A DNA stretch of 64,000 nt. It comes from Patescibacteria group bacterium (GTDB lineage Bacteria; Patescibacteriota; Patescibacteriia; 2-01-FULL-39-33). The translations under genes were made by a program, and so were the position numbers. The notes under the pieces were generated by a model, which was given only the letters and a program-made list of their open reading frames with translations, searched no databases and was not told the DNA's origin. Positions within the stretch are counted from its first letter, which is position 1. Each line of letters opens with the position of its first letter. This document shows positions 1 through 64,000 of this stretch, piece after piece. Location: assembly GCA_041650895.1 (NCBI GenBank), contig JBAZKF010000001.1:509006-573005 (forward strand). The letters are read 5' to 3'.

Positions 1-16
1 GTGCAATTTATCAAAA

Positions 17-775
17 TTATTTTTTAATCGCTTGCCAATTAAATTCAAAAACCTGCTTTTGCATTTGATAGATTGACTCATTCTCCACTACCACGCCAAG
101 GGAATTGCCAGAATCATCCAAACCGATATGAGCGATCTTACCGCCGTAAATCAATTCGTGCGTCATTTTCAGATTATCGCCAGCCGCGGGGATTTGCCGT
201 CTTTCATCCAACCCGAATATTCCGCCGACTTCACCCAACGAAATTACACGCACGATAACTTTCTTAGCGGTTCGTTTTTTATTGAAATCAGGCATGGCCG
301 CATAAAGATGTTTGCGGTCTTCGGCGGTGCCGGAAGAATAAACAAAATAAGTCTTATCTTCGCGGTTTCTCATAGTTTCCAACACGTCCTGCAAAATCTG
401 CTTCATACCTTGATCGCCTTCATAAAATTTAACCGCCGGCCGATTGCCGCTACGCTCAAAAATCGCTTGCAGACGAGGCAGATTTTCTTTGATGTCTTTT
501 TTAACCAAAGCCAATTTCTCTTCACGGTCCTCCAATGCGCCCAGAAGCTTTTCCGGCGGTTCCGCCACAAAAAACTGCTTAGTCTGCTTGTGGTAATAAG
601 TGACTAATCCGGCAGTAATCAAAGCTTTCAAGATATCGTAAGTTGTCCCCCGATTAATGCCGGCCTTATCAGCCACCACGCGGACGGAAGATGGCCCTAA
701 CTCAATTAAAGCGAGATAAACCGAGGTTTCTTTATCGCTCAGACCGAAATTCCTTAGTAATGTTTGTATTTCCAT
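17..775 (-). CDS. TrmB-family HTH transcriptional regulator
   Basis: 252-aa ORF. N-terminal HTH (ETSVYLALIELGPSSVRVVADKAGINRGTTYDIL) typical of TrmB-like sugar-type regulators, then a long C-terminal domain. Confidence 0.55.
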   Translation of the reverse strand: MEIQTLLRNFGLSDKETSVYLALIELGPSSVRVVADKAGINRGTTYDILKALITAGLVTYYHKQTKQFFVAEPPEKLLGALEDREEKLALVKKDIKENLPRLQAIFERSGNRPAVKFYEGDQGMKQILQDVLETMRNREDKTYFVYSSGTAEDRKHLYAAMPDFNKKRTAKKVIVRVISLGEVGGIFGLDERRQIPAAGDNLKMTHELIYGGKIAHIGLDDSGNSLGVVVENESIYQMQKQVFEFNWQAIKK

Positions 776-991
776 ATATTTATCTTAAAGTACTGTTATC
801 TTAACTCGTTGATTTTTATTTGTCAATACTTTTTCTACATTATTTATTATTTTATTATATTTTGTTTAAATTTACAATATTTTATATACTTATTTTATTA
901 ACTTTTTTTCTACATTTTTATAGTTATCCACAGGACAAAAACGTACAACGAACTGATAATAACATCAGTTAACAATGCGTAGTTAATAAAA

Positions 992-1022
992 AAACCGCCG
1001 AGGCTAAGCCGAAGCGGTTTCA
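992..1022 (-). terminator. hairpin + A/T run downstream of small Cys-rich gene
   Basis: aaccgc..gcggtt stem flanked by a poly-A run on the plus strand (a T-run on the minus strand), immediately 3' of the 1039-1242 minus-strand ORF. Confidence 0.35.
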
Positions 1023-1038
1023 TCAATGAACGTAATAA

Positions 1039-1242
1039 TCAGGGCCCCCAGCCATCGGGAACAGCTGATGGTGCTAGAGGGTCATTGGCCATTTCCTCTT
1101 GCGACTTTCTTAATTGTTCAGCGTACCCTTTGTCACTCATATATTGTTTCTGACCGCACATGCAAGGATTATAATCACAAACTCTGCAATTTGGAGTTAC
1201 AACGTCTTCTTCAGGATCATAAGGTCCGCCGCACATAGCCAT
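1039..1242 (-). CDS. small cysteine-rich hypothetical protein (67 aa)
   Basis: Strong SD (AAAAGGAG) 5 nt before the ATG and a terminator downstream. Six Cys in the first 30 aa (CGGPYD..CRVCDYNPCMCG). The overlapping plus-strand ORF has no RBS. Confidence 0.45.
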   Translation of the reverse strand: MAMCGGPYDPEEDVVTPNCRVCDYNPCMCGQKQYMSDKGYAEQLRKSQEEMANDPLAPSAVPDGWGP

Positions 1243-1455
1243 TACTCCTTTTTCTTTTTTGGTTGGTCAATATCAAAGAACATATAACACTGAACTATTT
1301 CTATCACTAATAATCAAAAAAGTCAAGGGTTGTTCTTTGGACATAAATAAGCTAAAATTATCTCGTATCAATTGCAAACCATCTGTAATGGAGTTGGCCC
1401 TGTCGGCCAAGCGGATGGGGTATTAGAGGGATTTATAATAAACTACCCGCCAACC

Positions 1456-2433
1456 ATGATATTTTTCGTTTACGGCACGGAAGCGCACTTATGCCGCCAA
1501 AAAATCTCTGAACTGCAAGCTGGTTTTATCCAAAAAAGGGATAAAAGCAGTCTTAATGTCGTCCGCTTAAAAGATGATGAACTGGACTTTGATCGCTTAT
1601 CCCAGGAAGCCCTCACTACGCCCTTTCTGGGAGAACGCAAGTTGATCATCATTGAACAACTGATAGCCGACATGTCGGCCGGCAAGAAAAAGTTGCGCGA
1701 TCAAATCTTGGATTTCCTTAAAGCCAAGGAATCGGTAATTGACAATAATCTGATGTTTGTTGATTTGTTTGAAGAAGAAAAAAAAATACCGGAGAAAGAT
1801 GCGCTCTTCAACTTCTTAGCCAAACAGAAATTCGCCTACAGGTTATTCCGTCTCAAAGACCGCGAGCTAAGCGGTTGGATCAAAAAATACTGCGAAAGCA
1901 AAAAAATAAAAATAGCTCCGGCAGCCGTCAGTGAGTTATTGCTTTTGGTCGGCAATGATCTGACCCAACTTACCAATGAACTGGACAAGCTCGGGTCGTA
2001 CAAAGCCGGAGAAATAATCGCCACTGCCGATGTTAAGCTTTTAGTCAAAGCCAAAATTGACGACGACGTTTTCGTTCTAACCGACGCGCTGGGCGACAAA
2101 AATCGCGAACGCGCTCTGGAACTCCTAAGCCGGCAGTTCCTCTCCGGTGCCGAACCGCTGGCACTGCTGGGGTCAATTAATTGGCAATTCAAACTGATTT
2201 TAAAAGCCAAAACGCTATTGGAAAATAATCCCCGCTTGACGCCGGAGGGAGCGGCCAAAGAAATCGGCGTCCACGCCTACCCCGCCCGCAAAAGCCTGGG
2301 TTTCGCCAAAAGCTTCAGCCTGAAACAGCTGATTAATATTCAGAATGATTTATTGAAACTGGAACGCCAACTCAAATCCGGCGCCAAAAACCCAGAATTG
2401 CTGTTTGACCTGTTTGTAATAAAACATTGCTAA
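1456..2433 (+). CDS. holA: DNA polymerase III delta subunit
   Basis: Delta-subunit-like layout (MIFFVYGTE...LLLVGNDLTQLTNELDKL). The ATG at 1456 is preferred over the alternative start at 1372. Confidence 0.65.
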   Translation: MIFFVYGTEAHLCRQKISELQAGFIQKRDKSSLNVVRLKDDELDFDRLSQEALTTPFLGERKLIIIEQLIADMSAGKKKLRDQILDFLKAKESVIDNNLMFVDLFEEEKKIPEKDALFNFLAKQKFAYRLFRLKDRELSGWIKKYCESKKIKIAPAAVSELLLLVGNDLTQLTNELDKLGSYKAGEIIATADVKLLVKAKIDDDVFVLTDALGDKNRERALELLSRQFLSGAEPLALLGSINWQFKLILKAKTLLENNPRLTPEGAAKEIGVHAYPARKSLGFAKSFSLKQLINIQNDLLKLERQLKSGAKNPELLFDLFVIKHC

Positions 2434-2440
2434 AAATAAA

Positions 2441-2478
2441 GACCGCTCGCAAAGTTCGCGAGCGGTCTTTATTTTTTT
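2441..2478. terminator. bidirectional rho-independent terminator (holA / rlmN convergent)
   Basis: gaccgctcgc-aaagtt-cgcgagcggtc perfect 11-bp stem flanked by A-run and T-run. Confidence 0.7.
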
Positions 2479-2486
2479 CTCTTTGA

Positions 2487-3512
2487 TTATTTTTTTCTTC
2501 CCGCCAATTGCCCGCAGGCGCCGGCAATATCGCCGCCGAGCGATTTGCGGATAGTCGTTTCAATGCCGGAACGGTTTAAAATCATCTTAAAACGCTTGAG
2601 CTGCTCCATGGGTGAAGCCTTAAATCGGCGACTAATCGCCCCGGAACGGGAAATAATCGGGTTATAGGGAATCAAGTTGACCATTACTAGTTTTTTGGGC
2701 AATTGCTCCAAAAGCCTGATCAACTCGTTTGCTTGTTCCGCATCATCATTAACGCCGTCGATCATAACGTACTCAAACATTAACTTGCGACCCCTCTCCT
2801 TCAAATAAGATTTAAGCTGTTGAAACAACTCTGACAGCTTGTAGCTGGAAGAAATCGGCATCAGTTCCCGCCGCAATTCATCGTTGGGCGCATGCAAAGA
2901 AATCGCCAAATTGATCTGTAACGGATAACGAGTAACGTTTTTGAGGCCCTCAATCAGACCGCAAGTAGAAATTGATATGGAACGAGCCGCTAAACCAAAA
3001 CCATCCTTATCGTTAATCAGGTTAATCGCCTCAGCGACATTCGGCCAATTCAAAAGCGGCTCTCCCATGCCCATAAAAACGACATTGTCTATTTTTTTAC
3101 CCTCGGTCTTGAGTTGACGGGCAAAATAAATAACCTGTTCCGCGATCTCTCCGGCTGTCAGGTTGCGTTCAAAACCGTTTTGACCGGTAGCGCAGAACAA
3201 ACAGCCCAAAGGGCAACCGACCTGGGAAGAAACGCAAACCGTATAACGGCCATCGGCATTTTCCAACAGCACCGCTTCAATTACGGCACTGTCAGCCAAT
3301 TTAATCAGTGCTTTGCGGCTTGAATCACTAGCTGTCTCTGTAGCATTAACTTCCAAAGGACAACCGGCTTTGAGTTTCCGCTTTAAATCGGCAGGCAGAG
3401 TGGTGACTTCATCCCAATCACTGATTAATTTCAAATATATCGCCTGTTTGACTTGTTTCAGACGATAAGCGGGCTGACCGGCTAATATTTTATTTAAAGC
3501 TGATAAATCCAT
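2487..3512 (-). CDS. rlmN: 23S rRNA/tRNA (adenine-C2)-methyltransferase, radical SAM
   Basis: CPLGCLFCATG radical-SAM motif and an RlmN-like N-terminus (MDLSALNKILAGQPAYRLKQV). The ATG at 3512 is preferred over the TTG at 3536. Confidence 0.85.
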   Translation of the reverse strand: MDLSALNKILAGQPAYRLKQVKQAIYLKLISDWDEVTTLPADLKRKLKAGCPLEVNATETASDSSRKALIKLADSAVIEAVLLENADGRYTVCVSSQVGCPLGCLFCATGQNGFERNLTAGEIAEQVIYFARQLKTEGKKIDNVVFMGMGEPLLNWPNVAEAINLINDKDGFGLAARSISISTCGLIEGLKNVTRYPLQINLAISLHAPNDELRRELMPISSSYKLSELFQQLKSYLKERGRKLMFEYVMIDGVNDDAEQANELIRLLEQLPKKLVMVNLIPYNPIISRSGAISRRFKASPMEQLKRFKMILNRSGIETTIRKSLGGDIAGACGQLAGRKK

Positions 3513-3549
3513 AGCGATGCAAAAAGTCCCGCGCAAGGCGGGAGCTTTT

Positions 3550-3813
3550 TTATTTCATTAAAGAATTTAACTTTTTCATCAGTCTTGATTTTTTTCGAGC
3601 GGCGGCATTTTTTGCGATAATTTTTTTGCCGGCGGCCTTGTCAATCACCTTAATGGCTGCCCTGACTTTTTCTGCGGCCTGTTTTTCTTTAGCGGCTATC
3701 ATCTTTTGCGAATCCTTAACCAAGTCCTTGATGGCATGTTTGACTTTATAATTCCTTAAGGCGCGTTTGGCACTTTGGCGCAGGGCCTTGGCGGCGCTTT
3801 TTTTATTAGGCAT
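3550..3813 (-). CDS. rpsT: 30S ribosomal protein S20
   Basis: MPNKKSAAKALRQSAKRALRN... is a classic S20 N-terminus. The ATG at 3811-3813 is preferred over the longer ORF. Confidence 0.85.
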   Translation of the reverse strand: MPNKKSAAKALRQSAKRALRNYKVKHAIKDLVKDSQKMIAAKEKQAAEKVRAAIKVIDKAAGKKIIAKNAAARKKSRLMKKLNSLMK

Positions 3814-3920
3814 AAATTTAAATTCGTAATTCCGCCAATCGGCGGATAGCTTATGATTTGTAGTTAATGTGTGAGAGCTTGTTAGAATAATAACAAATAC
3901 TTTGACCTTTGTCAATCAAA

Positions 3921-4003
3921 TGCCGAAGGGGAGACTCGAACTCCCACGGGACAAGCCCACATGCTCCTAAGGCATGCGTGTATACCAATTTCACCACTTC
4001 GGC
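3921..4003 (-). tRNA. tRNA-Leu (anticodon UAG)
   Basis: Reverse complement reads GCCGAAGTGGTGAAATTGGTA...CATGC-CTTAGGA-GCATG with a long variable arm (TGGGCTTGTCCCG) and a T-arm GGGAG-TTCGAGT-CTCCC. Type II tRNA with anticodon TAG; CCA is not encoded. Confidence 0.85.
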
Positions 4004-4234
4004 GGAAATTGATTACATTATAGCATTTAAATCAGTAAAAATCAAGTCTCCAATTGAACGACTTGACAAAAAACGCTAAAAAGGTAAAATAATAAATTAA
4101 TTTGCAGTAATCATTATTAAACTTTGGAAATAGCCGATAAAACAATCTATATAATATTGACTCAGATACTGCTTTCAGTTAAACTTCAATTATTCTTAGT
4201 TTTAGTTAAAACCTGACATAAAACACCTAAAAAT

Positions 4235-5326
4235 ATGAAAAAAATCATCCTCGCAATCATCTGTAGCGCCGGCTTACTCGCTATCTCCCAGCCAGCCCTG
4301 GCCTACACTGCCGTCGAAGGCAACCTAATTAAAACCAGCAGCAACTCGGCCGTCTATTACATTGACGGTTCAGGTTATCGGCACCTTTTTCCCAATCAAG
4401 AAGTTTTCTTCAGTTGGTATAAAGGTTCATGGAACGATCAAATCATCACTACCGTGGCTGATTATGAACTATTGCAAATTCCAACGGGAAAGAACGTTAC
4501 CGTCAAACCGGGCTACGCTTTGATTCATTTTGACAACAGTTTGAGGATGTATGCCGTTCTGCCGGGTGGCAAGCTTTGCCGCGCTCCGGCTCATTACAAT
4601 AATTACCAGTACAACCGCGCTTTGATTATCCCGGCGAGTTTTGAGAGCGACTATTACAATGATGGCGTTTGTGACATTACCGAGAATCAAAAATTGCCCG
4701 ATGGCACGCTCCTGAGATATGCCGGATCCAATGACATCTACTATATTCAAAATAGCCAAAAAAGACATATAACCGAAGCCGGATTCAATGCCAATAATTT
4801 CCGCTGGGACTCAGTAATTGAAAATATTGATTCTTCCATGTACTATCCTGACGGCGGGGATATTGTCGCCCGCGAAGACAACCTCTACAGCATCAGCTAC
4901 AGTTTTGGCAACAGTTACTACAGCGGTTATAACTACACTTGCGCTGAAAACTGGACCTGCTATTCCTGGAGCGCTTGCGCTAACGGCTCCCAATACCGCA
5001 CTTGCCGAGATAGCAATGGTTGCGGTACCTCCTACAACAAGCCAATCACCGCTCAGGCCTGTTACAGTTGCAGTGAAAGCTGGGCTTGCAGTTCTTGGTC
5101 CGCCTGCTCCTACGGCAAACAATACCGCACTTGCTGGGATAACAACAGTTGCGGCACGACTGCCAGCAAACCTATTACTTCTCAAGCGTGTTACAATTGC
5201 AATGAGAATTGGAGTTGTACTTCTTGGAGCATCTGTTCTAGTGGAGTGAAATACAGGGAATGCCTGGACACCAACCGTTGCGGCACCACTATCGGCAAAC
5301 CGGCCGGATCCCAAACCTGCAATTAA
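4235..5326 (+). CDS. secreted protein with C-terminal TSP1-like cysteine-rich tandem repeats
   Basis: Signal peptide MKKIILAIICSAGLLAISQPALA. The C-terminus has 3x ~43-aa repeats: C-x3-W-x-C-x2-WS-x-C-x2-G-x-QYRTC-x-D-x-N-x-CGT-x3-KP-x3-Q-x-C. Confidence 0.6.
   Translation: MKKIILAIICSAGLLAISQPALAYTAVEGNLIKTSSNSAVYYIDGSGYRHLFPNQEVFFSWYKGSWNDQIITTVADYELLQIPTGKNVTVKPGYALIHFDNSLRMYAVLPGGKLCRAPAHYNNYQYNRALIIPASFESDYYNDGVCDITENQKLPDGTLLRYAGSNDIYYIQNSQKRHITEAGFNANNFRWDSVIENIDSSMYYPDGGDIVAREDNLYSISYSFGNSYYSGYNYTCAENWTCYSWSACANGSQYRTCRDSNGCGTSYNKPITAQACYSCSESWACSSWSACSYGKQYRTCWDNNSCGTTASKPITSQACYNCNENWSCTSWSICSSGVKYRECLDTNRCGTTIGKPAGSQTCN
4940..5323 (+). repeat. 3 tandem ~129-bp coding repeats (6-Cys module, thrombospondin type-1-like WSxC..G.Q.R.C)
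   Basis: CAENWTCYSWSACANGSQYRTCRDSNGCGTSYNKPITAQACYS / CSESWACSSWSACSYGKQYRTCWDNNSCGTTASKPITSQACYN / CNENWSCTSWSICSSGVKYRECLDTNRCGTTIGKPAGSQTCN. Confidence 0.65.
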
Positions 5327-5372
5327 TTTAATGCTTTCAATAATCCATAAAAGACCAGACCAGAAAAGAAAA

Positions 5373-5400
5373 GCCCGGCGACCCGCCGGGACTTTTTCTT
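5373..5400 (+). terminator. rho-independent terminator
   Basis: cccggcg-acc-cgccggg stem followed by a T-run. Confidence 0.6.
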
Positions 5401-5434
5401 TTGGCGGTTTTAATGTTAAAATGAAGTCACTGAT

Positions 5435-6529
5435 ATGAAATATATATTTATTTTAGGCAATAACCCGGAACTATCAACGGCCGAAATCTCGACTGTACTG
5501 CCCCAAGCCAAAATCATCAAAAAAAGCCAGTCCTTCTTGGTAGTTGATAGCTCTGAAATCGACTGCCAACAATTAATGAAACGCCTGGGCGGAGTAATTA
5601 AAATCGGTTTAGTATTGGGTGAACGTCCGGAAGCCCAACCGATTATCGCTTCAGCCATATCCAAGAAAGACGGTCGCTTTAATTTCGGTTTGAGTTTTTA
5701 TGAACAAAAAACCAGCAACTGGGGGTTGAACATCAAAAAGCAATTAAAAGAACAAGGTATCGCTTCCCGCTTGGTAACTAGCCGCGAGTCGGCCTTGTCT
5801 TCAGTTATTATCACCAAAGAAAAATGCCAGGACTACATTATAGCTCCGGGCTTTTTTGCCCAGACCTGCGCCGTACAGGATTTTAAGGAATTTGGCAGGC
5901 GGGACTTCGGCCGACCGGCCGCCGACGCTTACTCCGGCATGTTACCGCCCAAAGCCGCCAAAATGATGATCAACTTAAGCGGCGCTAAGCTAACCGATAC
6001 CATCCTTGACCCATTCTGTGGCTCCGGCACAATCATTTCCGAAGCGCTGGCCATGGGCTACACCAATTTAATCGGCACCGATCTGTCGGCCAAAGCTGTG
6101 GCCGATAGCCAAAAAAATCTGGAATGGCTGGCGAAAGAACTATCAATTACCGATTACCGGCTGTCAATCGATCAGATTGATGTCAAGGAGTTAGCCGACA
6201 AGATTAAATCCGCTTCAATCGACGCTATTATCACCGAACCATATCTGGGTAAACCGATAAGGGGCCAGGAAAGCTCGGAACAAATTAAAAAAACTATTGC
6301 AGAATTATCGGACTTATACCTAATCGCATTCCAGCAATTCAAGAAAGTCCTGGCCAAGAACGGCCGGATTGTCATGGTTTTTCCCGAGTGGCATCTGCAT
6401 GATAAGATTTATCGCCTCAATATTAACCAACCCATCGGCCGATTAGGTTTCAAGCACCTGGACAATGGCAACCTATACTATAAGCGCGAAGACCAAAAAG
6501 TTTGGCGCAACATTACTGTCTGGCAATGA
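5435..6529 (+). CDS. putative RNA (guanine-N2) methyltransferase, UPF0020/Trm11-like
   Basis: Motif I DPFCGSGTIISEALAMG and motif IV-like ITEPYLG (a DPPY variant). The N-terminal ~150 aa looks THUMP-like. Confidence 0.5.
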   Translation: MKYIFILGNNPELSTAEISTVLPQAKIIKKSQSFLVVDSSEIDCQQLMKRLGGVIKIGLVLGERPEAQPIIASAISKKDGRFNFGLSFYEQKTSNWGLNIKKQLKEQGIASRLVTSRESALSSVIITKEKCQDYIIAPGFFAQTCAVQDFKEFGRRDFGRPAADAYSGMLPPKAAKMMINLSGAKLTDTILDPFCGSGTIISEALAMGYTNLIGTDLSAKAVADSQKNLEWLAKELSITDYRLSIDQIDVKELADKIKSASIDAIITEPYLGKPIRGQESSEQIKKTIAELSDLYLIAFQQFKKVLAKNGRIVMVFPEWHLHDKIYRLNINQPIGRLGFKHLDNGNLYYKREDQKVWRNITVWQ

Positions 6530-7005
6530 TAAAAATGTTCAACAAATTAAATTACCTGCGTAGCAACAGAATCACGCAAGTAAAACTGCCCATCTCCGCC
6601 GCGGCTCAAGAATTGTCCGCGGCGCTTTTGGTCGCCACTGATTATAGACAACGGCAAGAACTGGGCGAATCATTGTTGGATGAACTTTGCGATGGGGCCA
6701 ATATGGATATTGTACATTTAACAGTCAACGACGCCAACCAAAAGCATCGCCGACGCAACGGCCGAATTGTTATGAAACGCTACGGCTTATATAAAATCCG
6801 CGACCGCGCCATTCATATAGAAAACCGTACGGCCGCTCGGGGACAAATCATTTCTGCCAAAAGCTTTTTGGATACTTTGCTTCACGAGTGGCTGCACCAC
6901 TACGATACCCTGAAACTCAAACTTAACTCCATACATTCCAAGGGTTTCTACGACCGCTTTAATGATTTGAAAGAGAAGCTCCGCATACCGAAAAAAAACC
7001 GGTAA
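6526..7005 (+). CDS. HExxH zinc metallohydrolase-like protein (YgjP/DUF45-like)
   Basis: LLHEWLHH...HSKGFYDRF resembles the HExxH(x~10)HSxxFW signature of the DUF45/YgjP family. The ATG overlaps the upstream stop as ATGA. Confidence 0.4.
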   Translation: MIKMFNKLNYLRSNRITQVKLPISAAAQELSAALLVATDYRQRQELGESLLDELCDGANMDIVHLTVNDANQKHRRRNGRIVMKRYGLYKIRDRAIHIENRTAARGQIISAKSFLDTLLHEWLHHYDTLKLKLNSIHSKGFYDRFNDLKEKLRIPKKNR

Positions 7006-7174
7006 CGGTTATTTTTTGTTCAATCTTAATATTATACATTTATTCACATTTATTCATAATTAAACGCTTGACGAAACCATTTATATCTGCTATAATTACT
7101 TATTGATTTAAAATGGTTTTAAATCATAACGGACCTTACAAAAACATTAACACCAAAACAAGGAAGGGTAAATC

Positions 7175-8050
7175 ATGGAAAACATCAGGGTGATTTTGGG
7201 ATTTTCGGCAGGAATGCTGTTTATCATCGGACTTATTCCTTATGGCATCGCCATTATCGGCTACAACACCGTAACAAATTTCCTAACCTCAGCCAAAAAG
7301 AAAATTCAACCGTTTAAGCTATTATGGCTGATAGAACGATTTATCAATCTTCTTATTTGGATTTTAAATTTCAAAAAAAACAAGAAGCGGATTAAACCGT
7401 CAAAGGTTTCCTGGGTCATCTGGTTTTCCATCGATCTGCTGACTTTTAGCGGCATGGTAGCTGCCGGCACCCTTAACGGACAGATGACCGGGGTTATTTT
7501 CGGTGCTGGGATTATCTTACTGTTGGCCCTGATTTACGGTGAGAGTACTTGGACTAAACTGGATAAGTTGTGCCTATTGGGCGCGGCTGCGGGGCTGTCT
7601 CTATGGCTGTTATTTGACAACCCGCTTATGGCGATTATCGCCAGCGCCAGTGTTGGTTTTATCGGTTCCATCCCCACCCTCATTTCCGCCTGGCGCGATC
7701 CAGACAGAGAAGACAAATTGGCTTGGACAATCTTCTGGTTATCCTGCGCTTGCGCCGTACTGGCCATACCGCGTTTAACCGCCGCCGATGCCATTCAACC
7801 ACTTGATTTTTTCTTGATTGAGTCAATAATGATGCTTATCTTGTACTTCAACCCCACCGCTACAGGAGAATTAACTGCCATGAAATTATTCAACATCATA
7901 ACGATTCTAGCCATTGCCGTTTTAAGCAGTGCCTTATTCCTTGCTTTTGGGTTGTCATATATTCCGTCGTTGGGGATTGCTATCTTGATAATGATAGCTG
8001 GATTTGGTATGCTTCACTACCTGAACCGAAAATCTCCAAGGCGGAGATAG
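7175..8050 (+). CDS. polytopic integral membrane protein, hypothetical
   Basis: 291 aa with about 8 predicted hydrophobic helices. A good SD (AAGGAAGGG) precedes the ATG. Confidence 0.55.
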   Translation: MENIRVILGFSAGMLFIIGLIPYGIAIIGYNTVTNFLTSAKKKIQPFKLLWLIERFINLLIWILNFKKNKKRIKPSKVSWVIWFSIDLLTFSGMVAAGTLNGQMTGVIFGAGIILLLALIYGESTWTKLDKLCLLGAAAGLSLWLLFDNPLMAIIASASVGFIGSIPTLISAWRDPDREDKLAWTIFWLSCACAVLAIPRLTAADAIQPLDFFLIESIMMLILYFNPTATGELTAMKLFNIITILAIAVLSSALFLAFGLSYIPSLGIAILIMIAGFGMLHYLNRKSPRRR

Positions 8051-8222
8051 ATAAATTCAGCGGGGAAGATTTCTGGTTTAATTTATTGCGAAACGAATCA
8101 GGGAGCAATCCCCCGATTAAGCAAAACAACGATGGCACCTTCTCATTCACCCACCAATTTATTGTCGCCTGCTTTCTGGCGTCGCCGGCCGATAATCAGG
8201 TGATTTAATTAATGCACAAACA

Positions 8223-8264
8223 CGCCCCCGCGAGGTTTTTCCTTGCGGGGGCGATTTATTTTAC
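8223..8264 (+). terminator. rho-independent terminator
   Basis: cgcccccgc...gcgggggcg 9-bp GC stem followed by atttatttt. Confidence 0.55.
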
Positions 8265-8282
8265 AAAATAATAAATATAAAA

Positions 8283-8312
8283 TAAAAAAAACCGGCCTTA
8301 CGCCGGAATTTT
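8283..8312 (-). terminator. terminator for tyrS
   Basis: ccggc-cttac-gccgg hairpin flanked by A8 and T6 runs, directly after the tyrS stop. Confidence 0.45.
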
Positions 8313-9551
8313 TTATTTGCTTTTTACCCTCACAAACTGCCTTCGACCTCGCTGTAACAATAACCCGTCAATCGGTATGACTGTCTCCAACTCATGATGC
8401 GCTACTATTTGATCATCAATTTTCAACGCCTTCTCCTTAATCAGCCGTCTAGCCTCACTGGATGAAGCCACTAGTCCGGCTTGCAAGAACAAATCAGTTA
8501 CGCCGATCTTATCACTTACTGCCACTATCACTTCTGACACTTCGGTCGGCTTTTCTTTTTCTTGTACTACCCGCTTAAAGTATTCCCGCCCCTGATCGGC
8601 CGCCTGCTTACCCAAATAAATCTCTACCACATCATAGGCCAAATCCATTTTGGCATCACGGGGATTAAGCGCGCCCGACTTCAATTTATTCGCCACTTCC
8701 GTAACTAATTCCATGGGCACATCGGTTAGAATCTCCAAGGCCGGCACGATCATTTCGTCGGTCCAACTCATCACCTTGCCAAACATATCTTCAGGACTAT
8801 CGGTCAGGGCAATCATATTGCCCTCGGTCTTGCCCATCTTCTTGCCTGTCGGATCAGCCAACAGCTTTAACGTCAAAACGCATTTCTCTTTATTCTTCAT
8901 CTTTTTCATCAGCGTGCGCCCGGCCAACATATTGAACATCTGATCATTGCCGCCGATTTCCAAATCCACGTCCATAGCCACCGAATCGTACGCCTGCATC
9001 AGGGGATACATAAACTCATTCAAATACAAATCTTTGCCCTCGGCTATTCTCTTTTGGAACATGTCGCGCGCCAGCATTTGTTGAGCGGTAAAATAAGAAG
9101 TCAACTTAAGGATATGAGAGAAATTAAGCCGTGACAGCCAGGAATGATTGTTTTTAAACAAAGTTTTTCTAGCATCAATCAAGTTAACGATCTGCTTCCT
9201 CCACCCCTTCATATTGTTCCGAACCTGCGCCGCTGTCAGTGTTTTGCGCGCCTGAGCTTTATCCGTCGGATCGCCAATCATAGCCGTAAAACCGCCGAAC
9301 AAAAAAATCACTTCATGACCCAGACGCTGAAATTGCGCCAGTTTGCGAACGGTCATGCCATGACCTAAATGCAAAGAGGTGGCGGTAGGATCAAAACCGC
9401 AATACAAACGGATTTTTTTTCCGGATAAAAGCAATTTCCGCAAGGTTTCCTTATCAGGAAAAACCTGCTCTACACCACGTGTCAAAACATCATCAATTAT
9501 CTTTTTATCGGTGATGACTTTATGATTTTTAATCTTAGTTAAATGTCTCAT
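8313..9551 (-). CDS. tyrS: tyrosine--tRNA ligase
   Basis: HLGH motif (SLHLGHGM), KMGKT (KMSKS-like) motif and a C-terminal S4-like domain. Confidence 0.9.
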   Translation of the reverse strand: MRHLTKIKNHKVITDKKIIDDVLTRGVEQVFPDKETLRKLLLSGKKIRLYCGFDPTATSLHLGHGMTVRKLAQFQRLGHEVIFLFGGFTAMIGDPTDKAQARKTLTAAQVRNNMKGWRKQIVNLIDARKTLFKNNHSWLSRLNFSHILKLTSYFTAQQMLARDMFQKRIAEGKDLYLNEFMYPLMQAYDSVAMDVDLEIGGNDQMFNMLAGRTLMKKMKNKEKCVLTLKLLADPTGKKMGKTEGNMIALTDSPEDMFGKVMSWTDEMIVPALEILTDVPMELVTEVANKLKSGALNPRDAKMDLAYDVVEIYLGKQAADQGREYFKRVVQEKEKPTEVSEVIVAVSDKIGVTDLFLQAGLVASSSEARRLIKEKALKIDDQIVAHHELETVIPIDGLLLQRGRRQFVRVKSK

Positions 9552-9552
9552 A

Positions 9553-10500
9553 TTACTTTTTTTCTCCCCAATCAGGCCGAGCCGTTTGACCCTTATTAGC
9601 GGCTAAATATTTGTAAGCTGAGAGAGCGGCCTTAGCGCCTTCGCCGGCGGCAATTACTATTTGTTTGAACCCGACGTCGGTGCAATCGCCAGCGGCAAAA
9701 ATCCCCTTAACACTGGTCAACCCTGCCTTATCAGCCTGAACCTCCCCCCGCTCATTCAAATCAACCACACCCTTAAGCCAGGCGGTCTTCGGACTATAGC
9801 CGATTTCTATAAAAACACCGTCCAGTGATAACTTCTTATTTTCGTTATTCTTTAAATCCGTATATTTAATACTGGCAACTTGGCCCTCGCCCTCAATCGA
9901 AACAACCTTCAGACCGCAAGTAACGCTAATATTTTTAATTGCTTTGACCTTATCCACTAATGTGGCTTCGGCTGCAGCATCACAAGTATCAGAGAGTAAA
10001 AAAACTTGCTTAGCCAATCGAGAGAGATACTCGGCCGCTTCCGAAGCGGCATTGCCGCCGCCAACCACTGCTACGCTTTTATTCTTGAACAAGGGTCCGT
10101 CGCAAGTGGCGCAATAAGACACGCCTCGTCCGGTAAACTCCTTTTCTCCGGGCACGCCCAAATCACGCGGCGTCAAACCAAAAGCCAAGATTACCGCTTC
10201 AGTCTGATATTCTCCTTGTGTAGTTTTAACCAAAATTTTCTCACCTTCAGCAACAGCCAAAACCTCATCAGAGATAAACTCGGCACCCCACTTATCGGCC
10301 TGCGCTTTCATTTGTTGCGTTAGTTCAAAGCCACTGATAGATTCCGTACCGGGCCAATTCTGAACTTCATGCGCCAGAGCGGCTTGGCCGCCTACGGCTT
10401 TGGCGATTACTAACGTTTTGAGTTCGCGACGACGGCAATAAACAGCCGCCGTCAGACCGGCTGGGCCTCCGCCGATTATAATAACATCGTAATTAGACAT
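9553..10500 (-). CDS. trxB: thioredoxin-disulfide reductase
   Basis: GGGPAG FAD motif, redox-active CATC, and an NADPH-binding GGGNAASE motif. Confidence 0.9.
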   Translation of the reverse strand: MSNYDVIIIGGGPAGLTAAVYCRRRELKTLVIAKAVGGQAALAHEVQNWPGTESISGFELTQQMKAQADKWGAEFISDEVLAVAEGEKILVKTTQGEYQTEAVILAFGLTPRDLGVPGEKEFTGRGVSYCATCDGPLFKNKSVAVVGGGNAASEAAEYLSRLAKQVFLLSDTCDAAAEATLVDKVKAIKNISVTCGLKVVSIEGEGQVASIKYTDLKNNENKKLSLDGVFIEIGYSPKTAWLKGVVDLNERGEVQADKAGLTSVKGIFAAGDCTDVGFKQIVIAAGEGAKAALSAYKYLAANKGQTARPDWGEKK

Positions 10501-10813
10501 ATTTTTCTATTTCCGCCTTTAGTTGTTCCTTGCCCTGTAAACCCATCATGGTATTCTTCACTTCACCATTCTTAAAAACAATCAAAGTCGGTATGGACAT
10601 TACATTATATTTTCCGGCGGTCGCGGGGTTAACATCAACGTCCATAGCACCCACCTTGGCCTTATCGCCTATTTCCTTAGCTAACTCCTCAATAATCGGC
10701 CCCTGCATCTTGCATGGGCCGCACCAAGTGGCAAAAAAATCAACCAATACGACTTTATCGCTTTTCAATACCTCGGCCTCAAAGTTAGCGTCGGTAAAAA
10801 TTATTTCTGACAT
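10493..10813 (-). CDS. trxA: thioredoxin
   Basis: WCGPCK active site in a 106-aa protein. It overlaps trxB by 8 nt, consistent with an operon. Confidence 0.9.
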   Translation of the reverse strand: MSEIIFTDANFEAEVLKSDKVVLVDFFATWCGPCKMQGPIIEELAKEIGDKAKVGAMDVDVNPATAGKYNVMSIPTLIVFKNGEVKNTMMGLQGKEQLKAEIEKYV

Positions 10814-10900
10814 AAAATTATAATTAATAATAAGTAGATCCTATCAAATAACCATATTTAAGAAGCATCTAGCCCAATAGCTTTAACAGGCTGAATCTTA

Positions 10901-13900
10901 TCATTCTTCGTTTCCTAGGTCAATCTGAGGAGCGGCGGCAACCGTTACTGTTGTTGATCCATTGCCTATTTGACCCGATCCCGTAGCAGTCAATTCACCG
11001 ATCACCGACATTATCTCCGGATTAGACGGTTCTCCGGCCATGGGATTTGCTGGTTGGATTGTTCCCATACCTTTAGAACCAGCCGTTCCATTTGCTCCCA
11101 AAACGACCGGTGGACCGATAACCCCAGTAACCGACAACGGGGTAGAACTAACAAAAAACGGATCGCTACCGGAAGAGTCAGCTGTTGTTGAGGAGTTATT
11201 TTGTAAAAAAATCGGCGAACTACTGCTTAAAACAATATTCATTTCATCATTAACAACTATATCACCCAAGTCGTCGGTATTATTATCTGAAGTCTCATCA
11301 TCGCTTTTAACCGCCAGAGCATGCCAATTAAATCTCATCTCCTCTGTAAACGGCAGATCGACTGCAACAATAAAGCCGGTGGAGCTTTGCGCTTCTATCC
11401 AATAATCATGCCCGGAAACATTAAGTAAGGGGGTCAGCGTGATTATCGGATCAACATCATAGGGCTTAGCAAAATGAACAGCGGTAGAGGTTGCACCGGC
11501 AGACAACTTAACTGTGCCAGCCGCATCCTTATCCAAATAAATATGATCCTTAAACACCACCTTTGATTCAAATCCTGCTTCGCCGATAACTGTGATGGTA
11601 CCGTAAAAAGTGGCTGAAGAATTTACCGCTAATGAATCCAATACTTCTAAATCATCAAGCGGAGAGTCGTCAACAACTAAGGCCGACTCAGTGCTGGAAG
11701 CGATAATTCCGGATAATTGAGCGGACAGAACCCCAAGTTCTTGCTCCTGACGCTGAGCAACCTGCAATAAATAAAATGGCAGATGGTCGGCGCGATAGCC
11801 CTTGGTTCGGCCGTCATCAAGATATAATTCCGGCAAAGCATCTCTGATTTCTTCGGCGATCAAACCAAAGTCAGTCTGCCCGGTCTGTTTCCAGATAAAC
11901 GATTTGACTTGCAATCCCAATAAAGCGTCGATATTCAAGCTAGTATCAATGATATCATCTTTATACTCTCGAGATGACGGATTAACATTAGTCAAAGTTC
12001 CGTTATTGGAATAAACAGCGCCATTGGTATCTAAGGTGGAAATATTTACGGTTTTAGCTTCAGCATCAAAGGTAACAAAAGGCAGACCGTCATTATAATC
12101 AAGCCATTGATAACTTTTAGCGCTATCAAAAGACAATAACTCAGTTGAGGTAGTAAAATAAATATCCGCAGCCGACGAAAAATCTGAGGCAAAAAAGCTA
12201 ACATGAGCATCACGATTAGTTGAGAAAACTGCGAGATGATCTTTTATACCCACTAAATCCATATCGGATCCAAAAACAGCAGAAGTAGAAGCATGACCGG
12301 AAATCATTGGAACATCCATGAGGCCTTTATTTATATAGAACTTGAGCCCATAATTGCCATCATTTGTGAGTTGGAGCCAATCATTAGGCGATGTAACGGT
12401 TAATTTATGAGTTGGGGTAGTGGTGACAACACCAATGGTCGTAGTAGAATTTAGATTCGTCTCACCGGCAACCTTAAGCCCGCCACTGCCGATTATCACT
12501 CCGAAAAACTTGCCCAAACCGACGGTTATCAAATCCCTTAACACCTGTAAACCGCCAGACACTAACGAGCCAACCCTGGCGGTCGGCGTATCCAATCCCG
12601 GAAGCTTTATAATCACTAACCTATTGGGGCTTACAGACAATGGCAAATAAGCCCTGTTCCCGGAGACTTCCACTCCCCAAGGATTGCCCAAGGTGCTGAT
12701 TGAATCAACAAAATACGGATTATACGGGTCAGAAATGTTAATAATTTTCAAAGCTGCACCCTTATTATCAACAACATAAGCATAATCACCTTGAACCGAT
12801 AAGCCGGTAGATCCTGAAAAATCATTTATATCCTTGTAAAATTCCAACTGAGACCCTCCAACAATTACCGGATTAGTGGAAGAAGAAATGTCAATAATCC
12901 TAAATACCTCGGTAGAAGTGACCCCAATGTCTATAGGCGGTCCAAAGCAGTCATGAGTGGTATAAGCATAACTACCCTTAACAACCACATCCCGGCCTAA
13001 CGGCGGCATATCCAATAAATCACCGCCAACAACAATCGGATTAACCGGATCAGAAATATCAACGATCCTGAATACATTAGTTGAAGTAGCAACATAACTG
13101 ACGGTGTAGGCGTATTTTCCCTGAACATCAATGCCCCGAGTCTCACCGGGGAAATTAGTAACGGGATTACTGATTCTCCTTGGCTTGGAAGGATTAGACA
13201 CATTGATGATTTGCAAACCATCTTCACCGGTTAAGAGACTGGAGTAATAAGCGGTATAAAGCAAACCGTCTATGACTTTTAATTTTCTTAAAGCATAATT
13301 AGCGATATAATCTTCTCCAACCTTTTCCACTGGATTAGTCGGATCGGAAATATCCAAAATAGATAAAGTATTAGTGCTTTGATAAGAGTACTCCTCAAAT
13401 CCGATATAAGCGTATTTCCCATCAATATCAATGCATCTGGCTCCCAAACCGGCACCCGGCCTCAAAGCAAAACTATCATTTACTATAATCGGATTATCAG
13501 GATTGGAAATATCAAAAATTCTTAACTTGTTAGTAGAGGTCGGAGATTGTAATACTACATAGAGATAATCGCCATAAACCATGGAGTTAGATGCCCCGCC
13601 ATGAACTTCTGGCAAAGAAGTAGTAACATAACTTGGAGCTGAATAAAGCAAAGTGGAAGTAGCAATTTTTAGGTTAGAAAGATAAGGCGAAGAAGTCACA
13701 CCGACCAAGCCATTAGTTGCCTGTAAAACTCCGTTTAAACTGCCAATGGTAAGGTCGCCAGAAAGATAAGGCGAAGAAGTCACACCGACCAAGCCATTAG
13801 TAGCTTGCAGGATGCCGTTTAGACTGCCAACGACTAAATTAGTAGTAGTAGTGATTCCCGCTACCTGCAAATCTCCACCAAAGTAATTCTTGCCATTTGT

Positions 13901-16900
13901 AGAGTAAATGGCATAGTTATTGGTTGCTCCCATTGAATCAACGTCGTCAATTCTTAAAGCTGAGTAATCACCTGTAATTGTTCCGCCGTCATTAGTGCTG
14001 ATAATATGCACATTGTCTAATATGCCAGTGAATATTCCGTCATTCTCCAATTCAAAGTTGGCGTTATCAACATAGCCGTTAGTGGATATATTTGAATCAA
14101 CATCAAAAACAGTTCTAAATCTATTAGAATCAGCTACAAGAAACCCAGAATTATTGGCGTAAGTCGTTTCCCAGTTATTACCGTAATAAACTGAAGCATC
14201 ATTAGTTGAAGAAGAGTTAACAGTAACCGAGGAATAAATACTTCCAAGACCAAGACTTAATCCACCGCCAATATCAGCCCAATTATTTTCTTCTACTGTT
14301 CTTACAAAAGCATTTAGACCTCCAAAGATAGAAGCTAATACATTATAAAAAGGAAAGGCACTAATGACTGAACCTGCTCCGACTAACGTCTGGTCGCCTA
14401 CTAATAACTGATTGATAGTGGTAGTGGCCAGAGTGGAAGTTTCCGAAGCTCGGAAACTCTTGGCATAGATACTGGCTGAACTGCTGGCATTGCCATTAAT
14501 TGTTAAGAGAGTGGTGGAAACCGTGCCATAAACATCCAAAGCCGTTTCGGGCAATGATTTACCGATACCCACCTTGCCAGCAAAATAATTTTGAGTGTTG
14601 GAACCTCCCGACCAGATATTGTAATTAAGATTTGATGCTGAAGTGATGCCTTCGGTATAAAAACCATACGCATTCTCTGCTCCATCATTTCCAACATTCC
14701 TTATATTAATACCCTTATAATTTATAGGATGAAAATTTACATCGCTAATAATATCCAAATCAAGTCCGATGGCGTCGGTTACGGTTATTGTCGTATTTGA
14801 GGCATTAATAACATCAAAAAAGTTATTTCTGCCATGAAAGGCAGAAAATTCACTAATCGTCAAAGTCTGGCCACCGTTTGATACCCCCGCCTCTCCATAA
14901 CTGCCCCAGATTTGGTCGACAATTCCAGCTCCGTTGTCATAAACATAATTTCTACTACCAATCAGGCGATTATCGGTTGTTGTTCCGTCATTAATTACTC
15001 CAATTTCAGCTCCGTGAACTCGGTATAAATCACCGTTGAAATCACTGGGTATTCTTGTTGTCATACCCATGGTAGCGACAATTATTGAATCAGTCGGTGT
15101 ATTAAGGTAAGATTCAAATTCAATTTGATGAGAACCGTACTGGTAATAATCCTGGTTGGTAACAACTCTTAAAACCTGATTGCTCCCTTTAAGGGTAGTG
15201 GTTCCATTGACATTCAACCCCCGATCAAAGTTATAATTGGTTGCTCCGGTGATACCAAGTGCCCCAGCATTCGAATTTCCCCAGGGGTCGGTTGAAGTTT
15301 CTTGTATAGTCGCTATGTCATCTAAAATTGAAATCCTATCAGCATACAAATCAGATGTCGTAACTACCCCCACCACCCGTAAATCTCCGCCAAAATAGTT
15401 CTTGCCATTTGTAGAGTAAATGGCATAGTTATTGGTGGCACCCATTAACAGAACATCGTCAATTCTTAATGCCGAGTAATCACCTGTAATTGTTCCGCCG
15501 TCATTAGTATTAATAATATGCACATTGTCTAATCTGCCAGTGAATATTCCGTCATTCTCTAACTCAAAATTGACGTTATCAATATAACCGTTAGTAGATA
15601 TATTGGAGCCTGCATCAAAGAGTGTTTTGAATCTGTTAGAGTCGGCAACCGTAAACCCAGAATTATTGGCGTAAGTCGTTTCCCAGTTATTACCGTAATA
15701 AATTGAACTATCGTTAGTTGAAGAAGAATTGACATTGACTGAAGAGTAAACACTGCCAAGACCGATGCTAGTACCACCCCCATAATCAAGCCAGCTGCTT
15801 TCTTCTATGTTGTTTAATAAACCGGTTATACCGCCAAAAAGCGAAGAAAATAAATTATATAATGCTGAAACACTAAATGCCGAACCTGCTCCGACTAACG
15901 TCTGGTCGCCTGATAACAATCGATTGATGGTAGTAGTAGCCAGAGTAGAAGTGCCGGAAACGGATAATTCCCCGGTCAAGTCCAAACCGGCAAAAGTCGG
16001 GGTATTGGTTGTATCCAGCCATTGGTCAAAAGGGTTCTTGGCTGTAGCCACTAAATAAGAAGCGTCAAAATTGCTTTGGAACCCCGCCCACGTCGTCGTA
16101 GTGTTCCAAAAATACTGTTCGGAAGTGGTAGACCATCTAATTTGCTGAGTCTCCCAATAATCAGCAGATGTAGTGGAAAAAAAGTTGGTTATTGACTTCC
16201 AATAGTCACTGGAACTGGTAGACCAATTGCCGGCTAAAGTGGAAATATCCGACCAATCATTGATATAAACTCCATTCAAACCGGCGACGGTCCCCAAGTA
16301 AGAAGAGTTAGTGGTCGTGGCTGATCCGGTCACCGAAAGATTGCCATTAATGGTAGTAGCGGCTAATTGGGTATTGCCCAAAACACCTAGATTACCGGTA
16401 GTAGTAACGTGATTATCAAAGTAATAGCCGCCGGAGGCGTTTTCAAAAATCAATCTATCAGTGGAAGAATTCAAGTAAATATCAGAAGTAGTGACACTAT
16501 TGGCACTAAAAGTCAGTTTAGGATTCTGGGATATAGAAACATTAATTAGGTTACCACTAGCTAAAGAAATTTTTTCAAAGTCCTTGGCCGCGCCGACACT
16601 GTTATTAGAAACAAAAATCAAATGTTGAGTGGTGGTCTGGTAGCCTATTGTGGCTATACTATCATTATCATAAGAGCCAAATAATATCATGGGACTTTGA
16701 TCGGGCTGAGTATTCCAAATATAGGACGAGTCTTTAAAGCCAAAAACGTCAGTCAGAATAACGTTGGTGCCACTAGCAAAAGCCCCTGACGGGATGGTAT
16801 AACCGTAGATTTTGCCTTGAACAGTATCATTAAAAAAGGAAAAGGTGGTTGTTGCCAGGGTAGTAATACCCTGAGAAGCAAAACTTTCAGTAGAAGTTGC

Positions 16901-17806
16901 CCGAGTTGCGGTCAAATCTGTGATACTGGCAATGGTGGCGACCAAATTAGTGAATAAACCGGAGATAGCATTAAAGACGGAAGTGTAAAAATCAGTCGTG
17001 GTGGCTTGAGTTATAGAAGCGTAAGTAGAAAACAAATTAGTGGAAGTAGCATTTATCGCCAAGGTGGAGGAGGCGCTTAAATTCTTGATATTGGCAGTTG
17101 AAGTAACCGATAAATCGGTAACAGCCAAAGTACCGCCTGTCGCATCACCAAAAACCAAAGTAGAAATATTGGCTATAGTAGCCGTTAAACTACTGATAAT
17201 GGAAGATATGGCGCTAAGAGCCGCGGCGAAAAAATTAGTGCTGGTGGCATTAGTAATTGAGGCGTTGCTGGCAAAAAAATTGGTGGAAGTCAAATTAGTT
17301 ATGGTGGCGCGATCATTAGCCATGTCCGCCCTTAAAAAAGAGGTGGTAGCCAAGCCGTCAAATTCCAAGGTGTTAAGGGCGTTCGGCACAGCGCCCAGAC
17401 GTTTTCTGGGGGTAAGGGTTTCCCCGTCAACGGCTACTTCTAAATATATGTCTTGATTAAAATCCACCGAAGACAAAGAAGTAACCGACCCTAACATAAC
17501 TGAAAACAAACCATTGGCAACCGCCACTTGATCAGCGCCGGTTCGCGTTTCCGTCCAAAGCACCGAAGAACAAGATGAATCGGCACATAATCTAAACACC
17601 ATATCGTAATCACCATCAGCCACTGGACTATCGCTATGGTCAGTTAGCTTGCCTTGATAATTTATTTGCTGATTAAATGAAGCATTGGCTTGGGAGACAA
17701 CAAAAAACAGGGAAAACACAGCAAAACAAGCCATGATAACCCTAATCATCAGGTACTTAAAAGAATTTTGGTGTGTTTTTGTCACCATGCCAAAATGTTT
17801 ACGCAT
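10901..17806 (-). CDS. giant secreted/surface protein (2301 aa) with LVIVD-type beta-propeller repeats and a tail-fibre-like intramolecular chaperone (Peptidase_S74-like) motif
   Basis: N-terminal signal/TM segment (MACFAVFSLFFVVSQANA). Thr/Ser/Asn-rich beta-type sequence with internal duplications. Repeated G[KD]YAY...ID(I)SxPxNP units, and an SSREYKDDI...GLIAEEIRDALPELY motif. Confidence 0.75.
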   Translation of the reverse strand: MRKHFGMVTKTHQNSFKYLMIRVIMACFAVFSLFFVVSQANASFNQQINYQGKLTDHSDSPVADGDYDMVFRLCADSSCSSVLWTETRTGADQVAVANGLFSVMLGSVTSLSSVDFNQDIYLEVAVDGETLTPRKRLGAVPNALNTLEFDGLATTSFLRADMANDRATITNLTSTNFFASNASITNATSTNFFAAALSAISSIISSLTATIANISTLVFGDATGGTLAVTDLSVTSTANIKNLSASSTLAINATSTNLFSTYASITQATTTDFYTSVFNAISGLFTNLVATIASITDLTATRATSTESFASQGITTLATTTFSFFNDTVQGKIYGYTIPSGAFASGTNVILTDVFGFKDSSYIWNTQPDQSPMILFGSYDNDSIATIGYQTTTQHLIFVSNNSVGAAKDFEKISLASGNLINVSISQNPKLTFSANSVTTSDIYLNSSTDRLIFENASGGYYFDNHVTTTGNLGVLGNTQLAATTINGNLSVTGSATTTNSSYLGTVAGLNGVYINDWSDISTLAGNWSTSSSDYWKSITNFFSTTSADYWETQQIRWSTTSEQYFWNTTTTWAGFQSNFDASYLVATAKNPFDQWLDTTNTPTFAGLDLTGELSVSGTSTLATTTINRLLSGDQTLVGAGSAFSVSALYNLFSSLFGGITGLLNNIEESSWLDYGGGTSIGLGSVYSSVNVNSSSTNDSSIYYGNNWETTYANNSGFTVADSNRFKTLFDAGSNISTNGYIDNVNFELENDGIFTGRLDNVHIINTNDGGTITGDYSALRIDDVLLMGATNNYAIYSTNGKNYFGGDLRVVGVVTTSDLYADRISILDDIATIQETSTDPWGNSNAGALGITGATNYNFDRGLNVNGTTTLKGSNQVLRVVTNQDYYQYGSHQIEFESYLNTPTDSIIVATMGMTTRIPSDFNGDLYRVHGAEIGVINDGTTTDNRLIGSRNYVYDNGAGIVDQIWGSYGEAGVSNGGQTLTISEFSAFHGRNNFFDVINASNTTITVTDAIGLDLDIISDVNFHPINYKGINIRNVGNDGAENAYGFYTEGITSASNLNYNIWSGGSNTQNYFAGKVGIGKSLPETALDVYGTVSTTLLTINGNASSSASIYAKSFRASETSTLATTTINQLLVGDQTLVGAGSVISAFPFYNVLASIFGGLNAFVRTVEENNWADIGGGLSLGLGSIYSSVTVNSSSTNDASVYYGNNWETTYANNSGFLVADSNRFRTVFDVDSNISTNGYVDNANFELENDGIFTGILDNVHIISTNDGGTITGDYSALRIDDVDSMGATNNYAIYSTNGKNYFGGDLQVAGITTTTNLVVGSLNGILQATNGLVGVTSSPYLSGDLTIGSLNGVLQATNGLVGVTSSPYLSNLKIATSTLLYSAPSYVTTSLPEVHGGASNSMVYGDYLYVVLQSPTSTNKLRIFDISNPDNPIIVNDSFALRPGAGLGARCIDIDGKYAYIGFEEYSYQSTNTLSILDISDPTNPVEKVGEDYIANYALRKLKVIDGLLYTAYYSSLLTGEDGLQIINVSNPSKPRRISNPVTNFPGETRGIDVQGKYAYTVSYVATSTNVFRIVDISDPVNPIVVGGDLLDMPPLGRDVVVKGSYAYTTHDCFGPPIDIGVTSTEVFRIIDISSSTNPVIVGGSQLEFYKDINDFSGSTGLSVQGDYAYVVDNKGAALKIINISDPYNPYFVDSISTLGNPWGVEVSGNRAYLPLSVSPNRLVIIKLPGLDTPTARVGSLVSGGLQVLRDLITVGLGKFFGVIIGSGGLKVAGETNLNSTTTIGVVTTTPTHKLTVTSPNDWLQLTNDGNYGLKFYINKGLMDVPMISGHASTSAVFGSDMDLVGIKDHLAVFSTNRDAHVSFFASDFSSAADIYFTTSTELLSFDSAKSYQWLDYNDGLPFVTFDAEAKTVNISTLDTNGAVYSNNGTLTNVNPSSREYKDDIIDTSLNIDALLGLQVKSFIWKQTGQTDFGLIAEEIRDALPELYLDDGRTKGYRADHLPFYLLQVAQRQEQELGVLSAQLSGIIASSTESALVVDDSPLDDLEVLDSLAVNSSATFYGTITVIGEAGFESKVVFKDHIYLDKDAAGTVKLSAGATSTAVHFAKPYDVDPIITLTPLLNVSGHDYWIEAQSSTGFIVAVDLPFTEEMRFNWHALAVKSDDETSDNNTDDLGDIVVNDEMNIVLSSSSPIFLQNNSSTTADSSGSDPFFVSSTPLSVTGVIGPPVVLGANGTAGSKGMGTIQPANPMAGEPSNPEIMSVIGELTATGSGQIGNGSTTVTVAAAPQIDLGNEE
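11800..11980 (-). other. Peptidase_S74 / intramolecular chaperone auto-processing-like motif inside the giant protein
   Basis: SSREYKDDIIDT...FGLIAEEIRDALPELY matches the SD(R/K)xLKxNI ... GxIAQEV..xxPExV signature of endosialidase/tail-spike C-terminal chaperone domains. Confidence 0.5.
12560..13650 (-). repeat. LVIVD-like beta-propeller repeat region (protein level)
   Basis: At least six blades: GKYAYIG/ILDISDPTNP, GKYAYTVS/IVDISDPVNP, GSYAYTTHD/IIDISSSTNP, GDYAYVVDN/INISDPYNP, GNRAYLPL. Confidence 0.5.
13676..13838 (-). repeat. in-frame tandem duplication, 2 x ~84 bp (28 aa: IGSLNGvLQATNGLVGVTSSPYLS..)
   Basis: agaaagataaggcgaagaagtcacaccgaccaagccattagt... occurs twice back to back with a few substitutions. 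Confidence 0.7.
13861..14470 (-). repeat. intragenic ~610-bp direct repeat, copy 2
   Basis: About 85-90% nt identity to 15364-15990 by eye. Encodes TSTLATTTINQLLVGDQTLVGAGS...YAIYSTNGKNYFGGDL. Confidence 0.65.
15364..15990 (-). repeat. intragenic ~610-bp direct repeat, copy 1
   Basis: Encodes SVSGTSTLATTTINRLLSGDQTLVGAGS...YAIYSTNGKNYFGGDL. Paralogous to 13861-14470, about 0.9 kb away in the same ORF. Confidence 0.65.
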
Positions 17807-17968
17807 TAAACCTAATAGAAAAAGTAATAAAATTACTCTTACTTTTGGTAATGCCTTTATAAATTATAACACAAAACGAGTCAGAAAACGAAATTGTTAT
17901 CCACAGATTTATAAAAAAATGCTCCGTAAACTGCGGAACATCTTTTTAGTTAATATTTTAGTTGGGTT

Positions 17969-20701
17969 TTAGCCGAATAATCCTTCTTTATCTTCTGGTT
18001 CTTTTGACTGCGTCGGCTGATTATCAGCGATCGGCGGAACATTGGTAAATTGACTCTCATTAACCGGCCTTGTTTCTTCTGAGACTTCTTTAATAAGCGT
18101 ATTTTCTGAGGGCACGGCCGATTGATCGGTTTCTTGAGTCTCAACTGCTTCCATTATTTGTTCCTTTCCCTGTTTTAAACCGATATTCTGTTTAACCACG
18201 GCTTCGGCCGCGGTCTGGCCGGTTAAATCGATTATTGGGGTCTTAGCTTGGGCATAGCCGTCCTTGCTGGCAGTCAAATAATACTTATTATTTTCCGCCA
18301 AAAACCCATATTCACCGCGATTATTAGTCACATAGAACTCCAACATACGGCCGTATTCGGGAGAGAAAATCCTAATCACCGCTTTGGCCAAAGATTTCTT
18401 ATTGGTCAAGTCATAAACCCTGCCCCAACTGCGTTTTCCTTTGGGTTTATCGGCTAGACGCTTAAAAATCAAAAGTAGCGATAGATGTAAAGCTAAAATC
18501 AAAGCGGAAAAAATAGAAGGATAAATAAAAGCATAGATAAAGGCCAAAATGGGACCGATTAAACTAAGACTGGCCGCCCAATACCCCTTGCGAAACTTCG
18601 CTATAGCCTGTTTATCTGTTATCGCCAAATTCTTATCCGAATCCAACGGAATATTCGGAGCTATCGTACCCATTGAACCGGCGGGAATATTGATGGTTTC
18701 ACCAAAATACAAGTCCAGATACTGGCCATCTGACTTTTTGCCGGCTAAAATCTCCGAGGGATAAATAAAACCAGACTTTTCAACCCTAATGACGTACTGG
18801 CCTTCCGGAGCAAAGAAAATAAATCTTCCGAATTTATCAGTTACCCGAGAAGTCACTAAGCGGTCAGTCGCCTTGTTGTATAAGCGGACCAGCGCCAAAT
18901 CAACTGGTTTCTTGGTGATAGAATTGAACACTACACCCCAATCCTTACGACGTCGCCGAAACAAGAAAAGCCAAGGTTGGGTAAATAAGAATTGCAAAAT
19001 AGAGAAACTCCAAAAAGGCACAACTAAACTGACATTAATCAAGGCTAAGCCCACGGTTACCTGAGCGATTATTTTGCCCATCGGCGACTGGGCGATATCT
19101 CTGATCGGCGTTAAAAATTCCGCCATTGCCCTTAGTAAAGCGACGCCTGGCAGTTGTTCTATGATTTCTAACGGCCTAACCAAAGCGACTGACACTAACC
19201 AACCAGATACTTCCGCCAACTGAGCTCCAATGGAATCTTGCGCGGAAAATCTTAAATCATAACGGCCGGCCGGTATGGGAGAAAATTGAGCGGCATAAGT
19301 ATTACTGACGGCATCATAGGTTAAAAAATAAACATAATTATTGACGGCCGAGGATAAATCCATCTTGATCCTATCCGTACCCCCGGGAACTTTATCGGCG
19401 GCGATATAAACAGTGATCATCCCACCGTCAGCAGAAACAGTGACCGTACCATCGGCGGAAAAAACACTAATTGACTCATCTTGGCTAAAAATAAAATCGC
19501 CTAAATTGATCTGTGGCGGAATGATTGGCGGAGTCGTCGTCGGTGTGGTGGTCGGAATAATCGGCGGAGTAGTGGTCACAGTGAAGGGCACGCCATTGAT
19601 GCCGACACCACTGGAATAAAAACCAAAAGAATTAAAAGAAAAAATCGAATAGTAATATCTGGTACCGTTAACCAAGCCGGGATTAGCCAGACTGACTCGC
19701 CCGTCCGGAACTGACTCGCCCAAACCGCTGTATATGGCTATACCGGAAGTTAACGAGGGGTAACCCAAGGTAGAGCGACGGATGTACGCGCCGGTAAAAT
19801 CCGGCTCCGCTGGGTTGCGCCAAAATAAAGTCAAGATACTGTCACCCTCAACTATGCTCAAATCAGTCACATTGGATGGTGTGGTTGTCGGAGTGGTAGT
19901 AGGAGAGCTTATGGGCACACCGCTAATACTGGCGCCGGAAGCAAAATTACCGATAGAATCATAAGCAAAAGCAGTATAATAGTATCTCGTGCCATTAATC
20001 AAGCCGGTGTTTAAAAAGCTGATTTCCGGACTGACGGCCGGCTCGCCCCAGCCGTCATAAACCAATACGCCCGAAGCTAAAGCGGGATAATCAACGGTGG
20101 AACGCCTAATAGTGACGCCGGCAAAGTCAGTACTGGTGGGGTTCTGCCAGAATAGGGTTAATCGGCTATCCCCGGCTACCAAACGCAAGCCGTCAACGTT
20201 GGCAATCAAAGCCGGCGTCGAAGCGCTCTTAGTGGTAAAATCATAATCACCCGTCTGAGCCGATCCGCCGGTTGTATTCTGGCAAGCAAGATAGAAATGA
20301 TATAGGGTTGCTTGACTAAGAGAGGTTATGGATGATGAATGGGCTGTTACGGGTGATACCTCAGCGGCTTGACCAGTCAAATAATCGGTGGTGGTACCCC
20401 AATGCAACTGACAATAAGCGGAACTATTAGTCTGCCAAGTAATCGTGGCTCCGCTAATCGTAGTCGTGGCCACTCTAACATCAGAAATTACAAAACCACC
20501 GCCGCAATCAGTGCAGGGAGGCGGGCAATCACTGGGACAATTATCATTAGTTTCTCCGGTTTCGCAAACGCCGTTATTATTACAGACGGAGGCAACGACC
20601 GACACGTCAACGCTAAAACTGTCACTGGAGGTTACAGCCGAAACCGTCAGCGGTAAAAGAGCAAGAAAAAGGATAAAAGCTATTTTTTTAACCGCTGGCA
20701 T
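17969..20701 (-). CDS. large surface/membrane protein (910 aa): FN3-like domains, T/P-rich linker, TM segments interleaved with CarboxypepD_reg-like domains, acidic C-terminal tail
   Basis: Signal peptide MPAVKKIAFILFLALLPLTVSA. Three FN3-like modules (TLFW(Q/R)NP...GTRYYY). TTTPPIIPTTTPTTTPPIIPP linker. Hydrophobic helices, and KFGRFIFFAPEGQYVIRVEKSGF / NNRGEYGFL...YYLTASKDGY beta-sandwich motifs. Confidence 0.7.
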   Translation of the reverse strand: MPAVKKIAFILFLALLPLTVSAVTSSDSFSVDVSVVASVCNNNGVCETGETNDNCPSDCPPPCTDCGGGFVISDVRVATTTISGATITWQTNSSAYCQLHWGTTTDYLTGQAAEVSPVTAHSSSITSLSQATLYHFYLACQNTTGGSAQTGDYDFTTKSASTPALIANVDGLRLVAGDSRLTLFWQNPTSTDFAGVTIRRSTVDYPALASGVLVYDGWGEPAVSPEISFLNTGLINGTRYYYTAFAYDSIGNFASGASISGVPISSPTTTPTTTPSNVTDLSIVEGDSILTLFWRNPAEPDFTGAYIRRSTLGYPSLTSGIAIYSGLGESVPDGRVSLANPGLVNGTRYYYSIFSFNSFGFYSSGVGINGVPFTVTTTPPIIPTTTPTTTPPIIPPQINLGDFIFSQDESISVFSADGTVTVSADGGMITVYIAADKVPGGTDRIKMDLSSAVNNYVYFLTYDAVSNTYAAQFSPIPAGRYDLRFSAQDSIGAQLAEVSGWLVSVALVRPLEIIEQLPGVALLRAMAEFLTPIRDIAQSPMGKIIAQVTVGLALINVSLVVPFWSFSILQFLFTQPWLFLFRRRRKDWGVVFNSITKKPVDLALVRLYNKATDRLVTSRVTDKFGRFIFFAPEGQYVIRVEKSGFIYPSEILAGKKSDGQYLDLYFGETINIPAGSMGTIAPNIPLDSDKNLAITDKQAIAKFRKGYWAASLSLIGPILAFIYAFIYPSIFSALILALHLSLLLIFKRLADKPKGKRSWGRVYDLTNKKSLAKAVIRIFSPEYGRMLEFYVTNNRGEYGFLAENNKYYLTASKDGYAQAKTPIIDLTGQTAAEAVVKQNIGLKQGKEQIMEAVETQETDQSAVPSENTLIKEVSEETRPVNESQFTNVPPIADNQPTQSKEPEDKEGLFG

Positions 20702-20703
20702 AA

Positions 20704-21459
20704 TTAATTGGTATAGGCGGTAAGAGTAACAGTGGCGCTGTAACTGCCTGCCGATTGATTGACGTCAGCGCCAGCCTCGGCACGCAATTTAATGGTTGTG
20801 GCAGTACCGACAACATCAGCCGCCGCTGATTGAGCAATGGTTTTATCGCTGGTTGTCAATTCATCCCAACAGGCATTGGGATTATCCGCTACTCCGCCGA
20901 TATTGCACGTCGCTCCGTCATCCCGATAGGTGGAAGTAATATCTGATCCTTCGGGAGTAAAACCAAAACCCGAAGCGGCAGATGTTACCGACCAGGTATA
21001 ATCAGGATCAGCGCCGGCCTTAACGTAGTCAGCAAAGCTGTTTATCCCAGAAACCAAGGCGGGGGCTGACCCGGCTTTAATCTGCAAAGTATAACCAAGC
21101 GCGCCGCTGGTCCTAACCGTCGCTATAGTGGAGCCATTGGCTATACCGCCTAAAGTTGAATTAATTGAAGGCGAAAGCGAAACGCTGGAATCAGCAACAG
21201 TTAAAGCGACATAAGTTGTTTCATCCAACTGCTGGAAGCCGGCGTTAGTTTGGTAAGTGGTGCTGGTGGAAAGACCGGTACCGATTTCACCGCCGGTTTG
21301 CTCTAAATCATAAGTGGTGGAGGTACTTAATCCGCCGATAAAATTAAGAGAATCACGTTGCAACTCATAATTGGTTGACGACATAACATAAGCCCAAACC
21401 GGCGAAGCGAAAGTAATTAAAAAAACAGCGATAATTAAAAAAAATATTTTATTTTTCAT
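20704..21459 (-). CDS. secreted Thr/Ser-rich protein, possible degenerate WxL-like surface domain
   Basis: Signal peptide MKNKIFFLIIAVFLITFASPVWA. YTWSV and SATVTLTAY segments sit where WxL motifs would be. Overlaps the downstream gene by 4 nt (ATGA). Confidence 0.45.
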   Translation of the reverse strand: MKNKIFFLIIAVFLITFASPVWAYVMSSTNYELQRDSLNFIGGLSTSTTYDLEQTGGEIGTGLSTSTTYQTNAGFQQLDETTYVALTVADSSVSLSPSINSTLGGIANGSTIATVRTSGALGYTLQIKAGSAPALVSGINSFADYVKAGADPDYTWSVTSAASGFGFTPEGSDITSTYRDDGATCNIGGVADNPNACWDELTTSDKTIAQSAAADVVGTATTIKLRAEAGADVNQSAGSYSATVTLTAYTN

Positions 21460-22397
21460 ATCGTTTTACTCTTACTCCGGCGTCGTTTCAGCCAAAAGAT
21501 AGCGCTGATTACCGCAATAACCGCGACAACAATTAGAATCGTAAAAATCCAAGACGGTAAAACCCAGAAACCAGCATAACTCTCGGTATAACTCTGGCCA
21601 TAACCGGGATTCAATAATAATTTGACGCGATACCAGCCGAATTTCGGCTGAGTGAACTCTAATGTCTGCGTTCGTGTCGTTTCCGGCATGACAAAGTAAG
21701 CGGGAATCTTTATTTTCTCTTTAGTCTGTCCTAAAAAATTCAATAAGGATATTTCTCCGGAGGGGTTTAAATAAATATTTCCGGTATTCTTAAAAGAAAA
21801 ACCGACTTTAACCGGGGCGGAGCTATTAAGGTTTTTCTCTGCTTTAAGGCCGGTTAATTCTCCTGATTCCTCAACCGCACCGCTGACTCGGACAAAATAG
21901 AGCGAGGCTAAGCGCGAAACCGGCTTGACCCGTCCGGCGCTATCTTCCGAATCCGCCACAGTAGGGGCGACTACACTGATTAGGACTGCGCCATAAAGCC
22001 CGCCAGGCGGGGCATCAATAGGCACCTTCACTTCTACTGGCAGTTCCATTCGTTCGCCATGCAGCAAGGAAAAGCTCATTACCTCTGGGTGTAAAAAATC
22101 CTTTAGGGAATATTGCCCTTTCTGCGCGCCCAGGAATTCCAAATCAACACCACTTTGAGCGGTAAAATCCTCCACAGCCACAGAAAAATTCAAGGGTTGG
22201 CCAGAACGATTGATGACCGCCACTAAGGTTTTCTCGTTTTGTCCCGGGTTCAGACGTAATTCTTTTTTTCCACCTTCCAGAACAAAATCATTAAAATTTC
22301 CTACGTTGGTTAGCGGAGTGACTGTATAAGCGGTAGAGCAAAGCGGAGCCAAAACCAGCAAACAAAAAGTTGCCAGCCAAATTGTTCGTTTAGGCAT
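21456..22397 (-). CDS. cell-surface protein with C-terminal TM anchor and basic tail (CscA / DUF916-DUF3324-like)
   Basis: Signal peptide, beta-rich ectodomain, then C-terminal LPSWIFTILIVVAVIAVISAIFWLKRRRSKSKTI (a TM helix plus a cationic tail). Confidence 0.5.
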   Translation of the reverse strand: MPKRTIWLATFCLLVLAPLCSTAYTVTPLTNVGNFNDFVLEGGKKELRLNPGQNEKTLVAVINRSGQPLNFSVAVEDFTAQSGVDLEFLGAQKGQYSLKDFLHPEVMSFSLLHGERMELPVEVKVPIDAPPGGLYGAVLISVVAPTVADSEDSAGRVKPVSRLASLYFVRVSGAVEESGELTGLKAEKNLNSSAPVKVGFSFKNTGNIYLNPSGEISLLNFLGQTKEKIKIPAYFVMPETTRTQTLEFTQPKFGWYRVKLLLNPGYGQSYTESYAGFWVLPSWIFTILIVVAVIAVISAIFWLKRRRSKSKTI

Positions 22398-22452
22398 AGA
22401 TATTATTTAACTTTCAATTATATTATAACACAGAAGCCGTGAGATGAGAAAA

Positions 22453-22905
22453 TTATTCAGCTTCTTGTCGATATGCTGACCAAACCAAGAAAATCAAACC
22501 GCCGACAATAGCGCAGTCAGCTAAATTGAAAATAGAAAAATATCGCACATCGATATAATCAATCACGCGGGCGTAATACAAACGATCAAGAAAATTAGAC
22601 CAAGCGCCGACCCAAACCAAAAGCAAAGACAACAATTGCCCACTGTTTTTACGACAAAAAAGTATTAGTCCGTAATAAGACAGTGCCCCAAAAGCCAACA
22701 GATATAAAATGATTATCAGCCAATAGTTAACCGGTAAGCCGAAAGCTACGCCAGAGTTAAAGGCCAAACGTAAACTTAACCATTGGCCAAGAGGAAAAAT
22801 GACCTCGGACCAAGAGTGAATAAACAGCCATTTAAGGCCGCGATCAAATATAAAAACCGCAATCGGCGCCAAAAGGGTAATTGCGGTTTTGAGATCTTTC
22901 ATCAT
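22453..22905 (-). CDS. lspA: lipoprotein signal peptidase II
   Basis: Conserved AFNSGVAFGL and FNLADCAIVGG motifs in four TM helices. The start is trimmed to the internal Met (M16 of the longest ORF, 22903-22905) so it does not overlap the DksA-like gene. Confidence 0.8.
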   Translation of the reverse strand: MMKDLKTAITLLAPIAVFIFDRGLKWLFIHSWSEVIFPLGQWLSLRLAFNSGVAFGLPVNYWLIIILYLLAFGALSYYGLILFCRKNSGQLLSLLLVWVGAWSNFLDRLYYARVIDYIDVRYFSIFNLADCAIVGGLIFLVWSAYRQEAE

Positions 22906-22910
22906 AAATC

Positions 22911-23288
22911 TTAACTTTGGCCTTTGAGCGATTTCTTGCAGGAAACGCAAGAAGTGGATTCGGGACGGATGGCTAGACGCCCGGCCTCAATTTCTTTGCC
23001 GCAATGCTTGCACTTGCCGTAAGTGCCTTCGACAATCTTCTTTAAGGCCTTCTCTACATCATGAAGATTATCCTCCAATTCATGTTCCAATGAAAGATTA
23101 GTGGCGTAATCAGAAACCTCAGAAGCGTTATCTTCAATTGACTGGCTATTGCCATAATCAGGAAAATCAGCGTTAAAATTGACTTCATCGCCTTCAGCGC
23201 GAGTGCCAATAGCATCCAAATGCTTGATGATCTCCGCTTTTTTGGCCTCGAGTTGTAATTTGAATTGTTGCAGTTGCTGATCATTCAT
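22911..23288 (-). CDS. DksA/TraR-family C4 zinc-finger protein
   Basis: Coiled-coil N-terminus and a C-terminal CKHCGKEIEAGRLAIRPESTSCVSC (CxxC-x17-CxxC) motif. Confidence 0.7.
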   Translation of the reverse strand: MNDQQLQQFKLQLEAKKAEIIKHLDAIGTRAEGDEVNFNADFPDYGNSQSIEDNASEVSDYATNLSLEHELEDNLHDVEKALKKIVEGTYGKCKHCGKEIEAGRLAIRPESTSCVSCKKSLKGQS

Positions 23289-23344
23289 AACATTATAAAT
23301 AATACTTAAAGATAGCATAATTATATTATGCCTGGAGAATTATG

Positions 23345-24052
23345 TCAATCTTGGATTAAACGCACCAAGGCGGCAAGCGCTGCCGTTTCGGCGCGCAAAA
23401 TTCTGCGTCCCAAAGTGACAGTCAGACAGCCAGCTTCCTGAGCCAACATAATCTCTTCCGTTGACCAACCACCCTCCGGACCGACGAACAGGTTAATTTT
23501 TTCTTCCAAATGATCTTCCAAAAGACGATTTTCTTCACCCTCGTAAGCGATTAGGCGAATACCACCCTCACGACCCAATCCTTGCAGGGCCTGGCTAAAA
23601 GTCAAAGCCGGCGCCACTTCGGTTAATACGACGGCTCCGCACTGTTCCGAAGCTTCTCGTACTATTTCCCTAAAACGCTGTAATTTAGGCAGGCGCACTT
23701 CACGAACAATAGAGCGCTCGCTAATAATCGGCACGATTTTGGCTGCGCCTATTTCCGTGGCTTTCTGCAACACCCATTCAAATTTATCAGTCTTAAGTAA
23801 TGATTGGTACAATGTTATCCGCCGTTCCGGTTCGCGTAAGCCCGGTTTCTGGTCAATCAACAAAAACCTGGCCTCATTCTTGGTCAACTTAATCAACTGA
23901 CCCAGATATTCCCAGCCGGAATTATTAAACAGTAAAAACTTATCGCCTTCTTTGGCGCGCAACACATTGGCTAATTGCCTGATCAAGATTTCATTGTCGC
24001 TAATCGCGTAATTGTCGCGAAAATCTTGTAGCGGTATATAAAAACGCTGCAT
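23345..24052 (-). CDS. rsmE: 16S rRNA (uracil1498-N3)-methyltransferase
   Basis: 235 aa with an MQRFYIP N-terminus and a C-terminal SPOUT-type LGRRILRAETAALAAL motif typical of RsmE. Confidence 0.8.
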   Translation of the reverse strand: MQRFYIPLQDFRDNYAISDNEILIRQLANVLRAKEGDKFLLFNNSGWEYLGQLIKLTKNEARFLLIDQKPGLREPERRITLYQSLLKTDKFEWVLQKATEIGAAKIVPIISERSIVREVRLPKLQRFREIVREASEQCGAVVLTEVAPALTFSQALQGLGREGGIRLIAYEGEENRLLEDHLEEKINLFVGPEGGWSTEEIMLAQEAGCLTVTLGRRILRAETAALAALVRLIQD

Positions 24053-24109
24053 AGGCGAATAACAATTGAATAAAAATACTTAATTTGCTATGGTTAATTA
24101 TAGCAAAAT

Positions 24110-25339
24110 ATGACAAAATCTAAAATCCCCCAACTAATCAAACAAGAAATAGAACGCCAGAAGAACGGACTGGTAATGATTGCTTCGGAAAATTACTGCC
24201 CGCAAAACATTCTAGATGCCATGGGTACGCCCTTATCCAATAAATACGCCGAGGGCTATCCGGGCAAGCGTTATTATTCCGGAAATAAATACATTGATGG
24301 AATAGAAACAGAAACGCAAAGATTGTGTCTGAAAATATTCAATCTCAAACCGGAAAACTGGTACGCCAATGTCCAGCCTCATTCAGGATCATCAGCTAAT
24401 CTGGCATGTTATTTGGGTTTGCTTCAGCCGGGCGATAAAATCATGGCTATGGATCTCTCTGCCGGCGGGCATCTAACGCACGGCTCACCGGTCAATTTCT
24501 CCGGTCAACTGTTTAAATTCATCCATTACGGCGTAAATAAAAAAACAGAGCGATTAGATTATAACACTATCGCCGAATTGGCCAAAAAAGAACGGCCCAA
24601 AATGATTGTCTGCGGGGCCACCGCTTACCCGCGTTTAATTGATTTCAAAAAATTCCGCCGAATCGCCGATGCCTGCGGGGCGTTGCTCTTAGCTGATATC
24701 GCTCATATTGCCGGATTAATTGTCGCCGGAGAACATCCTTCACCCTTTCCTTATGCCGATATTGTCACCTCCACCACCCACAAAACTTTAGGCGGACCGC
24801 GCAGCGCCTTTATTGTTTGTCGCGCCGATTTGGCCAAGGCGATTGACAAGGCTGTCTTCCCTGGCTTGCAAGGCGGACCGCTGGAGAATATCATAGCGGC
24901 TAAAGCTCTATGCTTTGAGCGGGCGTTGTCAAAAAATTTCAGCAAGATACAAAAGCAAACCATAACTAATGCTCGGATGTTGGCAGAAACCCTAAAGGAT
25001 TCCGGCTTGCGCCTCGTTTCCGGAGGCAGTGATAACCATTTGCTTCTGGCAGATATGCGCTCGACCGGCCTGACCGGAAAAACCACTGCCGACGCCTTGG
25101 AACGCGCTGAGATTTATGCCAATGCCAATATGATTCCTTATGATCCGGCCAAACCGCTTAATCCTTCCGGTTTACGTCTGGGTACAGCCGCTCTTACGAC
25201 GCGCGGAATGAAAGAAAAGGAGATGAGGCTGATCGGACTTTGGATCGCCGAAATCATCAAACGGCCGAATGATGAAAAACTGACAGCGAGAATAAAAAAA
25301 GAAGTCCGTCAACTGACGAAAAAATTTCCGATTTATTAA
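24110..25339 (+). CDS. glyA: serine hydroxymethyltransferase
   Basis: HLTHGSPVNFSG and TTHKTLGGPR (PLP-lysine) signatures over the full 409 aa. Confidence 0.95.
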   Translation: MTKSKIPQLIKQEIERQKNGLVMIASENYCPQNILDAMGTPLSNKYAEGYPGKRYYSGNKYIDGIETETQRLCLKIFNLKPENWYANVQPHSGSSANLACYLGLLQPGDKIMAMDLSAGGHLTHGSPVNFSGQLFKFIHYGVNKKTERLDYNTIAELAKKERPKMIVCGATAYPRLIDFKKFRRIADACGALLLADIAHIAGLIVAGEHPSPFPYADIVTSTTHKTLGGPRSAFIVCRADLAKAIDKAVFPGLQGGPLENIIAAKALCFERALSKNFSKIQKQTITNARMLAETLKDSGLRLVSGGSDNHLLLADMRSTGLTGKTTADALERAEIYANANMIPYDPAKPLNPSGLRLGTAALTTRGMKEKEMRLIGLWIAEIIKRPNDEKLTARIKKEVRQLTKKFPIY

Positions 25340-25360
25340 AAAATTGTAACAAATAAAAAC

Positions 25361-25394
25361 GAGCCGTAACTCACGCGAGTTACGGCTCTTTATT
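25361..25394. terminator. bidirectional terminator (glyA / nadE convergent)
   Basis: gagccgtaactc-acgc-gagttacggctc 12-bp stem followed by tttatt. Confidence 0.7.
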
Positions 25395-25472
25395 AATGTG
25401 CTATTTTAATCTTAGGCCTCTATTCTCTTCAATCGCCGAAAAATTATCTTCCGGCGCGGCAACTATCTGTTC

Positions 25473-27563
25473 TTACGCTTTTTCTGCAGCTAACGCTTTA
25501 GCCATATCATCAAGAAATTTACGCCAGCTGCTGGGGAAAGCCATATCCGAGGGCAAACGCAAATCAGCCCGGGGACTGGCGGATAATGTTCCCACTTTGG
25601 GTCCGTTAGGACTGGCATCGCGTTTGAACTGATTTTTCAACAACTGATGTAAAAAAGTTTCCAACCACTTAAGTAAATCTTCTGGTTCATAAACACCCTT
25701 AAAAGCTTCACAAACCAACTGAAATAAACGTCTCGGCGAATTGCCGGCGCGAATAAAATGATACATATCAAAATCAAGCGCCGGATATTGACCGATTATT
25801 TCTTCCGTAATTTGAGAGATATGTATTCCATCTGACTTAACCAACTCAGCCGAGGCTTCTTTGTCTAAGATATGATAGATGATTGACGAAACTTCGGGGC
25901 CGAATAACTGCTTATCGGCAATCCATTTCAACAACTTATTAACCAAAGTTTTGGGGATGCCGCAATTGGGGTTGTACATGCTCATCTGATCACCGTTATA
26001 GGTGCAATAACCCAAAATGCTTTCCGACAAATTGCCGGTACCGATAGTAAAGCCCAAATCCATGACAGTCTGCGTTCGTTCGCGCGCCTGAGCATTCTCG
26101 CATTGCAGACAATTCCAGCAGGGCTCATGGCCAATAGCGCGCAAATGAGCGGTAACTTGTTCTTCAATCCCGACTTCCTTAAAGGTCGCGCCTAAGGCGT
26201 TAATCAAGTCAACGGCATCCTGGTAGGTTCCAGTAGGTCCGAAGGTCGTCCCTGGTCCAGGCATGGTTACGGCTGTGATTTTTTTCATATCCCAACCGCC
26301 GTAACGGCAAGCCAAAGCCAAATTAAGAAAAGCTAAGGTTGAATCGCGACCGCCGGAAATGGCAATCGCCGCCTTAAGCTTCTCCGGGTCAGGGAAGACT
26401 CGCCGCAACCGCTCAAACAAACCGATTGACGCGATTATGAGAATGCGTTCGCAACGTTTATCCAGAGTATCGGGATCACCGGGCACAAACGGATAGGAAT
26501 CGATTTTCCTCAGCCAATTCTTATCACCGCAAATACTCAATAAATCAATGGGCACCGTCCGCGCCTTATGCTTCCAACCCCTTAGCGTATTAGAATTACT
26601 CTTATTGCGCAAACGCTCGTTATTTAAACGATGAATATCCACATCTGCTACCAATAATTCAGCTTCTTCTGCCTTATATTGTCCGCCAAACAGCGGATTG
26701 CTGTTGCCGGAATTAAACGGTTGGCGTTCCGCCAGAATACTGCCGTTCTCGGCAATCAGGCAGTGCCCGCCAAAAACCGTTTCAGCGGTGGACTCGCCTT
26801 GGCCGGCCGAGCAATAAATATAAGCGCAGACCGAATTGCCGGAAATCGCCTTAGCCAAAATATCACACCGATAATCCTCCTTGCCCACCAATTCATTAGA
26901 GGCCGACAAATTAAAAATAATATTAGCTCCGTTATCGGCATGAAACAGCGAGGGTCGCAAATTAGCCCAGCTATCCTCACAAATTTCCCCGGCTAACACG
27001 CCCAAACAACCCCCCCCGGACGTAAGCAAAGGAAAAATCAAATCGTTGCCTATAGGCACAAGGGCAGTTTTATCACCCCAAGCTGTAGGCATGGAGATTT
27101 CCGTGTCATCACCCAACAAGGAAGCTGAATTAAACCAACGATTTTCGTAAAATTCACCGTAATTCGGTAAGAACGTTTTGGCAATCACCCCTATAACTCG
27201 CCCATAATGGCAAACCGCCGCCACATTAAACAGCTTATCTTGAAAATACACAGGCAAACCGATAAGACTGATCAAATTAAATTCGGATGTTGCTGTCAGA
27301 TAAATCTGTAATGCCTTCAGGGCATCGCTAAGCAGTCCGGCATTAAGGAAACCGTCACCCAAAGAATATCCTGTCAAATTCAATTCCGGAAAACACAGCA
27401 CATCAACGTGTCGCGCGATCGCCTGATGAGCGTAAGAAACGGCGATTTGGGAATTCTTTATCGCATCGCCGATAAACACCCTGGGTACAGCCGTAGCGAC
27501 GCGCAAAAACCCCATTTGCCGATGATCCAATTTCAAACTAAGAGGCAAGTTTCTTACTGGCAT
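25473..27563 (-). CDS. nadE: glutamine-dependent NAD+ synthetase (CN-hydrolase + synthetase domains)
   Basis: N-terminal nitrilase-like domain (CFPELNLTGY, catalytic C in EICED) and a C-terminal SGGRDS P-loop. The 696 aa length matches the long NadE type. Confidence 0.9.
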   Translation of the reverse strand: MPVRNLPLSLKLDHRQMGFLRVATAVPRVFIGDAIKNSQIAVSYAHQAIARHVDVLCFPELNLTGYSLGDGFLNAGLLSDALKALQIYLTATSEFNLISLIGLPVYFQDKLFNVAAVCHYGRVIGVIAKTFLPNYGEFYENRWFNSASLLGDDTEISMPTAWGDKTALVPIGNDLIFPLLTSGGGCLGVLAGEICEDSWANLRPSLFHADNGANIIFNLSASNELVGKEDYRCDILAKAISGNSVCAYIYCSAGQGESTAETVFGGHCLIAENGSILAERQPFNSGNSNPLFGGQYKAEEAELLVADVDIHRLNNERLRNKSNSNTLRGWKHKARTVPIDLLSICGDKNWLRKIDSYPFVPGDPDTLDKRCERILIIASIGLFERLRRVFPDPEKLKAAIAISGGRDSTLAFLNLALACRYGGWDMKKITAVTMPGPGTTFGPTGTYQDAVDLINALGATFKEVGIEEQVTAHLRAIGHEPCWNCLQCENAQARERTQTVMDLGFTIGTGNLSESILGYCTYNGDQMSMYNPNCGIPKTLVNKLLKWIADKQLFGPEVSSIIYHILDKEASAELVKSDGIHISQITEEIIGQYPALDFDMYHFIRAGNSPRRLFQLVCEAFKGVYEPEDLLKWLETFLHQLLKNQFKRDASPNGPKVGTLSASPRADLRLPSDMAFPSSWRKFLDDMAKALAAEKA

Positions 27564-27582
27564 TCTTTTATTCTCCTTCCAC

Positions 27583-28515
27583 TCAAAATTCTTCTTTCAA
27601 GATTATTTCTACTATCGGATTGCATAACGATTTGATAAAAACGAAATCCGACCCGATCAGCAGTTTAATGGCCGCGGGACAGGAGTCTGTGGTGTAAAGA
27701 CGGTTAATCAATCCTTGTTCGTGAGCTTCAACCAGCCTGCTAACGGCTTGGGCATTAACAGCGGCGTGAGGCACGACCAGATTGATCGTTGCCGCTCCCT
27801 GGGATTCCAAAATCTTGGCACATTCAATCAAAGTGCCTCCAGTCCGAGTCAAATCATCAACAATCAATATATTCCGCCCTTGCACTTCGCCCTCTTTTAT
27901 GGTGACGATGCGCTTATCGTCTTGCCTAATCTTCTGGCAAGTGATTTGCCGAAAATTACCCAATGTCTTGCCGAAACGCTTTTGCGCCCCCTCGTCGGGA
28001 AATGCCACTGACCAATCATAAAAGTTTTTTGATAGATAGGGAATGGCTGATTGCAAGAAAATCAAAACATTATCGGAAAAATAAAATTCCTCGCGCAAAT
28101 CATGAATGTCAAAAATAAAAATCCGGGGTGTTCCGGCATTGCCCGGTATAGCGTCAAACATTCGAGCCAAACTCTTGGCCGTAACAATGTCGCCGGGGCT
28201 CATTTTCCGTTCCATGGTGCCGGTGGGGTAAAAAGGTAAAACCACGTTGAGTGACCTGGCGCCATAGCGCGGCAAAGCCCATAAAACGGAAAACTGGCGG
28301 AAAATTTCCAGCGGATTTTCCAAGGAAGCAAAAAACCAAACGTGTTTGTTTTTCACCGCTTCAGCGTCTATGGACGTATCGGGGAAACCATCGGGAAACT
28401 CACCCCACCTGATGGGAGAATACCCAACCGGATAATGCTCAAGGGCTTTTGCTACAGCACAAGCGAACCCTTCCATGATCGGACAACTCAAAATAACAAT
28501 ATTTTTAGTAGGCAT
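27583..28515 (-). CDS. prs: ribose-phosphate pyrophosphokinase (PRPP synthetase)
   Basis: NILIVDDLTRTGGTL PRPP-binding motif and an FSVLWALPRYGARSLNVVLPFYP N-domain. Confidence 0.7.
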   Translation of the reverse strand: MPTKNIVILSCPIMEGFACAVAKALEHYPVGYSPIRWGEFPDGFPDTSIDAEAVKNKHVWFFASLENPLEIFRQFSVLWALPRYGARSLNVVLPFYPTGTMERKMSPGDIVTAKSLARMFDAIPGNAGTPRIFIFDIHDLREEFYFSDNVLIFLQSAIPYLSKNFYDWSVAFPDEGAQKRFGKTLGNFRQITCQKIRQDDKRIVTIKEGEVQGRNILIVDDLTRTGGTLIECAKILESQGAATINLVVPHAAVNAQAVSRLVEAHEQGLINRLYTTDSCPAAIKLLIGSDFVFIKSLCNPIVEIILKEEF

Positions 28516-28680
28516 GGTTTCTATTCCTTTCTGGTTGCGTTGTTACTGCTCACATTAAGTTGTAATGTTCTCAGACTTTCTAAGAACAATCAATTTTTAA
28601 TTGCTCTAGTGAAAGGCAGAGGCGAAGCAAATCGCCTCTGCGTAAAATTAACTCAATCTAACTAATAGCGCCTATTGCCT

Positions 28681-29463
28681 TTAGAATAAAACCTCGGGGA
28701 AAATGGTATCGTCGTCTTCTGGCAGATAATACAAATTCGAACAAGCGCTGGATCGTCCTGCAACTAACTCCGCGCCCTTGATCTGATTTTCCTCTGGCAC
28801 ATACACTTGCGGGCGAATCAGCCAAATCGGCTTATGTTTGGCAAAAAAATTATTATAAAGCACCCGGCAACCGCGCAACTCATTACCCGCCCTTTTTCGC
28901 AAATGATACCAATACTGAAAAGCTTTGGTCTGCCAAATATGCAACGGCACCTGGCATTCGCCGCCAGTTCTTAAAGCGCCTCGGCCCAACATGCCCAAAG
29001 CCAACTCAATGGTCTTTTTCAAAGTATTCGCCGTAGGAATTTTATATTTTACCGCTTTCTCTAACAAATACTTCATGCGGGCGGCATTTTCAGGCGCGCC
29101 CAAAACAACTTTGCCCGATTTCATCCACTCGCCAAATTCCACGTTGGTGGTCAAGGCCGGCATATGTTTAAGCTCTCGCGGTATCCAGAACAGGATTACA
29201 TCGGCGCGATTGAGCCCCTCGTCTTCCCAATCGATTTGAGCCTGACGATTGACGTCTTTGCGGAAACCGCCGCCTTTCTTTTCCGGATCGTAAACCGTGC
29301 CGGAAAAACCTAATGACTCCAGAATGGCGAAAGCGCCGAATTTCCAAGACAACCCCTTCTCGTCTCGCGGGATTGGTCCGGCCAAAAACACCGACTTAAT
29401 CACCTGCTCAGGAAACGATTCTTGGCCGTGCACGATAGTAAAACCGTATTTTTCAGACATCAA
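28681..29463 (-). CDS. nucleoside 2-deoxyribosyltransferase-like (N-glycosidase fold) protein with extra C-terminal domain
   Basis: SVFLAGPI..., DWEDEGLNRADVILFWI and TTNVEFGEWM resemble the NDT/Rcl signatures (FLAGP...D..ADxVVA...GTAFExG). About 110 further residues are of unknown fold. Confidence 0.45.
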   Translation of the reverse strand: MMSEKYGFTIVHGQESFPEQVIKSVFLAGPIPRDEKGLSWKFGAFAILESLGFSGTVYDPEKKGGGFRKDVNRQAQIDWEDEGLNRADVILFWIPRELKHMPALTTNVEFGEWMKSGKVVLGAPENAARMKYLLEKAVKYKIPTANTLKKTIELALGMLGRGALRTGGECQVPLHIWQTKAFQYWYHLRKRAGNELRGCRVLYNNFFAKHKPIWLIRPQVYVPEENQIKGAELVAGRSSACSNLYYLPEDDDTIFPEVLF

Positions 29464-30024
29464 TTATTTCTCCTCTTCGGTCGATGGCGAAAACTGCTGA
29501 TACTGATTAGCCAGAGCCAGCAAATCACTGTCGGAATAGATTGTTCTAATGATTTTCTCCCACTCATTACGCGATTTGGGCAGACACCAAGGGCAGACAG
29601 AACGCCGCCAAACATAATAAGGAGTAATCTGCCCCGTAAACGGATCTTGGCGCGTGTAATGAATAACCTGGCAATTATGGATACGATCAAGCGGATCTCT
29701 GGAACCGTCCAATTCAACATATTGAAAAGGAGTAAGCCGTTCTAGACGAACTATAAAACACCACATCACTTCACCATGATTAACCACGACTACGTTACTC
29801 TCCGAACATTCGCGATGGAACGTCCCCAAAACCCGATCAGCTCGCATACAGGCATTAGCCATGGATTCTCCGCCAAGAGGCGACCAATAAAAACCATTGC
29901 CATTGCGATTAAGTAGAATCGGACCATACTTCTCACGCCGTTCATCATCAGGCAAAACACTTAATTCTCCCCATTCACGCTCGCGCAGATTATAGTCTAT
30001 TTTCCAATGGCCGTTTAAACCCAA
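29464..30024 (-). pseudogene. histidine-phosphatase (PGAM) family-like ORF lacking the N-terminal RHG region; possible remnant or non-ATG start
   Basis: SPLGGESMANACMRADRV and VVVVNHGEVMWCF match PGAM-family middle and C-terminal motifs. The ORF starts at TTG, and the in-frame upstream 150 nt has no ATG and no RHG motif. Confidence 0.3.
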
Positions 30025-30299
30025 TAAAGCAGCGGACTCGCCGGCGCCAAACTGGGAGCAGTCGGAGCCGAATACCTTAGCGGGAAAAAAGGTTGGGGAG
30101 AAAAAATTAACACTGAAAAATATATTATTGATCAGGAGGCAGAGGCTAATGATATTTTTGAAAGATTCAAAGAGTTAGAATCAGAAAAAACAAATTCATC
30201 GGCATAGGCATGATCTATTCCTCCTTATTGTTAGATTGATTTTAAAGTGCTGCTTCCTTCAAACCAAGACGCCTACTAAGTAAGCGGCTCAGGCAAAGG

Positions 30300-30332
30300 G
30301 CGGAACTGTCAAAATTTTTGACAGTTCCGCCG
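30300..30332. terminator. perfect 16-bp-stem palindrome 3' of pncB (no U-tract)
   Basis: ggcggaactgtcaaaa-t-ttttgacagttccgcc. Confidence 0.4.
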
Positions 30333-30362
30333 GTTAAAATTAAAAAGTGCTTTTACGACGAC

Positions 30363-31994
30363 CTACGACAATACCGGGATTGGCGCTTCCGAAGCCATCA
30401 GTAAGTGCATCTGCTGATAAACCCTTTCAGTCACCGCCACCTTGAAAGGCGTTGGATTTTCCGGCCGCAGATGGTCTTCGCGCATTTCCATTTCAAACTG
30501 CTGCCTGATATACGCTTGAACGGCCAAAACGCCTGGGGCAAGAGAATCAAAACGTCGGCCATTAAAAAACACGAGCTGATGCAATTCCTTACAAGTGGCC
30601 GGCTTAACTTTGCAACGAACCGTCTCATTGATCGGATCGCGGCAAAGAATCTCATTAGACGCGCGGATCGACTGGAGCACTTCATCATATTCTTCATCAG
30701 CCACCAAAAGATCTAAAATGGCTTTCCCGTCCGCGCCATACAAACGAATCGCTCGTTTGGCGCCGGGAATCGTCATCTTGTCGATATTCATTGACAGTTT
30801 AATGACCGGGCGATTGCCGATCTGCACCAGCTTATACACGCCGCCCAGAGCAGGACAATTTGCCAAGCGGGTACCGATGCCAAAATGGGTGATGTGATGC
30901 TTCTGTCTGCGAAAACTCCATAAAATGGCTTCGTCAATATCATTAGACACTACAATCGCCTGTTTGGTGAAGTCACAATGTGCGGCTGGCCGATATTTCT
31001 TAATAAGCTCATAACCGCCGTAAACAATATTGGACAGATATGCCAAGTCGCCGGAATCCAGACGAACACCCAACGGGGTGTAACCGCATTCAGCCAAAGC
31101 CAGGGCGACCGCCAGATAATTGGGCAAACCCGAAGTCTCCACGTTATACGTGTCAATTAAAGCCAAAAACCTATCGGGATTAGCCCAGGCGTAATCAATG
31201 AATGCCGCCAATTCTCCCTGATTGGTTTCGCTGGGAAAATAACCCTTTAAGCAATCCTGGCGATCTAGGGCAAGGACGGTAAAGTTATAAGTACGCTTTC
31301 CGTCCTTAGTGGTTAATATTCTTTGGCATTTCAAGTCTTCCGCTGAATAGCTGGTAACAAAGGAATGAGCGTGCGTTCCGCCGACCGGCAAATGATGAAG
31401 CAAACCAGCCAAAACATTGGAGGTGGAATCAAATCCGCCCATCACCGCATAATGCGAAGCGGAAATGGCGCCGTCCGGACCGGGGGCCCGGCGCAGAGCG
31501 AATTCCATCAATGTCGCCTCCCAACCGGCCGCATAACGCATGCGCGCCGCGTTCGTAATAATTTGTGTCGGATAATTCGTCGAGTTCAGAAGGGTCGTTT
31601 CAATCAATTGAGCCACGCAGACCGGTCCCGCCACACTCACTAACGGCTCTCGTGGAAACACCAAAGTCCCTTCTTCCGGCGCCCACACTTTGATTTTCAT
31701 CTTCAATGAATTGAACCAGTCAAAAAATTCCGGTTCATAGTGACTGCAAACGGGCAAACTCTTCAGATAACTGATTTCTTCCGGCGTCAAATAAAACTCG
31801 GACAAATAATCAAGAATGCGGCCCAAACCGGCAAATACGGCGTATTGGCCGCCAAATGGAGCGGTGCGGTAAAACAGATCAAACACCGCATACCGTTCTT
31901 CCCGGCTGGTTTTCCAATACGTGTAGAGCATGGAAATCTGATAAAAATCGGTCAAAAGCGGGGAAATTCTTAATGGCGATCCTTGTTCATTCAT
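30363..31994 (-). CDS. pncB: nicotinate phosphoribosyltransferase, long (eukaryote-like) form
   Basis: N-terminal LLTDFYQISM (the PncB TDxYQxTM motif), 543 aa. Confidence 0.75.
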   Translation of the reverse strand: MNEQGSPLRISPLLTDFYQISMLYTYWKTSREERYAVFDLFYRTAPFGGQYAVFAGLGRILDYLSEFYLTPEEISYLKSLPVCSHYEPEFFDWFNSLKMKIKVWAPEEGTLVFPREPLVSVAGPVCVAQLIETTLLNSTNYPTQIITNAARMRYAAGWEATLMEFALRRAPGPDGAISASHYAVMGGFDSTSNVLAGLLHHLPVGGTHAHSFVTSYSAEDLKCQRILTTKDGKRTYNFTVLALDRQDCLKGYFPSETNQGELAAFIDYAWANPDRFLALIDTYNVETSGLPNYLAVALALAECGYTPLGVRLDSGDLAYLSNIVYGGYELIKKYRPAAHCDFTKQAIVVSNDIDEAILWSFRRQKHHITHFGIGTRLANCPALGGVYKLVQIGNRPVIKLSMNIDKMTIPGAKRAIRLYGADGKAILDLLVADEEYDEVLQSIRASNEILCRDPINETVRCKVKPATCKELHQLVFFNGRRFDSLAPGVLAVQAYIRQQFEMEMREDHLRPENPTPFKVAVTERVYQQMHLLMASEAPIPVLS

Positions 31995-32665
31995 TACTCA
32001 TTCTCCTTTTCTGCTGTTAATTGCGGATAGATTTTCAGCATAAACCATTGCACCAAAGTAAAAGTTTTCAAGTCGGGATAAGGCATACAACTCAATTCCT
32101 TAATGGAGATCCAACGAACTTCCGTACTTTCCCCTTCCGCGTCTAAACCAAAACTCGTCCGGCTGTGATCAAATTCATCATCATTGAACTTACCATAACC
32201 CAAATGAAGGCGCTCGGTAATAATTCCCGGCGAGGTGAAAAGAGGAGTGCCGAAATTAATCAACTCAAAACGCCCGGCGACTGTCTCCAAGTCAACCAAT
32301 AAGCCCAACTCTTCCCGAGCTTCACGAGCCATTGCCCAGACCACCGTTTCGCCTTGATCAATGTGGCCGGCTGGAACCTCCAGTATGGGCGCAATATGAT
32401 TCGTGGCAAATATTGTTGCCGGACGATCTTGCATAACCATAGCTACGGCGCGCCGATCGCGATTGTAAACCAGAAACGCCACGGCGTCTTTCTTTTCCAC
32501 AACCTCCTGCTTTCTCCCGGTACCACGCCAGACCCTGATCCAACCATTATAAACCAAATCATAGGCCTCACTCAAAACGCTCTTCACTCCGCTTTGATCG
32601 CTGTTGCCATTGTCCATAATTTGTTCTCCTTCTTTTGTTCGGTTAATGTTTCTATTGCTAATCAA
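31994..32665 (-). CDS. NUDIX hydrolase
   Basis: Nudix box GHIDQGETVVWAMAREAREELGL (Gx5Ex7REUxEExGU). Overlaps nadD and pncB at their start and stop codons. Confidence 0.75.
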   Translation of the reverse strand: MISNRNINRTKEGEQIMDNGNSDQSGVKSVLSEAYDLVYNGWIRVWRGTGRKQEVVEKKDAVAFLVYNRDRRAVAMVMQDRPATIFATNHIAPILEVPAGHIDQGETVVWAMAREAREELGLLVDLETVAGRFELINFGTPLFTSPGIITERLHLGYGKFNDDEFDHSRTSFGLDAEGESTEVRWISIKELSCMPYPDLKTFTLVQWFMLKIYPQLTAEKENE

Positions 32666-33360
32666 ATTTGATAACCGTAAAGTCCGTTAATCTTGATATA
32701 CTTGGCGATGTTGGGAGGAACTGACTTCTCCCAATCACAACAATTCCCGGCAATTGAAGCGCGAATTTGCGACGAAGAAATATCTATTCCCGTATTCAAT
32801 GAAGCTATTTTAAATTGCCAAGGCAGTGGCAAGTCGCCTAATTCATAACCGGGCCGGGGATAAACCAGCCAATGCCATCTCTGGCAGGCAAACAGCCATT
32901 CGCCTCGCTTCCAACGCGCTTGAATCTCATTCAAACCGCCGAACTCCGGACGCGGTATTACCGAGTCTGAGCCGGTCAGCCAAGTCAGCTTAGCTTGCGG
33001 ATATTTTCTTACCAAAAGTTCCAGCCAATCTATAGTCGCCGTATTACGGCCGAAGATATCATCATACCAGACTTGAAAATTAATCGGACTGCTTGACATT
33101 TGACGAAAATCATTAACCATCATCTCGGTCATGGCAATCCTGTGATTAATACAATCGGAACAGAACCCTGCCGAGCTGTCGGCGCACTTTGTGCAAACCG
33201 CCAAATGCTTATCCGGCCGTTCACCGCAAGGAATCCAAATCATCAAGTCATAATCAGCTTTTCTTTCACCTCGCAAGACATCAGCCAAAATAGCCTGATG
33301 CCCGTAGTGGGGCGGATTAGCAGAACTGCCACCGATAATTATGCTTTTGGGATTTAGCAT
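32662..33360 (-). CDS. nadD: nicotinate/nicotinamide mononucleotide adenylyltransferase with Cys4 insertion
   Basis: GGSSANPPHYGHQ matches the (H/T)xGH cytidylyltransferase motif of NadD/NadM. Insert: CGERPDKHLAVCTKCADSSAGFCSDC. Confidence 0.75.
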   Translation of the reverse strand: MLNPKSIIIGGSSANPPHYGHQAILADVLRGERKADYDLMIWIPCGERPDKHLAVCTKCADSSAGFCSDCINHRIAMTEMMVNDFRQMSSSPINFQVWYDDIFGRNTATIDWLELLVRKYPQAKLTWLTGSDSVIPRPEFGGLNEIQARWKRGEWLFACQRWHWLVYPRPGYELGDLPLPWQFKIASLNTGIDISSSQIRASIAGNCCDWEKSVPPNIAKYIKINGLYGYQI

Positions 33361-33619
33361 CGCTATCTCCTTCTTTAGCCCGTCAAGACCTTACGTAGAC
33401 GGGTTGTTTCTAAGATTTAAAGTGCCAGTCTCCGACTATTACGAGTCAGAAACGAAAAACAGCGTTCATCTTAATCATCTTAATCAACGCTAATTTTCAA
33501 ATTTATCTAATTTTAGACAAAAAACTAATCATAAAGGCAATCACGAACATTACGGTTAATATCATCAATAGATAACTGCCTAATTTATCACAAATTAAGC
33601 CAAAAGTCAAGTTTTAAGC

Positions 33620-33650
33620 AAAAACTAAAAAGGCCCAAAATTGGGGCCTC
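33620..33650 (-). terminator. terminator for DHH-like gene
   Basis: aggccc-caaaatt-gggcct hairpin. On the minus strand it is followed by ttttagttttt. Confidence 0.45.
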
Positions 33651-33705
33651 AATGAGTCTGAAAAACTACGATATTTACTAGCCGGACTACCTCCCGCATC
33701 AATGA

Positions 33706-34845
33706 CTAAACCAGCTGTTTTTTAACTTCCTCTATTACACTTCTTTCCGCTTCGGCCAGGGTTGTGCCGGTTAAAACGAACTTAGCCACATCCTTATTGC
33801 CGGACGGGTTGAATTTACGCGCCAGAAAGATCGCATCATGATTTTTGATCGCATACACCAACGCTTGCACCACCGGGACTTCACCTCGCTTATCCTCATA
33901 CATCAACACTACGGCCTCGGTACGCGGCATAGAAACAATTAATTCGTCAATCACGTCAGACAACTCTTCGGGATTAGTGGCGGTCTCCAAAAAATCCTGC
34001 GTAGACAAAACCGACCAAACAATCCGATCATCCAAATCATTATTCAATCGCGACAAGACGCGCCCCCACAACTTTAAAGTGGACAAAAATCTGCTTTGAT
34101 ATAAATTCTGCACAATCTGATCGCGACGCGCGCCCTTGGCAATAAGCTCACCGGCCAAAGTCAAGGTCTTAGGCGTTACCTCCGCCGTCTTAAAATTCTT
34201 AGTCGCCATAATAATGCCGGAAAGAATGTAAGTCGCCAAATTATCATCAATCAGCGTCGCATCATAACCATTAACCAAATCATAAATTATTTCTGAGCTG
34301 GAAGCGGCGGCAATATTGACTAAATTAATGTTGCCGTAATATTCATTGCTGGTGGCATGATCAATATTGATCTTGGGCACGGAATAAAAAAAATCGGTAT
34401 TCTTCAAGTACAACTCACCCAGCGACTCCAAATCCGGCGTATTAATCAAAAAAATCAAGTCATATTTATAACCGGAAACCGAAGAAGCGATGTTTTCCGG
34501 AGTCAGTTGGCCTTCCTGCGGCGTAATATAAAAATTCAACCGGCCTTCTTTATGATCGTACTGAAACTCCGCCAGACCGGTAGAAGTCAAGTCCACTGAG
34601 ACGATAAACTTTTGCAGATTACTCAAACTCTTCTTGACCTCGCCGGCCGGCAAGTGCGCCAAGTTAGCCGATTGCTTGAAATCATGGCAGACAATATCCG
34701 CTTTCTGACCCAGCTTGCGTAAAAAATCAGCCAAAGCCAAAGCGCCGGACAAAGCGTCTCCGGTCCAATCCTTCCTGAATACGATTAGTGTCTGCCGAGA
34801 CTTTTTGACAAGCTCAAAAACCTGCTGTTGTTCATTTAGGGCCAT
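33706..34845 (-). CDS. DHH/DHHA1-family phosphoesterase-like protein (NrnA-like, degenerate DHH)
   Basis: N-terminal DWTGDALSGALALADFL resembles the NrnA HxxPDGDAxGS motif. A NIDHATSN segment sits where the DHH motif would be. Confidence 0.4.
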   Translation of the reverse strand: MALNEQQQVFELVKKSRQTLIVFRKDWTGDALSGALALADFLRKLGQKADIVCHDFKQSANLAHLPAGEVKKSLSNLQKFIVSVDLTSTGLAEFQYDHKEGRLNFYITPQEGQLTPENIASSVSGYKYDLIFLINTPDLESLGELYLKNTDFFYSVPKINIDHATSNEYYGNINLVNIAAASSSEIIYDLVNGYDATLIDDNLATYILSGIIMATKNFKTAEVTPKTLTLAGELIAKGARRDQIVQNLYQSRFLSTLKLWGRVLSRLNNDLDDRIVWSVLSTQDFLETATNPEELSDVIDELIVSMPRTEAVVLMYEDKRGEVPVVQALVYAIKNHDAIFLARKFNPSGNKDVAKFVLTGTTLAEAERSVIEEVKKQLV

Positions 34846-34992
34846 TTTCTGCTGTCTAACGTTTAAGTCGCATTAATCTCGTGTCAATTGCACAATACTT
34901 CATTGTAGACAAATTACCGGCCATTGTCAATAGACGCATATTAAAAAATAAAACCCTTGATTCGGTCAAGGGTGGTTATTTTTAGTTATCGC

Positions 34993-36033
34993 TTATTCAA
35001 TCATCATCCCGTCGCCGAAAGAAAAAAATTTATACTTCTTTCTAATCGCTTCATGATAGGCGGACAGAATCTTCTCTCGGCCGGCAAAGGCGGAAACTAA
35101 AACCAATAAGGTTGATTTGGGCAAATGAAAATTGGTAATCATGGCGTCTGTAAACTTGAACTTGTAACCGGGATAAATAAAAATATCAGTTAGGCGGTTG
35201 CCGGCACGCAACTGGCCGGAGGAATTAACCGAGGATTCCAGAGTCCTAACCGCGGTCGTACCTACGGCAATGATTCTGCGACCATCGGCCTTAGCCCGAT
35301 TTAATCGTTTGGCCGTAATGGCGTCAATCTCCGCCCACTCCGTATGCATTTTATGTTCCAATAGATTATCAACCTTGACTGGTGCAAAAGTCCCAAGCCC
35401 CACGTGCAAAGTCACATACTCGATTCCCACGCCGCGCTTTTTCAATTGCCCTAGAAGCTTTTTAGTAAAATGCAGACCGGCGGTCGGCGCAGCCACCGAC
35501 CCCGCTTCTTTAGCATAGACCGTCTGATAATCCTCTAACTTAGCAACTGTCTTGATATAAGGTGGCAAGGGCGTTTCACCCAAAGCGAACAGTTGCTGGT
35601 CATTGGCATTGAATTCCATCAGCCAAGTCTGATCGCTATCCTTCTTTGTTGCCAAAGCTGAAATATCTTCAGTCAGGACAATTTTCTGCCCCGGTTTAAC
35701 TTTACCTCCCACCAAACACTGCCAAATATTTTTTTGTTTGTTAACTCCTCTTATTCTTTTCAATAAGAATATCTCCACCCGACCACCCGTATCTTTTGTA
35801 CCACGCAGACGCGCCGGAATAACCTTGGAATCATTAAAAACCAAAACATCATCGGGCCGAAGCAAACTGGGCAAATCAAAAAAGTGCCGATGCTTGATCT
35901 GGCCCGTGATTTTATCCAAAATCAAAAGCCGCGCGGCATCACGCGGTTTTATGGGTTTCTGGCCGATTAATTGCCGAGGTAAACGGAAATCAAATTTATT
36001 CAGTGGTATTGTGGCTGTTTTTGGCGGTTTCAT
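34993..36033 (-). CDS. queA: S-adenosylmethionine:tRNA ribosyltransferase-isomerase
   Basis: Full-length QueA-like sequence (LPRQLIGQKPIKPRDAARLLIL..., VFNDSKVIPARL, GTTAVRTLES). Confidence 0.9.
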   Translation of the reverse strand: MKPPKTATIPLNKFDFRLPRQLIGQKPIKPRDAARLLILDKITGQIKHRHFFDLPSLLRPDDVLVFNDSKVIPARLRGTKDTGGRVEIFLLKRIRGVNKQKNIWQCLVGGKVKPGQKIVLTEDISALATKKDSDQTWLMEFNANDQQLFALGETPLPPYIKTVAKLEDYQTVYAKEAGSVAAPTAGLHFTKKLLGQLKKRGVGIEYVTLHVGLGTFAPVKVDNLLEHKMHTEWAEIDAITAKRLNRAKADGRRIIAVGTTAVRTLESSVNSSGQLRAGNRLTDIFIYPGYKFKFTDAMITNFHLPKSTLLVLVSAFAGREKILSAYHEAIRKKYKFFSFGDGMMIE

Positions 36034-36541
36034 CTAAACGTTGAATTAAACGGGAAATTTTGATCGGGTTGTTAATGCTCACCAAAACAAAACCGGGATC
36101 CTCGCCGGCCGTTTCCACTTTAACATCGCCGTAATTAAAGATGGTCTTAAGCAACCCTTTTTGATTAACGGAAACGTTCTGGATGCGGTAAAGCTCAATG
36201 TCCGAAACAGTGCGATTAAACAAACCTTTTTGCGTCCGCAAAATCAACCGTTCGTTAGTCAGGGTATCCACGTCCAAATAGTTATCCATCCACACTGTCA
36301 GCATGAATACCATGATTAAAAGGTAATAAGCGAACATTAAAGCCAAAAGCACAGGCATGATTACCAAGTTATCAAAAACTCCTGGAGTAACAAAATTAAT
36401 GAAAGCATAAATTACCGGCGGGATGACGAACAGTATTAAATAGGACAAAAGTATACCGATAAAAACAATCGGATGTGGCCAGAGATGAGCCAACACCAAT
36501 TCATTTTGACGTTTATTGGGAACAGCGTTTAAATTTATCAT
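35996..36541 (-). CDS. membrane protein with bacterial PH (YdbS/YdbT-like) domain
   Basis: Two TM helices followed by ERLILRTQKGLFNRTVSDIELYRIQNVSVNQKGLLKTIFNYGDVKVETAG. Overlaps the queA start. Confidence 0.6.
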   Translation of the reverse strand: MINLNAVPNKRQNELVLAHLWPHPIVFIGILLSYLILFVIPPVIYAFINFVTPGVFDNLVIMPVLLALMFAYYLLIMVFMLTVWMDNYLDVDTLTNERLILRTQKGLFNRTVSDIELYRIQNVSVNQKGLLKTIFNYGDVKVETAGEDPGFVLVSINNPIKISRLIQRLDETAKNSHNTTE

Positions 36542-36625
36542 ACTTTCTTTATTGTAGTTTTATTGTGATGTTCCAAGCGATCCGTCGCTTTTGATTAATA
36601 AGCGACCAAAACAGCAGGGAGTCAG

Positions 36626-36916
36626 TTATTTGACTTTAATGGAGCCGAAAATATCAGTCAGGCCGGCAAGCCAACTGGCATCAAACAGGGAACGGCTCCA
36701 ATCCAGAGTGGCTAAAGTGGTCAACGAGAACCAAACCAGCCAAACAGCAACCACGGCATAAACAACCATAACAACGATGTTAAGGGAAGAAAAAAATCCG
36801 AATCTGATCAAGTGGTAATAGTTAATCAGGGTGTATAAGATAAAAATCGCCACTACGATCAAGTAGAGCCAATAAAAAACTCCGATGGTTAAAGAAAAAT
36901 CTAATTGTGAAAACAT
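36626..36916 (-). CDS. small membrane protein, hypothetical
   Basis: 96 aa with three hydrophobic helices, starting 17 nt after the ruvB stop. Confidence 0.4.
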   Translation of the reverse strand: MFSQLDFSLTIGVFYWLYLIVVAIFILYTLINYYHLIRFGFFSSLNIVVMVVYAVVAVWLVWFSLTTLATLDWSRSLFDASWLAGLTDIFGSIKVK

Positions 36917-36933
36917 AAAATCTTTATTTCTTT

Positions 36934-37965
36934 TTATATAAATTTCTCCTGAAGATTAACCGGCGGGGTAGCGCCCAAATGCCGATAAGCCTCTTCAGCT
37001 AAAACACGTCCGCGGGAAGTGCGGTTAATGAACCCCAATTGCAACAAAAACGGTTCAATCACATCTTCAATCGTATCCATATCCTCGGACAAGGCCGCGG
37101 AAATAGTGTTCAAACCGACCGGACCGCCATTAAACTTTTCTAATAACAATTTCAAATACAAATGATCGACATGATCCAATCCTAATTCATCAACCTCTAA
37201 AAGCTTCAAGGCCTCATTGGCCGTCTCTTCATTAATTTTACCATCTTTCTTGACTTGGGCAAAATCACGAACGCGCTTGAGCAACCGATTGGCGATACGC
37301 GGAGTCTGACGAGCGCGGCCGGCAATAATCCCTCTGGCTGTTTCATCCATTTCAATTGACAATATCTTGGCGGCCCGGGAAATGATTTCGCCGATTTCTT
37401 GTTTGTTATAAAAATTCAAACGGAAAACATTACCGAAGCGATCGCGCAAAGGCGAAGACAGACCACTGATCTTGGTGGTTGCTCCGACCAAAGTGAATTT
37501 AGGCAGATTAAGCCGCAAAGTCCGAGCCGACGGTCCTTTGCCGATGACAATATCCAAGGCGTAATCCTCCATAGCCGGATACAACACTTCTTCAATGGAC
37601 TTGTTTAGACGATGAATTTCATCCACAAACAGAATATCACCTTCATTAAGATTGGTCAGAATCGCCGCCAAATCACCGGTACGCTCAATCGCCGGACCGG
37701 AAGTTATTTTGATGTTGGCGTCCATCTCATTGGCGATAATATGCGCCAAAGTCGTCTTGCCCAACCCCGGAGGACCAAAAATCAAAACATGCTCCAGGGG
37801 TTCCTCCCTGGTTTTGGCCGCCTCCATAAAAATCTGTAAATTATCTTTGACCGCCTGCTGGCCGACATATTCGCCCAACGATTTAGGGCGCAAAGTCAAG
37901 TCCAAAACAGTGTCATTGCCGTCGTCTTGAGCGGCAATTACGCGGTCCTCCGCTATTTCTGCCAT
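36934..37965 (-). CDS. ruvB: Holliday junction branch migration ATPase
   Basis: Walker [19 protein letters not shown], Walker [11 protein letters not shown], and a RuvB C-terminal winged helix. Confidence 0.95.
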
Positions 37966-38137
37966 ATGGCATTATCTTAACACAAATAACCTAAAAGCCA
38001 AAACTTCATATTAGTCTCTTGACAGAAGAATTAAAGTATGATAAGATGATGAATCATCAATTATGATGAGTCGCACATTGATTTATCGGCAGTTGGCCAA
38101 AACCAAAACCGCCCCAAGGGGCAAGAAAGGAAAAACG

Positions 38138-38704
38138 ATGACCATTAAAGACCTGAAGAATAAAGCTCTACTGCAAGAACTACTGAACAATCCGGAGCTT
38201 TTGGATAATTTAATAACCGATTTGTCACGGTTAATCAGACGCGAGATCTTGAACCTGACCCCGATAATGGAAAAAGTTGGTTCTTTGGTTGGAGAAGCAT
38301 CTGATGATATTGTTCCGCCTATTACGGACATACTGAATGAACTATTGCCAGCAATTTGCGGTATCGGTGGCACAGCCATAGTAAAAATGAATCCCAGCAT
38401 CATCGCCTTGATTGAGTTCTTCCTGAACGAAATGGTTGATGTCAGCGAGGGCATTGAAGAAGCGCAAGGACGACTCTTCAATGCGCGGGCGCGCCTGAGG
38501 AAAGCACAACTTTACGCATACCTGCATACCGGCGACTTCAATCGTTCCGAAGCTATGGCGCTGGTTCTGGCGGATATGGGCTCAGGCAGTATCATGCCTT
38601 CCGCCAACGAATTCATGCAGGGAGCCAAACAGGGAGCCGAAGCGATCAAAGGCATAGGCGGCAAGGTTAGAGCCGCACACCGTGGCCTATCCCAAAAAGA
38701 GTAA
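38138..38704 (+). CDS. hypothetical protein
   Basis: SD AAAGGAAAAACG precedes the ATG at 38138. 188 aa with no recognisable motif. Confidence 0.45.
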   Translation: MTIKDLKNKALLQELLNNPELLDNLITDLSRLIRREILNLTPIMEKVGSLVGEASDDIVPPITDILNELLPAICGIGGTAIVKMNPSIIALIEFFLNEMVDVSEGIEEAQGRLFNARARLRKAQLYAYLHTGDFNRSEAMALVLADMGSGSIMPSANEFMQGAKQGAEAIKGIGGKVRAAHRGLSQKE

Positions 38705-38728
38705 AAAAGTAACTATAAATCAAACGCA

Positions 38729-38910
38729 CCATACGGAAGCCGCTGGCTTCCGTTTTTATTTTTCAAGCTTTTTACTCCAAATTGCACCAAGTACTTGACA
38801 AAAAGTCAAAAATAACATACCATACGGAAGCCGCTGGCTTCCGTTTTTATTTTTCAAGCTTTTTACTCCAAATTGCACCAAGTACTTGACAAAAAGTCAA
38901 AAATAACATA
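38729..38910 (+). repeat. perfect tandem duplication, 2 x 91 bp, each = terminator hairpin + promoter-like module
   Basis: CCATACGGAAGCCGCTGGCTTCCGTTTTTATTTTTCAAGC...TTGACAAAAAGTCAAAAATAACATA is repeated exactly (38729-38819 and 38820-38910). Confidence 0.85.
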
Positions 38911-38914
38911 TGAT
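38886..38914 (+). promoter_or_regulatory. sigma70-type promoter (TTGACA-17-TATGAT), created at the junction of the second repeat copy
   Basis: ttgaca aaaagtcaaaaataaca tatgat. The first copy has TACCAT instead of a -10 box. Confidence 0.5.
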
Positions 38915-39136
38915 TAACTGATTTAGAACTTTAAAAATTTAAAGGAAACTAAAGGAACACAAAAATCCAAAAGGTAAGGAGCGCGGAATAATGGATAAAA
39001 AGGGAAGAAAAGGAGAAGGAAGAAAGAGAGAATGGATTTCGGCTAAACGGAAAAATAAAAGACCCAAACCAAAGCACCCGGCGGCGGCCATGAAAAAAGC
39101 CAAACGCTACCAACCAAGATAGGGAGAATAACAACT

Positions 39137-39376
39137 ATGCCGAAAGACCAGTCGCCCCAAGAGACCGACCCGATCAGGCAGATCATGGCCGATATGAATA
39201 AAGAAAGATGCCCGGCTTGCGGTGGCACCGGCAGAAAACGCAACTTGGAAGACCCTTATAACCGCAATCAGGCCGACAGCGTATGCCCGACCTGCGGCGG
39301 TAGTGGCAGTAAAGCCACAATCAAAGCCAAACTGGTCAGACCGGTGGCGACGAGACCCCACAAAACACCGGGCTGA
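39137..39376 (+). CDS. small zinc-ribbon protein with two DnaJ-type CxxCxGxG motifs
   Basis: CPACGGTGRK and CPTCGGSGSK motifs. SD AGGGAG upstream. 79 aa. Confidence 0.5.
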   Translation: MPKDQSPQETDPIRQIMADMNKERCPACGGTGRKRNLEDPYNRNQADSVCPTCGGSGSKATIKAKLVRPVATRPHKTPG

Positions 39377-39400
39377 AATCCGGCCGAATAGTACTTTATA

Positions 39401-39430
39401 CCCCAACCGACGAGTTGGGGTTTTATTTTT
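39401..39430 (+). terminator. rho-independent terminator
   Basis: ccccaac-cgacga-gttgggg stem followed by ttttattttt. Confidence 0.65.
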
Positions 39431-39448
39431 GTTACAAAAAAAACAGCC

Positions 39449-39477
39449 TTGACAGCTTTTTATCATTACGCTATATT
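39449..39477 (+). promoter_or_regulatory. sigma70-type promoter of the hrcA operon (TTGACA-17-TATATT)
   Basis: ttgaca gctttttatcattacgc tatatt, immediately 5' of the CIRCE element. Confidence 0.6.
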
Positions 39478-39481
39478 TAAA

Positions 39482-39508
39482 TTAGCACTCTCGCTATTAG
39501 AGTGCTAA
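39482..39508 (+). promoter_or_regulatory. CIRCE operator (HrcA binding site)
   Basis: TTAGCACTC-tcgctatta-GAGTGCTAA is a perfect match to the CIRCE consensus TTAGCACTC-N9-GAGTGCTAA. Confidence 0.9.
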
Positions 39509-39536
39509 TAGCGAAAATACCTAATTTTAGCCACTT

Positions 39537-40229
39537 ATGGAGGCCAGACAGGAACAATTACTCAAAGCCATAGTTGATGAATACGTCAAAACCGCCCAGC
39601 CGGTCGGCTCTTCTCATTTGGTAGAAAAATATTTCCCTGATTTAAGCCCGGCCACCATTCGCAATGAATTGGCAGAACTGGAGAGCCAGGGCCTGATTTA
39701 TCAGCCCCACACCTCCGCCGGCCGAATCCCCACTATTCTGGGTTACCAGTACTATATCAATTATTTCGTCATTGACAGCCATATTTCCGCCAAGGACCGG
39801 CAAGAGTTAAGCGGCCTTAATCTAACCAAAAACCATGAAAGCATCAAAACCTTGGCTAAACAGCTTGCAGGCTTATCCGAACAGACTATTATAATCGCCT
39901 TCTCAGCTAATGATCTGTACTACACCGGCTTATCGCACTTGTTCCGTCAGCCGGAGTTCACCAACCTGTCCCTGGTTTGCACTATGTCCGACATTATTGA
40001 TAACCTGGATCGGGTGATCAATTGGTACTTTCCGCAGGCCGACGAAATGCCGCAAATATTAATCGGCGATACCTGTCCTTTCGGCCGCGACGCTTCAGCT
40101 ATTATCGCTTTGGCCGAATTATCAGGACAACCCTTAGTCATCAGTGTTCTAGGGCCCCTGCGCATGGATTATAAAAGAAACCTGGGACTGATAAAACACG
40201 CGCAAGAATTAATCAATAAAATTAATTAG
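39537..40229 (+). CDS. hrcA: heat-inducible transcription repressor HrcA (short form, 230 aa)
   Basis: N-terminal wHTH (RQEQLLKAIVDEYVKTAQPVGSSHL...ATIRNELAELE..G). It lies downstream of CIRCE and is followed by grpE. Confidence 0.85.
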   Translation: MEARQEQLLKAIVDEYVKTAQPVGSSHLVEKYFPDLSPATIRNELAELESQGLIYQPHTSAGRIPTILGYQYYINYFVIDSHISAKDRQELSGLNLTKNHESIKTLAKQLAGLSEQTIIIAFSANDLYYTGLSHLFRQPEFTNLSLVCTMSDIIDNLDRVINWYFPQADEMPQILIGDTCPFGRDASAIIALAELSGQPLVISVLGPLRMDYKRNLGLIKHAQELINKIN

Positions 40230-40239
40230 CACCTAACCT

Positions 40240-40719
40240 ATGTCCGAAGAACAATCCATTGAGCAGTTGCAAGAAGAACTGCTGAAAGAAAAGGAAAAAA
40301 ACGGCGAACTCCTGGCTGGCTGGCAAAGAGCCAAAGCCGATTACTTGAATCTGAAAAAAGATGAAGAAAAAAAGGCCAAAGAAACTTACGAGTGGGCCAA
40401 CGCCGCGTTTATGTCCGAGGTTCTGCCTGTTTATTCCCATTTCAAGCTGGCCTTGCAACATATTCCTGAAGATCAGAAAAAGGTACCTTGGGTGGAAGGC
40501 GTGATTTTTATCCAAAAAACTTTCCAGGATTTTTTTAAAAAATATCAAATAGAAGAAATCAAAACTAACGGCGAAAAATTCGATCCGAATCTGCATGAAG
40601 CCCTGACGCATGAAAAAAAAGACGGCTATGAACCGGATATGATTTTTGAGGAAGTGGCGCCGGGCTATCTCTTAGACGGCAAAGTGCTTCTGCCGGCCAA
40701 AGTTAAAGTAGCCAAATAA
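40240..40719 (+). CDS. grpE: nucleotide exchange factor GrpE
   Basis: Coiled-coil N-terminus with RAKADYLNLKK and a C-terminal beta-domain (LLDGKVLLPAKVKV). Confidence 0.9.
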   Translation: MSEEQSIEQLQEELLKEKEKNGELLAGWQRAKADYLNLKKDEEKKAKETYEWANAAFMSEVLPVYSHFKLALQHIPEDQKKVPWVEGVIFIQKTFQDFFKKYQIEEIKTNGEKFDPNLHEALTHEKKDGYEPDMIFEEVAPGYLLDGKVLLPAKVKVAK

Positions 40720-40747
40720 AATTATCAATAAATTAACCATTAAACAT

Positions 40748-41170
40748 ATGTCAATCATCAAATGGACACCTTTTCCCTTCGTCGATTCCTTTGACGAAGC
40801 GGAAAAACTAATGGGCGATTGGCCCATCACGGCCGGCTCTTTTACCCCGGCCATAGACGTTTACGAAGACAAAGACAACGTCGTAGTGGAAGCGCCACTG
40901 GCCGGCATTGACCCGGACAAAGTGGAAATCGCCATTGAAAACAACATCTTAACCATTAAAGGAGAAAACGAAAAGAAAACCGAAGTGGAAGACAAGAATT
41001 ACTACCGCAAAGAAGTGCGTACCGGATCTTTCTACCGTTCGGTGGCTCTGCCCTCCAAAGTGGAAAGCGATAAAGCCGAAGCCTCTTATGACAAGGGTAT
41101 CTTAAAAATCACTTTGCCCAAATTACCGGAAGCCAAACCCAAAACCATTAAGGTAAATATCGCCAAATAA
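40748..41170 (+). CDS. Hsp20/alpha-crystallin family small heat-shock protein
   Basis: ACD signature FTPAIDVYEDKDNVVVEAPLAGIDPDKVEIAIENNILTIKGE...FYRSVALP. Confidence 0.9.
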   Translation: MSIIKWTPFPFVDSFDEAEKLMGDWPITAGSFTPAIDVYEDKDNVVVEAPLAGIDPDKVEIAIENNILTIKGENEKKTEVEDKNYYRKEVRTGSFYRSVALPSKVESDKAEASYDKGILKITLPKLPEAKPKTIKVNIAK

Positions 41171-41283
41171 TTTTTTCTGCTTGAGGCGGGAAATTGTTCC
41201 CGCTTCGCTGGAGGAAAAATTAAAAATAAAAAAAGCCGGAACCAAGGTTCCGGCAATAAAGAGCTTCAAGAGCAATAACCCGA

Positions 41284-41640
41284 TCAGGAAAAGCTGGCGA
41301 GCAATATGAGCAATAATCGGCCGAGCAACAAGCCGATTAAAAGCGGCGGCAGAATGTAAAGACATTTCCGAGTCAGTATTTCTTTCGGATACTCAAATCC
41401 GGTAAGACCCGAGAATATTCCTTCTGCAAAAAACCAGCCGAAGGCGATGATTATTACAGCCAGCAGACCATTAAAGAACATACAGAGAAATCCCGCGATC
41501 ATCGCAGGAATGCCGTACAAGCTTTGCCAGGTCCCAAATTTAGGTTGTTGGAACCCGATGTTCTCTAATAAGAAATACTTCCCGAAAACATAAACGATGG
41601 CTATCGTAACGACGATTTGCAATATCTGCAAGATCTGCAT
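41284..41640 (-). CDS. small membrane protein, hypothetical
   Basis: 118 aa with 3-4 TM helices. Confidence 0.4.
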   Translation of the reverse strand: MQILQILQIVVTIAIVYVFGKYFLLENIGFQQPKFGTWQSLYGIPAMIAGFLCMFFNGLLAVIIIAFGWFFAEGIFSGLTGFEYPKEILTRKCLYILPPLLIGLLLGRLLLILLASFS

Positions 41641-41652
41641 AAAACAGTCCTC

Positions 41653-41859
41653 CTAAAAGATCTTCTTGTAAGACTCATCGCCAATATCAAAGATGAATGA
41701 AAAGCCGATTGCAAAGATGAAGAAAATAATCGTAAAAAATCCATTAAAACAGGTCATGTTCGTCGTTACCACCGCCAGCAGTATCGTTCCGACGGTGCGA
41801 GGGAAAAAGGACCCAATAAACATTACTGCCAAAACTCCCATAAACGTAAACAGCGGCAT
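41653..41859 (-). CDS. small membrane protein, hypothetical
   Basis: 68 aa with 2 TM helices. SD AAGGAG 7 nt before the ATG. Confidence 0.4.
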   Translation of the reverse strand: MPLFTFMGVLAVMFIGSFFPRTVGTILLAVVTTNMTCFNGFFTIIFFIFAIGFSFIFDIGDESYKKIF

Positions 41860-42010
41860 AATTTTCTCCTTCTTGCGGGTTTAACCCTTTTAGAAAATCG
41901 TTTTAAGGAACACTTGATAATTCTCGGCCACATAACCGATATGCCATTATAGCAAAAATAATTGAAAAAGTCAAGAATAAATAAAAAAATAAGTAAAATT
42001 AAGCAAAAAT

Positions 42011-43927
42011 ATGTCAAAAATCCTAGGAATTGATTTGGGCACGACCAACTCGTGCATGGCTGTAATCGAAGGGGGACAGCCGAAAGTATTAGAAAACAAA
42101 GAGGGCGCGCGCACTACGCCATCCATTATCGCGCAAACTAAAGCCGGCGAACGCCTGGTAGGCATCGCCGCCAAGCGCCAAGCAGTTACCAACCCAACCA
42201 GCACTCTTTTCTCCATTAAGCGCTTGATTGGACGAGCTTTCACCGACAGCGAGGTGCAACGCGATATCACCCTGATGCCTTTTAAGATCGTTAAAGCCGG
42301 CAACGGCGTCAAGATTGAAATGGGCGATAAGGAATACAGCCCGCAAGAAATCTCGGCTATGACTTTAACCAAACTCAAAGAAGACGCTGAAGCCAAACTG
42401 GGAGAAAAAATCACCGAAGCGGTCATTACCGTACCGGCTTATTTTGACGACGCCCAGCGCCAAGCCACCAAGGACGCCGGTGAAATCGCGGGCTTAAAAG
42501 TCTTGCGCATCATCAATGAACCGACCGCGGCGGCTTTGGCTTACGGTTTTGAAAAGAAAAAGGGCCAGCAGATCGCCGTTTACGATTTGGGCGGCGGCAC
42601 TTTTGATATTTCCATCCTTGATGTCTCCGCCGACACCGTAGAAGTCAAATCCACTAACGGCGACACTCATTTAGGCGGTGATGATTTTGATTTGAAAATC
42701 ATGAATTGGATTATTGATGAATTCAAAAAACAAGAAGGCATTGATTTATCCAAGGATGTTACGGCTTTGCAACGCGTCAAGGAAGCGGCCGAAAAAGCCA
42801 AGATTGAACTTTCCACGCAAATGGAAACGGAAATCAATCAGCCCTTCATCACTATGGGCGCTGACAGCTCTCCCAAACACTTGAACATCCGCGTCAGCCG
42901 TTCCCAATTGGAATCCCTGGTCGGCGGTTTAGTTGAACAGACCTTTGAACCGGTCAAAAAAGCTTTAGCCGACGCCAATATGTCCGCTAAGGATATAGAA
43001 GAAATCGTCATGGTCGGCGGCATGACCCGCATGCCCTTAGTTCAGAAAAAGGTTGAGGAATTCTTCGGCAAAAAACCCAATATCTCCGTCAATCCTGATG
43101 AGGTTGTGGCCTTGGGCGCGGCCGTACAAGCCGGCGTATTGCAAGGTGATGTCAAAGACGTCTTACTGCTTGATGTTACTCCTTTGACTCTGGGACTGGA
43201 AACTTTAGGCGGCGTTATGACGCCGTTAATTGATAGAAATACTACCATCCCGACTTCCAAAAGCCAGATATTCTCCACTGCGGCCGATAATCAGCCGGGC
43301 GTGGAAATCCATGTCTTGCAAGGCGAGCGCCCTATGGCTACTGATAACAAGACTTTGGGCAGATTCATGTTGGATGGTATTCCGCCGGCGCCTCGCGGCG
43401 TGCCACAGATTGAAGTAACTTTTGATATTGACGCCAATGGTATCTTGAATGTCAAAGCGCAGGACAAGGCCACCAGCCGCGAACAAAAGATCACCATTAC
43501 CGCCTCTTCCGCCCTATCTAAAGAGGATATTGAGAAGATGAAAAAAGATGCGGAACTCAACGCTGAAGCTGATAAACAGAAACGCGAATTGATTGATTTG
43601 AAAAACCAAGCCGAATCCTTGGTCTTCACCTGCGAAAAAACCCTGAGAGACGCGGGTGATAAAGTATCGGCCGATGACAGGAAGAATGTAATGGATAAAG
43701 TTGAAGACTTAAAGAAGGCCAAAGACGGAACAGATAAGGATTTGATCAAAAAAAACTATGACGCCTTATCCGAGACTATCCAAAAAATCGGCGCGGCCAT
43801 GTACCAGCAACAAGCCGGGCCGTCCAACGGTACCAGAGCCACCGAGGCAGAATCGCCCCAAGGCGCTGCCGAAGCCGGAACTGCGGGTGAACCGGTAGAA
43901 GCGCAATATGAGGAAGTCAAGAAATAA
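42011..43927 (+). CDS. dnaK: molecular chaperone DnaK (Hsp70)
   Basis: [16 protein letters not shown] and a full Hsp70 NBD and SBD with EEVKK-type C-terminus. Confidence 0.97.
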
Positions 43928-43947
43928 CAGATAGTTTTATAACGTTA

Positions 43948-43971
43948 AGCTGTCGAAAATTTTCGACAGCT
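43948..43971 (+). terminator. hairpin after dnaK
   Basis: agctgtcgaaaa-ttttcgacagct perfect palindrome. Confidence 0.5.
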
Positions 43972-44027
43972 TTCGTGATGAAAGTATTAAAAAACCCCGA
44001 ACGAGTCGGGGGTACGAGTAATTTTAT

Positions 44028-44255
44028 TTAGCCGGTATCATTACTTTTCTTCTGCTGATTGATCTGACTGAAAAACTGTCCGACGGCGTTTTCGCTATAA
44101 TCAAGAGCGAAAGCGGGAATCAGCAGAATAATGAACAACGCCGGCAACCATCCTGGGGTGATGAAAGCCAGGCAAAGGCAAGCAATTGTCCGAGGCAACA
44201 GCGCCCCCAAGCCAAGCAACAGCAACAACCCTAAGACTTGCAGTAAGTACAACAT
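44028..44255 (-). CDS. small membrane protein, hypothetical
   Basis: SD GGAAAGGAGGGAG precedes the ATG. 75 aa with two TM helices. Confidence 0.4.
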   Translation of the reverse strand: MLYLLQVLGLLLLLGLGALLPRTIACLCLAFITPGWLPALFIILLIPAFALDYSENAVGQFFSQINQQKKSNDTG

Positions 44256-44283
44256 AACTCCCTCCTTTCCTGAGTCAGCCGTT

Positions 44284-44586
44284 TTAATTCTTCACTGCCG
44301 ACAAACTCTGCTTGTGATCCCTGGAGCCATTTTTATAACCCAACAGAAACTGAGGATTCCTCAGCTTTACTCTTAGGTAAAATCTGTCTATTCCCTTATA
44401 GCCGAATACCCAACCTTGACTGTAATCATCTATTTTCTTTCCTCTGTCTTTCGCCCAAAATAGGGTCTTGCCTCCTCCATCTGGATCAATATACTCGGGA
44501 CAATCCTGGTGGTGTCCATTTTTATCCGCTGTACCGCAAAAATAACACTTAACAACAGCCCCTGCTTCGACATTCTGTTCCGGCAT
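44284..44586 (-). CDS. hypothetical protein with CxxC...HHxxC motif
   Basis: Strong SD AAAAAGGAGGAAAACG before the ATG. 100 aa, no family recognised. Confidence 0.5.
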   Translation of the reverse strand: MPEQNVEAGAVVKCYFCGTADKNGHHQDCPEYIDPDGGGKTLFWAKDRGKKIDDYSQGWVFGYKGIDRFYLRVKLRNPQFLLGYKNGSRDHKQSLSAVKN

Positions 44587-44686
44587 CGTTTTCCTCCTTT
44601 TTATTATTGCCTATGGTAATCTTTAATGTGCTTGGTATAATACCAAACATTATACTAAAAAAATAAAAAAGTCAAAATAATAATCT

Positions 44687-45997
44687 ATGGGTCATATTAC
44701 CGCCAAAGAATATCTGGATTTGCAAAAACGCCTGGATGAAAGCGTGCAAGGCGCACCGCCGTCAGATGCCTTGTATCGCATTTTAGAATTGATTTTTACC
44801 AAACAGGAAGCCGAGCTGGCTTCAGTTTTGCCATTACAGCTGTTCACTTCAAAAGAAGCGGCCAAGCGTTGGCAGATGACTGCCGAAGAAGCCGAGAAAA
44901 TCCTCGGGCAACTGGCGGAAAAGGGCGTGATTTTTGATTCTCAAAAAGGCGATAAAACCCTTTACTGCCTAGCGCCGACCATGGCTGGCTTTTTTGAATT
45001 CTCCCTTATGCGCAATGACGGTAAATTCGATCGCGAAGCGCTCTCCAAAGCTTTCTATGAATACATTAATGTCAAAGACGATTTCGTCAAGCAGGTTTTG
45101 GGCATTAGCCCGGCCATCGCCCGGGTCTTTGTCCATGAAACAGCCCTGCCTCCGGAGAGTCACAAAGAAATTTTGGATTATGAGCGGGCCTCGGCTGTCA
45201 TTAAAACCGCCAGCTGTATCACTGTCGGCACCTGCTATTGCCGGCATAAAATGGAACACGTCGGCAAGGCCTGTGATATGCCTCAGGACGTCTGCCTGAC
45301 TTTTAATTCTTGCGCGGAGAATTTGTCCAAACGCGGCATCGCCAAAAAAATCTCTACCGAGGAAGGTTTAGCCATATTGGATAAATGTATTGGCTTGGGC
45401 TTAGTGCAAATAGGCGATAACATCCAGGCCGGAGTCAGTTTTATTTGCAATTGTTGCGGCTGTTGCTGTGAGGCCATTCTGGCCGCCAAACGCTTGGGCA
45501 ATTATGACGACTTCAGAAGCAACTACTTGGCCGTTAATGAACATGAAAACTGCAACGGTTGCGGTGTTTGCGTCAAGCACTGCCCCTTTGAAGCGATAAC
45601 ACTGGTAGAGAAAAACGGCAAAAAAGTGGCTGAAGTTGATCCGACCAAATGCGTCGGTTGCGGCGTTTGCACCAGATTTTGCGGTAAGAAAAGCTTATCG
45701 CTCAAACGACGTGAAGATTTGAAGTATGTGCCGTTTAATACCGTGGAACGGGTAGTGGTAGCGGCTATAGAGGAGGGCAAACTGCAAAACTATATTTTTG
45801 ACAACGCCACTCTTTGGACTCATCGCTCCTTAAGAAAATTCCTCGGCATAATCTTTGCCTTGCCACCGGCCAAGCGCGCCTTGGCCAACCGCCAATTGCA
45901 ATCAAAATTCTTCAGAGCGATCAACAAAAAAGCAATGAGAGAGAGCTACAAAAAACTATACCGAGAAGGCGAGCAATCCGCCGCTTCAAAAAAATAA
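44687..45997 (+). CDS. iron-sulfur protein: Cys-cluster regions (CxCCGCCC) + 2x[4Fe-4S] ferredoxin motifs, function unknown
   Basis: CNGCGVCVKHCP and CVGCGVCTRFCG ferredoxin motifs, plus TVGTCYCRHK..C and CNCCGCCCE clusters. 436 aa. Confidence 0.6.
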   Translation: MGHITAKEYLDLQKRLDESVQGAPPSDALYRILELIFTKQEAELASVLPLQLFTSKEAAKRWQMTAEEAEKILGQLAEKGVIFDSQKGDKTLYCLAPTMAGFFEFSLMRNDGKFDREALSKAFYEYINVKDDFVKQVLGISPAIARVFVHETALPPESHKEILDYERASAVIKTASCITVGTCYCRHKMEHVGKACDMPQDVCLTFNSCAENLSKRGIAKKISTEEGLAILDKCIGLGLVQIGDNIQAGVSFICNCCGCCCEAILAAKRLGNYDDFRSNYLAVNEHENCNGCGVCVKHCPFEAITLVEKNGKKVAEVDPTKCVGCGVCTRFCGKKSLSLKRREDLKYVPFNTVERVVVAAIEEGKLQNYIFDNATLWTHRSLRKFLGIIFALPPAKRALANRQLQSKFFRAINKKAMRESYKKLYREGEQSAASKK

Positions 45998-46073
45998 TTG
46001 ACATAACTGTTATTCTCGGCTTAATTAAGAATTCAAAACACAATTATTTTCATGATTAATTTAACCAACCAAT

Positions 46074-46358
46074 ATGTCCGAACAAAACCAGCCATTAGAA
46101 ATCAAAATAGCTGACAACTCAGCCGGCGGAGAATATGCTAACGCCATGCAAGTGGTGCATAGCAAAGACGAATTCATCCTGACTTTCTTAAACATCGTCC
46201 CGCCCAGCGGCCGCGTCTGCGCCAAAATCATCTCCAGTCCCGGCCATTGCAAACGCATGATCGCCGCCTTGAATGACAACCTAAAAAAGTACGAGGAAAA
46301 ATTCGGTGCCATCACTGAAGCGGAAAGTCCCAAAGAAGAAATCGGCTTTAAGGCTTAA
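46074..46358 (+). CDS. DUF3467-like small protein
   Basis: LEIKIADNSAGGEYANAMQVVHSKDEFILTFLNIVPP...KIISSPGHCKRMIAALNDNLKKYEEKFG matches my memory of the DUF3467 pattern. Confidence 0.5.
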   Translation: MSEQNQPLEIKIADNSAGGEYANAMQVVHSKDEFILTFLNIVPPSGRVCAKIISSPGHCKRMIAALNDNLKKYEEKFGAITEAESPKEEIGFKA

Positions 46359-46383
46359 GTTCTAAATAGATAATTCTAAAAAC

Positions 46384-47478
46384 ATGGCTCAAGACTATTA
46401 TAAAACTCTCGGCATAGACAAATCCGCCTCGGCGGATGAGATTAAGCGCGCCTTCCGCAAGCTGGCTCATGAGTATCATCCCGATAAAAAAACCGGCAAC
46501 GCAGAAAAGTTTAAAGAGATCAATGAAGCCTACCAGACGCTTAGCAATGAAGGCAAACGCCGGCAATACGATCAATTCGGCCAAGCCTTCACCGGCGCCG
46601 GCCCCCGGCCTGGTAGCGGGCATTATGGCGGTAATCCTTTCGGCCAGGGTTTTAACGGCTTCAATCAAGGCAATGTCAATTTTGATTTCGGCGATGTCGG
46701 CGATTTAGGCGACATCTTTGGCAGTTTTTTCGGTGGCGCGACTGGCGGTCGCCAAACTCCCCGACGCGGCGCCGATTTGCAAACTGAACTGATCATTGAT
46801 TTCAAAGAAGCCGTTTTCGGCGCAGAAAAAACCATTGAACTCAATAAACAAGTTGTCTGCGATACTTGCAACGGCACCGGCGCTGAACCGGACAGCAAAG
46901 TCAATGCTTGTAAAACCTGTAACGGCCACGGCCGCGTCATCCGGGCGCAACAGACTTTCCTGGGAACAATCCAAACAGAAGCGACTTGTCCTGATTGCCA
47001 AGGTGCCGGCCAAGTGCCGGAAAAAAAATGCCATAAATGCCATGGCAACGGGCATATTAGGGGCAATGAAAAAATAAAAATAACTATTCCGGCAGGCATT
47101 GATGATGGCCAATCCTTACGCCTCTCGGGCCAAGGCGAGGCCGGAGAAAAAGGCCAGTCCGGCGACTTGCTGGTTCGCATTCGCGTCCGGCCTCATCCTA
47201 AATTCCACCGCGACGGCTTTAATATTTATTCCTCCCATCACCTCTCAATCAAGCAAGCTGTTTTGGGCGATAAAGTAGAGATAGAAACCATTGACGGCTT
47301 AATCAATTTAAGAATACCCGAGGGAACCCAAGGTCAAACCAAATTCAAACTGCCGGGCAAAGGCGTGACACATCTCAATTCCCGCGGACGCGGCGATCAG
47401 ATAGTTGAAGTCATAGTGGACATCCCCAAAAACCTCGGACGTCAGCAGAAAAAAATACTAGAACAATTAGACATATAA
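46384..47478 (+). CDS. dnaJ: chaperone DnaJ
   Basis: J-domain with HPD (YHPDKK), G/F region, and four CxxCxGxG zinc-finger repeats. Confidence 0.95.
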   Translation: MAQDYYKTLGIDKSASADEIKRAFRKLAHEYHPDKKTGNAEKFKEINEAYQTLSNEGKRRQYDQFGQAFTGAGPRPGSGHYGGNPFGQGFNGFNQGNVNFDFGDVGDLGDIFGSFFGGATGGRQTPRRGADLQTELIIDFKEAVFGAEKTIELNKQVVCDTCNGTGAEPDSKVNACKTCNGHGRVIRAQQTFLGTIQTEATCPDCQGAGQVPEKKCHKCHGNGHIRGNEKIKITIPAGIDDGQSLRLSGQGEAGEKGQSGDLLVRIRVRPHPKFHRDGFNIYSSHHLSIKQAVLGDKVEIETIDGLINLRIPEGTQGQTKFKLPGKGVTHLNSRGRGDQIVEVIVDIPKNLGRQQKKILEQLDI

Positions 47479-47480
47479 TT

Positions 47481-48050
47481 ATGCTTATCTATTTACTACT
47501 TTTCGTTTACCTTATTTTTCTCGCGGCTTGCGCCGTTTTCGGTATCTCCATCCTGATCGGCCTAGTTATGACCAAGGGCGTGCCATTTGTTTCCACTCCA
47601 TGCTACGACCTAGAAAAAATCTGCGAGGTCGCAGAGCTTAAGCCGGGAGAAAAGATTTTTGACTTGGGTTGTGGCAAAGCCAACCTGTTGACGATCGCCG
47701 CCAAAAAATTCGGCGCCCAAGGCACGGGTTACGAATTATCGCTCTGGCCTTACTTTTGGGGTTGGTGGCGCATCAAGATTATCCGCGCCGATGTCACTTT
47801 AAAGATGCAAGATTTTCTCAAAGCCGACTTATCCCAAGCCGATGTAATCTTCTGCTATCTCTTCCCTGAAGTGATGGACAAATTGGAAGAAAAATTCAAA
47901 ACCGGATTAAAACCGGGAGCACGCGTCGTCTCCTACACCTTCAAACTGCCCAATATCCAACCGGCTAAAACGGTTATGGGGCAAGAAAGAAATAATTGGT
48001 TTGATCGTCATTTGAGAACCAGCGGAAAAATTTATCTTTATCAATTTTAA
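47481..48050 (+). CDS. membrane-anchored class I SAM-dependent methyltransferase-like protein
   Basis: N-terminal TM helix, then FDLGCGKANLL (motif I) and DVIFCYLFP (motif II-like). Confidence 0.5.
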   Translation: MLIYLLLFVYLIFLAACAVFGISILIGLVMTKGVPFVSTPCYDLEKICEVAELKPGEKIFDLGCGKANLLTIAAKKFGAQGTGYELSLWPYFWGWWRIKIIRADVTLKMQDFLKADLSQADVIFCYLFPEVMDKLEEKFKTGLKPGARVVSYTFKLPNIQPAKTVMGQERNNWFDRHLRTSGKIYLYQF

Positions 48051-48143
48051 TCCAGAAAATGTAAGCGATTAAAAAACTAATTAATGATTGACAAAAGGCA
48101 AAATATTTATTAAACTGATTTAACTTAAATTAAATTAAAACAC

Positions 48144-49436
48144 ATGATAGTCAACATCGCTAAACAGCCGAAATCACAAGTAGAAATCTCCGTTGAACTG
48201 ACACCGGCGGAACTTTTGCCATACCTGAAAAAAGCGGCGGAAAAAATCTCTGCAGACAAGCCAGTTGAAGGCTTCCGCCCCGGTAAAGCCCCCTACGAAG
48301 TCATTATCAAAAAGTATGGCGAGATGGCCGTCCTGTCTGAAGCTGTTGACGATATAATCTCCAAAACCTATTATCAGGCGATTAAAGACAACAATCTGAC
48401 AACTATCGGCCAACCTCAAATTGATTTGGAAAAAATGGCGCCGGAAAATCCTTTCAGTTATAAAGCTACGGTAGCGATCCTGCCGCAAGTGAAAATCGGC
48501 GACCTGACAAAAATCAAACTAAAAAAAGAACCGATCGTTATCACCGATGAACAGGTGCAAAAAATCATTGAAGAAATCCGCAAAATGCGCGGGCAAGAAG
48601 AAAAAACCGCTAAAGTGGCCGAGAAGGGCGATTTGGTAAAACTTGATTTTGATGTTTTCCGCGACGGCGTACCCATTAACCAGGGGAGCGCCAAAAATTA
48701 CCCGCTGACATTAGGTGAGGATAAATTCATTCCCGGCTTTGAAGCTAACGTCATCGGTCTGAAGGCCGGCGAGAAGAAAGAATTCACTCTAAATTTTCCG
48801 GAAAAGTATTTTGAAAAGTCCTTAGCCGGAAAACCGGCGGAATTTAAAATTAAAATCAACGAGGTGGCAAAAATTATCCTGCCCGAAGCCAATGACGAAC
48901 TGGCCAAAATGGTCTCCGGCGGAAAATTCGGCACTTTGGAAGAATTGAAAAAAAATATCAAAGAGAATCTACAACTGGAAGAACAAGCCAAGCAGGATCG
49001 CCGATTGGAGATCGAACTGTTGGAAGAAGCGGTCAAGTTGAGTGAGTTTGATGAACTGCCGGAAATCCTGGTTCACGAAGAAATCCATCGGATGTTGCAT
49101 GAGTTGGAAGATAGCCTGAGTCGCCAAGGCTTGGATCTTAACAATTACTTGCAGTCCCTGAAAAAAACCGAGGAAGAAATGGAAAGAGAAATGGAACCGC
49201 AGGCAGTCATTAGAGTCAAGACGGCCGTCTTATCCCGCGAAATTTACCAACAACATAAATTTGAGGTTACGCCCGATGAAGTGGACAAGGAAATTGAAGA
49301 ACTGCTTAAGAATTACCCGCCCAATCCCGACGTAAAAAAGCAATTGACAAGCGAGACCTACCGCGATTATCTCAAGAATTCCTTAGGCAACCGCAAAGTG
49401 ATGGAATACTTAAAAAAAATAGTTATTAAAGATTAA
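48144..49436 (+). CDS. tig: trigger factor
   Basis: N-terminal ribosome-binding domain with GFRPGKAP signature, then PPIase-like and C-terminal arm domains. 430 aa. Confidence 0.9.
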   Translation: MIVNIAKQPKSQVEISVELTPAELLPYLKKAAEKISADKPVEGFRPGKAPYEVIIKKYGEMAVLSEAVDDIISKTYYQAIKDNNLTTIGQPQIDLEKMAPENPFSYKATVAILPQVKIGDLTKIKLKKEPIVITDEQVQKIIEEIRKMRGQEEKTAKVAEKGDLVKLDFDVFRDGVPINQGSAKNYPLTLGEDKFIPGFEANVIGLKAGEKKEFTLNFPEKYFEKSLAGKPAEFKIKINEVAKIILPEANDELAKMVSGGKFGTLEELKKNIKENLQLEEQAKQDRRLEIELLEEAVKLSEFDELPEILVHEEIHRMLHELEDSLSRQGLDLNNYLQSLKKTEEEMEREMEPQAVIRVKTAVLSREIYQQHKFEVTPDEVDKEIEELLKNYPPNPDVKKQLTSETYRDYLKNSLGNRKVMEYLKKIVIKD

Positions 49437-49451
49437 ATTCACCCCGTTAAA

Positions 49452-49479
49452 TAATCATAAATTTTAAAATTTATGATTA
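49452..49479. other. 28-bp perfect A/T-only palindrome 3' of tig
   Basis: taatcataaatttt|aaaatttatgatta. Confidence 0.5.
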
Positions 49480-49577
49480 AGATTTGATCTCGATTGAATC
49501 TTCAGGGGCAAACGATGAAATAAATAATATAATAAGATTAGTGATTAACCATTCAAATCTTATTTAACAGGGTAAAT

Positions 49578-50081
49578 ATGATCAATGCCATCAAAAAACG
49601 CCGGGCCGTCCGCGACTATCTTAATAAATCAGTCGGCGACGACAAGATTCAGGAGTTATTGAACGCCGCCGCTTGCGCGCCCTCGGCCAACGCCCTCTAC
49701 CCCTGGGAACTGGTTATTGTTGAGGATCACGCCGTTAAGGAAATGTTATCCAAAACCACGCCCTGGGCTACTTTTGCCAAAGAGGCGGCGGTGATTATTG
49801 CGGTTGTCGGGCACAAAAACGAAAGCCCGGAATGGATTGAGGATTGTTCTATTGTCGCCGAACACTTATGGCTGGAAGCGACGGAGCAGGGTCTGGGCGC
49901 CTGTTGGATCCAAATCCGCAATCAAGGCAAGGCTGATGATAACGTCAAATCAATCCTAAATATTCCCGGCCAACATAGCGTCTTATGCTTAATGGCTATC
50001 GGCGTGCCGGCCAAGACTTTAACCGCTCACGACACATCAGCCGTGGACAAAGACAAATTTAAATTTGAAAAATATAAATGA
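49578..50081 (+). CDS. nitroreductase-family protein
   Basis: RRAVRDY...APSANALYPWELVIV and a C-terminal GLGACWI motif. Confidence 0.8.
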   Translation: MINAIKKRRAVRDYLNKSVGDDKIQELLNAAACAPSANALYPWELVIVEDHAVKEMLSKTTPWATFAKEAAVIIAVVGHKNESPEWIEDCSIVAEHLWLEATEQGLGACWIQIRNQGKADDNVKSILNIPGQHSVLCLMAIGVPAKTLTAHDTSAVDKDKFKFEKYK

Positions 50082-50090
50082 AAATAAAAA

Positions 50091-50122
50091 TACTCCCGAT
50101 TAACAAGTTGGGAGTATTTTTA
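50091..50122 (+). terminator. rho-independent terminator
   Basis: tactccc-gattaacaagtt-gggagta stem followed by a T5 run. Confidence 0.65.
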
Positions 50123-50181
50123 TGTAAAATTAAATAAAAAAATTTTGGTATAATAAAGCAGTTATCCTGTGGACAAAGGTA

Positions 50182-50210
50182 TTGACAAAATATTAATCAT
50201 GTGCTATAAT
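50182..50210 (+). promoter_or_regulatory. consensus sigma70 promoter TTGACA-17-TATAAT
   Basis: ttgaca aaatattaatcatgtgc tataat, about 60 nt upstream of the 50275 start. Confidence 0.6.
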
Positions 50211-50274
50211 GACATATTGGATTAGAAATGTCTCTAAACCATAAAAGCACTTAACATAAACGGAGGATAGAGAA

Positions 50275-50838
50275 ATGGCTTATTTTCTACTGCTATTGCT
50301 CGTACTGTTGATGGCGTTTGCAATGGTTATGGTATTATTGGGAGTAATTTGCGGCGTCGCCTTGTTTTTAACAGGAGTAACAATATTATTCACTTGCGGA
50401 AAAAGTTACATAGGCAGTTTCTTATGGTACACGAAAAATTCAGCGATATCATTGGCTATTGCCTTAGCGGGATTAATGATAATTCAGACGAGCGGCTGGA
50501 TAATAAATAAACATCAAGAACGCCTACAAAGAACGCCGGAATACCAAGCGGCGGTAAAAAGCAACGCAGAAGCATTAGATCGTTTTCTTTCCTGCGAACC
50601 AATGAAAAAGGAGGAAATGTGGTGGGTTGAGCAATACAACACCTACCCTAACCGTGACTCGACTATGGCTTGCCTTAGGACATACCGGGAAACGCTTGAG
50701 AAGCACTTCGGCCCCTGCCCTGATACCAACCAGGATTGGGAAAAATATTTTGACGAGAGGGTGTGGCCGGTGTTGTACAATGACGTCAAAATGGTGTATT
50801 GTCCGCAATCGCCTCCGGTCGCCGAAGCAGTCCCGTAA
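50275..50838 (+). CDS. membrane protein, hypothetical
   Basis: SD ACGGAGG precedes the ATG. Three N-terminal TM helices, then a soluble domain with several Trp/Cys. Confidence 0.5.
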   Translation: MAYFLLLLLVLLMAFAMVMVLLGVICGVALFLTGVTILFTCGKSYIGSFLWYTKNSAISLAIALAGLMIIQTSGWIINKHQERLQRTPEYQAAVKSNAEALDRFLSCEPMKKEEMWWVEQYNTYPNRDSTMACLRTYRETLEKHFGPCPDTNQDWEKYFDERVWPVLYNDVKMVYCPQSPPVAEAVP

Positions 50839-50860
50839 TCCCGTTTACTTCGTACAAAAA

Positions 50861-50900
50861 CGCCCCGCCAGGATCATCCTCGCGGGGCGCATTATTTTCT
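50861..50900. terminator. bidirectional terminator
   Basis: cgccccgc-caggatcatcct-gcggggcg stem with a flanking T-run. Confidence 0.6.
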
Positions 50901-53286
50901 ATGTTTTTTTCCGTCTTTTTTTCTTTTTCTCCTCCTTCAATATTGCCATGGTGGTCTTCACTACCGTATCGGGGTTTAAGGAAATACTGTCAATACCCAA
51001 CCCGACCAAAAATCTGGCAAAATCCGGATAATCTGATGGCGCTTGGCCACAGATACCGATTTTCCGTCCCGAGGCCTTGGCTACTTTGATTACAATAGCT
51101 AATAATCGTTTGACTGCTTCATTATTCTCATCATAAACATCAGCCACTAATTGTGAATCGCGATCCACGCCCAAAGTCAACTGAGTCAGATCATTGGAAC
51201 CGATGGAAAAGCCATCAAAAATCTCAGCGAACTCCTCAGCCAGAATCACGTTAGAAGGAATTTCACACATCACATAAATTTCCAATCCGTTATGGCCTTG
51301 CTTAAGGCCGTTTTTTTCCATTATTTTAATCACCTTTTTCCCTTCTTCCACGGTACGACAGAAAGGCACCATTATCTTAATGTTTTTCAACCCGAACTCT
51401 TCGCGCGCTTTCTTAAATGCCAGACACTCCAACACAAAGGCCTTCTCATACTGCGGAGCATAATACCGGGAAGCTCCGCGCCAGCCGATCATCGGGTTGC
51501 TTTCTTCTGGCTCAAATTGCTTGCCGCCGATCAGGGTGGCATATTCGTTTGATTTAAAATCAGACAAGCGGATAATCACATCTTTAGGATAAAAAGCGGC
51601 GGCGATCATACCGATACCTTCGGCCAGCTTGTCAACAAAAAATTGCGGCTTCTTCGGATAATTGACGGTTATTTCGGCGATCTCGGCTTTGGCCTTCTGG
51701 TCTTTGATTTTGGAATAATTTAGAAGTGCCAAAGGATGGACCTTGATGTAATTGGCGATGATAAATTCTTCGCGCGCCAGGCCTACGCCGTCATTGGGTA
51801 AGAAAGAAAATGACAAAGCGGCGTAAGGATTGCCGACATTCATCATGATTTTCGTCTTGGGGCGAGACAAGTGTTTCAAATTGGTGCGCCTAACCTTAAA
51901 CGGCACCAAACCGGCATACACTTTGCCGATTTCTCCCTCGGCGCAAGACACGGTTACGGCTTGGCCGGTTTTTATTTTCTTGGTCGCTACGCTGGCGCCC
52001 ACTACGCACGGCACGCCCAGTTCCCGCGAAACAATCGCGGCATGGCAAGTCCTACCGCCTTCGTTAGTAACAATAGCGGCGGCGCTTTTCATAAATGGTT
52101 CCCAATCCGGATCGGTCATATCGGCCACCAACACCTCACCGGCCTTAAAATCATTCAACTCCGACACCTTTTTGATTACGCGCGCCTGGCCACTGCCGAT
52201 CTTCACCCCGACGCTGGAACCGGTAAATAATAACTTGCCATTGCCGGCCATTACATATTCTTCCAATAAATTCGGATTCTTATTGCTGGCAATAGTCTCG
52301 GGCCGAGCCTGAACGATATATAATTTGCCGGTACGTCCGTCTAAAGCCCATTCAATGTCCATGGGTCGCTTGTAATGCTTTTCTATTACCACTGCCCATT
52401 TAGCCAATTGCAGGATTTCCTCATCTGTCAAAACGTATTTCTCCTGTTGAAGCAAAGGCACAGCCACCGAGCGTGTCGGCCGGATGGGATTATCGGAATA
52501 AACCAATTTTTTGTTCTTATCGCCGACCTGCTTGGAAACAATCGGCTTGAAACCCTGAGCCAAAGTATTCTTGAATATATAGTATTCGTCCGGATTGACT
52601 GTTCCCTTAACTACAAATTCACCTAAACCATAGGCGGCATTGATCAAAATAACATTAGGATTGCCGCTTTCCGTATCAATGGTAAACATTACGCCGGCGG
52701 AGCCCAAATCGGAACGCACCATCTTCTGCACTCCGACTGAAAGCAAAACCGCCTCGTGTTTGAATTTATAGTCAAGACGATAAGAAATGGCGCGTTCAGA
52801 AAACAGCGAAGCGAAACAGCGTTTGATCGCCAAATATAATTCTTGCTCACCCCTGATATTCAAATATGATTCTTGTTGGCCGGCAAAAGAAGCATTGGGC
52901 ATATCCTCGGCTGTGGCCGAAGAACGCACTGCTACGTCAGTATTGGCAACACCATACTGCTTGGATAATTTTTTGTATGCTTGAGAAATTTCCGTTTTTA
53001 ATTCTTGAGGCAAATCAGCAGTCAAAATCATTTTCTTGACTGTAGCTGATTTCTTGGCCAAATTCCTATCAGTCGCCCCCTTAAGCTCGGCATAAATCGC
53101 CCGCTTGATTTTGGCGCCGGCTAAAAACTTATTATAAGCCTGGGCCGTAACGGCAAAACCATTCGGTATGGTAACACCACGGCCAGACAAATTACGATAC
53201 ATTTCGCCTAAGCTGGCGTTCTTACCACCGACTTTGCCGACGTCTTTCATCGTCAGCTCCTTAAACCAAAGGATGTTTTTTTGCAT
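50899..53286 (-). CDS. ppsA: phosphoenolpyruvate synthase (pyruvate, water dikinase)
   Basis: N-terminal VGGKNASLGEM and the mobile phospho-His domain GGRTCHAAIVSRELGVPCVVG, plus a C-terminal PEP-utilising TIM barrel. Start taken at the ATG at 53286 (MQKNILWF), 9 nt after an AGGAGG SD; the longer ORF looks like an artefact. Confidence 0.85.
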   Translation of the reverse strand: MQKNILWFKELTMKDVGKVGGKNASLGEMYRNLSGRGVTIPNGFAVTAQAYNKFLAGAKIKRAIYAELKGATDRNLAKKSATVKKMILTADLPQELKTEISQAYKKLSKQYGVANTDVAVRSSATAEDMPNASFAGQQESYLNIRGEQELYLAIKRCFASLFSERAISYRLDYKFKHEAVLLSVGVQKMVRSDLGSAGVMFTIDTESGNPNVILINAAYGLGEFVVKGTVNPDEYYIFKNTLAQGFKPIVSKQVGDKNKKLVYSDNPIRPTRSVAVPLLQQEKYVLTDEEILQLAKWAVVIEKHYKRPMDIEWALDGRTGKLYIVQARPETIASNKNPNLLEEYVMAGNGKLLFTGSSVGVKIGSGQARVIKKVSELNDFKAGEVLVADMTDPDWEPFMKSAAAIVTNEGGRTCHAAIVSRELGVPCVVGASVATKKIKTGQAVTVSCAEGEIGKVYAGLVPFKVRRTNLKHLSRPKTKIMMNVGNPYAALSFSFLPNDGVGLAREEFIIANYIKVHPLALLNYSKIKDQKAKAEIAEITVNYPKKPQFFVDKLAEGIGMIAAAFYPKDVIIRLSDFKSNEYATLIGGKQFEPEESNPMIGWRGASRYYAPQYEKAFVLECLAFKKAREEFGLKNIKIMVPFCRTVEEGKKVIKIMEKNGLKQGHNGLEIYVMCEIPSNVILAEEFAEIFDGFSIGSNDLTQLTLGVDRDSQLVADVYDENNEAVKRLLAIVIKVAKASGRKIGICGQAPSDYPDFARFLVGLGIDSISLNPDTVVKTTMAILKEEKKKKRRKKT

Positions 53287-53379
53287 TTTCATACCTCCTA
53301 ATTTTTGATTTGATACTTTAATTATACTCCCAAAAAAATAATTACGCATTATCTCTGGCAATATTCTAATCTTAACGTC

Positions 53380-53408
53380 TTGACTACTACGATTTTTTAT
53401 GATATGAT
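53380..53408 (+). promoter_or_regulatory. sigma70-like promoter TTGACT-17-TATGAT
   Basis: ttgact actacgattttttatga tatgat, about 80 nt upstream of the 53490 start. Confidence 0.45.
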
Positions 53409-53489
53409 CAATTATCAAAGTTCTTTGACAAAAGATAATATGCAGAATCATACGCATCGCCGAATAATCGGCAAAAGGAGAAAAATGCC

Positions 53490-54443
53490 ATGTTTATTGA
53501 GTACTGCTTGGCTTATCTGGTCCCATTAATCGCCCTATCCAGCTATCTGCTTATCGGTTGTGCCAGCCACTTCAGCGTCTTCATGCCGGCGGGAACGGCG
53601 CTTAATGATAACTATCATTCATTGACGCGTTGGGAAAGGATTATTTACACTCTGGCTTGGCCAGTCTATTTTTCCATCGACCGTGTCGGCCAAAGATTAT
53701 CATTTATGGCTCGAGCCGTCTCCTGCATCATTATTATGGTAATTATCCTTGATCTGACTCAGTGGAAGATAGCGTCCTTGGATCCAAGCCAAATCGAGCA
53801 GACTTCCTTAGCAACCGATCCGCAATTGAATGAAGTGCAAAAAATCATTAACGACCTGTCAATCATTTATACTGATTGGGATAAAATTGCCATGGCTTCC
53901 TTAGGAAAAAATCAGGAGGCCTCCGTGATCATGCCGGAACACATACTGGCTCCATCGGCCGAACAGATCGCCGCCACTGTCCATCATCCTCTGCAAGCGC
54001 GTACTATTGTTTTCTGCTACCAACTGCAAAACGGCTTGATAGCCGACAATTCACCGCCCAGTTTCAGCCAAATTCATTATTCCCGACGGCCGTTAGATGA
54101 TTACGGTGCCGCAGTTGTTGCCGCTTATGTTCTAAAACACTGCGGTTATGAACCGTATATCCTATGCCTTAAAACCTCTTGGAAAACTTTCTTATTCCGA
54201 CCGCTGAAAAGCTCCATCACTAAAGTCTACCTATACAAACAAGATGGAAAGTTCGGCTACATCTCCTTGCTGGGCATCAGCGAACCGAAGTTCTCCACCA
54301 TTAAAGAACTGGCTCGCGAGTTGTCAAAAAAAATGCAGGTGAACTACACTCAATACTTTTTGTTTGATCTTAATGTCGCTTGTCCGGGATGGGAAAGACA
54401 TAATCCGGGCATCCGAGGCTGTGAAATTTGGCGAAATTTGTAA
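53490..54443 (+). CDS. hypothetical membrane-associated protein
   Basis: 317 aa with N-terminal hydrophobic segments (possible lipobox LIGC). No family recognised. Confidence 0.45.
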   Translation: MFIEYCLAYLVPLIALSSYLLIGCASHFSVFMPAGTALNDNYHSLTRWERIIYTLAWPVYFSIDRVGQRLSFMARAVSCIIIMVIILDLTQWKIASLDPSQIEQTSLATDPQLNEVQKIINDLSIIYTDWDKIAMASLGKNQEASVIMPEHILAPSAEQIAATVHHPLQARTIVFCYQLQNGLIADNSPPSFSQIHYSRRPLDDYGAAVVAAYVLKHCGYEPYILCLKTSWKTFLFRPLKSSITKVYLYKQDGKFGYISLLGISEPKFSTIKELARELSKKMQVNYTQYFLFDLNVACPGWERHNPGIRGCEIWRNL

Positions 54444-54467
54444 ACCTTAACCAAAAGGAGAAAAACT

Positions 54468-54860
54468 ATGTCGGAAGATGCGCATCCAACCCCTGATCTG
54501 ACCCCTTATGAACCGTTACCGGAACCACTAAAAAAAGCCGAGGAAGAGGAAAAAGAAATAATAGTGGTATTTGAATATACTGAAAAAGTTTCTCCCGCCG
54601 CTTATTGCGGGACGCGTTTTATGAGAAGTTTTAGCTCAGAAGGGCAATTGAAAGAATTTGAACGGACCATGGAGGCCGATGGTAATTCGCAAGAAAAAAT
54701 CTACAAGGCGGGCGTGACGCAGCAAGAAGGCGAACGTTTGTGCGACGAGGCGTTAACGGACGATAAAATAATAGAGATTGCGTTAGCAAACTCTAATGGA
54801 AATCGGTTTATTTATGAAATGGAAGTGCAGAAAATGCTACTTGCGAAGACATTTCTTTAA
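54468..54860 (+). CDS. hypothetical acidic protein
   Basis: SD AAAAGGAG precedes the ATG. 130 aa. Confidence 0.45.
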   Translation: MSEDAHPTPDLTPYEPLPEPLKKAEEEEKEIIVVFEYTEKVSPAAYCGTRFMRSFSSEGQLKEFERTMEADGNSQEKIYKAGVTQQEGERLCDEALTDDKIIEIALANSNGNRFIYEMEVQKMLLAKTFL

Positions 54861-54876
54861 TAAATAACAGCACACA

Positions 54877-54910
54877 AAAGCCGCGAGCACTTGTTCGCGG
54901 CTTTTAAAAT
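54877..54910 (+). terminator. rho-independent terminator
   Basis: aagccgcgagcac-ttgt-tcgcggctt stem followed by ttaaaattgttatttttt. Confidence 0.65.
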
Positions 54911-54949
54911 TGTTATTTTTTTATTCTAATTTGTTTTTGTATTTTGAAT

Positions 54950-55140
54950 CAAAAAATGCGAGCATAACAAAATCTTGTGCGACTTTATGCGAGAACGACC
55001 AGAAAAGTTTTGCAAGCGGAGCGTCAGAAACTTTTCGGGAGCCTGCCTGCCGGCAGGCAGGTGGAGCATAAAGTTTAGCCATGATTTATGCTTCGCTCGC
55101 GACTCTTTGGTGATACTTTTCTCTAGAGAAAAGTATCGTG
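54950..55140. ncRNA. candidate structured non-coding RNA or MITE-like element (four consecutive strong hairpins)
   Basis: Hairpins at 55002-55036 (gaaaagttt..aaacttttc), 55042-55061 (cctgcctgccggcaggcagg), 55066-55091 (gcataaa..tttatgc) and 55112-55137 (a 26-bp perfect palindrome), plus long-range complementarity between 54957-54966 and 55087-55100. It sits in a convergent intergenic region with no ORF. Confidence 0.3.
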
Positions 55141-55207
55141 AAAATTGATTTGAATTTAATTCAGGGTTTCCGGATAATTTGCTTGCAGATTTTCAGAATG
55201 ACAAAAA

Positions 55208-56710
55208 CTATATCACCTCCACCTTAATTAAATTGCTCTGCCCCTTGTAACCGAAAGGATGGCCAGCCACCACTACTACTGTATCTCCGCGTTTAGCCAA
55301 ACGTTTAGTGAGCAGCAACCTTTTAATATCGGCCAAGAGCTTATTAAAAGAATCAGTAAAGTGCGCTATCTGCGCATCTACGCCCCAACTCAGGGCTAAT
55401 TGCCGTTGCGTCAATGCCGACGGCGTAACCGCTATAATCTGCACAGCCGGCCGAAAACGGCAGATATTACGCGCCGTAAAGCCGGAAGTAGTGGCGCAAA
55501 CAATCAACCTGGCTGATGCGCTGTCCTCAGCCAAATCCTGAGCCATAAAAGAAATCACCTGGGTGATGGATTGATTATTCTTAAAATTGTTCTCCCGCGC
55601 TTCTTCGCGGACAATCTCTTCCTGCTCCATGTGATTGGCGATGCGCGTCATGTATTGCACAGCCTTAAGCGGATATTTGCCGGTAGCGCTTTCGCCTGAA
55701 AGCATGATGGCGTCGGTACCATCCAAAACGGCATTAGCTACATCGGACACTTCTGCGCGAGTGGGAATGGGATTCTTAATCATTGACTCCAACATTTGAG
55801 TGGCCACAATCACCGGCTTGCCGGCTTGCCGGCATTTTTCAATCATGGATTTTTGCAACATGGGCAAATCTTCGATCGGCGTTTCAATACCCAAATCGCC
55901 ACGCGCCACCATAATACCATCAGCCGCTTCCAAAATCCGATCAAAGTTGTTAATAGCTTCGCGCCGTTCAATCTTGGCGATAATCCTGATATGCTCACCG
56001 GAAATCTTACCCCTCATTTCCGGTTTGTCCATTCTCTTGGCGTTGCCGATGTTCAACTTCAAATATTTATTCTCCAGAGCAAAAACCTTCTTACGTAGGT
56101 TAAAAATATCTTTCTCATCCTTAACGAAAGACAAAGCGATCCAATCCACCCCGCTTTTGACACCAAACTCCACATCAGCCACGTCCTTTTTGGTTACAGC
56201 CGGACAATTAATGGATGATTTGGGAAAATTCATGCCCTTATGCGTCTTGATAATGCCATTATTTAGAGCCAGACAGCGAATGGCTCGCTGATCAACTTCC
56301 TTAACCCTCAATTCAATCGTCGCATCATCAATCAAGACCGAATCGCCCTTTTTTAAGTCGCGATATAATCCAGGATATTGTATGGGAATAAGCAAATGAG
56401 CGGTTTTTTTGTCAATTGAGGAATATCTCTCCGGCACCAGATACAATTCCTGCCCCGCTTTTATTTCCACGCCACCGCCCACTTCGCCGATTCTGATGCG
56501 CGGTCCTTGCAAATCCTGCAAGATGGCAATATTAGTATTGATTGCTTTGGCCGCGGAACGCAAATTACGAATCAATTTGGCATGATGGCTATGAGTATTA
56601 TGGGAAAAATTAAGCCGGGCCACATTCAGGCCGGACTTAATCATTTTTTTCATCATTATTTTGGTTTCCGAAGCTGGTCCGATAGTCGCAACAATCTTGG
56701 TTCGTTTCAT
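55208..56710 (-). CDS. pyk: pyruvate kinase
   Basis: MKRTKIVATIGPAS N-terminus with the full PK barrel and C-terminal domain. The ATG at 56708-56710 is preferred over the longer ORF. Confidence 0.9.
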   Translation of the reverse strand: MKRTKIVATIGPASETKIMMKKMIKSGLNVARLNFSHNTHSHHAKLIRNLRSAAKAINTNIAILQDLQGPRIRIGEVGGGVEIKAGQELYLVPERYSSIDKKTAHLLIPIQYPGLYRDLKKGDSVLIDDATIELRVKEVDQRAIRCLALNNGIIKTHKGMNFPKSSINCPAVTKKDVADVEFGVKSGVDWIALSFVKDEKDIFNLRKKVFALENKYLKLNIGNAKRMDKPEMRGKISGEHIRIIAKIERREAINNFDRILEAADGIMVARGDLGIETPIEDLPMLQKSMIEKCRQAGKPVIVATQMLESMIKNPIPTRAEVSDVANAVLDGTDAIMLSGESATGKYPLKAVQYMTRIANHMEQEEIVREEARENNFKNNQSITQVISFMAQDLAEDSASARLIVCATTSGFTARNICRFRPAVQIIAVTPSALTQRQLALSWGVDAQIAHFTDSFNKLLADIKRLLLTKRLAKRGDTVVVVAGHPFGYKGQSNLIKVEVI

Positions 56711-57024
56711 AAGTTTAATGTTTTCTCCAGCCAAGCACCAAACTGTTTGGCCGGTCCGGCTAATAACGGCAATTGCCATTTCTCACCTTCGTAAGCTTTG
56801 ATTATGGCAATAATCGCCACAATAGCAATGATTAAATTAATCAGCCAGCCCAAAACAGGAATAAAACCGACAAAAGAAATTACAAACAACAACACGCCCT
56901 GATTGGCATGGAAACGCACATAACTGTCGTTTTTTTTGACGGCTAAGGCCACCAAACTCAAAACCCAAAGGTAAGAAATAGCTCCCCAAATTTTTTGATC
57001 TGATGTTAATGTTTTATCCGACAT
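56707..57024 (-). CDS. DUF4870-like small membrane protein
   Basis: YLWVLSLVALAVKKNDSYVRFHANQG (an FHANQ motif) with 3 TM helices. Its stop overlaps the pyk start as ATGA. Confidence 0.5.
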   Translation of the reverse strand: MSDKTLTSDQKIWGAISYLWVLSLVALAVKKNDSYVRFHANQGVLLFVISFVGFIPVLGWLINLIIAIVAIIAIIKAYEGEKWQLPLLAGPAKQFGAWLEKTLNL

Positions 57025-57053
57025 AGATTTATTTTTAAATTAATAATTTATTT

Positions 57054-57485
57054 TTAAATTTTTAATCTTTTTGGTAAATTGTCCCATAATAATACCATCA
57101 GATAAACCAGCAAGCAACCGGCCAAAGCGGTCAAAACGCTTTCTGTCGCCAAATTAAAAACCTTCCAAATTCTAAAGCCGCCCGAAAAACGGGAAACAGC
57201 AATAATTAGCCCAATCACTAATCCGGCAATCGCTCCGGAAAGAGCGCCGATAGCGTTAATCTGGCCATAAGATTTGACTACTTGCCGACCGATCCAAATA
57301 AAAGCCGCTAAACGCACCAACCACATCAATAAATCAATCATACCGACAGACAGGTCCGGCCAAAGCCAAATCAATAACCAGCGCAAAAAAATTTCCGCCG
57401 CTCCGGCGATGATTACCGGGATCAATACGAACTGGAAATAAAAGACAAAATTAATCGACTCCCATTCTTTCTTTGCTTTGTTCAT
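57054..57485 (-). CDS. membrane protein, hypothetical
   Basis: 143 aa with 4 TM helices. Confidence 0.45.
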   Translation of the reverse strand: MNKAKKEWESINFVFYFQFVLIPVIIAGAAEIFLRWLLIWLWPDLSVGMIDLLMWLVRLAAFIWIGRQVVKSYGQINAIGALSGAIAGLVIGLIIAVSRFSGGFRIWKVFNLATESVLTALAGCLLVYLMVLLWDNLPKRLKI

Positions 57486-57578
57486 ACAGGATTAATTATA
57501 ACAAAATTTACCCAAAAGAAAAAATTATCCTGAATTTCTAAAAATTTGAATAAATAACAATAACAGCCAAAGAGGCGA

Positions 57579-57607
57579 TTGACACAGACATCTGTATGTG
57601 CTATATT
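57579..57607 (+). promoter_or_regulatory. sigma70 promoter TTGACA-17-TATATT
   Basis: ttgaca cagacatctgtatgtgc tatatt, upstream of the 57693 start. Confidence 0.5.
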
Positions 57608-57692
57608 AATACGATAGCTAAAAACTACCGGGAAAAGGCTATTTGAACATTCCAAACAAACTGGCAAAATCAACCGTCAAAGGAGGAATTAG

Positions 57693-58439
57693 ATGAAGTT
57701 AGCGCCCTGGCATTTGGATAGCCTGATTGAGCTTCTGCAAGGATTGAACCATAGTATGCAATATTTCCTGTTCTCTTACTTCTTTACTATGACCGGGGCG
57801 GCTCTGGTCGCTATATTGATTTGCCTGGGCGTCTGGCAGATGTATAAACATCAAAAGCGCTGGCGTCGGGGTTTGGGTTTGGCTGTAATCTTCGTGGGAT
57901 TGGGCATTGCTGCTTCCAGCTATGTTGCTGCTAAAAACATCACCCAAGAACGACTCCGAGCGCTTGATTCGGCTAATTACGAAGTCAAAAAAACAGCGGT
58001 TAAAATGTTTATTATTGACAGATTGCCCTTGCCGATAGATCAGGCCTGGTGGTTATTCCATAATGCAGAATTTGAATTCGCTCTGCAATGCAAACAAACC
58101 TCCAAATCATTATGGGTGGCGGGCGATGACATCTTCAATATTCTGATTCGGGAGCGACTGGAAGAATTATGTTCCCGCATCGCTAAAGACCTAAAAGTTG
58201 ACCCTGAATGGTTGATTGATCAACTGACTGACACCAAACACCAAGTGCTTCTGCCATCTGGCAGTCAGATCAGAATAATTGAAGTTAAATACGTCAATCA
58301 AGATGATGAGATATTCCCGCTAGAGCATCACTTACCAGAGCACTACCCGCCATTGGTCAATTTTGATACCCCCAAGTTGCTAACCCCCGACCCGGCAGTA
58401 CAAAGCATTATCCCGTTTTCGATGATTGCGCCCGAATAA
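57693..58439 (+). CDS. hypothetical protein with N-terminal TM helix
   Basis: SD AAAGGAGG precedes the ATG. 248 aa. Confidence 0.5.
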   Translation: MKLAPWHLDSLIELLQGLNHSMQYFLFSYFFTMTGAALVAILICLGVWQMYKHQKRWRRGLGLAVIFVGLGIAASSYVAAKNITQERLRALDSANYEVKKTAVKMFIIDRLPLPIDQAWWLFHNAEFEFALQCKQTSKSLWVAGDDIFNILIRERLEELCSRIAKDLKVDPEWLIDQLTDTKHQVLLPSGSQIRIIEVKYVNQDDEIFPLEHHLPEHYPPLVNFDTPKLLTPDPAVQSIIPFSMIAPE

Positions 58440-58527
58440 CCGAACCTTAATCCGCTTGAAACACTCAAGTGGATTTTATTTTTAGATTATGGCGAGGCGC
58501 CTCGGGAAATGGCTTTAACAATATTTT

Positions 58528-58557
58528 TTGTCAATAATTAGAAAAATATTGTATAAT
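58528..58557 (+). promoter_or_regulatory. sigma70 promoter with extended -10 (TTGTCA-18-TGTATAAT)
   Basis: ttgtca ataattagaaaaatatt g tataat. Confidence 0.45.
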
Positions 58558-58628
58558 ACTAGTATAGTGATTACCGGGTTATTGCGATTTTTAATTATAA
58601 AACCGGTAATTTGTAATCTTTTACACGT

Positions 58629-59177
58629 ATGGCTAACCTACAAAACGGCAATGAACTAATAAAAGTCGACGTCTTTAAGAAAATCGGCATAGAAGAGAAT
58701 ATGCATATCGGCGATTTAGGTTGCGGCAATCTGGCCTTTTATGCTTTAAGTTCAGCTAAGTTGGTAGGTAAAAACGGCCAAGTTTATGCGGTTGATATCC
58801 TCAAGTCCGCCTTAAACGCCGTGGACACCAGAATTAAACAAGAAGGATTAAAAAACATTAAAACCGTTTGGTCTAATCTGGAGCTGATCGGGGCAACCAA
58901 TATTCCAACAGGCAGTCTAGATATCGCCTTCATCCATAATGTTTTATTCCAGGCTGGTAAACATGACAGTTTTCTCAAAGAAACCGCCCGCCTACTCAAA
59001 GCGGGAGGCAAACTGATGGTTATTGACTGGAAAAAAATCGCCTCGCCCTTCGGCCCGCCGGTCAAGGATCGCCCCGAACCGGAATTAATCAAGAATATGG
59101 CCGCCAAAGCGGGTTTAAAACTGCTTGAAGAATTTGAAGCCGGCCCCTACCATTTCGGACTGATCTTCACCCGCTAA
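58629..59177 (+). CDS. class I SAM-dependent methyltransferase
   Basis: Motif I IGDLGCGNLAF, a post-I acidic residue (YAVDI), and motif II KAGGKLMVIDW. Confidence 0.7.
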   Translation: MANLQNGNELIKVDVFKKIGIEENMHIGDLGCGNLAFYALSSAKLVGKNGQVYAVDILKSALNAVDTRIKQEGLKNIKTVWSNLELIGATNIPTGSLDIAFIHNVLFQAGKHDSFLKETARLLKAGGKLMVIDWKKIASPFGPPVKDRPEPELIKNMAAKAGLKLLEEFEAGPYHFGLIFTR

Positions 59178-59322
59178 TCGACCTTTACATTTTTTTCGAT
59201 TATCGCTAAGATACTACCAAACTATTAATAAATCCCTCTCTGCTGGCTGGCAAATCACCCTACTGACCAGTCTATCCAAAAACTAAGTCAAAGCGAAGAA
59301 GGAAGATTGAATTCAAACTATT

Positions 59323-59733
59323 ATGTTTAACATCATTAAATTTTTCACCCCCAGCTATTTTTTAGAATTGCGCCCCTACACTTACCCCTCAACTATCAAA
59401 ATCATGATCGTTATTGGTGTAATTCTACTTATTGTCGCTGTGGTATTTAAGGTTTATGCTATCAAAAAAAAGATGCCAGGCTACCAACTCAGACTGTTTA
59501 ATCAGATCGCCGTTTGGTTTGCCACTTTCGGCGGTTTGGAGTTATTCTGGACTTGGTTGAAATACGAACGGGTATCTTACCTCTCTGCTCGCTTCTGGAG
59601 TGTTATCTTGCTTTTTATAGCTCTCTGGTGGGCTTACCGGATTTTCCTCTACTGGCAAAAGGTTGTACCGCAAGCGCAAAAGCAAGCTCAAACACATCAG
59701 CAATATTTGAAATATTTGCCCAAGAAAAAATAA
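59323..59733 (+). CDS. membrane protein, hypothetical
   Basis: 136 aa with 3-4 TM helices. Confidence 0.45.
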   Translation: MFNIIKFFTPSYFLELRPYTYPSTIKIMIVIGVILLIVAVVFKVYAIKKKMPGYQLRLFNQIAVWFATFGGLELFWTWLKYERVSYLSARFWSVILLFIALWWAYRIFLYWQKVVPQAQKQAQTHQQYLKYLPKKK

Positions 59734-59788
59734 TCCTATTAAACCTGATCCGGCCAAATCAAATTAATGAATTTTAACGGGATAAACT

Positions 59789-60154
59789 ATGTCTGATTAC
59801 CGAGTGCGTCTGGGCAAATACGGCGAGAACCTGGCGGCGCAATTTCTAATCCAGCGCGGTTACCAAGTAATTGAAAAAAATTATTATACCCAATTTGGAG
59901 AAATAGATCTCATCGTCCAGCTCGACGATGAGATTTTATTTGTGGAGGTAAAAACCCGTACAACCGACAGAACCGGCTGGCCCGAAACAGCGGTTGATTA
60001 CCATAAATTACGCCATCTGCAAAAAGCCGCCAGAATATTTCTTAATAACCGTAACTGGAACTGCTTTTGGCATCTAGACATAATCAGCGTGGAACTCAAC
60101 CGAAGCGCCGGCATAGCCAAAATAAAATGGTTCAATAATATTTCTCTCTCTTGA
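59789..60154 (+). CDS. yraN: YraN-family (UPF0102) endonuclease-like protein
   Basis: GENLAAQFLIQRGYQVIEKNYYTQFGEIDLIV...LFVEVKTR is the characteristic UPF0102/PD-(D/E)xK-like motif. Confidence 0.8.
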   Translation: MSDYRVRLGKYGENLAAQFLIQRGYQVIEKNYYTQFGEIDLIVQLDDEILFVEVKTRTTDRTGWPETAVDYHKLRHLQKAARIFLNNRNWNCFWHLDIISVELNRSAGIAKIKWFNNISLS

Positions 60155-60253
60155 CAATTATCTATATTTGCTTTATAATAACCAAAAATACAGCACTTTA
60201 AATTAAGGCAAAATCACCGTGCTAAAAGCGCAATAAAAAAGGAGGGTAAAATA

Positions 60254-61000
60254 ATGTTGTGGTGGAAAAAAGATGGTGATAAAAAAAAGGATATCAAAGC
60301 TAACCCCAGCACATCAATCCATCCGGCTGACCGGCAAAGAAATCGTCCGCCAAAACCAATTGAAGCAGAAAAAGAAAAAAAACCACCTAAACCAGCCAAA
60401 CCAGCAGTCGAGCCAGTCAAGTCAAAAACAATAGAAGAAATAGTCAAGGAAAAACTGACGGCTAAGGATTTGGAAAAATTCTCTCAACTGGGTGTACCCT
60501 TCTTTGAACTTGTACTCTTTTACAGAACGATGAATCAGGTGCCAAAACCGGAAAATCTGGAAACCGACGCTAGGGTACTGACTGAATCCTGCCACGATCA
60601 GGGCTATGAATTTGAAGATATCACGCCACGAGAGCTCCTGGGAATATTTGTAGACTGGTTTAGACATAATCGAACTCAAGCGCAAATCGGTAAGCCGTTA
60701 GCTTCATTGCCCTTTATCGTAGCTATGCGCCATGCTGACAGAGCCGTGAGGCGAGAATTGGGCCTACCGCCTGATATCTTCCCTAAAAATCAACCGGATT
60801 TCGGTCGTCGTTTGCAGGAAAAGCTGAATATCATAGAAGTAATGGCTAAATACAACAAAGCCAAAGAACTGGGACTAACCTTGGAACAATTACTGACTCG
60901 AGAAGCCGCACGGCCGGATGCTGACAAGGATGGTTTGAAAAAAATCTACGCTTTAGCCCAAGAACTGGCTAAGACGGGATTGCTAAAATCCGATAAGTAA
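60254..61000 (+). CDS. hypothetical protein with basic/Pro-rich N-terminal region
   Basis: Strong SD AAAAAAGGAGGG. KKPPKPAKPAVEP low-complexity region followed by a globular domain. Confidence 0.5.
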   Translation: MLWWKKDGDKKKDIKANPSTSIHPADRQRNRPPKPIEAEKEKKPPKPAKPAVEPVKSKTIEEIVKEKLTAKDLEKFSQLGVPFFELVLFYRTMNQVPKPENLETDARVLTESCHDQGYEFEDITPRELLGIFVDWFRHNRTQAQIGKPLASLPFIVAMRHADRAVRRELGLPPDIFPKNQPDFGRRLQEKLNIIEVMAKYNKAKELGLTLEQLLTREAARPDADKDGLKKIYALAQELAKTGLLKSDK

Positions 61001-61024
61001 CAGTAAAATGTCAGAACATTTAAT

Positions 61025-61058
61025 CGCCGCAGAAATACTACTGCGGCGTTTTATTTTA
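61025..61058 (+). terminator. rho-independent terminator
   Basis: cgccgcag-aaatacta-ctgcggcg stem followed by ttttatttta. Confidence 0.65.
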
Positions 61059-61066
61059 TCCGGCTC

Positions 61067-61095
61067 TTGACAAATAAAACCGGCCATGCTATACT
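61067..61095 (+). promoter_or_regulatory. sigma70 promoter TTGACA-17-TATACT (nusA)
   Basis: ttgaca aataaaaccggccatgc tatact. Confidence 0.55.
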
Positions 61096-61111
61096 ACTTA
61101 CAGATGATTGA

Positions 61112-61140
61112 TGACAGCCCTAGCCGGCTGTCATTTTTTA
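61112..61140 (+). promoter_or_regulatory. leader terminator-like hairpin in nusA 5'UTR (possible attenuator)
   Basis: tgacagcc-ctagcc-ggctgtca stem followed by a T7 run, 15-20 nt after the predicted TSS and ~60 nt before the nusA ATG. Confidence 0.4.
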
Positions 61141-61197
61141 CAAGCTGAGCAGTTTAGTTTCATAACCTGCCGGCTACTATAGCTAATAAAATAACTT

Positions 61198-62811
61198 ATG
61201 TCACAATCACCAATTCAGGCAGCCATACAACAAATCTGCCAAGAAAAAAACTTGGACGAAGCGGTCGTGCTTCGCGCCATTGAAGCGGCTCTTGCCGCCG
61301 CCTATCGTAAGGATTTCGGCAACAAATTGCAGAATATTATCACCGAATTCGATCCCAAAACGGGCGAAGTCAAGGCTTTTGACGTTAAAACCGTAGTAGA
61401 AGACGAACCGGAAGAAGGTGCGGAAGGAGAGATAACTGAAACAGAAGATACAGATACTAAAGAAGCTAAAGCGGAGAAAAAGAAAAAAACCAAAGAAGAA
61501 GCCGGAGCGTCGTTTGCCGCCGCTTTTGCCGCCGCCTTAAAAGAAAAACAAGAACGCGAAGAACAAGAAACCGCTATTCCAGAGAAAGAGCAAAAAGAAA
61601 AAGCGGTGATGAAATCATTTTTGGCTGAAGAAGTGGAGTTAACCGATGAAGAAAAGGAAAAAAAGTTCAACCCCAAAACAGAAATTCAACTTAAAGATGC
61701 CTTACTAGAAAAACCTGACGCCAAACTCGGCGAAGAAATTGTCACGCCCCTGGAAGTACCCGGGGAATTCGGCCGTATGGCTGCCCAGACAGCTAAGCAG
61801 GTCATTATCCAAAAATTACGCGAGGAAGAACGCCTAAAAGTCTTTGAAGAGTTTAAGAACTTGGAACATACTATTATTACCGGCACCATTCAGCGCCGCG
61901 AAGGCCAGAATGTTTTTGTGGATTTAGGTCATACTGCCGCCATTATGCCGCCGGAAGAACAGGTTGAACGCGAACGCTATAATATCGGCAATCGCCTGAA
62001 ATTTTATTTAAAGACAGTTGACCAAGGATTAAGAGGATCAATGATGATTGTCTCCCGCGCCGACGTGGCTGTAGTCAAAGGAATTTTTGAAGAGGAAATA
62101 CCGGAAATCGCTACCGGCGCAGTAGAAATAAAATCCCTAGCCCGCGAAGCCGGCAGTCGCACTAAGGTGGCTATTGCTTCCACTGAAGAGAATATTGACC
62201 CGATTGGCGCTTGCGTCGGACAACGCGGATCCAGAATTCAGACGATTATTAGCGAACTGTCCGGTGAGAAAGTTGATATTATCCTGTACGACGCTGATCC
62301 GGCTAAATTTATCACCAACTCCTTATCACCGGCTAAAGTCAATGATGTTACCGTAGATGAAGCCAGTCGCGTAGCCAAAGTCAAAGTCAGAGAAGACCAA
62401 TTATCTCTGGCCATAGGCCGTGGCGGCCAGAACGTCCGCTTAGCTTCAAAATTAACCGGCTGGAAGATAGATATCATCTCTGACGGCGGAGAAAAATATG
62501 ACCCGGAAAAAGCAGTTGAAACAGTTGATGGCGTAGCAACCAATGAGGCAACAGTAGAAACTCCGAAAGAAGAGACTGTTGCTGTGACAGAAGAAAAAAC
62601 TGCAAAAGAAGAAGCTCCGACTGAAAAGAAAAAGAAAACCAGAAAAAAGAAAGATACTGAAGACGATAAAAGAGAAGATACGGCGGAGATAAAACCGGAG
62701 GAGACGCCGTTATTAGAGGAAGCGCCTGTAACTGAGGAACTGACTGAAGTCCAACCAAATGAAGAAATTAGCGAAGAAGCAAGCACGACTGAAGAAAATA
62801 CAGCAGAATAA
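61198..62811 (+). CDS. nusA: transcription termination/antitermination factor NusA with E/K-rich insertion and C-terminal acidic extension
   Basis: N-terminal domain, S1 (IITGTIQRREGQNVFVDLG), KH1 and KH2 (GACVGQRGSRIQ, AIGRGGQNVRLASKLTGWKIDI). A ~130-aa low-complexity insert lies after the N-terminal domain. Confidence 0.85.
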   Translation: MSQSPIQAAIQQICQEKNLDEAVVLRAIEAALAAAYRKDFGNKLQNIITEFDPKTGEVKAFDVKTVVEDEPEEGAEGEITETEDTDTKEAKAEKKKKTKEEAGASFAAAFAAALKEKQEREEQETAIPEKEQKEKAVMKSFLAEEVELTDEEKEKKFNPKTEIQLKDALLEKPDAKLGEEIVTPLEVPGEFGRMAAQTAKQVIIQKLREEERLKVFEEFKNLEHTIITGTIQRREGQNVFVDLGHTAAIMPPEEQVERERYNIGNRLKFYLKTVDQGLRGSMMIVSRADVAVVKGIFEEEIPEIATGAVEIKSLAREAGSRTKVAIASTEENIDPIGACVGQRGSRIQTIISELSGEKVDIILYDADPAKFITNSLSPAKVNDVTVDEASRVAKVKVREDQLSLAIGRGGQNVRLASKLTGWKIDIISDGGEKYDPEKAVETVDGVATNEATVETPKEETVAVTEEKTAKEEAPTEKKKKTRKKKDTEDDKREDTAEIKPEETPLLEEAPVTEELTEVQPNEEISEEASTTEENTAE

Positions 62812-62946
62812 ATATAAAACCGACCCAGATATACAACTTGGTCGGTTTTATATTTAATGGCTTATTGACAAAACTAATTACTTTTGTTAGACTTAATTAT
62901 TCAGTTGATTACGATAGAACCTTAACAAACTAGGAGGGGAAATAAA

Positions 62947-63747
62947 ATGCCAGTCCCTTATATTAGCATTACCGATTTTACCGACTGTCGGCAAACCAAG
63001 GCCATGCTAACAGCAATGAGTCAGGTTTACGCAGAAAAACCACTGTCGCATCGCTTGGGCATAGGGGTTATGATGAGTCATAAAACCCTACGCGATCTGC
63101 CGACTCGCTATGGCAAAGTCTTTCCGACCAAGGATAAGATTACCGACATTTTTATGTCTCATCCCTTAGCTCTCAACACCTTGCACTTCGCCGATTACGA
63201 ATCTCACTCTTGGCATAAGACAGCCATGGATTTTGAGGAAACCGTATTTTGGGGCGAACCGCATATGCAAGCTTTGCAACTTGACATGATTTGGCCTGAC
63301 CATGAAGTGGTTAGAGATTTTAAAAGAATTTATCCTCACATAAGCGTTATCTTGCAAATTAACACCCGCGCTTTTGAGGAAGTAGAGGAACAGCCCGAAA
63401 AATTACTGAAAAAATTAAAATTATACGGCTCAGCTCTTGACTACGTCTTATTAGACAAAAGTATGGGCCAAGGAAAACCGCTCTCTCTACCATTCCTGCA
63501 ACCATTTTTAGATAAGTTATCCGAGCAACGCCCGGATCTGGGGTTAGTGGTGGCCGGCGGTTTGGGACCGGAAACAATAGAGACAATCATCCCCTTGATA
63601 AAAAAATATCCTCAATTAAGCATTGACGCTCAGGGACGATTACGCCCCTCTGGCAGTATAATGGACCCGATTGATTGGCAAATGGCCCAAAAATATCTGG
63701 AAAGAGCCATACGTCTATTTCAACTGTTTCAACTAACAAGCACTTAA
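62947..63747 (+). CDS. TIM-barrel protein, phosphoribosylanthranilate isomerase (TrpF)-like
   Basis: C-terminal VVAGGLGPETIETI...SIDAQGRLRP resembles the TrpF LAGGLNPENV...GVDVSSGVE pattern. 266 aa. Confidence 0.35.
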   Translation: MPVPYISITDFTDCRQTKAMLTAMSQVYAEKPLSHRLGIGVMMSHKTLRDLPTRYGKVFPTKDKITDIFMSHPLALNTLHFADYESHSWHKTAMDFEETVFWGEPHMQALQLDMIWPDHEVVRDFKRIYPHISVILQINTRAFEEVEEQPEKLLKKLKLYGSALDYVLLDKSMGQGKPLSLPFLQPFLDKLSEQRPDLGLVVAGGLGPETIETIIPLIKKYPQLSIDAQGRLRPSGSIMDPIDWQMAQKYLERAIRLFQLFQLTST

Positions 63748-63753
63748 GCAACC

Positions 63754-63790
63754 AGGCCTGTCGAAAAACTTCGACAGGCCTTTAAAATTT
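63754..63790. terminator. bidirectional terminator
   Basis: aggcctgtcgaa-aaac-ttcgacaggcct 12-bp stem followed by ttaaaattt. Confidence 0.65.
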
Positions 63791-63791
63791 A

Positions 63792-64000
63792 TTATTTATA
63801 TTTCAATTTATACCCCAGCCAACCGATTACAGTCGCTAAAAAAACTATCGCGGCAATAGCATAACTCAAAGGTGAACCGACAAACGACGACTGACCTCCG
63901 ACTTCATAAGCGCTCTCAACTTGGCCACTAACCACGGTAATGTCTTTAACGGTGCGTGGCAATAGTCGAACGCCGGAAGCCGTCAAAGAGGCAATGCCGA
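63792..64000 (-). CDS. 3' end of a CDS continuing beyond the window (C-terminal TM segment)
   Basis: The minus-strand ORF stays open to the window edge. The C-terminus has a hydrophobic helix IAAIVFLATVIGWLGY. Confidence 0.3.
   Translation of the reverse strand, partial: GIASLTASGVRLLPRTVKDITVVSGQVESAYEVGGQSSFVGSPLSYAIAAIVFLATVIGWLGYKLKYK

Follow-up and report, generated by a model that had tools for sequence, protein, structure and literature searches.

Host attachment by bacteria of the CPR (Patescibacteria) is largely obscure, and the Pam pilus, described in 2026, is the only structurally defined non-type-IV filament of these organisms. Two overlapping genes for secreted proteins in a 64-kb stretch of CPR DNA, referred to here as the window, raise the question of which surface system they encode. 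The original prediction, made from the sequence, was of a possible divergent WxL/CscA-type pair in a non-Firmicute background that, if real, would extend WxL-type noncovalent surface display to CPR-like bacteria. WxL/Csc gene clusters have been known since 2006 but their role is still debated, and WxL proteins have been reported almost exclusively in the Lactobacillales and Bacillales (PMC10599100); no literature linking WxL or DUF916 with CPR was found. The predicted background was confirmed by 100% identity to a protein of a Patescibacteria-group MAG. The closest relatives were Ca. Buchananbacteria and Magasanikbacteria, and the source organism belongs to the Parcubacteria group. As described below, the pair is probably part of a chaperone-assisted surface-fiber or adhesin-display system related to the Pam pilus.

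Organization of the locus

Both predicted ORFs were present on the minus strand with the expected lengths of 313 and 251 aa (Table 1), and gene calls for both were identical in public assemblies. The two genes join at ATATGA, which gives the predicted 4-nt overlap (ATGA), and the stop codon of the 251-aa gene is followed after a 2-nt gap by the start codon of a gene for a 910-aa protein (TAA-TT-ATG). The promoter candidate listed in Table 1 (TTCTCA-17-TATAAT with an extended TG) lies within the 55 nt that separate lspA from the 313-aa gene. In addition to lspA, annotated neighbors included a dksA-like gene, NAD-salvage genes and genes for a class I aminoacyl-tRNA synthetase of the Trp/Tyr type and a pyridine nucleotide-disulfide oxidoreductase. 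ATP-synthase genes were not seen in this annotated set. A second copy of the 313-aa or 251-aa family was absent elsewhere in the window.

Table 1. Genes and protein features of the locus, with positions in the 64-kb window
Feature	Position	Strand	Basis
Giant surface protein, 2301 aa	10901..17806	(-)	Pfam; downstream homologs; internal repeat
Membrane-anchored stalk/anchor candidate, 910 aa, PamR-like architecture	17969..20701	(-)	ORF, Pfam, hydropathy
Secreted PamT-like subunit, 251 aa	20704..21459	(-)	ORF, NF058579, AF2; 4-nt overlap with upstream gene
251-aa protein, C-terminal pilin-like Ig domain, residues 81-251	20707..21219	(-)	Invariant Cys185/Cys197
251-aa protein, N-terminal triple S-S-x-x-Y repeat segment, residues 24-80	21220..21390	(-)	Conservation, pLDDT, PamT match
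WxLIP-like, PapD-like membrane-anchored chaperone candidate, 313 aa	21456..22397	(-)	ORF, AF2, Pfam, HHalign, Foldseek
313-aa protein, C-terminal TM helix, residues 282-310, then basic tail KRRRSKSKTI	21468..21554	(-)	AF2, hydropathy, sequence
313-aa protein, domain 2, residues 162-279, similar to DUF3324/WxLIP_HBD	21561..21914	(-)	HHalign and Foldseek spans
313-aa protein, low-confidence loop, residues 144-161	21915..21968	(-)	pLDDT dip, DSSP coil, EfmWxLIP1 loop alignment
313-aa protein, domain 1, residues 25-143, similar to DUF916/WxLIP_PGBD	21969..22325	(-)	PF06030 at 47-140; EfmWxLIP1 alignment; AF2 strands
Sigma-70-like promoter candidate	22422..22450	(-)	Consensus scan, 10/12; pattern match only

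The 313-aa protein, a homolog of WxLIP/CscA

The CscA topology that had been proposed for the 313-aa protein was evident from its AF2 model (pLDDT 91.3). Thus, a signal-peptide helix (residues 3-16) preceded an all-beta ectodomain (residues 25-279), which was composed of two Ig-like beta-sandwich domains, and the protein ended in a single TM helix (residues 282-310) and the short basic tail WLKRRRSKSKTI, an arrangement shared with WxLIP/CscA proteins. Hydropathy segments were noted at residues 5-24 and 273-306.

The DUF916 model, PF06030, matched the 313-aa protein at 24.1 bits (E=4e-5), under its GA of 27.3, and matched 40 of 60 members of the corresponding family with a best E of 1.9e-8. The DUF3324 model, PF11797, matched neither the protein nor its 60 relatives. 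The sole PDB sequence match of the family profile was EfmWxLIP1 (E=3.3e-5, residues 24-145), an HMM built from ten Firmicute WxLIPs matched the 313-aa protein (E=2.3e-6) and the HMM matches were reciprocal. In HHalign comparisons of the family with ten genuine Firmicute WxLIPs, the probability was 98.3% (E=2.2e-14) over 219 columns that spanned both domains (query residues 41-267, template residues 46-273). Thus, of the two Pfam assignments implied by the original prediction, DUF916 stood at a sub-threshold score while DUF3324 was not recovered as such, although the profile alignment crossed domain 2. The best PDB match of the model by Foldseek was E. faecium WxLIP (9i1y/9i25, E=1e-13, 269 columns), followed by the chaperone-usher chaperones CfaA (E=1.5e-10), Caf1M, CsuC, DraB and PapD (E=1e-10 to 1e-6). 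These profile and structural comparisons identify the 313-aa protein as a genuine homolog of Firmicute WxLIP/CscA (DUF916–DUF3324–TM), as had been predicted. Other two-Ig-domain proteins, such as RbmA, were also among the fold matches. No NCBIfam model, including any that may exist for PamC or PamD, matched the 313-aa family.

The loop at residues 144-161, in which pLDDT fell to 74/68 and DSSP assigned coil, aligned with a loop of EfmWxLIP1. In a published prediction, WxLIP completes the beta-sandwich of its partner with a strand from a hairpin loop (PMC10599100). The disordered loop of the 313-aa protein occupies the place of this strand-donating hairpin; it would thus be its positional equivalent and, by analogy, may have the same function.

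The 251-aa protein, a pilin-like relative of PamT

As predicted, the partner proved to be a secreted, Thr/Ser-rich protein, with a signal peptide and a Ser plus Thr content of 25.5% versus a window median of 10.7%. Its predicted identity as a WxL protein, on the other hand, was not supported. Neither PF13731 nor any other Pfam model matched any of 63 members of the 251-aa family, and HHalign probabilities for the family against genuine WxL proteins, drawn from ten Firmicute plasmids, were 0.7-0.9%, with nothing significant in full-length, domain-only, relaxed or global modes. HMMs of real WxL proteins matched nothing in 80 related CPR loci and the window, while the same HMMs recovered 13-15 WxL proteins, including unannotated ones, in control loci. 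A WxL domain has two conserved Trp-x-Leu motifs on adjacent strands, the second of them in the last strand, and the Trp-containing motifs said to lie at WxL positions were of a different kind. The Trp of DYTWSV (W156) was Trp in 39 of the 63 members and Phe in 23, with S/T and then V/I as the next residues rather than x-L, W198 was invariant but as part of an invariant Cys-Trp beside the C185/C197 pair, and no Trp was present in the terminal strand of any family member. The family profile matched no PDB sequence, deposited Pam pilin and WxL chains included, and the WxL chain of 9i25 was not among the structural matches listed for the 251-aa model.

The sole database relative of the 251-aa family was PamT of the CPR Pam pilus. 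The NCBIfam PamT model (NF058579) matched residues 6-134 only of the 251-aa protein at 42.1 bits (E=6.5e-11), approximately 200 bits short of the equivalog cutoff of 240 bits, and matched 60/63 family members, all below this cutoff. The repeat segment alone matched PamT at 27 bits (E=2.5e-6) whereas the pilin-like domain alone gave no match. By these scores, the family is related to PamT without being a PamT equivalog. The three repeats (SSTNYELQRDSLNFIGG, STSTTYDLEQTGGEIGTG and STSTTYQTNAGFQQL) are strongly conserved, with near-invariant residues at S28, Y31, D36, S37, N39, G42, S47, Y50, T55, G57, E58, G62, S66 and G74, and are predicted to be disordered in the monomer (pLDDT <50). The domain that follows, in which G122-Y123 is also invariant and which has a terminal G-x-Y-x-A-T-x-T-x-T-A strand, was modeled with a pilin-like fold that was closest, among the structural matches listed, to donor-strand-exchange pilins; it also matched the TasA fiber, a TLP-2 chain (9ikk), CanA/CanX and a Pyrobaculum bundling pilin.

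These results make it unlikely that the 251-aa protein represents a strongly diverged WxL domain, bound noncovalently to peptidoglycan and stabilized on the wall by the WxLIP-like protein, the role proposed for WxLIP in Csc/WxL clusters of Lactobacillales. The WxLIP homology of the 313-aa protein is real, the order of small protein, WxLIP-like protein and larger protein is common to CPR and Firmicute loci, and the domain common to small and large variants is always C-terminal with adhesin-like passengers N-terminal, as in WxL. Moreover, relaxed settings gave a colinear profile alignment in which the CPR G-Y-x-L paired with the first G-W-x-L, and the terminal Y-x-A-T-x-T strand with Y-T-x-T-L-T-W-x-L. 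Against this stand the profile results noted above, including the recovery of controls, the fact that the two W-x-L motifs are neither present nor conserved and the restriction of sequence similarity to PamT. Thus, the suggestion of WxL-type display in CPR does not hold in the sense of the WxL family, while WxLIP-dependent noncovalent surface display in these bacteria is plausible.

A conserved module in CPR genomes

Comparison of 80 CPR genomes revealed a module with the order (small pilin-like paralog)–WxLIP-like–PamT-like–(N-strand/FN3/TM anchor), after which a gene for a giant tail-fiber-like protein was often present. In 69/80 loci the chaperone gene was immediately followed by the PamT-like gene, and in 68/80 it was immediately preceded by a gene for a pilin-domain paralog. 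The window contains this module without the small paralog, which was found neither within 10 kb on either side of the pair nor elsewhere in the 64 kb. Fusions of chaperone and subunit occurred in 16 of 48 long representatives. In large subunit variants, the C-terminal unit was preceded by Laminin_G_3, DUF2341, fn3 or TafC-like adhesin domains. The pilin-like domain was always C-terminal in small and large variants alike, which were encoded beside a WxLIP-type gene; PamT and TafC were the sole NCBIfam matches of small paralogs and large variants. Pilin domains of two-domain adhesins would be expected to occupy the same C-terminal position. The module was found in Paceibacterota and in the Parcubacteria group, with Buchanan- and Magasanikbacteria among the latter; the 251-aa subunit family comprised approximately 2,500 representative clusters, and the family was restricted to CPR.

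A chance pairing of two hypothetical secreted proteins was ruled out because adjacency was kept in 69/80 genomes and fusions were recurrent. The same observations bear on whether the 313-aa protein is, instead of a chaperone, a structural or adhesive Ig protein for wall and host binding, co-transcribed with an independent adhesin or matrix protein (the 251-aa protein) and engaged in neither strand exchange nor ordered assembly. Such roles would accord with the peptidoglycan-binding and host-binding functions assigned to WxLIP domains by Hassan and Williamson, with the presence of RbmA-like proteins among the fold matches and with the failure of the PapD_N and PapD_C Pfam models to match any of 60 family members. 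The same authors, however, predict insertion of a WxLIP strand into WxL, and the PDB contains a WxLIP:WxL complex (9i25). Furthermore, the CPR genes overlap or abut and are almost universally adjacent, their recurrent fusion argues for physical partnership of the products and the closest folds to the partner are those of subunits that need a complementing strand. An adhesive rather than chaperone role is, for these reasons, improbable.

The 910-aa protein encoded immediately after the subunit has a signal peptide, and its N-terminus includes a beta-strand (SSDSFSVDVSVV). It also contains a knot rich in Cys (CNNNGVCE...CPSDC), FN3-like domains and TM segments, together with two CarboxypepD_reg domains and an acidic tail. 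Homologs of its N-terminus, from which a consensus for the strand and Cys motif was made, came after the PamT-like gene in 58/80 loci, and in these 58 loci, as in the window, the PamR-type layout of N-terminal strand, FnIII domains and TM was present, as judged by architecture alone. The 2301-aa protein contained LVIVD beta-propeller repeats, a Peptidase_S74 tail-fiber intramolecular chaperone domain and a 1.5-kb internal duplication, and homologs were downstream in at least 10 loci. It is probably an adhesin that is accessory to, or co-located with, the module.

Comparison with known surface systems

The module resembles WxL/Csc clusters in the homology and topology of its chaperone, which extend over both domains, and in the location of the chaperone gene between genes for small and larger secreted proteins with a common C-terminal domain, the large versions bearing adhesin passengers. 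It differs in its CPR host, in the shorter length of the 313-aa protein (WxLIPs are typically 337-365 aa), in the sub-GA match to PF06030 and the lack of one to PF11797, and above all in the partners. Thus, WxLIP/CscA clusters have at least two WxL-domain genes alongside, whereas no WxL gene was present in the window or in 80 related loci, and the CPR partner domain, which has neither profile similarity to WxL nor a dual W-x-L, has chaperone-usher pilins as its nearest folds. An LPXTG/sortase component was also absent here, with a TM-anchored FN3 protein in its place.

The Pam pilus of Ca. Mycosynbacter amalyticus is built from PamA/B pilins, PamC/D chaperones, a PamT tip and a PamR anchor (bioRxiv 10.64898/2026.03.03.709456). 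According to the same report, PamA and PamB are two-domain major pilins with a donor linker strand, PamC and PamD are PapD-like chaperones that end in a TM helix and act with no usher, PamR combines FnIII domains and a TM helix with a strand at its N-terminus, pam operons adjoin conserved 'tail fibre-like protein' and ATP-synthase genes and Pam pilins occur mainly in Saccharimonadia and Microgenomatia. The present module is likewise CPR-specific, Sec-dependent and usher-less, with a PamT-type subunit, a chaperone that is PapD/FimC-like with a C-terminal TM helix by fold and topology, a candidate anchor of the N-strand/FnIII/TM layout and a tail-fiber-like giant protein nearby. It is, however, a minimal module of three to four genes in another order and in other CPR classes, its likeness to PamT is weak (42 versus 240 bits) and limited to the N-terminal repeat segment, and the window yielded a single pilin-like-domain protein and no PamA/PamB-type two-domain major pilin. 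It is therefore highly unlikely that the product of the pair is a true Pam pilus, encoded by an orthologous pam operon that has merely diverged in sequence: matches of the PamT model to 60/63 members, a parts list the same as that of the published system and confinement of the family to CPR would fit, but the equivalog cutoff is missed by approximately 200 bits with likeness confined to the N-terminal segment, two-domain pilins were not found in the window, gene order and number are unlike those of the M. amalyticus operon and the organism belongs to the Parcubacteria group rather than to the classes in which Pam pilins mainly occur.

With respect to chaperone-usher systems, the fold matches of the 313-aa model were accompanied by a second likeness, namely that the large subunit variants combine a lectin domain with a C-terminal pilin domain, as do two-domain tip adhesins. 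In contrast with those systems, the Pfam scan of neighbors revealed no usher domain or gene, the 313-aa chaperone is membrane-anchored rather than soluble and without a PF00345 or PF02753 match in 60 members, and the 251-aa subunit begins with a 55-residue triple-repeat segment rather than a short Nte. To our knowledge, CPR bacteria have no outer membrane. Some filaments that are built by donor strands in the absence of a chaperone (TasA, archaeal Tafi, bundling pili and cannulae) were also matched by the partner domain, and a LamG-like adhesin domain is common to the large CPR variants and TafC, the tip protein of Tafi. However, these filaments have no dedicated chaperone, whereas the gene for the CPR subunit almost always adjoins a chaperone-like gene. 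The best reading is that the module, while operating in the manner of the Pam and WxL systems, belongs strictly to neither.

Proposed mechanism

We consider it reasonably likely that the pair forms the core of a surface-assembly module which is specific to CPR, is assisted by a chaperone but no usher and operates by beta-strand complementation. In this scheme, all parts of the module would be exported by Sec, and the 313-aa protein would remain anchored to the cytoplasmic membrane through its C-terminal helix, with its two Ig-like domains serving as a PapD/WxLIP-type chaperone. The newly secreted 251-aa subunit would be captured by a strand of this chaperone put into its pilin-like Ig domain, the inserted element presumably being the disordered loop at residues 144-161 together with the R-L-A-S-L-Y-F-V-R-V strand that follows it. 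Pilins are handled in this way by PapD-type and PamC/D chaperones, as WxL is predicted to be by WxLIP. The 251-aa subunit would then be handed to a permanent strand donor, the most likely candidate in this operon being the conserved strand at the N-terminus of the 910-aa FN3/TM protein, which is translationally coupled.

The expected product is a membrane-anchored fiber or stalk bearing the PamT-like subunit. Most other CPR genomes also encode a small paralog consisting of the pilin domain only, which could form a shaft, and in other genomes lectin-bearing large subunit variants may be displayed instead for host-cell contact. Since neither a two-domain PamA/PamB-type pilin nor the small paralog was found in the window, a true filament may not form here, and a short capped stalk would be the alternative product.

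Significance

The locus represents a compact and very widespread module of Parcubacteria-type lineages in which a WxLIP-homologous chaperone is combined with a PamT-related subunit, and as such it yields candidate host-contact adhesins, including variants with lectin-like domains. It also points to a testable mechanism in Firmicutes, i.e., WxLIP as a donor-strand chaperone. A broader and distinctly tentative proposal, which we regard as possible although doubtful, is that Firmicute WxL/Csc clusters and CPR Pam-type pili are two branches of one ancient usher-less chaperone pathway of single-membrane cells, in which WxLIP/CscA would be a membrane-anchored PapD-like chaperone rather than an adhesin for wall or host binding and the four-gene CPR module would be the link. 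A linking module of this kind would pair a WxLIP recognizable by sequence with PamT-related subunits of pilin fold. In current annotation, proteins of the 313-aa and 251-aa types carry the label 'hypothetical'.

Gene organization of the locus

The original prediction described two overlapping ORFs as a possible divergent WxL/CscA-type gene pair, and both ORFs proved to be real and positioned as claimed. The 313-aa and 251-aa genes overlapped by 4 nt at the junction ATATGA, and the calls for both were the same in independent public assemblies. A promoter-like site was found by pattern matching in the 55-nt gap 5' of the 313-aa gene. The 313-aa protein was 100% identical to a protein of a Patescibacteria-group MAG, and its closest relatives were from Ca. 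Buchananbacteria and Magasanikbacteria (Parcubacteria group). Directly upstream of the module were lspA and a DksA/TraR-type gene, listed as mutually overlapping ORFs, and further upstream was an NAD/nucleotide salvage cluster.

Positions of features in the window, in related CPR loci (L026 to L039) and in Firmicute control loci (L083, L090)
Feature	Sequence	Position	Strand	Remarks
2301-aa ORF	window	10901-17806	(-)	same strand, after 910-aa gene
Internal duplication of 2301-aa ORF	window	13836-14135 and 15348-15647		spacing 1512 nt; 300-nt core 83% identical
910-aa ORF	window	17969..20701	(-)	start 2 nt past 251-aa stop codon
Cys-rich element	window	20500-20640		910-aa residues ~20-66
251-aa ORF	window	20704..21459	(-)	
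313-aa ORF	window	21456..22397	(-)	
lspA	window	22453-22950	(-)	Peptidase_A8, lipoprotein signal peptidase
DksA/TraR-type gene	window	22911-23318	(-)	zinc finger
Salvage cluster	window	25473-33360	(-)	glutamine-dependent NAD synthetase, PRPP-synthase-like, nucleoside 2-deoxyribosyltransferase-like, histidine phosphatase, nicotinate phosphoribosyltransferase, NUDIX
Repeat-anchor fusion	L026	7915-10572		885 aa
WxLIP-like/910-like ORF	L033	5617-8391		924 aa
Small paralogue	L033	4945-5607		
Small paralogue	L029	9335-9985		
Small paralogue	L039	170-841		
WxL protein labeled 'hypothetical protein'	L083	6891-9356		detected by WxL HMMs, E=2e-8; adjoins WxLIP gene, Listeria innocua plasmid
WxL protein labeled 'hypothetical protein'	L090	5282-5839		detected by WxL HMMs, E=2e-7 to 6e-6; adjoins WxLIP gene, Levilactobacillus brevis plasmid

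Identification of the 313-aa protein as a WxLIP homologue

The AlphaFold2 model of the 313-aa protein (60-sequence alignment, pLDDT 91.3) comprised a signal-peptide helix, beta-sandwich domains at residues 25-143 and 162-279 separated by a low-confidence coil (144-161), and a C-terminal TM helix (282-310) followed by the basic tail KRRRSKSKTI. The protein matched PF06030 (WxLIP_PGBD, formerly DUF916) with E=4e-5 and 24.1 bits, slightly below the gathering score of 27.3, and 40 of 60 family members matched this model independently. Among all PDB sequences, the sole significant match of the family profile was EfmWxLIP1 (E=3.3e-5), and the top Foldseek matches of the model in the PDB were the E. 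faecium WxLIP entries 9i1y and 9i25 (E=1e-13), followed by the chaperone-usher chaperones CfaA, Caf1M, CsuC, DraB and PapD and also by RbmA. Comparison by HHalign with ten annotated, plasmid-encoded DUF916/DUF3324 proteins of Enterococcus, Lactococcus, Listeria, Lactiplantibacillus, Lactobacillus and Levilactobacillus gave 98.3% probability (E=2.2e-14) over 219 columns that covered both domains, and reciprocal HMM searches were positive in each direction (E=2.3e-6 for the Firmicute HMM against the 313-aa protein, E=1.6e-6 for the CPR HMM against the Firmicute WxLIPs). Given these concordant Pfam, PDB-profile, structural, HHalign and reciprocal HMM results, the predicted CscA/WxLIP identity of the 313-aa protein was correct.

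Nature of the 251-aa partner

The WxL identity proposed for the partner was not supported. None of 63 members of the 251-aa family matched PF13731 or any other Pfam family, HHalign probability against genuine WxL proteins was 0.7% (0.9% with broader domain-only profiles), and WxL-protein HMMs found no match in the window or the 80 related CPR loci while retrieving 13-15 WxL proteins, two of them labeled hypothetical, from control loci. The tryptophan-containing motifs noted at the expected WxL positions were likewise not kept across the family: position 156 held Trp in 39 of the 63 members and Phe in 23, with S/T and V/I as the next two residues, W198 belonged to an invariant Cys-Trp adjoining the C185/C197 pair, and the last strand lacked Trp. 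By these sequence tests, the 251-aa protein is not a WxL protein. At relaxed settings the two families could be aligned colinearly, G-Y-x-L being matched with G-W-x-L and the terminal strand with the second motif, but this alignment had no statistical support and is only a lead.

In database searches the 251-aa protein matched a single family, NCBIfam NF058579, "CPR-type pilus protein PamT" (E=6.5e-11). Its score of 42 bits fell far short of the equivalog cutoff of 240 bits, and matches to this model were also obtained for 60 of 63 relatives. The AlphaFold2 model had two parts, a pilin-like domain (residues 81-251) and a segment (24-80) of three S-S-x-x-Y-type repeats that was among the best-conserved parts of the family yet predicted to be disordered in the monomer. 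When the protein was dissected, the repeat segment alone scored 27 bits against the PamT model and the pilin-like domain alone gave no match.

Conservation of the module among CPR genomes

Scanning the species representatives of GTDB yielded 80 CPR loci, which belonged to Buchanan-, Magasanik-, Jackson-, Falkow-, Nomura-, Taylor- and Campbellbacteria and Paceibacterota. A PamT-like gene lay directly 3' of the WxLIP-like gene in 69 loci, a shorter paralogue (~220 aa) consisting only of the pilin-like domain lay directly 5' in 68, and the next gene in 58 encoded a protein homologous to the 910-aa protein in its N-terminal part. Neither the window nor its closest relatives (L001, L002 and L014) had the small paralogue, whose place was taken by lspA and the dksA-like gene; these genes also preceded the module in L026, which likewise lacked the paralogue. 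Record titles of several module-bearing representative MAGs ("uncultured Gammaproteobacteria", "Burkholderiales", "Saccharibacteria") looked unreliable (L004, L006, L027, L035 and L053, with ~25 loci titled "uncultured Candidatus Saccharibacteria") and were therefore left out of taxonomic conclusions.

Signal peptides of the small paralogues ended with a recurrent F/L-E-P located ~8-10 residues ahead of the predicted cleavage site (YFEPVIAGA, YLEPLVVEA, FEPELASA), which may be a specialized sorting or processing signal.

The 910-like proteins shared a signal peptide, a Cys-rich CNNNGICE...CPxDC element and FN3-like domains, and most ended in a TM helix and basic tail. Their mature N-terminus consisted of alternating hydrophobic residues (consensus S-D-S-I-Q-V-N-L-G-V). 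In the window, the Cys-rich element (C-N-N-N-G-I/V-C-E-x-G-E-x(3-5)-C-P-x-D-C) directly followed this N-terminal strand; it was also present in anchor homologues of 35 loci, was tandemly duplicated in L037, L017, L018, L006 and L013, and had no Pfam match.

Fusions and large variants

Exhaustive HMMER searching assigned 2,523 representative clusters to the partner family at E<=1e-3, of which 281 reached E<=1e-30. Among 48 long representatives within the top 150, 16 (~520-580 aa; e.g., P0246, P0250-P0254, P0257, P0259, P0266 and P0270) joined complete WxLIP-like and PamT-like proteins, with the TM helix of the former and the signal peptide of the latter retained. In a genuine fusion, these two hydrophobic segments would pair as a helical hairpin that leaves both ectodomains outside the cell; some of the 16 may be gene-calling artefacts. 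The other 32 carried different N-terminal regions before a C-terminal repeat and pilin-like unit. These passengers included Laminin_G_3, DUF2341 and fn3 domains, and some variants matched TafC in its LamG-like adhesin part. TafC is the proposed tip adhesin of Tat-fimbriae in haloarchaea, and these fimbriae are likewise assembled by strand donation.

In L026, the gene directly after the WxLIP-like gene fused a PamT-type repeat segment straight to a 910-like FN3/TM protein with no separate pilin-like domain, which suggests that recognition by the chaperone or the assembly may depend on the repeat segment itself. An ORF of L033 that contained a full WxLIP-like region and 910-like sequence is either a putative chaperone-anchor fusion or the artefactual product of misassembly or a frameshift.

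Relationship to Pam and WxL systems

The Pam pilus system, reported in 2026 for Ca. Mycosynbacter amalyticus, comprises PamA and PamB pilins assembled by donor-strand exchange, PapD/FimC-like chaperones with a C-terminal TM helix (PamC and PamD), a single-domain tip subunit (PamT) and an anchor (PamR) in which an N-terminal strand is combined with FnIII domains and a TM helix (bioRxiv 10.64898/2026.03.03.709456). That paper does not mention WxL or DUF916 (bioRxiv 10.64898/2026.03.03.709456), and we found no literature linking either with CPR bacteria. In domain layout, the 910-like proteins resembled PamR as published. The module appears to work like both systems but belongs strictly to neither, the PamT equivalog cutoff being missed in one case and a WxL gene being absent in the other. 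It fits best as a variant form of chaperone-assisted donor-strand assembly, notable for pairing a recognizable WxLIP-homologue chaperone with PamT-related pilin-fold subunits.

The chaperone-like fold, pilin-like partner, Pam precedent, fixed gene order and fusions together argue that the 313/251 pair is rather likely the core of an usher-less assembly module in which a membrane-anchored chaperone acts by strand complementation. Strand insertion would be performed by this chaperone. A hairpin loop of WxLIP is predicted to complete the beta-sandwich of WxL as an inserted strand (PMC10599100), and a WxLIP:WxL complex has been deposited as 9i25; the equivalent loop of the CPR protein, the low-confidence coil 144-161, aligns to that of EfmWxLIP1. 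Membrane anchoring and final strand donation are probably the roles of the 910-aa protein. The small paralogue could form a polymerizing shaft in most CPR genomes, and the product in the window's lineage may be only a short capped stalk. Much more tentatively, WxL clusters and Pam pili might both descend from one ancient chaperone pathway, as two of its branches in single-membrane bacteria.

Relatives of the 2301-aa protein were encoded downstream in at least 10 loci. This protein contained LVIVD repeats and a Peptidase_S74 tail-fibre (intramolecular) chaperone domain (Pfam), followed by ~300 further residues, and the internal duplication of its ORF was accompanied by long repeated stretches of protein sequence.

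Follow-up and report, generated by a model that had tools for sequence, protein, structure and literature searches.

At positions 25,473 to 33,360 of the 64,000-nucleotide stretch that we analysed (the window) lie seven co-directional ORFs, all on the minus strand. They encode, in order, NadD, an ADP-ribose-type Nudix hydrolase, a long nicotinate phosphoribosyltransferase (NAPRTase, PncB), a histidine-phosphatase remnant, an NDT-fold protein, a Prs paralogue and NadE (Table 1). The initial annotation had described seven NAD salvage genes here, and every assignment is backed by profile searches; the locus is confirmed as a genuine NAD salvage and recycling operon. Its host, a tiny groundwater bacterium of the Patescibacteria (CPR), is a relative of Candidatus Buchananbacteria. 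The order from nadD to prs is common to two sister genomes (L003/L008 and L007), with nadE included in L003/L008 and lost from the NAD cluster in L007. The NDT-like and PGAM-like ORFs are therefore conserved members of the cluster and not unrelated insertions; both families recur in distant Patescibacteria NAD clusters. Purifying selection acts across all operon genes (dN/dS 0.07-0.38). A search with defence-system models gave no match, and neither pncA nor NrtR was found anywhere in the 64-kb window.

Table 1. Genes and other features of the NAD operon, in the direction of transcription (coordinates of the window).
Feature	Coordinates	Strand	Basis or description
promoter-like site (putative)	33582..33610	-	TTGACT, 17 nt, TG-extended TAAATT
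structured nadD 5' leader	33361..33535	-	RNAalifold, covariance models
nadD-like nicotinate-nucleotide adenylyltransferase, 232 aa	33360..32662	-	TIGR00482 and motifs
stand-alone Nudix hydrolase, ADP-ribose/NDP-sugar pyrophosphatase type, 207 aa	32617..31994	-	PF00293, Nudix box
pncB, nicotinate phosphoribosyltransferase, long form, 543 aa	31994..30363	-	TIGR01513, NAPRTase_N and NAPRTase_C
pncB-hisP spacer	30209..30356	-	two hairpins, AGCACUUUAAAA, AAGGAGG Shine-Dalgarno
His_Phos_1 pseudogene (hisP)	30211..29464; remnant ORF 30024..29464	-	PF00300 partial match
NDT-fold protein, 259 aa	29460..28681	-	PF15891; fold test
NDT-prs spacer, 165 nt	28516..28680	-	9-bp hairpin 28640..28617
divergent Prs paralogue, 310 aa	28515..27583	-	Pribosyltran_N and Pribosyltran domains, TIGR01251
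glutamine-dependent NAD synthetase NadE, 696 aa	27563..25473	-	NF002730, CN_hydrolase and NAD_synthase
bidirectional terminator-like hairpin	25361..25388	.	12 bp, 7 GC; T-runs on both strands

The core pathway predicted from these genes, from nicotinate to NAD, is well supported by the family assignments. The NadD-like protein scored 70.2 bits against TIGR00482, under the curated cutoff of 112.45, and its nucleotidyltransferase motifs, HxGH as GGSSANPPHYGH and ISSxxxR as DISSSQIR, are conserved in an alignment of 11 NadD sequences. The Cys4 site named in the initial annotation is real. It forms an insert, C56-x2-C59-x7-C67-x2-C70 (residues 56-70, about 33195..33151), carried in the same alignment only by the window, L007 and L008. 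The window NadD belongs to a divergent Patescibacteria subgroup with a lineage-specific 15-residue Cys4 insert, and its gene has a dN/dS of 0.07-0.14.

The stand-alone Nudix protein reached 50 bits against PF00293 (threshold 21), with an intact Nudix box, GHIDQGETVVWAMAREAREELGL (GX5EX7REUXEEXGU), and 49 bits against the YffH/AdpP subfamily, short of the cutoff of 79.55. Its closest solved relatives are NudK and ADPRases. The mechanical ORF begins at TTG 32665; the start is most likely the ATG at 32617, judging from the GAAGGAG Shine-Dalgarno upstream. An overlap of start and stop codons between nadD and nudix is therefore doubtful, while that between nudix and pncB stands (TAATG, 1 nt). PncB scored 421 bits against TIGR01513 (cutoff 297.4), 115 bits against PF17767 and 84 bits against PF17956. 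Its residues 10-538 align end-to-end with human NAPRT (4YUB, 353 bits), and the E. faecalis enzyme aligns in two pieces (249 bits), so the label "long, eukaryote-like" is fair. The Prs-like protein matches TIGR01251 over its full length with 109.5 bits, narrowly under the cutoff of 113. The ribose-5-phosphate loop VDDLTRTGGT is present, and the closest solved relatives are the archaeal and B. subtilis Prs; phrog_619 is matched with 93 bits. NadE scored 597 bits against NF002730 (cutoff 473), with both Pfam domains found.

One conserved promoter appears to drive expression, and a structured leader RNA appears to control it. The promoter-like site lies just 3' of the terminator hairpin (33650..33630) of an upstream DHH-family gene. 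Its block AAAACTTGACTTTTGGCTTAATTTGTGATAAATTAGG is near-invariant in the window, L007 and L008, in the midst of diverging flanking sequence, and we infer that the conserved TTGACT/TAAATT site functions as the operon promoter. The nadD leader (MFE z-score -3.5) contains a palindrome, TCTAA-NN-TTAGA, at about 33517..33506 and a two-hairpin core at 33501..33410 that terminates in GCACUUUAAAUCUU. An additional hairpin precedes the Shine-Dalgarno, with which the tail is predicted to be able to pair.

Covariance models detected homologues of the leader 5' of NAD genes in L010, L013, L009, L087, L088 and L090, and in eight genomes NAD genes are preceded by the covarying two-hairpin motif. Fourteen instances, aligned independently with MAFFT/RNAalifold, show compensatory changes in 16 of the 22 pairs; 92.5% of cells are paired, a share that falls to 41-53% on sliding the partners. 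Rfam 15 gave no match to the leader at E<=1, NAD+ riboswitch classes included; the remaining Rfam matches were chance ones to snoRNA and freshwater-2, far under their gathering scores. This folded leader RNA upstream of NAD genes is a previously undescribed motif.

Within the operon, junctions are tight at nudix/pncB, hisP/NDT (gap of 3 nt) and prs/nadE (gap of 19 nt), and the two longer spacers, pncB-hisP and NDT-prs, contain hairpins. The former has a perfect 15-bp hairpin (30330..30298) and a second one (30286..30270), followed by AGCACUUUAAAA and AAGGAGG; it is conserved in L003/L004, where the changes preserve the stems. The covariance model R2 matched this spacer at 18 bits, with an E of 0.0022 for 8.5 kb, and a homologous match lies 5' of hisP in L087. 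The spacer is a second, weak instance of the leader motif. With these internal hairpins, the seven genes may be transcribed as three units. At the 3' end, the operon is marked by the terminator-like hairpin between the convergent nadE and glyA.

Both non-canonical assignments, PGAM-like and NDT-like, held in profile searches and also in fold tests. The family of the histidine-phosphatase-like ORF is thus as annotated; what had been called a truncated ORF has lost its catalytic motif and has a disrupted reading frame, and is a pseudogene. The remnant matches PF00300 with 47 bits, covering just profile positions 70-163 of 194. An intact 271-aa orthologue with the motif LVRHGESE is present in L003, L004, L005 and L007. 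In the alignment, foreign DNA stands in place of some 60 codons, the catalytic RHG among them, and the frame is shifted. The original Shine-Dalgarno, the ATG (30211) and about nine codons are retained, and a stop is reached at 30169..30167. The foreign segment occupies about 30183..30079, and the homologous remainder (30078..29464) sits in a different frame, with tblastn homology picking up again at orthologue residue 70. Two independent assemblies (L001 and L002) have the identical 3' junction, and both break within the foreign segment. With the gene inactivated by segment replacement, the histidine phosphatase is dispensable in this genome; it is a frequent partner of the NDT-like-Nudix fusion family described below.

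With respect to the NDT-fold gene, the annotated end at 28681 holds and the start moves from 29463 to the ATG at 29460; the identical protein is recorded at NCBI as MFA5124693.1. The protein scored 51.7 bits against PF15891 (GA 30) and only 13.7 bits against the true NDT model PF05014, below its GA of 28.8, and we therefore name it NDT-fold rather than NDT. Its first domain (residues about 20-140) is N-glycosidase-like and carries the motif TTNVE108FG; the remainder is a helical linker and a beta-subdomain (residues about 147-235). E108 is invariant across 60 sequences and begins a helix (103-112) that follows a strand (88-92). By its position and by motif resemblance, E108 is a putative counterpart of the nucleophilic Glu in NDT and DNPH1.

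The protein belongs to an NDT-like-Nudix fusion family of roughly 385 aa, present in 511 species representatives, of which we found no description in the literature searched. The window protein matches the family at E 1e-52 to 1e-67, with 40-49% identical residues across about 92% of the query length, keeps the family invariants G161, R164, W176, F181, W184, N193 and R236, and stops ahead of the Nudix core. The same truncation is found in L007 and L008. By these alignments it is identified as a truncated family member lacking the Nudix core, and tblastn with eight fusion C-termini found no remnant of that core in the NDT-prs spacer (best E 0.17). Full-length fusions carry a complete ADPRase-like module. 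Foldseek aligned it with 203 of 203 residues of the Klebsiella ADP-ribose diphosphatase (E 3.5e-12), and the YffH/AdpP model matches with 31 bits. The fusion Nudix box is non-canonical, with ExxEE retained and the preceding Arg not conserved. Of the annotated "NDT-like protein with an extra domain", then, the fold is right, and the extra domain adds no function: it is the leftover linker and N-terminal beta-subdomain of the lost ADP-ribose-pyrophosphatase module.

Comparison with characterised enzymes places the two parts of the fusion separately. Among NDT-fold nucleotide N-glycosidases (DNPH1/Rcl, MilB/BlsM and, more distantly, LOG/PpnN), the window protein differs in matching PF15891 only and not PF05014. 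It further differs in its conserved 100-residue C-terminal extension, to which the full family adds the ADPRase. The closest structure, 4MCJ (BDI_0649 of Parabacteroides distasonis), is deposited as an uncharacterised protein; like B. subtilis YtoQ (8OF6), for which the papers we found report no function, it is a single-domain protein of about 150 aa, unlike the window protein. For neither was a link to NAD genes found. The C-terminal 200 residues of the fusion superpose on the whole of NudF (E. coli 1G0S, Klebsiella 9B1Z), NudK and human NUDT5, beta-subdomain included, whereas the window protein keeps the beta-subdomain only. The separate Nudix of the operon falls in this same ADP-ribose diphosphatase group.

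To place the family in its genomic context, we surveyed the best 80 of the 511 loci by tblastn with crude ORF calling. A core NAD gene lay within 8 kb in 19 of 40 Patescibacteria loci, against 2 of 34 non-CPR loci. Neighbours in Patescibacteria included NAPRTase, PncA, NadD/NadK, NadE, NrtR, Prs, ADP-ribosylglycohydrolase and NadA; PncA was adjacent in 11/40 CPR loci and PncB in 17/40. Among these best 80 loci, a stand-alone ADPRase-like Nudix was detected only in the sister loci L007 and L008, both with the truncated form.

We consider it somewhat probable that the operon combines Preiss-Handler salvage with recycling of ribose-phosphate into PRPP, the NDT-fold protein acting as a nucleotide N-glycosidase. 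In the well-supported core, PncB converts nicotinate and PRPP into NaMN, NadD forms NaAD from NaMN, and NadE forms NAD from NaAD, with the dedicated Prs paralogue predicted to produce PRPP. As a further part of this core, the ADP-ribose-type Nudix would cleave ADP-ribose, a by-product of NAD consumption, into AMP and ribose-5-phosphate. The NDT-fold protein would release free base and ribose-5-phosphate, most likely from AMP, alternatively from NMN, and Prs would turn the ribose-5-phosphate into PRPP to supply PncB. The NDT-fold protein derives from a two-domain NDT-like and ADP-ribose pyrophosphatase enzyme, itself regular in Patescibacteria NAD clusters, and has lost the pyrophosphatase core by deletion in the window lineage. 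The separate Nudix may supply the lost activity. However, extra Nudix-like genes (c46, NrtR) also accompany the complete fusion in other CPR clusters, which weakens the argument for compensation, and hhalign showed no special kinship for the separate Nudix.

The route from ADP-ribose through ribose-5-phosphate and PRPP to NAD is an established idea, as is the presence of dedicated prs paralogues in NAD regulons (PMC2330246), and the initial comparison with prs- and Nudix-containing NAD clusters was apt. NrtR-type clusters (pncA-pncB-nadD-nadE; prs-nadV; Rodionov et al. 2008, PMC2330246) likewise join Preiss-Handler genes to a dedicated prs and an ADP-ribose-type Nudix, with the same logic. The window operon adds the NDT-fold and histidine-phosphatase genes and has a structured RNA leader in place of an obvious NrtR operator; NrtR itself is carried by related Patescibacteria clusters, whereas the window has neither NrtR nor pncA. 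The Francisella/Synechocystis systems also encode adenylyltransferase, ADP-ribose pyrophosphatase, phosphoribosyltransferase and Prs together (NadM-Nudix, NadV, Prs). In contrast to NadV/NadM, the window route is deamidated (PncB, NadD, NadE) and its Nudix is separate; the fusion partner of the ADPRase is an NDT-like domain in the wider family and the adenylyltransferase in NadM-Nudix.

An unlikely alternative is an NMN nucleosidase or NAD glycohydrolase activity of the NDT-like protein, which would cut between nicotinamide and ribose and close a pyridine nucleotide cycle. NAD would then yield NMN or ADP-ribose plus nicotinamide, which would return through nicotinate, NaMN and NaAD to NAD. The frequent PncA/PncB adjacency in other Patescibacteria clusters, among the best 80 of 511 loci, is consistent with either activity, and a fused ADPRase would handle the ADP-ribose product of a glycohydrolase. 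Against this, the missing pncA, in the operon as in the 64-kb window, would leave the released nicotinamide without a local path to PncB; the conserved Glu appears to lie in an NDT/DNPH1-type and not a TIR-type motif; and an NAD-destroying enzyme in an NAD-building operon would need special regulation.

Could both odd ORFs be functionless, decaying leftovers, and the operon simply nadD-nudix-pncB-prs-nadE under reductive evolution? The hisP pseudogene, the absent Nudix core of the NDT-like gene, the loss of nadE from the L007 cluster and relaxed constraint on NDT-fold residues 141-235 (dN/dS 0.39-0.51; at least 1 in the tail) all point that way. Yet the N domain keeps every family-invariant residue and has a dN/dS of 0.07-0.16 in the three species compared, in all of which the ORF is intact, with a good Shine-Dalgarno. 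The truncation predates the split of these species and the gene has nevertheless been retained. We regard decay of both genes as distinctly improbable.

The initial annotation had suggested a base- or nucleoside-exchange step, and a true transferase could, for example, exchange nicotinamide for nicotinate on a riboside or ribotide, moving bases or (deoxy)ribosyl groups. The NDT fold and the retained putative nucleophile Glu accord with this, as does the covalent ribosyl-enzyme chemistry of the NDT superfamily, established for NDT, which permits transfer as well as hydrolysis. We found no specific support for such a step and judge it quite improbable: PF05014 is missed, the nearest characterised structural relatives include the hydrolase MilB beside NDTs, and the operon already holds a complete nicotinate route. 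Furthermore, the ADPRase fusion and the Prs and NAPRTase partners fit hydrolytic release of ribose-5-phosphate better.

Least probable is that the Prs-like protein and PncB act as the phage NARP1 pair (Adps/Namat), joining pyrophosphorylated ADP-ribose and nicotinate into NaAD for amidation by NadE. The Prs-like protein is divergent, just under the Prs cutoff, with NadE directly downstream, and Adps proteins, being homologous to Prs, carry a Prs annotation; but Namat (NAMPT-family, PF04095 plus PF18127) adjoins 97% of Adps genes (bioRxiv 10.1101/2024.02.11.579819), whereas the partner here is a high-scoring, non-adjacent canonical NAPRTase, the closest phage relatives found, Prs/Adps homologues, share only about 26% identity, and NadD and the ADP-ribose-degrading Nudix imply an NaMN intermediate and ADP-ribose hydrolysis. 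NARP1/NARP2 are also compact operons that rebuild NAD from breakdown products through Prs-like and phosphoribosyltransferase enzymes, with a phosphatase as a possible accessory that prepares an ADP-ribose derivative. The window cluster differs in being chromosomal, conserved and in a housekeeping context, in using NAPRTase, NadD and NadE, and in its phosphatase, which has a histidine phosphatase fold rather than a macro domain, and is dead.

Preiss-Handler salvage with ribose-phosphate recycling into PRPP thus remains our preferred reading of this operon. The fusion family to which its NDT-fold protein belongs is also found away from NAD genes, in Myxococcota, Actinomycetes, Planctomycetota and jumbo phages, and its role may be broader.

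All seven co-directional open reading frames described in the initial annotation are present, and Pfam and NCBIfam scans of each show its gene assignments to be largely right (table). The nicotinate phosphoribosyltransferase (NAPRTase) is of the long, eukaryote-like form proposed, as its end-to-end alignment with human NAPRT outscores the match to the shorter enzyme of E. faecalis. Overlapping or tight junctions hold for nudix/pncB (TAATG), for hisP, the histidine-phosphatase (PGAM-like) ORF, and the gene of the nucleoside 2-deoxyribosyltransferase-fold (NDT-like) protein (3 nt), and for prs/nadE (19 nt), with some starts shifted slightly from the mechanical ORF calls. For the NDT-like gene the start is ATG 29460, and the resulting 259-aa sequence is identical to NCBI MFA5124693.1, which is encoded on a 958-kb Patescibacteria MAG contig. 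Upstream of the operon, the preceding gene ends in a terminator hairpin, after which comes a promoter-like TTGACT-17-TAAATT element that is near-invariant in two sister genomes; a bidirectional terminator lies 3' of nadE.

Coordinates and profile matches of the operon, its leader RNA motif and other features (L-numbers, homologous loci in other genomes)
Feature	Locus	Coordinates (strand)	Observation
Operon	window	25473-33360 (minus)	seven ORFs
NadD	window		divergent; TIGR00482 70 bits, under cutoff; HxGH and ISSxxxR motifs present
NadD insert	window	33151-33195	residues 56-70; 15-residue CxxC-x7-CxxC, probably a zinc knuckle; only in window, L007 and L008 (11-sequence NadD alignment)
Nudix hydrolase	window	start probably ATG 32617	behind GAAGGAG; Nudix box intact; closest to NudK and ADP-ribose pyrophosphatases
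NAPRTase	window		421 bits, curated cutoff 297
hisP ORF	window	29464..30211	histidine-phosphatase profile matched in C-terminal two-thirds only
hisP foreign segment	window	30183..30079
NDT-like protein	window	28681..29460	PF15891 'NDT-like' match
NDT-prs spacer	window	28516..28680
Prs paralogue	window		109.5 bits, narrowly under cutoff of 113
NadE, glutamine-dependent	window		597 bits, cutoff 473
RNA motif	window	33410-33535 (minus)
RNA motif, weak second copy	window	30209-30356	18 bits, E 0.0022; 5' of hisP pseudogene
Palindrome TCTAA-NN-TTAGA	window	~33506-33517 (minus)	first hairpin of nadD leader
RNA motif	L010	3089-3222, 5614-5831
RNA motif	L013	2724-2868, 4234-4354, 5266-5434
RNA motif	L009	3530-3647
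RNA motif	L087	9145-9332, 11792-11929
RNA motif	L088	7599-7708, 6452-6585
RNA motif	L090	5080-5225, 5659-5801, 6868-7006
2301-aa ORF, then 910-aa ORF	window	10901-17806 (minus)	910-aa ORF with faint CarboxypepD_reg matches
Hypothetical protein	L007	9915-10847	310 aa, in nadE's place; N-terminal stretch hydrophobic by eye
MoaA/viperin-like radical SAM	L010	10129-11091
MoaA/viperin-like radical SAM	L014	181-1074
ATP-dependent DNA ligase	L016	6841-7845	in or beside NAD cluster
ATP-dependent DNA ligase	L045	13882-14901	in or beside NAD cluster
ATP-dependent DNA ligase	L076	5814-6800	in or beside NAD cluster
Unannotated families	L010	4595-5617	within NAD cluster
Unannotated families	L013	4325-5272	within NAD cluster
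Unannotated families	L009	1488-2549, 3611-4663	within NAD cluster

The operon was compared with those of two related genomes, a Patescibacteria MAG (L003/L008) and a Candidatus Buchananbacteria MAG (L007). Gene order and flanks (queA, a DHH-family gene, glyA and rsmE) are common to both sisters, with nadE missing from L007. The NDT-like protein is 73% identical to that of L003/L008 and 86% identical to that of L007, and pairwise dN/dS is 0.07-0.38 for all operon genes. The shared order and flanks, together with these dN/dS values, therefore identify the two odd ORFs, NDT-like and PGAM-like, as conserved operon members and not unrelated insertions, in agreement with the initial proposal.

Both non-canonical ORFs are nevertheless degraded versions of conserved partners, and hisP is a pseudogene here. 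Intact hisP in the sisters encodes 271 aa (N-terminus MSMPKNLFLVRHGESELNQ; PF00300, 92 bits). The copy in the window keeps its Shine-Dalgarno sequence, its ATG (30211) and about nine codons before a stop; in place of the codons for residues ~10-69, among them those of the catalytic RHG, stand ~105 nt of unrelated DNA, and homology restarts at residue 70 in another frame. The histidine-phosphatase assignment is borne out, with the correction that the truncated ORF is what is left of a longer conserved gene. The lesion is real and misassembly is rejected as its cause, because the 3' junction of the foreign segment is identical in Logan SRR8542065 and JGI 3300037067, which were assembled independently; both contigs end within the segment, and local heterogeneity or a repeat at this site is possible. 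The segment occurs once within the window, and its donor was not found in two exact-pattern scans of metagenome contigs. On the plus strand it reads as an open glycine-rich frame (SSGLAGAKLGAVGAEYLSGKKGWGEKINTEKYIIDQEAEANDIFERFKELESEK; SSGLAGAKLGAVGAEYLSGKKGWGEK...) that has no start codon.

The NDT-like protein fails the true NDT model PF05014 and is therefore termed NDT-fold, not NDT. We obtained 593 homologues in a database search; among the matches listed, nearly all are ~385 aa long, with 92% of the query matched, and extend into a stretch that bears a Nudix-type helix (ExxEE). In the confident model of P0005, a full-length NDT-like-Nudix fusion relative (pLDDT 93), the C-terminal 200 residues superpose on complete ADP-ribose diphosphatases (ADPRases), including Klebsiella 9B1Z (203/203 residues, E 3.5e-12), E. 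coli NudF, NudK and human NUDT5. The window protein and its two sister orthologues end after the ADPRase N-terminal beta-subdomain of this fusion, so that the supposed extra domain is actually a linker and the stump of a lost pyrophosphatase. The dN/dS gradient along the protein agrees with this reading, rising from 0.07-0.16 in the N domain to 0.39-0.51 over residues 141-235 and to ~1 or more in the tail. No Nudix-core remnant was found downstream, in the NDT-prs spacer. The N domain retains all family-invariant residues, including E108 in TTNVEFG, which by motif we take to be the counterpart of the nucleophilic Glu in NDT and DNPH1.

In an 80-locus tblastn survey, the separate Nudix of this operon was detected only in L007 and L008, the sister loci with a truncated NDT-like protein, which hints at compensation for the lost domain. 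Against this, extra Nudix-like genes occur in other clusters, and no special relationship emerges when profiles are compared. Descent of the separate Nudix from the fusion by gene fission finds no support, since hhalign matches it to the fusion's Nudix region (E 1e-6) no more strongly than to NudK (E 2e-7).

A scan of one genome per species placed the NDT-like-Nudix family in 511 species, including many Patescibacteria, Myxococcota and Planctomycetota and some Actinomycetes. A few jumbo phages, among them Bacillus phage G (gp334), also have it. We surveyed the context of the best 80 of these 511 loci by crude ORF calling, BLAST clustering of neighbours and annotation of cluster representatives. 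In Patescibacteria the fusion gene sits within NAD 'super-clusters'; across all 80 loci, recurring neighbours include NAPRTase (short form at 14 loci, long form at 5), NadD/NadK (18), NadE (13), PncA (13), NrtR (9), Prs (7), ADP-ribosylglycohydrolase (7) and NadA (5). A core NAD gene lies within 8 kb at 19/40 Patescibacteria loci, compared with 2/34 loci outside the phylum; with crude gene calling and the top 80 of 511 loci, this link still greatly exceeds what chance would give in ~1-Mb genomes. Full-text literature searches found no description of the NDT-like-Nudix family or of NAD clusters in Patescibacteria; the term NDT is absent from the NAD-ADPr survey PMC9503650, and the fusion is not described in its section on ARG-centred systems.

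Histidine phosphatases are neighbours at 9/80 loci, often adjoining, and also where NAD genes are not nearby. A MoaA/viperin-like radical SAM gene occurs at 10 loci (two in the table and eight more) and often adjoins the fusion gene and the phosphatase, which hints at a nucleotide-modifying trio. A defence role was considered and dropped: PADLOC gave no match for the NDT-like or phosphatase proteins, and the phage G gp334 neighbourhood was uninformative. Two unannotated families within NAD clusters lack Pfam and NCBIfam matches; one (315-340 aa) has a degenerate Nudix-like box, GGHLDIKGYHLETAAEALIHEAKDEVGL, and the other (350 aa) a nicotinamidase-like IDxQxxF motif.

Between promoter and nadD lies a 215-nt leader that is conserved in the sisters and forms hairpins with compensatory changes. 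With a covariance model built from this leader, homologues were located immediately 5' of nadD in one Falkowbacteria and one Parcubacteria genome, whose NadD is only ~41% identical. A second model added copies that precede nadK, a Nudix-like gene and a PncA-like gene, and additional loci have the motif before nadK, hisP, a radical-SAM gene and nadD; none was found at L089, a nadD locus without an NAD cluster. In total, eight Patescibacteria genomes have the two-hairpin motif, which covaries strongly, directly 5' of genes for NAD metabolism. Its core comprises UAGAAAA, a variable hairpin, UUUUCU, a second hairpin (CUYRAC...GUYRAGG) and AAGYUCUUUAMA, followed by a Shine-Dalgarno sequence.

MAFFT and RNAalifold recovered both helices independently from 14 instances, in which 16/22 pairs show double changes and 92.5% of cells are paired; sliding the partners by 1-3 columns lowers this share to 41-53%. 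Among 500 shuffles, none reached the observed value for four of five measures, and one did for 'further pair types'. No Rfam family matches the motif, which we regard as a candidate new cis-regulatory RNA, whether riboswitch, protein-binding leader or other. The weak copy before the hisP pseudogene argues for regulation of hisP-NDT like that of the NAD genes. The first hairpin of the nadD leader, the TCTAA-NN-TTAGA palindrome, is sequence-conserved without covariation in five nadD leaders (window, L007, L008, L010 and L013) and could serve as an operator for a protein instead of forming an RNA helix; an NrtR operator was rejected for its mismatch with the published GT-N7-AC core. Strict complementarity between RNA motif and NrtR seemed to hold in the first 80 loci and failed at L087 and L088, which have both.

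The operon is well supported as a Preiss-Handler route (PncB, NadD, NadE) that has its own dedicated Prs and a Nudix of the ADP-ribose type. ADP-ribose, as formed when NAD is consumed, would be split by the Nudix into AMP and ribose-5-phosphate, and Prs would convert the latter to PRPP for NAD synthesis. Recycling of ADP-ribose to PRPP and NAD, with a private prs paralogue in NAD regulons, has been described (Rodionov et al., PMC2330246). Given the fusion of the NDT-fold domain with an ADPRase, and its linkage with Prs and NAPRTase, the protein is most economically read as an N-glycosidase acting on a product of the ADP-ribose/NAD pathway. Acting on AMP, it would release adenine and ribose-5-phosphate, giving two ribose-5-phosphates per ADP-ribose; acting on NMN or NAD, it would release nicotinamide and a ribose-phosphate product.

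An NMN/NAD glycohydrolase also counts as a rival reading in its own right; the absence of pncA from the operon and the 64-kb window mildly favours the ribose-phosphate-supply reading. Another rival is a route like that of phage NARP1, in which the Prs-like protein would act as Adps, a Prs homologue that pyrophosphorylates ADP-ribose. The nearest structures to the Prs paralogue are archaeal and Bacillus Prs. For the histidine phosphatase there is a precedent in phages, where a phosphatase of a different fold reportedly readies an ADP-ribose derivative for NAD rebuilding. A true transferase, implied by the base- or nucleoside-exchange step of the initial annotation, could draw on the retained glutamate, but hydrolysis is more likely given the PF05014 result, the ADPRase fusion and the Prs/NAPRTase linkage. 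That both odd ORFs are functionless remnants fits the lesion in hisP and sits poorly with the constrained N domain of the NDT-like protein.

Returning to the N-glycosidase, we tentatively propose, as a possibility still short of even odds, that NDT-like-Nudix is the missing enzyme (an NMN or AMP nucleosidase turning NAD breakdown products completely into ribose-5-phosphate and free base) of Patescibacteria NAD/ADP-ribose recycling, and that the surrounding NAD genes, this operon included, are switched by a hitherto undescribed two-hairpin riboswitch-like RNA sensing an NAD-related metabolite.

With their very small genomes, Patescibacteria are generally considered to rely on nucleotides and cofactors that they scavenge, which makes the upkeep of NAD and PRPP a central matter in how they live. 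To our knowledge, few regulatory RNAs have been described from this phylum, and the covarying element 5' of NAD genes may be a new class. In one lineage, reductive evolution has pared a fused enzyme to one domain and killed its partner gene by a segment swap. The interest of the operon lies in this documented reduction, in the candidate regulatory RNA and in a clue to what a widespread, uncharacterised family of enzymes does, for which a concrete, testable function is proposed across at least 511 species representatives and jumbo phages.

Follow-up and report, generated by a model that had tools for sequence, protein, structure and literature searches.

The gene at 28681–29463 on the minus strand of the 64,000-nucleotide stretch of Patescibacteria DNA analyzed here (the window) encodes a domain-loss variant of a protein family that is already catalogued and biochemically uncharacterised. 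We believe, with a probability of roughly 0.6, that its product is a functional, Nudix-less derivative of a widespread enzyme of about 385 aa and that it acts as a Glu108-dependent N-glycosidase on a nucleotide of NAD turnover, in series with an ADP-ribose pyrophosphatase (ADPRase).

The gene and its operon

An open-reading-frame scan found the frame 28681–29463 intact on the minus strand. The motifs quoted in the earlier note, SVFLAGPI (residues 23–30), RADVILFWI (85–93), NVEFGEWM (106–113) and GGECQVPLHIWQTKAFQYWYHL (166–187), are all present in the translation, and the strand, which that note left unstated, is minus. The ATG at 29460 is the likely start codon, with GGAG located 9 nt 5' of it; the in-frame TTG at 29463, which directly precedes this ATG, is an unlikely start. 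The resulting coding sequence (28681–29460, minus strand) specifies 259 aa followed by a TAA stop. The product is a truncated protein of the DrHyd/NDT-like-Nudix family and is identical to NCBI entry MFA5124693.1 (P0001), a Patescibacteria MAG protein from a 958-kb contig. The stop codon of the preceding gene abuts the start of this gene, which suggests that the two are translationally coupled. A scan for terminators and promoters around the gene gave nothing above shuffled expectation. An alternative genetic code was rejected in view of the long intact ORFs under table 11 and the TAA stop.

The gene is the fifth in a cluster of seven co-oriented genes, all on the minus strand, and the identities of its neighbors place it inside an NAD operon. 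The cluster opens with a NadD-like nicotinate-nucleotide adenylyltransferase (32662–33360), followed by a stand-alone ADPRase-type Nudix hydrolase of 223 aa with an intact Nudix box (31994–32665), a nicotinate phosphoribosyltransferase (NAPRT, 30363–31994; TIGR01513, 421 bits) and a disrupted histidine-phosphatase gene (29464–30211). Downstream of the target gene are a Prs-like ribose-phosphate diphosphokinase (27583–28515) and, as the last gene, the glutamine-dependent NAD synthetase NadE (25473–27563). The earlier note had located the target gene between pncB and prs. The prs-like gene does adjoin it, but on the other side the broken histidine-phosphatase gene intervenes and pncB lies one gene further upstream.

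Several features of the neighborhood are recorded here in their own right. The Prs-like protein scores 109.5 bits, just under the TIGR01251 cutoff of 113, and may be a divergent PRPP synthetase. The interval from the NAPRT stop to the phosphatase start holds a 33-nt inverted repeat (30299–30331) with the perfect palindrome ACTGTCAAAAATTTTGACAGT; this repeat occurs once in the window, is 91% conserved in the 73% relative and may act as a hairpin for termination or attenuation, or else bind a regulator. The histidine-phosphatase gene is broken in the window genome only. Its 5' stub keeps the first 8 codons (ATG at 30211, stop at 30167). Some 229 nt, among them the RHGES catalytic motif, have given way to about 161 nt of AT-rich DNA of unrelated sequence (30025–30185), and the 3' part (29464–30024) is 83% identical to the intact 271–272-aa orthologs in loci L001 and L090. 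The end of the operon differs between close relatives, as a 310-aa ORF without a Pfam match occupies the NadE position in L090 (7915–8847).

The N-terminal NDT-like domain and Glu108

Residues 1–145 (29026–29460, minus strand) form an NDT-like catalytic domain (PF15891, DrHyd superfamily). The match to PF15891 (Nuc_deoxyri_tr2) covers residues 22–124 and positions 2–103 of the 105-position profile, with 51.8 bits against a gathering cutoff of 30 (E = 1.2e-13). PF05014, the NDT family proper (EC 2.4.2.6), reaches 13.7 bits, far under its gathering cutoff of 28.8. Structural comparison returned YtoQ (12.3), MilB (11.7), several NDTs (9.5–11.1), Rcl (10.1) and TIR domains (8–10.7), all aligned over about 106–138 residues, which is about the size of the N-terminal domain, and Foldseek concurs. 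The protein thus has the three-layer Rossmann-like alpha/beta fold common to NDT, Rcl and MilB, and the earlier note was right to place it in that superfamily. A literature search for PF15891 or Nuc_deoxyri_tr2 gave no match, and the function of YtoQ is not addressed in the YtoQ literature that was found. NARP3, considered as a relevant system, proved unrelated.

The earlier note proposed that a conserved nucleophilic Glu should be looked for in the ExG motif, and Glu108 answers this description. Its codon is the GAA at 29137–29139 (minus strand), and it is the putative ribosyl-accepting nucleophile of the ExG motif. Across 118 homologs the invariant residues of the family are G28, R32, W39, E79, D87, W92, R95, T105, N106, E108 and G110, and the target protein has all of them. 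E108 lies in helix 103–112, after strand 88–92, that is, in the helix after strand 3; in the TIR/DrHyd/SLOG clade the catalytic residues sit in the helix following strand 3 (PMC9503650). A search of PDB sequences with a profile of the N-terminal domain gave 4mcj as its sole match, and E108 is conserved there as well. When the family was aligned to human DNPH1 with hhalign, E108 fell on E104 (GYE(104)LG) and D87 on the QQAD aspartate; the alignment is statistically weak (E = 0.032, probability 1.6%), so we count it as consistent with the fold rather than as proof. The DNPH1 sequence used was validated against PDB 8qhr and 4p5e; PDB 8qhq has Q at the position of the DNPH1 glutamate. Taken with the fold topology, the profile alignment is consistent with E108 being the counterpart of the DNPH1 nucleophile E104.

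DNPH1/Rcl is a 2'-deoxynucleoside 5'-phosphate N-hydrolase, and MilB and BlsM are CMP hydrolases. The target shares 11–17% identity with these enzymes and with the NDTs of PF05014; it differs from them in the additional linker module of its family and, given the NAD context, probably in its substrate. BDI_0649 of Parabacteroides distasonis (PDB 4mcj), a structural-genomics entry described as a putative nucleoside deoxyribosyltransferase, is 20% identical to the target, but it is a single domain of 150 aa without the linker and beta subdomain.

A family of NDT-like-Nudix fusions

Searching 5.8 billion proteins gave 593 relatives of the target. Among the matches listed, almost all are 380–400 aa long, the alignments cover about 92% of the query, and PF00293 (NUDIX) is often found at the C-terminus; the exceptions are the identical entry and one 255-aa protein that is 73% identical. 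Homology extends across the NDT-like domain, the linker and the beta subdomain (E = 1e-52 to 1e-67). The architecture of the family, about 385 aa in total, is thus PF15891 joined to a conserved helical linker and an ADPRase-type Nudix domain. Species-representative genomes contain at least 572 loci of the family, whose hosts include many Patescibacteria, Myxococcota, Actinomadura, Spirillospora, Glycomyces, Planctomycetota and others; jumbo phages carry it as well, and gp334 of Bacillus phage G (AEO93593.1, UniProt G3MA75) is a full-length fusion member. Homologs are annotated as 'NUDIX hydrolase' or as 'nucleoside 2-deoxyribosyltransferase domain-containing protein'. We know of no member of PF15891 or of the fusion family with a measured activity.

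The fusions resemble the target over its residues ~9–245 with 40–49% identity and share its invariant residues, linker and beta subdomain; the CPR members also share its NAD-cluster context. The target differs from them in lacking the whole Nudix catalytic core, about 125 aa. ADP-ribose pyrophosphatases with an N-terminal beta domain (E. coli-type 1viq/1g0s, NudK-like 1viu and NUDT5) offer a second comparison, in which the target keeps the small beta subdomain only and no Nudix box. In the bifunctional NadM (NMNAT-Nudix), the partner of the Nudix domain is an adenylyltransferase, whereas in the family of the target it is a glycosidase-fold domain. The family has other architectural variants too (P0263, P0128 and P0140): in one member the Nudix box has an internal deletion, and proteins of 236–241 aa consisting of linker and Nudix without the NDT-like domain may be real split genes or metagenomic fragments.

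Gene context was scored in the best 80 of the at least 572 loci, an NAD cluster being defined as at least two core NAD genes within 10 kb. Such clusters surround 16 of 37 CPR loci, 4 of 8 loci of unclassified MAGs and 0 of 35 loci of other phyla. The CPR figure upholds the link to NAD metabolism that the earlier note had drawn from the position of the gene. The recurrent partners are NAPRT, PncA, NadD, NadE, NAD kinase (NADK), NrtR-like Nudix regulators, ADP-ribosylglycohydrolase (ARH), histidine phosphatase and a Prs-like kinase. No NAD genes were found near the 35 non-CPR loci (Myxococcota, Actinomycetes, Planctomycetota and others), and no interpretable conserved neighbors emerged around these high-GC loci, where simple ORF calling produced spurious antisense frames. 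Of the phage copies, one is 4 kb away from NrtR-NAMPT-PncC/NMNAT genes and two adjoin a dNMP kinase. A small radical-SAM-like protein recurs in five family-containing CPR NAD clusters (L003, L012, L014, L033 and L073), and a 310-aa protein without a Pfam match occurs in two loci only, L003 and L012; the coordinates concerned in L003 are 10135–11097 and 4691–5623.

Proposed reaction and its competitors

We infer from its fold, invariant Glu, conserved basic residues and ADPRase partner that the enzyme is an N-glycosidase for a phosphorylated product of NAD turnover. The NDT-like domain would cleave or transfer an N-ribosidic bond, with Glu108 as the carboxylate that stabilizes or accepts the ribosyl group, as in DNPH1/Rcl, MilB and NDT. 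The substrate would be a phosphorylated ribonucleotide from NAD turnover, as gene context and the conserved basic residues R32, R95, K117 and R164 suggest. The likeliest candidates are NMN, which would yield nicotinamide and ribose-5-phosphate, or AMP from ADP-ribose cleavage, which would yield adenine and ribose-5-phosphate. The ADP-ribose pyrophosphatase partner would act in series, fused in most relatives and encoded here by the separate Nudix gene three genes upstream. Base and ribose-5-phosphate may then be returned to Prs and on to NAPRT, NadD and NadE of the same operon, and the gain of the stand-alone ADPRase would have made the fused Nudix domain dispensable. Against this proposal count the NAD-free surroundings of the 35 non-CPR loci, the two phage copies beside a dNMP kinase, which fit deoxynucleotide metabolism, the linker dN/dS of about 1.1 between the window and L090 (on very few changes, see below) and the fact that Glu108 was matched to DNPH1 by a weak profile alignment together with fold topology.

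An ADP-ribosyl cyclase (ARC) clade of DrHyd was predicted for phage G gp334 (Iyer et al. 2022). An enzyme of the window acting as an NAD+ glycohydrolase or in an ADP-ribosyl-cyclase-like manner would release nicotinamide from NAD(P)+, or open a cyclic ADPR isomer, to give ADP-ribose, which the Nudix partner would convert to AMP and ribose-5-phosphate. We consider this rather unlikely, though it is the strongest competitor of the N-glycosidase acting on a phosphorylated nucleotide.

More doubtful is a pyridine base-exchange or nucleoside-level enzyme, in line with the suggestion of the earlier note. It would act on nicotinamide or nicotinate riboside, or would replace nicotinamide by nicotinate on NMN or NR by way of a covalent ribosyl-Glu108 intermediate, with the histidine phosphatase supplying or consuming the nucleoside. 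NDTs are defined by their chemistry, transglycosylation via a Glu-ribosyl intermediate. The clusters use the nicotinate branch (PncA, NAPRT, NadD and NadE), which would make a conversion of NMN or NR into the nicotinate series useful. A His_Phos_1 gene with weak similarity to CobC (alpha-ribazole phosphatase) is beside or near the family gene in the lineage of the window and in at least 6 of 37 CPR loci. The PF05014 score far under threshold speaks against such an enzyme, however, and conservation of Arg and Lys residues points to a ligand that is phosphorylated. Moreover, in the window genome the phosphatase is broken and the NDT-like gene is intact, so the two are not strictly interdependent.

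Loss of the Nudix domain

Downstream of the NDT-like domain, the target retains a conserved helical linker specific to the fusion family (residues 146–192; 28885–29025, minus strand), in which R164, G167, E168, P172, W176, F181, Q182 and W184 are kept and GGECQVP is conserved. It is followed by a beta hairpin and short strands (residues 193–236; 28753–28884, minus strand), which are what remains of the N-terminal beta subdomain in an ADPRase-type Nudix module, with E224, K228, E231 and R236 kept and R226Q and N230A altered. The last part is a low-confidence, unconstrained tail (residues 237–259; 28684–28752, minus strand) that ends ..EVLF* at the position of the first Nudix strand. The protein stops 4 residues short of the REFRSP core of the full-length homologs. 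Past this end, the homolog alignment continues through REFRSP...ELPGGSS...ExxEETGL, a Nudix box with near-invariant glutamates. PF00293 has no match in the target, since the Nudix box (GX5EX7REUXEEXGU) falls beyond its stop codon in the alignment; the C-terminal Nudix core with the box glutamates that characterizes the fusion family is absent from the protein. The 165-nt spacer to the prs-like gene (28516–28680, minus strand) contains no Nudix remnant in any frame. A frameshift or hidden remnant was rejected, as all three frames of 28516–28683 are riddled with stops and tblastn was empty; no fused-type Nudix domain was found by tblastn in the 64-kb window, L001 or L089.

The same truncation is common to three related Patescibacteria genomes with largely syntenic operons. 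Besides the window genome these are the genome of L090, whose truncated homolog has 265 aa and is 88% identical to the target, and that of L001/L002/L008, with 255 aa and 70–73% identity. The part of the Nudix domain past the first strand was deleted in the common ancestor of the three genomes. Among the best 80 of the at least 572 loci, truncation is confined to this lineage; one other match runs off its contig. P0227, on a phage-like contig, is a complete gene of 260 aa that adjoins an RNA ligase and has the same end boundary (..ELEVVL*). Its truncation arose independently of the Patescibacteria lineage, and as it ends at the same boundary, the NDT-like domain, linker and beta subdomain appear to form a viable unit with at least two separate origins.

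Selection was estimated as dN/dS by the Nei-Gojobori method. Over residues 1–145 the ratio is 0.07–0.16, which argues that the gene is functional. Over the linker (146–192) it is 0.36–0.49 in the two deep comparisons (with L001, 70–73% identical) and 1.13 between the window and L090, the latter on very few changes; over the beta subdomain (193–236) it is 0.16–0.27, and in the tail (237–259) no constraint is detectable. Purifying selection is thus strong on the NDT-like domain and weaker on the linker and beta subdomain, and the last ~23 residues are drifting. In the comparison of the window (28684–29460) with L090 (6001–6795), dS is 0.69 until codon 145 and then 0.07–0.19, a drop of about tenfold that suggests a recombination breakpoint at the domain boundary.

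These data bear on the possibility that the gene is a pseudogene in progress, functionless after the loss of the Nudix domain in an eroding operon. The Nudix deletion and the unconstrained tail would fit such decay, as would the disrupted histidine phosphatase of the window genome and the unrelated ORF at the NadE position of the 88% relative. Yet the ORF is intact in all three truncated-lineage genomes at a dS of about 0.6–0.85, the catalytic domain keeps all the family-invariant residues at its low dN/dS, the start is preceded by a Shine-Dalgarno sequence and abutted by the upstream stop, and an independent lineage has the same truncated architecture as a complete gene. We therefore regard decay as very improbable.

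The stand-alone Nudix hydrolase is not the detached half of a fusion protein, because it shares 23% identity with the fused Nudix domain (an hhalign match); it also has its own N-terminal strands, and gene fission was rejected on these grounds. It is present in all three truncated-lineage operons, and a homolog occurs in only two other NAD-cluster loci. It is likely a functional replacement of the lost fused domain. On the most parsimonious account, the fused Nudix domain became redundant through a separate ADPRase, and we favor displacement by a different ADPRase over fission.

The earlier note had treated the C-terminal ~110 aa as an unknown independent domain. Alignment, structure model and a search with the region alone contradict this: the region is an interdomain linker plus the remnant of a lost ADPRase-type Nudix module, and not a new domain. 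When residues 150–259 were searched by themselves against 1.84 billion representative proteins, 293 clusters matched, nearly all of them ~385-aa NDT-like-Nudix proteins aligned at their residues ~145–250, so the region is essentially confined to the fusion architecture. In the model of the full-length Patescibacteria homolog P0005 (pLDDT 94.2), ADPRase structures align over 165–174 residues (1viq over 174), more than the ~130-residue Nudix core. That these 110 aa form a domain with a function of its own, unrelated to Nudix, is hardly credible: searches of Pfam, NCBIfam and the PDB gave no match for the part alone, which would fit such a domain, but the region corresponds to the linker and beta subdomain of the fusions at every alignment column and is found almost only within them, and the ADPRase structure alignments are longer than a Nudix core.

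Implications

With the supposedly unknown domain accounted for, a false lead is removed. What is left is a large family, represented by at least 572 loci in species-representative genomes and by copies in jumbo phages, and found repeatedly in the NrtR-type NAD salvage and ADP-ribose recycling clusters of Patescibacteria. The boundary shared by the two independent truncations marks out the smallest stable catalytic unit, namely the NDT-like domain, the linker and a small beta sheet, and the 259-aa minimal unit is a handy construct for biochemistry and crystallography.

As Patescibacteria depend on salvage, a putative N-glycosidase in their NAD operon is probably the sign of a step still missing from NAD turnover. 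More tentatively, the DrHyd-Nudix family, including its Nudix-less form, may be an NAD and ADP-ribose recycling enzyme of CPR bacteria and jumbo phages, and could be an NMN nucleosidase or a nicotinamide/nicotinate base-exchange enzyme. If so, together with ADPRase and Prs it would close a loop from spent NAD to PRPP and pyridine base, and in phages the pair could either restore NAD precursors or break down immune signals derived from ADPR.

Follow-up and report, generated by a model that had tools for sequence, protein, structure and literature searches.

The spacer between a fast-evolving 213-aa gene (gene X) and a two-gene unit directly 5' of hrcA-grpE-hsp20-dnaK contains a 91-bp unit in two head-to-tail copies that do not differ at any base (38728-38910). 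The explanation that fits best, and that we regard as likely, is a real and recent slippage-type duplication of this native spacer, in which the promoter reading into the downstream genes is ancestral and the variant itself is probably near-neutral. The duplication doubles a predicted intrinsic terminator and, at its internal junction, forms a hybrid promoter-like site. All positions refer to the window, the whole 64-kb stretch of DNA analyzed, which belongs to a Patescibacteria (Buchananbacteria-like) MAG with a protein named WC473_02665 by NCBI and a longest contig of 957,791 bp.

The repeat and its gene neighborhood

Tandem Repeats Finder places the intergenic repeat at 38728..38910 (period 91, 2.0 copies, 100% matches, no indels, score 366), and direct string comparison shows that 38728-38818 equals 38819-38909 base for base. 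The A at 38910 is one extra shared base, which brings the total match to 183 bp. Copy 1 occupies 38728..38818 and copy 2, with the shared A, 38819..38910, both on the plus strand, with a breakpoint that is ambiguous by 1 nt. Identity breaks on both sides (C38727 vs T38818; T38911 vs C38820). The initial annotation, made from the sequence alone, had described two exact back-to-back copies, which both methods bear out. Its limits of 38729-38914 require correction, as the repeat starts one base away, at 38728, and what ends at 38914 is the -10 hexamer rather than the repeat. An exact repeat of 91 bp cannot have a chance origin. A 21-mer from the unit has no second match in the 64-kb window at ≤3 mismatches (0 expected), no further copies of the unit or of its hairpin were found in the window, and an exact 34-mer of the unit gave 0 matches in the metagenome contig collection. 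An exact-protein look-up of a spurious minus-strand ORF spanning the internal junction returned no record. Elsewhere in the window, a second long tandem repeat lies at 13676-13830 (period 84, 1.8 copies, 88% matches).

Upstream of the repeat, ruvB (36934-37965, minus strand) is followed by gene X (38063..38704, plus strand), which has no Pfam family. The annotated N-terminus of gene X is 25-50 aa longer than those of its relatives, and translation may really begin at the ATG of MTIKDLKN, ~38138. Homologues of gene X were found in two other lineages only: lineage B, represented by six contigs (L004, L005, L006, L009, L010 and L014; MAG SO_2017_GW1_156), and lineage C, represented by four (L007, L008, L013 and L017; Candidatus Buchananbacteria SO_2016_GW1_112). 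A protein-guided scan of genome contigs with gene X gave 163 pattern matches, none of them a relative. Both lineages share the synteny of the window: ruvB, X, small ORF, zinc finger, hrcA, grpE, hsp20 and dnaK.

The first gene downstream of the repeat is a 43-aa Lys/Arg-rich ORF (38991..39122, plus strand) with AAGGAG 9 nt upstream. It has 40-aa homologues in lineage B (L004 4068-4190, L009 570-692) and lineage C (L007 4735-4857), and all three lineages share this very basic 40-43 aa peptide, with KRPKPK.P..(A)MKKAKRYQP as its conserved C-terminal half; it has no Pfam match. In another assembly of the window lineage (L001, see below), a 37-bp deletion within this ORF (window ~39011-39047; L001 1038-1103) shifts the frame and leaves 21 aa, while the window and the Logan contig keep the full-length ORF. 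Either the micro-protein has been knocked out by a variant within the population, or the deletion points to an ORF that can be done without. The second gene of the unit encodes a 79-aa protein (39137..39376, plus strand) with two CXXCXGXG DnaJ-type zinc-finger motifs, which matches PF00684 with an E-value of 1.9e-6, below the gathering score. A terminator-like hairpin (39400-39421) lies 3' of this gene. The region upstream of hrcA (39449-39509) then presents a textbook TTGACA-17-TATATT promoter followed by the CIRCE inverted repeat TTAGCACTC-N9-GAGTGCTAA (39481-39509), from which it follows that this Patescibacteria genome has the classical heat-shock circuit of HrcA and CIRCE. The heat-shock genes follow as hrcA (39537-40229), grpE (40240-40719), hsp20 (40748-41170) and dnaK (from 42012).

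Exact-protein look-ups recovered two further assemblies of the window lineage. The first is L001, a 3.4-kb JGI contig from sample 3300037067, which carries two exact copies of the unit in mid-contig. A landfill virome paper traces this sample to leachate well LW3 at a landfill in Southern Ontario, sampled in 2017. L001 differs from the window by the 37-bp deletion further downstream and is therefore a separate assembly. In the second, the Logan assembly of SRR8542065, the repeat region is split over two contigs. L002 stops at window position 38757, after exactly the first 30 nt of the repeat, and L019 (the same contig as L003) picks up at 38881, with exactly 30 nt of repeat ahead of the first unique base. 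Contig breaks 30 nt inside the borders of a repeat are the mark that a tandem-repeat loop leaves in a de Bruijn graph with k=31, and such a loop calls for junction k-mers among the reads. The structure thus reads as at least two copies, not exactly two, since an assembler traverses such a loop minimally. The DNA behind the three assemblies is close to clonal, with ≤1 mismatch in 3.4 kb, and probably stems from one landfill site, which makes the three independent assemblies, not independent populations. Look-ups of HrcA gave no additional contigs of the window lineage, and an exact-protein look-up of RuvB returned no record.

Terminators and promoters in the duplicated spacer

Each copy of the unit contains the hairpin ACGGAAGCC-GCT-GGCTTCCGT followed by the T-run TTTTTATTTTT. 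Terminator T1 spans 38733..38763 (hairpin 38733-38753, 9 pairs of which 6 are G-C, 3-nt loop), and its duplicate T2, of the same sequence, spans 38824..38854, both on the plus strand. The RNA hairpin folds at -14.6 kcal/mol (z = -5.6 vs shuffles). T1 lies 28 nt 3' of the stop codon of gene X (TAA, 38702-38704) on the same strand. The hairpin is kept in L004, L009 and L007 with 9-10 pairs and changed loops (TTA or TCG vs GCT in the window), and a single G-U pair distinguishes lineage C. A G+C-rich hairpin, a U-tract, a position after the stop codon and conservation are thus all found, as expected from the sequence of an intrinsic (Rho-independent) terminator. This agrees with the initial annotation, which had assigned each copy such a terminator for the upstream gene. 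T1 and T2 are the predicted ends of the gene X transcript, and read-through from gene X would now face two identical predicted terminators in series.

Each copy also contains a TTGACA -35 box, and the combination TTGACA-17-TATGAT is present only after copy 2. It defines promoter P (38886..38914, plus strand), a predicted sigma-70-type promoter with 11/12 consensus matches and an inferred start at ~38921. These elements had been described correctly, as a consensus -35 box in each copy and a TATGAT at 17 nt after the downstream copy only, but the promoter does not, as was claimed alongside, owe its origin to the second junction. At the homologous site, the single-copy relatives already carry TTGACA-17-TATAAT (L007) or TACAAT (L004 and L009), so P predates the duplication; judged from these orthologous spacers, P is ancestral. 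TTGACA, the -10 bases TA..AT (T1, A2, A5 and T6) and the 3' part of the spacer (CAAAAATAACA) are invariant across the three lineages on which this conservation argument rests, and the -10 hexamer varies at positions 3 and 4 only (TG, CA or TA). Variation limited to these two positions is the expected pattern of a working sigma-70-type promoter. The assignment of P to this class accordingly draws on near-consensus hexamers, a 17-nt spacer and the conservation of the hexamers in orthologous spacers.

Folding of the 5' leader downstream of P (38921-38995) and of its orthologues stays at the level of shuffled sequences (z ~0 to 0.8), so nothing points to an RNA thermometer or riboswitch; Rfam found one tRNA only in the whole window. 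When two contig collections were searched for the conserved-promoter pattern, the only matches were the two known sister lineages and Clostridia sequences in unrelated contexts (metK, a hypothetical gene, a ParB-like methylase). One of these, TTGACAAAAAATCAAAAATAACATATGATTAA, matches the Patescibacteria promoter over 32 nt and occurs in Clostridium liquoris, Haloimpatiens lingqiaonensis and two metagenome contigs (L016 4431-4462; also L011, L012 and L018, with a weaker match in L015), 5' of a 197-aa hypothetical gene and beside a ParB-like DNA methylase. Here, A-rich promoters close to the consensus have probably converged.

The duplication added the internal junction with its hybrid TACCAT, not promoter P. 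At this junction, written as AAATAACAT|ACCATACGG, the end of copy 1 (...AAAATAACATA) is joined to the start of copy 2 (CCATACGG...), and the hybrid -10 hexamer stands at 17-nt spacing from the -35 box of copy 1. The resulting promoter-like site P' (TTGACA-17-TACCAT, 38795..38823, plus strand), absent from the initial annotation, has 10/12 matches, retains T1, A2, A5 and T6 of the -10 hexamer and has an inferred start at ~38830. This predicted start falls within the 5' arm of the T2 hairpin. An RNA beginning at 38830 keeps just a 3-bp stem (-2.5 kcal/mol vs -14.6 kcal/mol for the full hairpin), and with most of the stem lost, P' transcripts would escape T2. P' may serve as a weaker second promoter for the downstream genes and, if active, would lengthen their leader by 91 nt.

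Ancestral state and origin of the duplication

Lineages B and C have a single copy of the unit, which corresponds to their orthologous native spacer. Proteins of the window are close to those of the sister lineages (RuvB ~95%, HrcA 87-90%, GrpE ~91% and Hsp20 94-96% identity), and the whole spacer is ~85% identical to that of the relatives, similar to the neighboring housekeeping genes at the DNA level; the gene X protein is only 49-56% identical to its orthologues. From this comparison, the single-copy state is the ancestral one. The absence of divergence between the copies had been taken as a mark of a very recent duplication, a view that fits the data, as two sister lineages are single-copy. 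Lineage B possesses a tandem duplication of its own, a 20-bp segment (2.0 copies, 94% matches) over the -35 region of the same promoter (L004 3936-3974; also L005, L006, L009, L010 and L014), which reads TAAATGCCTGACAAAAAATG then TAAATGCTTGACAAAAAATC. This 20-bp duplication is older than the 91-bp duplication of the window and lacks a second -10.

The duplicated segment extends from 5 nt before the terminator hairpin to TA, the first two bases of the -10 hexamer, which places the right breakpoint inside that hexamer. The flanks are AACGC|A on the left and AACAT|A at the junction and the right end, with AAC..A in common. Exact microhomology amounts to 1 nt (A), and AACGCA and AACATA match at 4/6 positions; the relatives have AACGTA at the left flank, which would give 5/6 matches. 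The 37-bp deletion of L001, bounded by AAA, is another slippage-type variant in the same spacer.

Short tandem duplications in bacteria reportedly arise by slipped-strand mispairing or template switching at microhomologies. The 91-bp repeat resembles such events in its exact head-to-tail copies with nothing between them, in its partly similar short breakpoint sequences, in the single copy of its relatives and in the presence of more small duplications and deletions nearby. It differs in that the exact microhomology is so short and the longer match imperfect, and in that the mechanism is inferred from the product. Slippage is nonetheless a plausible origin on these sequence grounds. The ancestral spacer contained one predicted intrinsic terminator for gene X and one sigma-70-type promoter, TTGACA-17-TAYRAT. 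Most likely, replication slippage or template switching between AACGCA (left) and AACATA (right) then duplicated 91 bp, and the order is now X stop, T1, -35/spacer with TACCAT, T2, and -35/spacer with TATGAT. The net effect on the downstream genes would be small, and the copies could potentially revert by recombination between them.

Competing readings and wider meaning

A different reading sees the duplication as a selected cis-regulatory variant, in which the double terminator insulates the downstream genes from gene X, the tandem promoters P' and P raise their expression, and copy number perhaps acts as a population rheostat. If true, it would mean more of the basic micro-protein and of the DnaJ-type zinc-finger protein beside the heat-shock cluster. 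The consensus -35 box, 17-nt spacer and key -10 positions (TAnnnT) of P' speak for it, as do the removal of the T2 hairpin from RNAs starting at ~38830, the presence of the variant in 3/3 assemblies of the lineage and the independent duplication of the -35 region of the same promoter in lineage B. However, the lineage B duplication makes no second -10, and the near-clonality of the assemblies means that common presence says little about selection. Copy-number polymorphism was not seen either. The initial annotation had raised ongoing copy-number change as an option, but all three assemblies fit at least two copies, and there is no 1-copy or 3-copy assembly among them, minority alleles being invisible in assemblies. 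Zero divergence equally fits a young neutral variant. A selected variant is unlikely, with a small but real chance of being correct. Taken together with the near-clonal samples, the zero divergence makes a young near-neutral variant the simplest reading, and on this sequence evidence the duplication is probably near-neutral.

A perfect inverted repeat, TTGAC-AAAAA-GTCAA, overlaps the -35 box of P (38886..38900) and recurs in copy 1 (38795-38809); both sites read TTGACAAAAAGTCAA, with 5-nt arms around AAAAA and zero mismatches. Were TTGAC-N5-GTCAA the operator of a dimeric regulator, the duplication would double the operator and alter repression downstream, and majority rule over the three lineages does suggest that the perfect palindrome is ancestral. 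Yet its left arm is explained by the plain -35 consensus, and its right arm varies, from GTCAA to ATCAA in L004 and L009 (lineage B) and to GCCAA in L007 (lineage C). These two right-arm bases (GT to AT, GT to GC) are the sole variable positions of the -35/spacer region in the relatives, so that the half-sites are not both conserved. Within the 64-kb window, the exact palindrome occurs in the two repeat copies only, and one-mismatch matches are at chance level (5 vs 1.8 expected; 8/100 shuffles reach 5). No regulator gene adjoins the spacer, and HrcA has its own CIRCE site. The palindrome noted by the initial annotation is thus present as a 15-bp sequence, but its role as a functional element is not supported, and an operator has only a faint chance of being the right reading. 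The defining features of an operator array, like those of a mobile element, were looked for in the window and the relatives and not found.

Assembly errors are known to arise at tandem repeats shorter than a read pair, and the exact copy number is unreadable from short-read assemblies, two points that speak for an assembly or scaffolding artefact. Against this, the same structure appears in the 958-kb MAG contig, in the middle of the JGI contig and in the k=31 contig breaks of the Logan assembly. Moreover, 91 is an unusual k-mer size, and the repeat lies far from contig ends. At the assembly level, the two copies of L001 and the loop-type breaks of Logan answer the proposal to look for an artefact with a negative result, and on the sequences at hand an artefact is very unlikely, fainter still than an operator. 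Insertion of a small mobile or interspersed repeat (MITE or REP type) beside its own copy has next to no chance of being correct, because the unit, although it contains a hairpin like REP elements, is the orthologous native spacer of single-copy relatives, has no terminal inverted repeats and no target-site duplication, and has neither another copy in the window nor an exact match in the metagenome collection.

A recent slippage-type duplication of the native spacer, the preferred reading, can be set beside known arrangements of repeated signals. It resembles tandem terminators and tandem promoters, both natural and engineered, which are familiar from Escherichia coli as rrnB T1-T2 and rrn P1-P2. 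The window similarly has two predicted terminators serially after one gene, and two promoter-like sites ~90 bp apart lead into one downstream unit. Unlike the E. coli pairs, those of the window are sequence-identical and both derive from one recent duplication, their function is predicted, the upstream promoter has a hybrid -10, and a terminator stands between the two promoters. In the spacers of Neisseria porA and opc, homopolymer tracts act as phase-variable (contingency) promoter repeats. The 91-bp repeat likewise lies inside a promoter, and its copy number could alter promoter geometry. However, its unit is 91 bp vs 1-9 bp, it has two copies in assemblies, variation in copy number was not seen, and the native distance between -35 and -10 is unchanged. 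At the level of the three assemblies, nothing marks the 91-bp repeat as a phase-variable tract. A literature search for close precedents of the duplication found nothing specific.

The duplication adds one more example of a familiar type of mutation, which here has hit two well-known signals, an intrinsic terminator and a sigma-70-type promoter, and its significance beyond this genome is small. It provides a clean natural case in which one small duplication doubles a predicted terminator and, with its breakpoint inside the -10, makes a hybrid candidate for a second promoter, while single-copy sister species supply the ancestral state. It also shows that this Patescibacteria genus has conserved promoters of the canonical TTGACA/TATAAT type and terminators of the hairpin-plus-U type.
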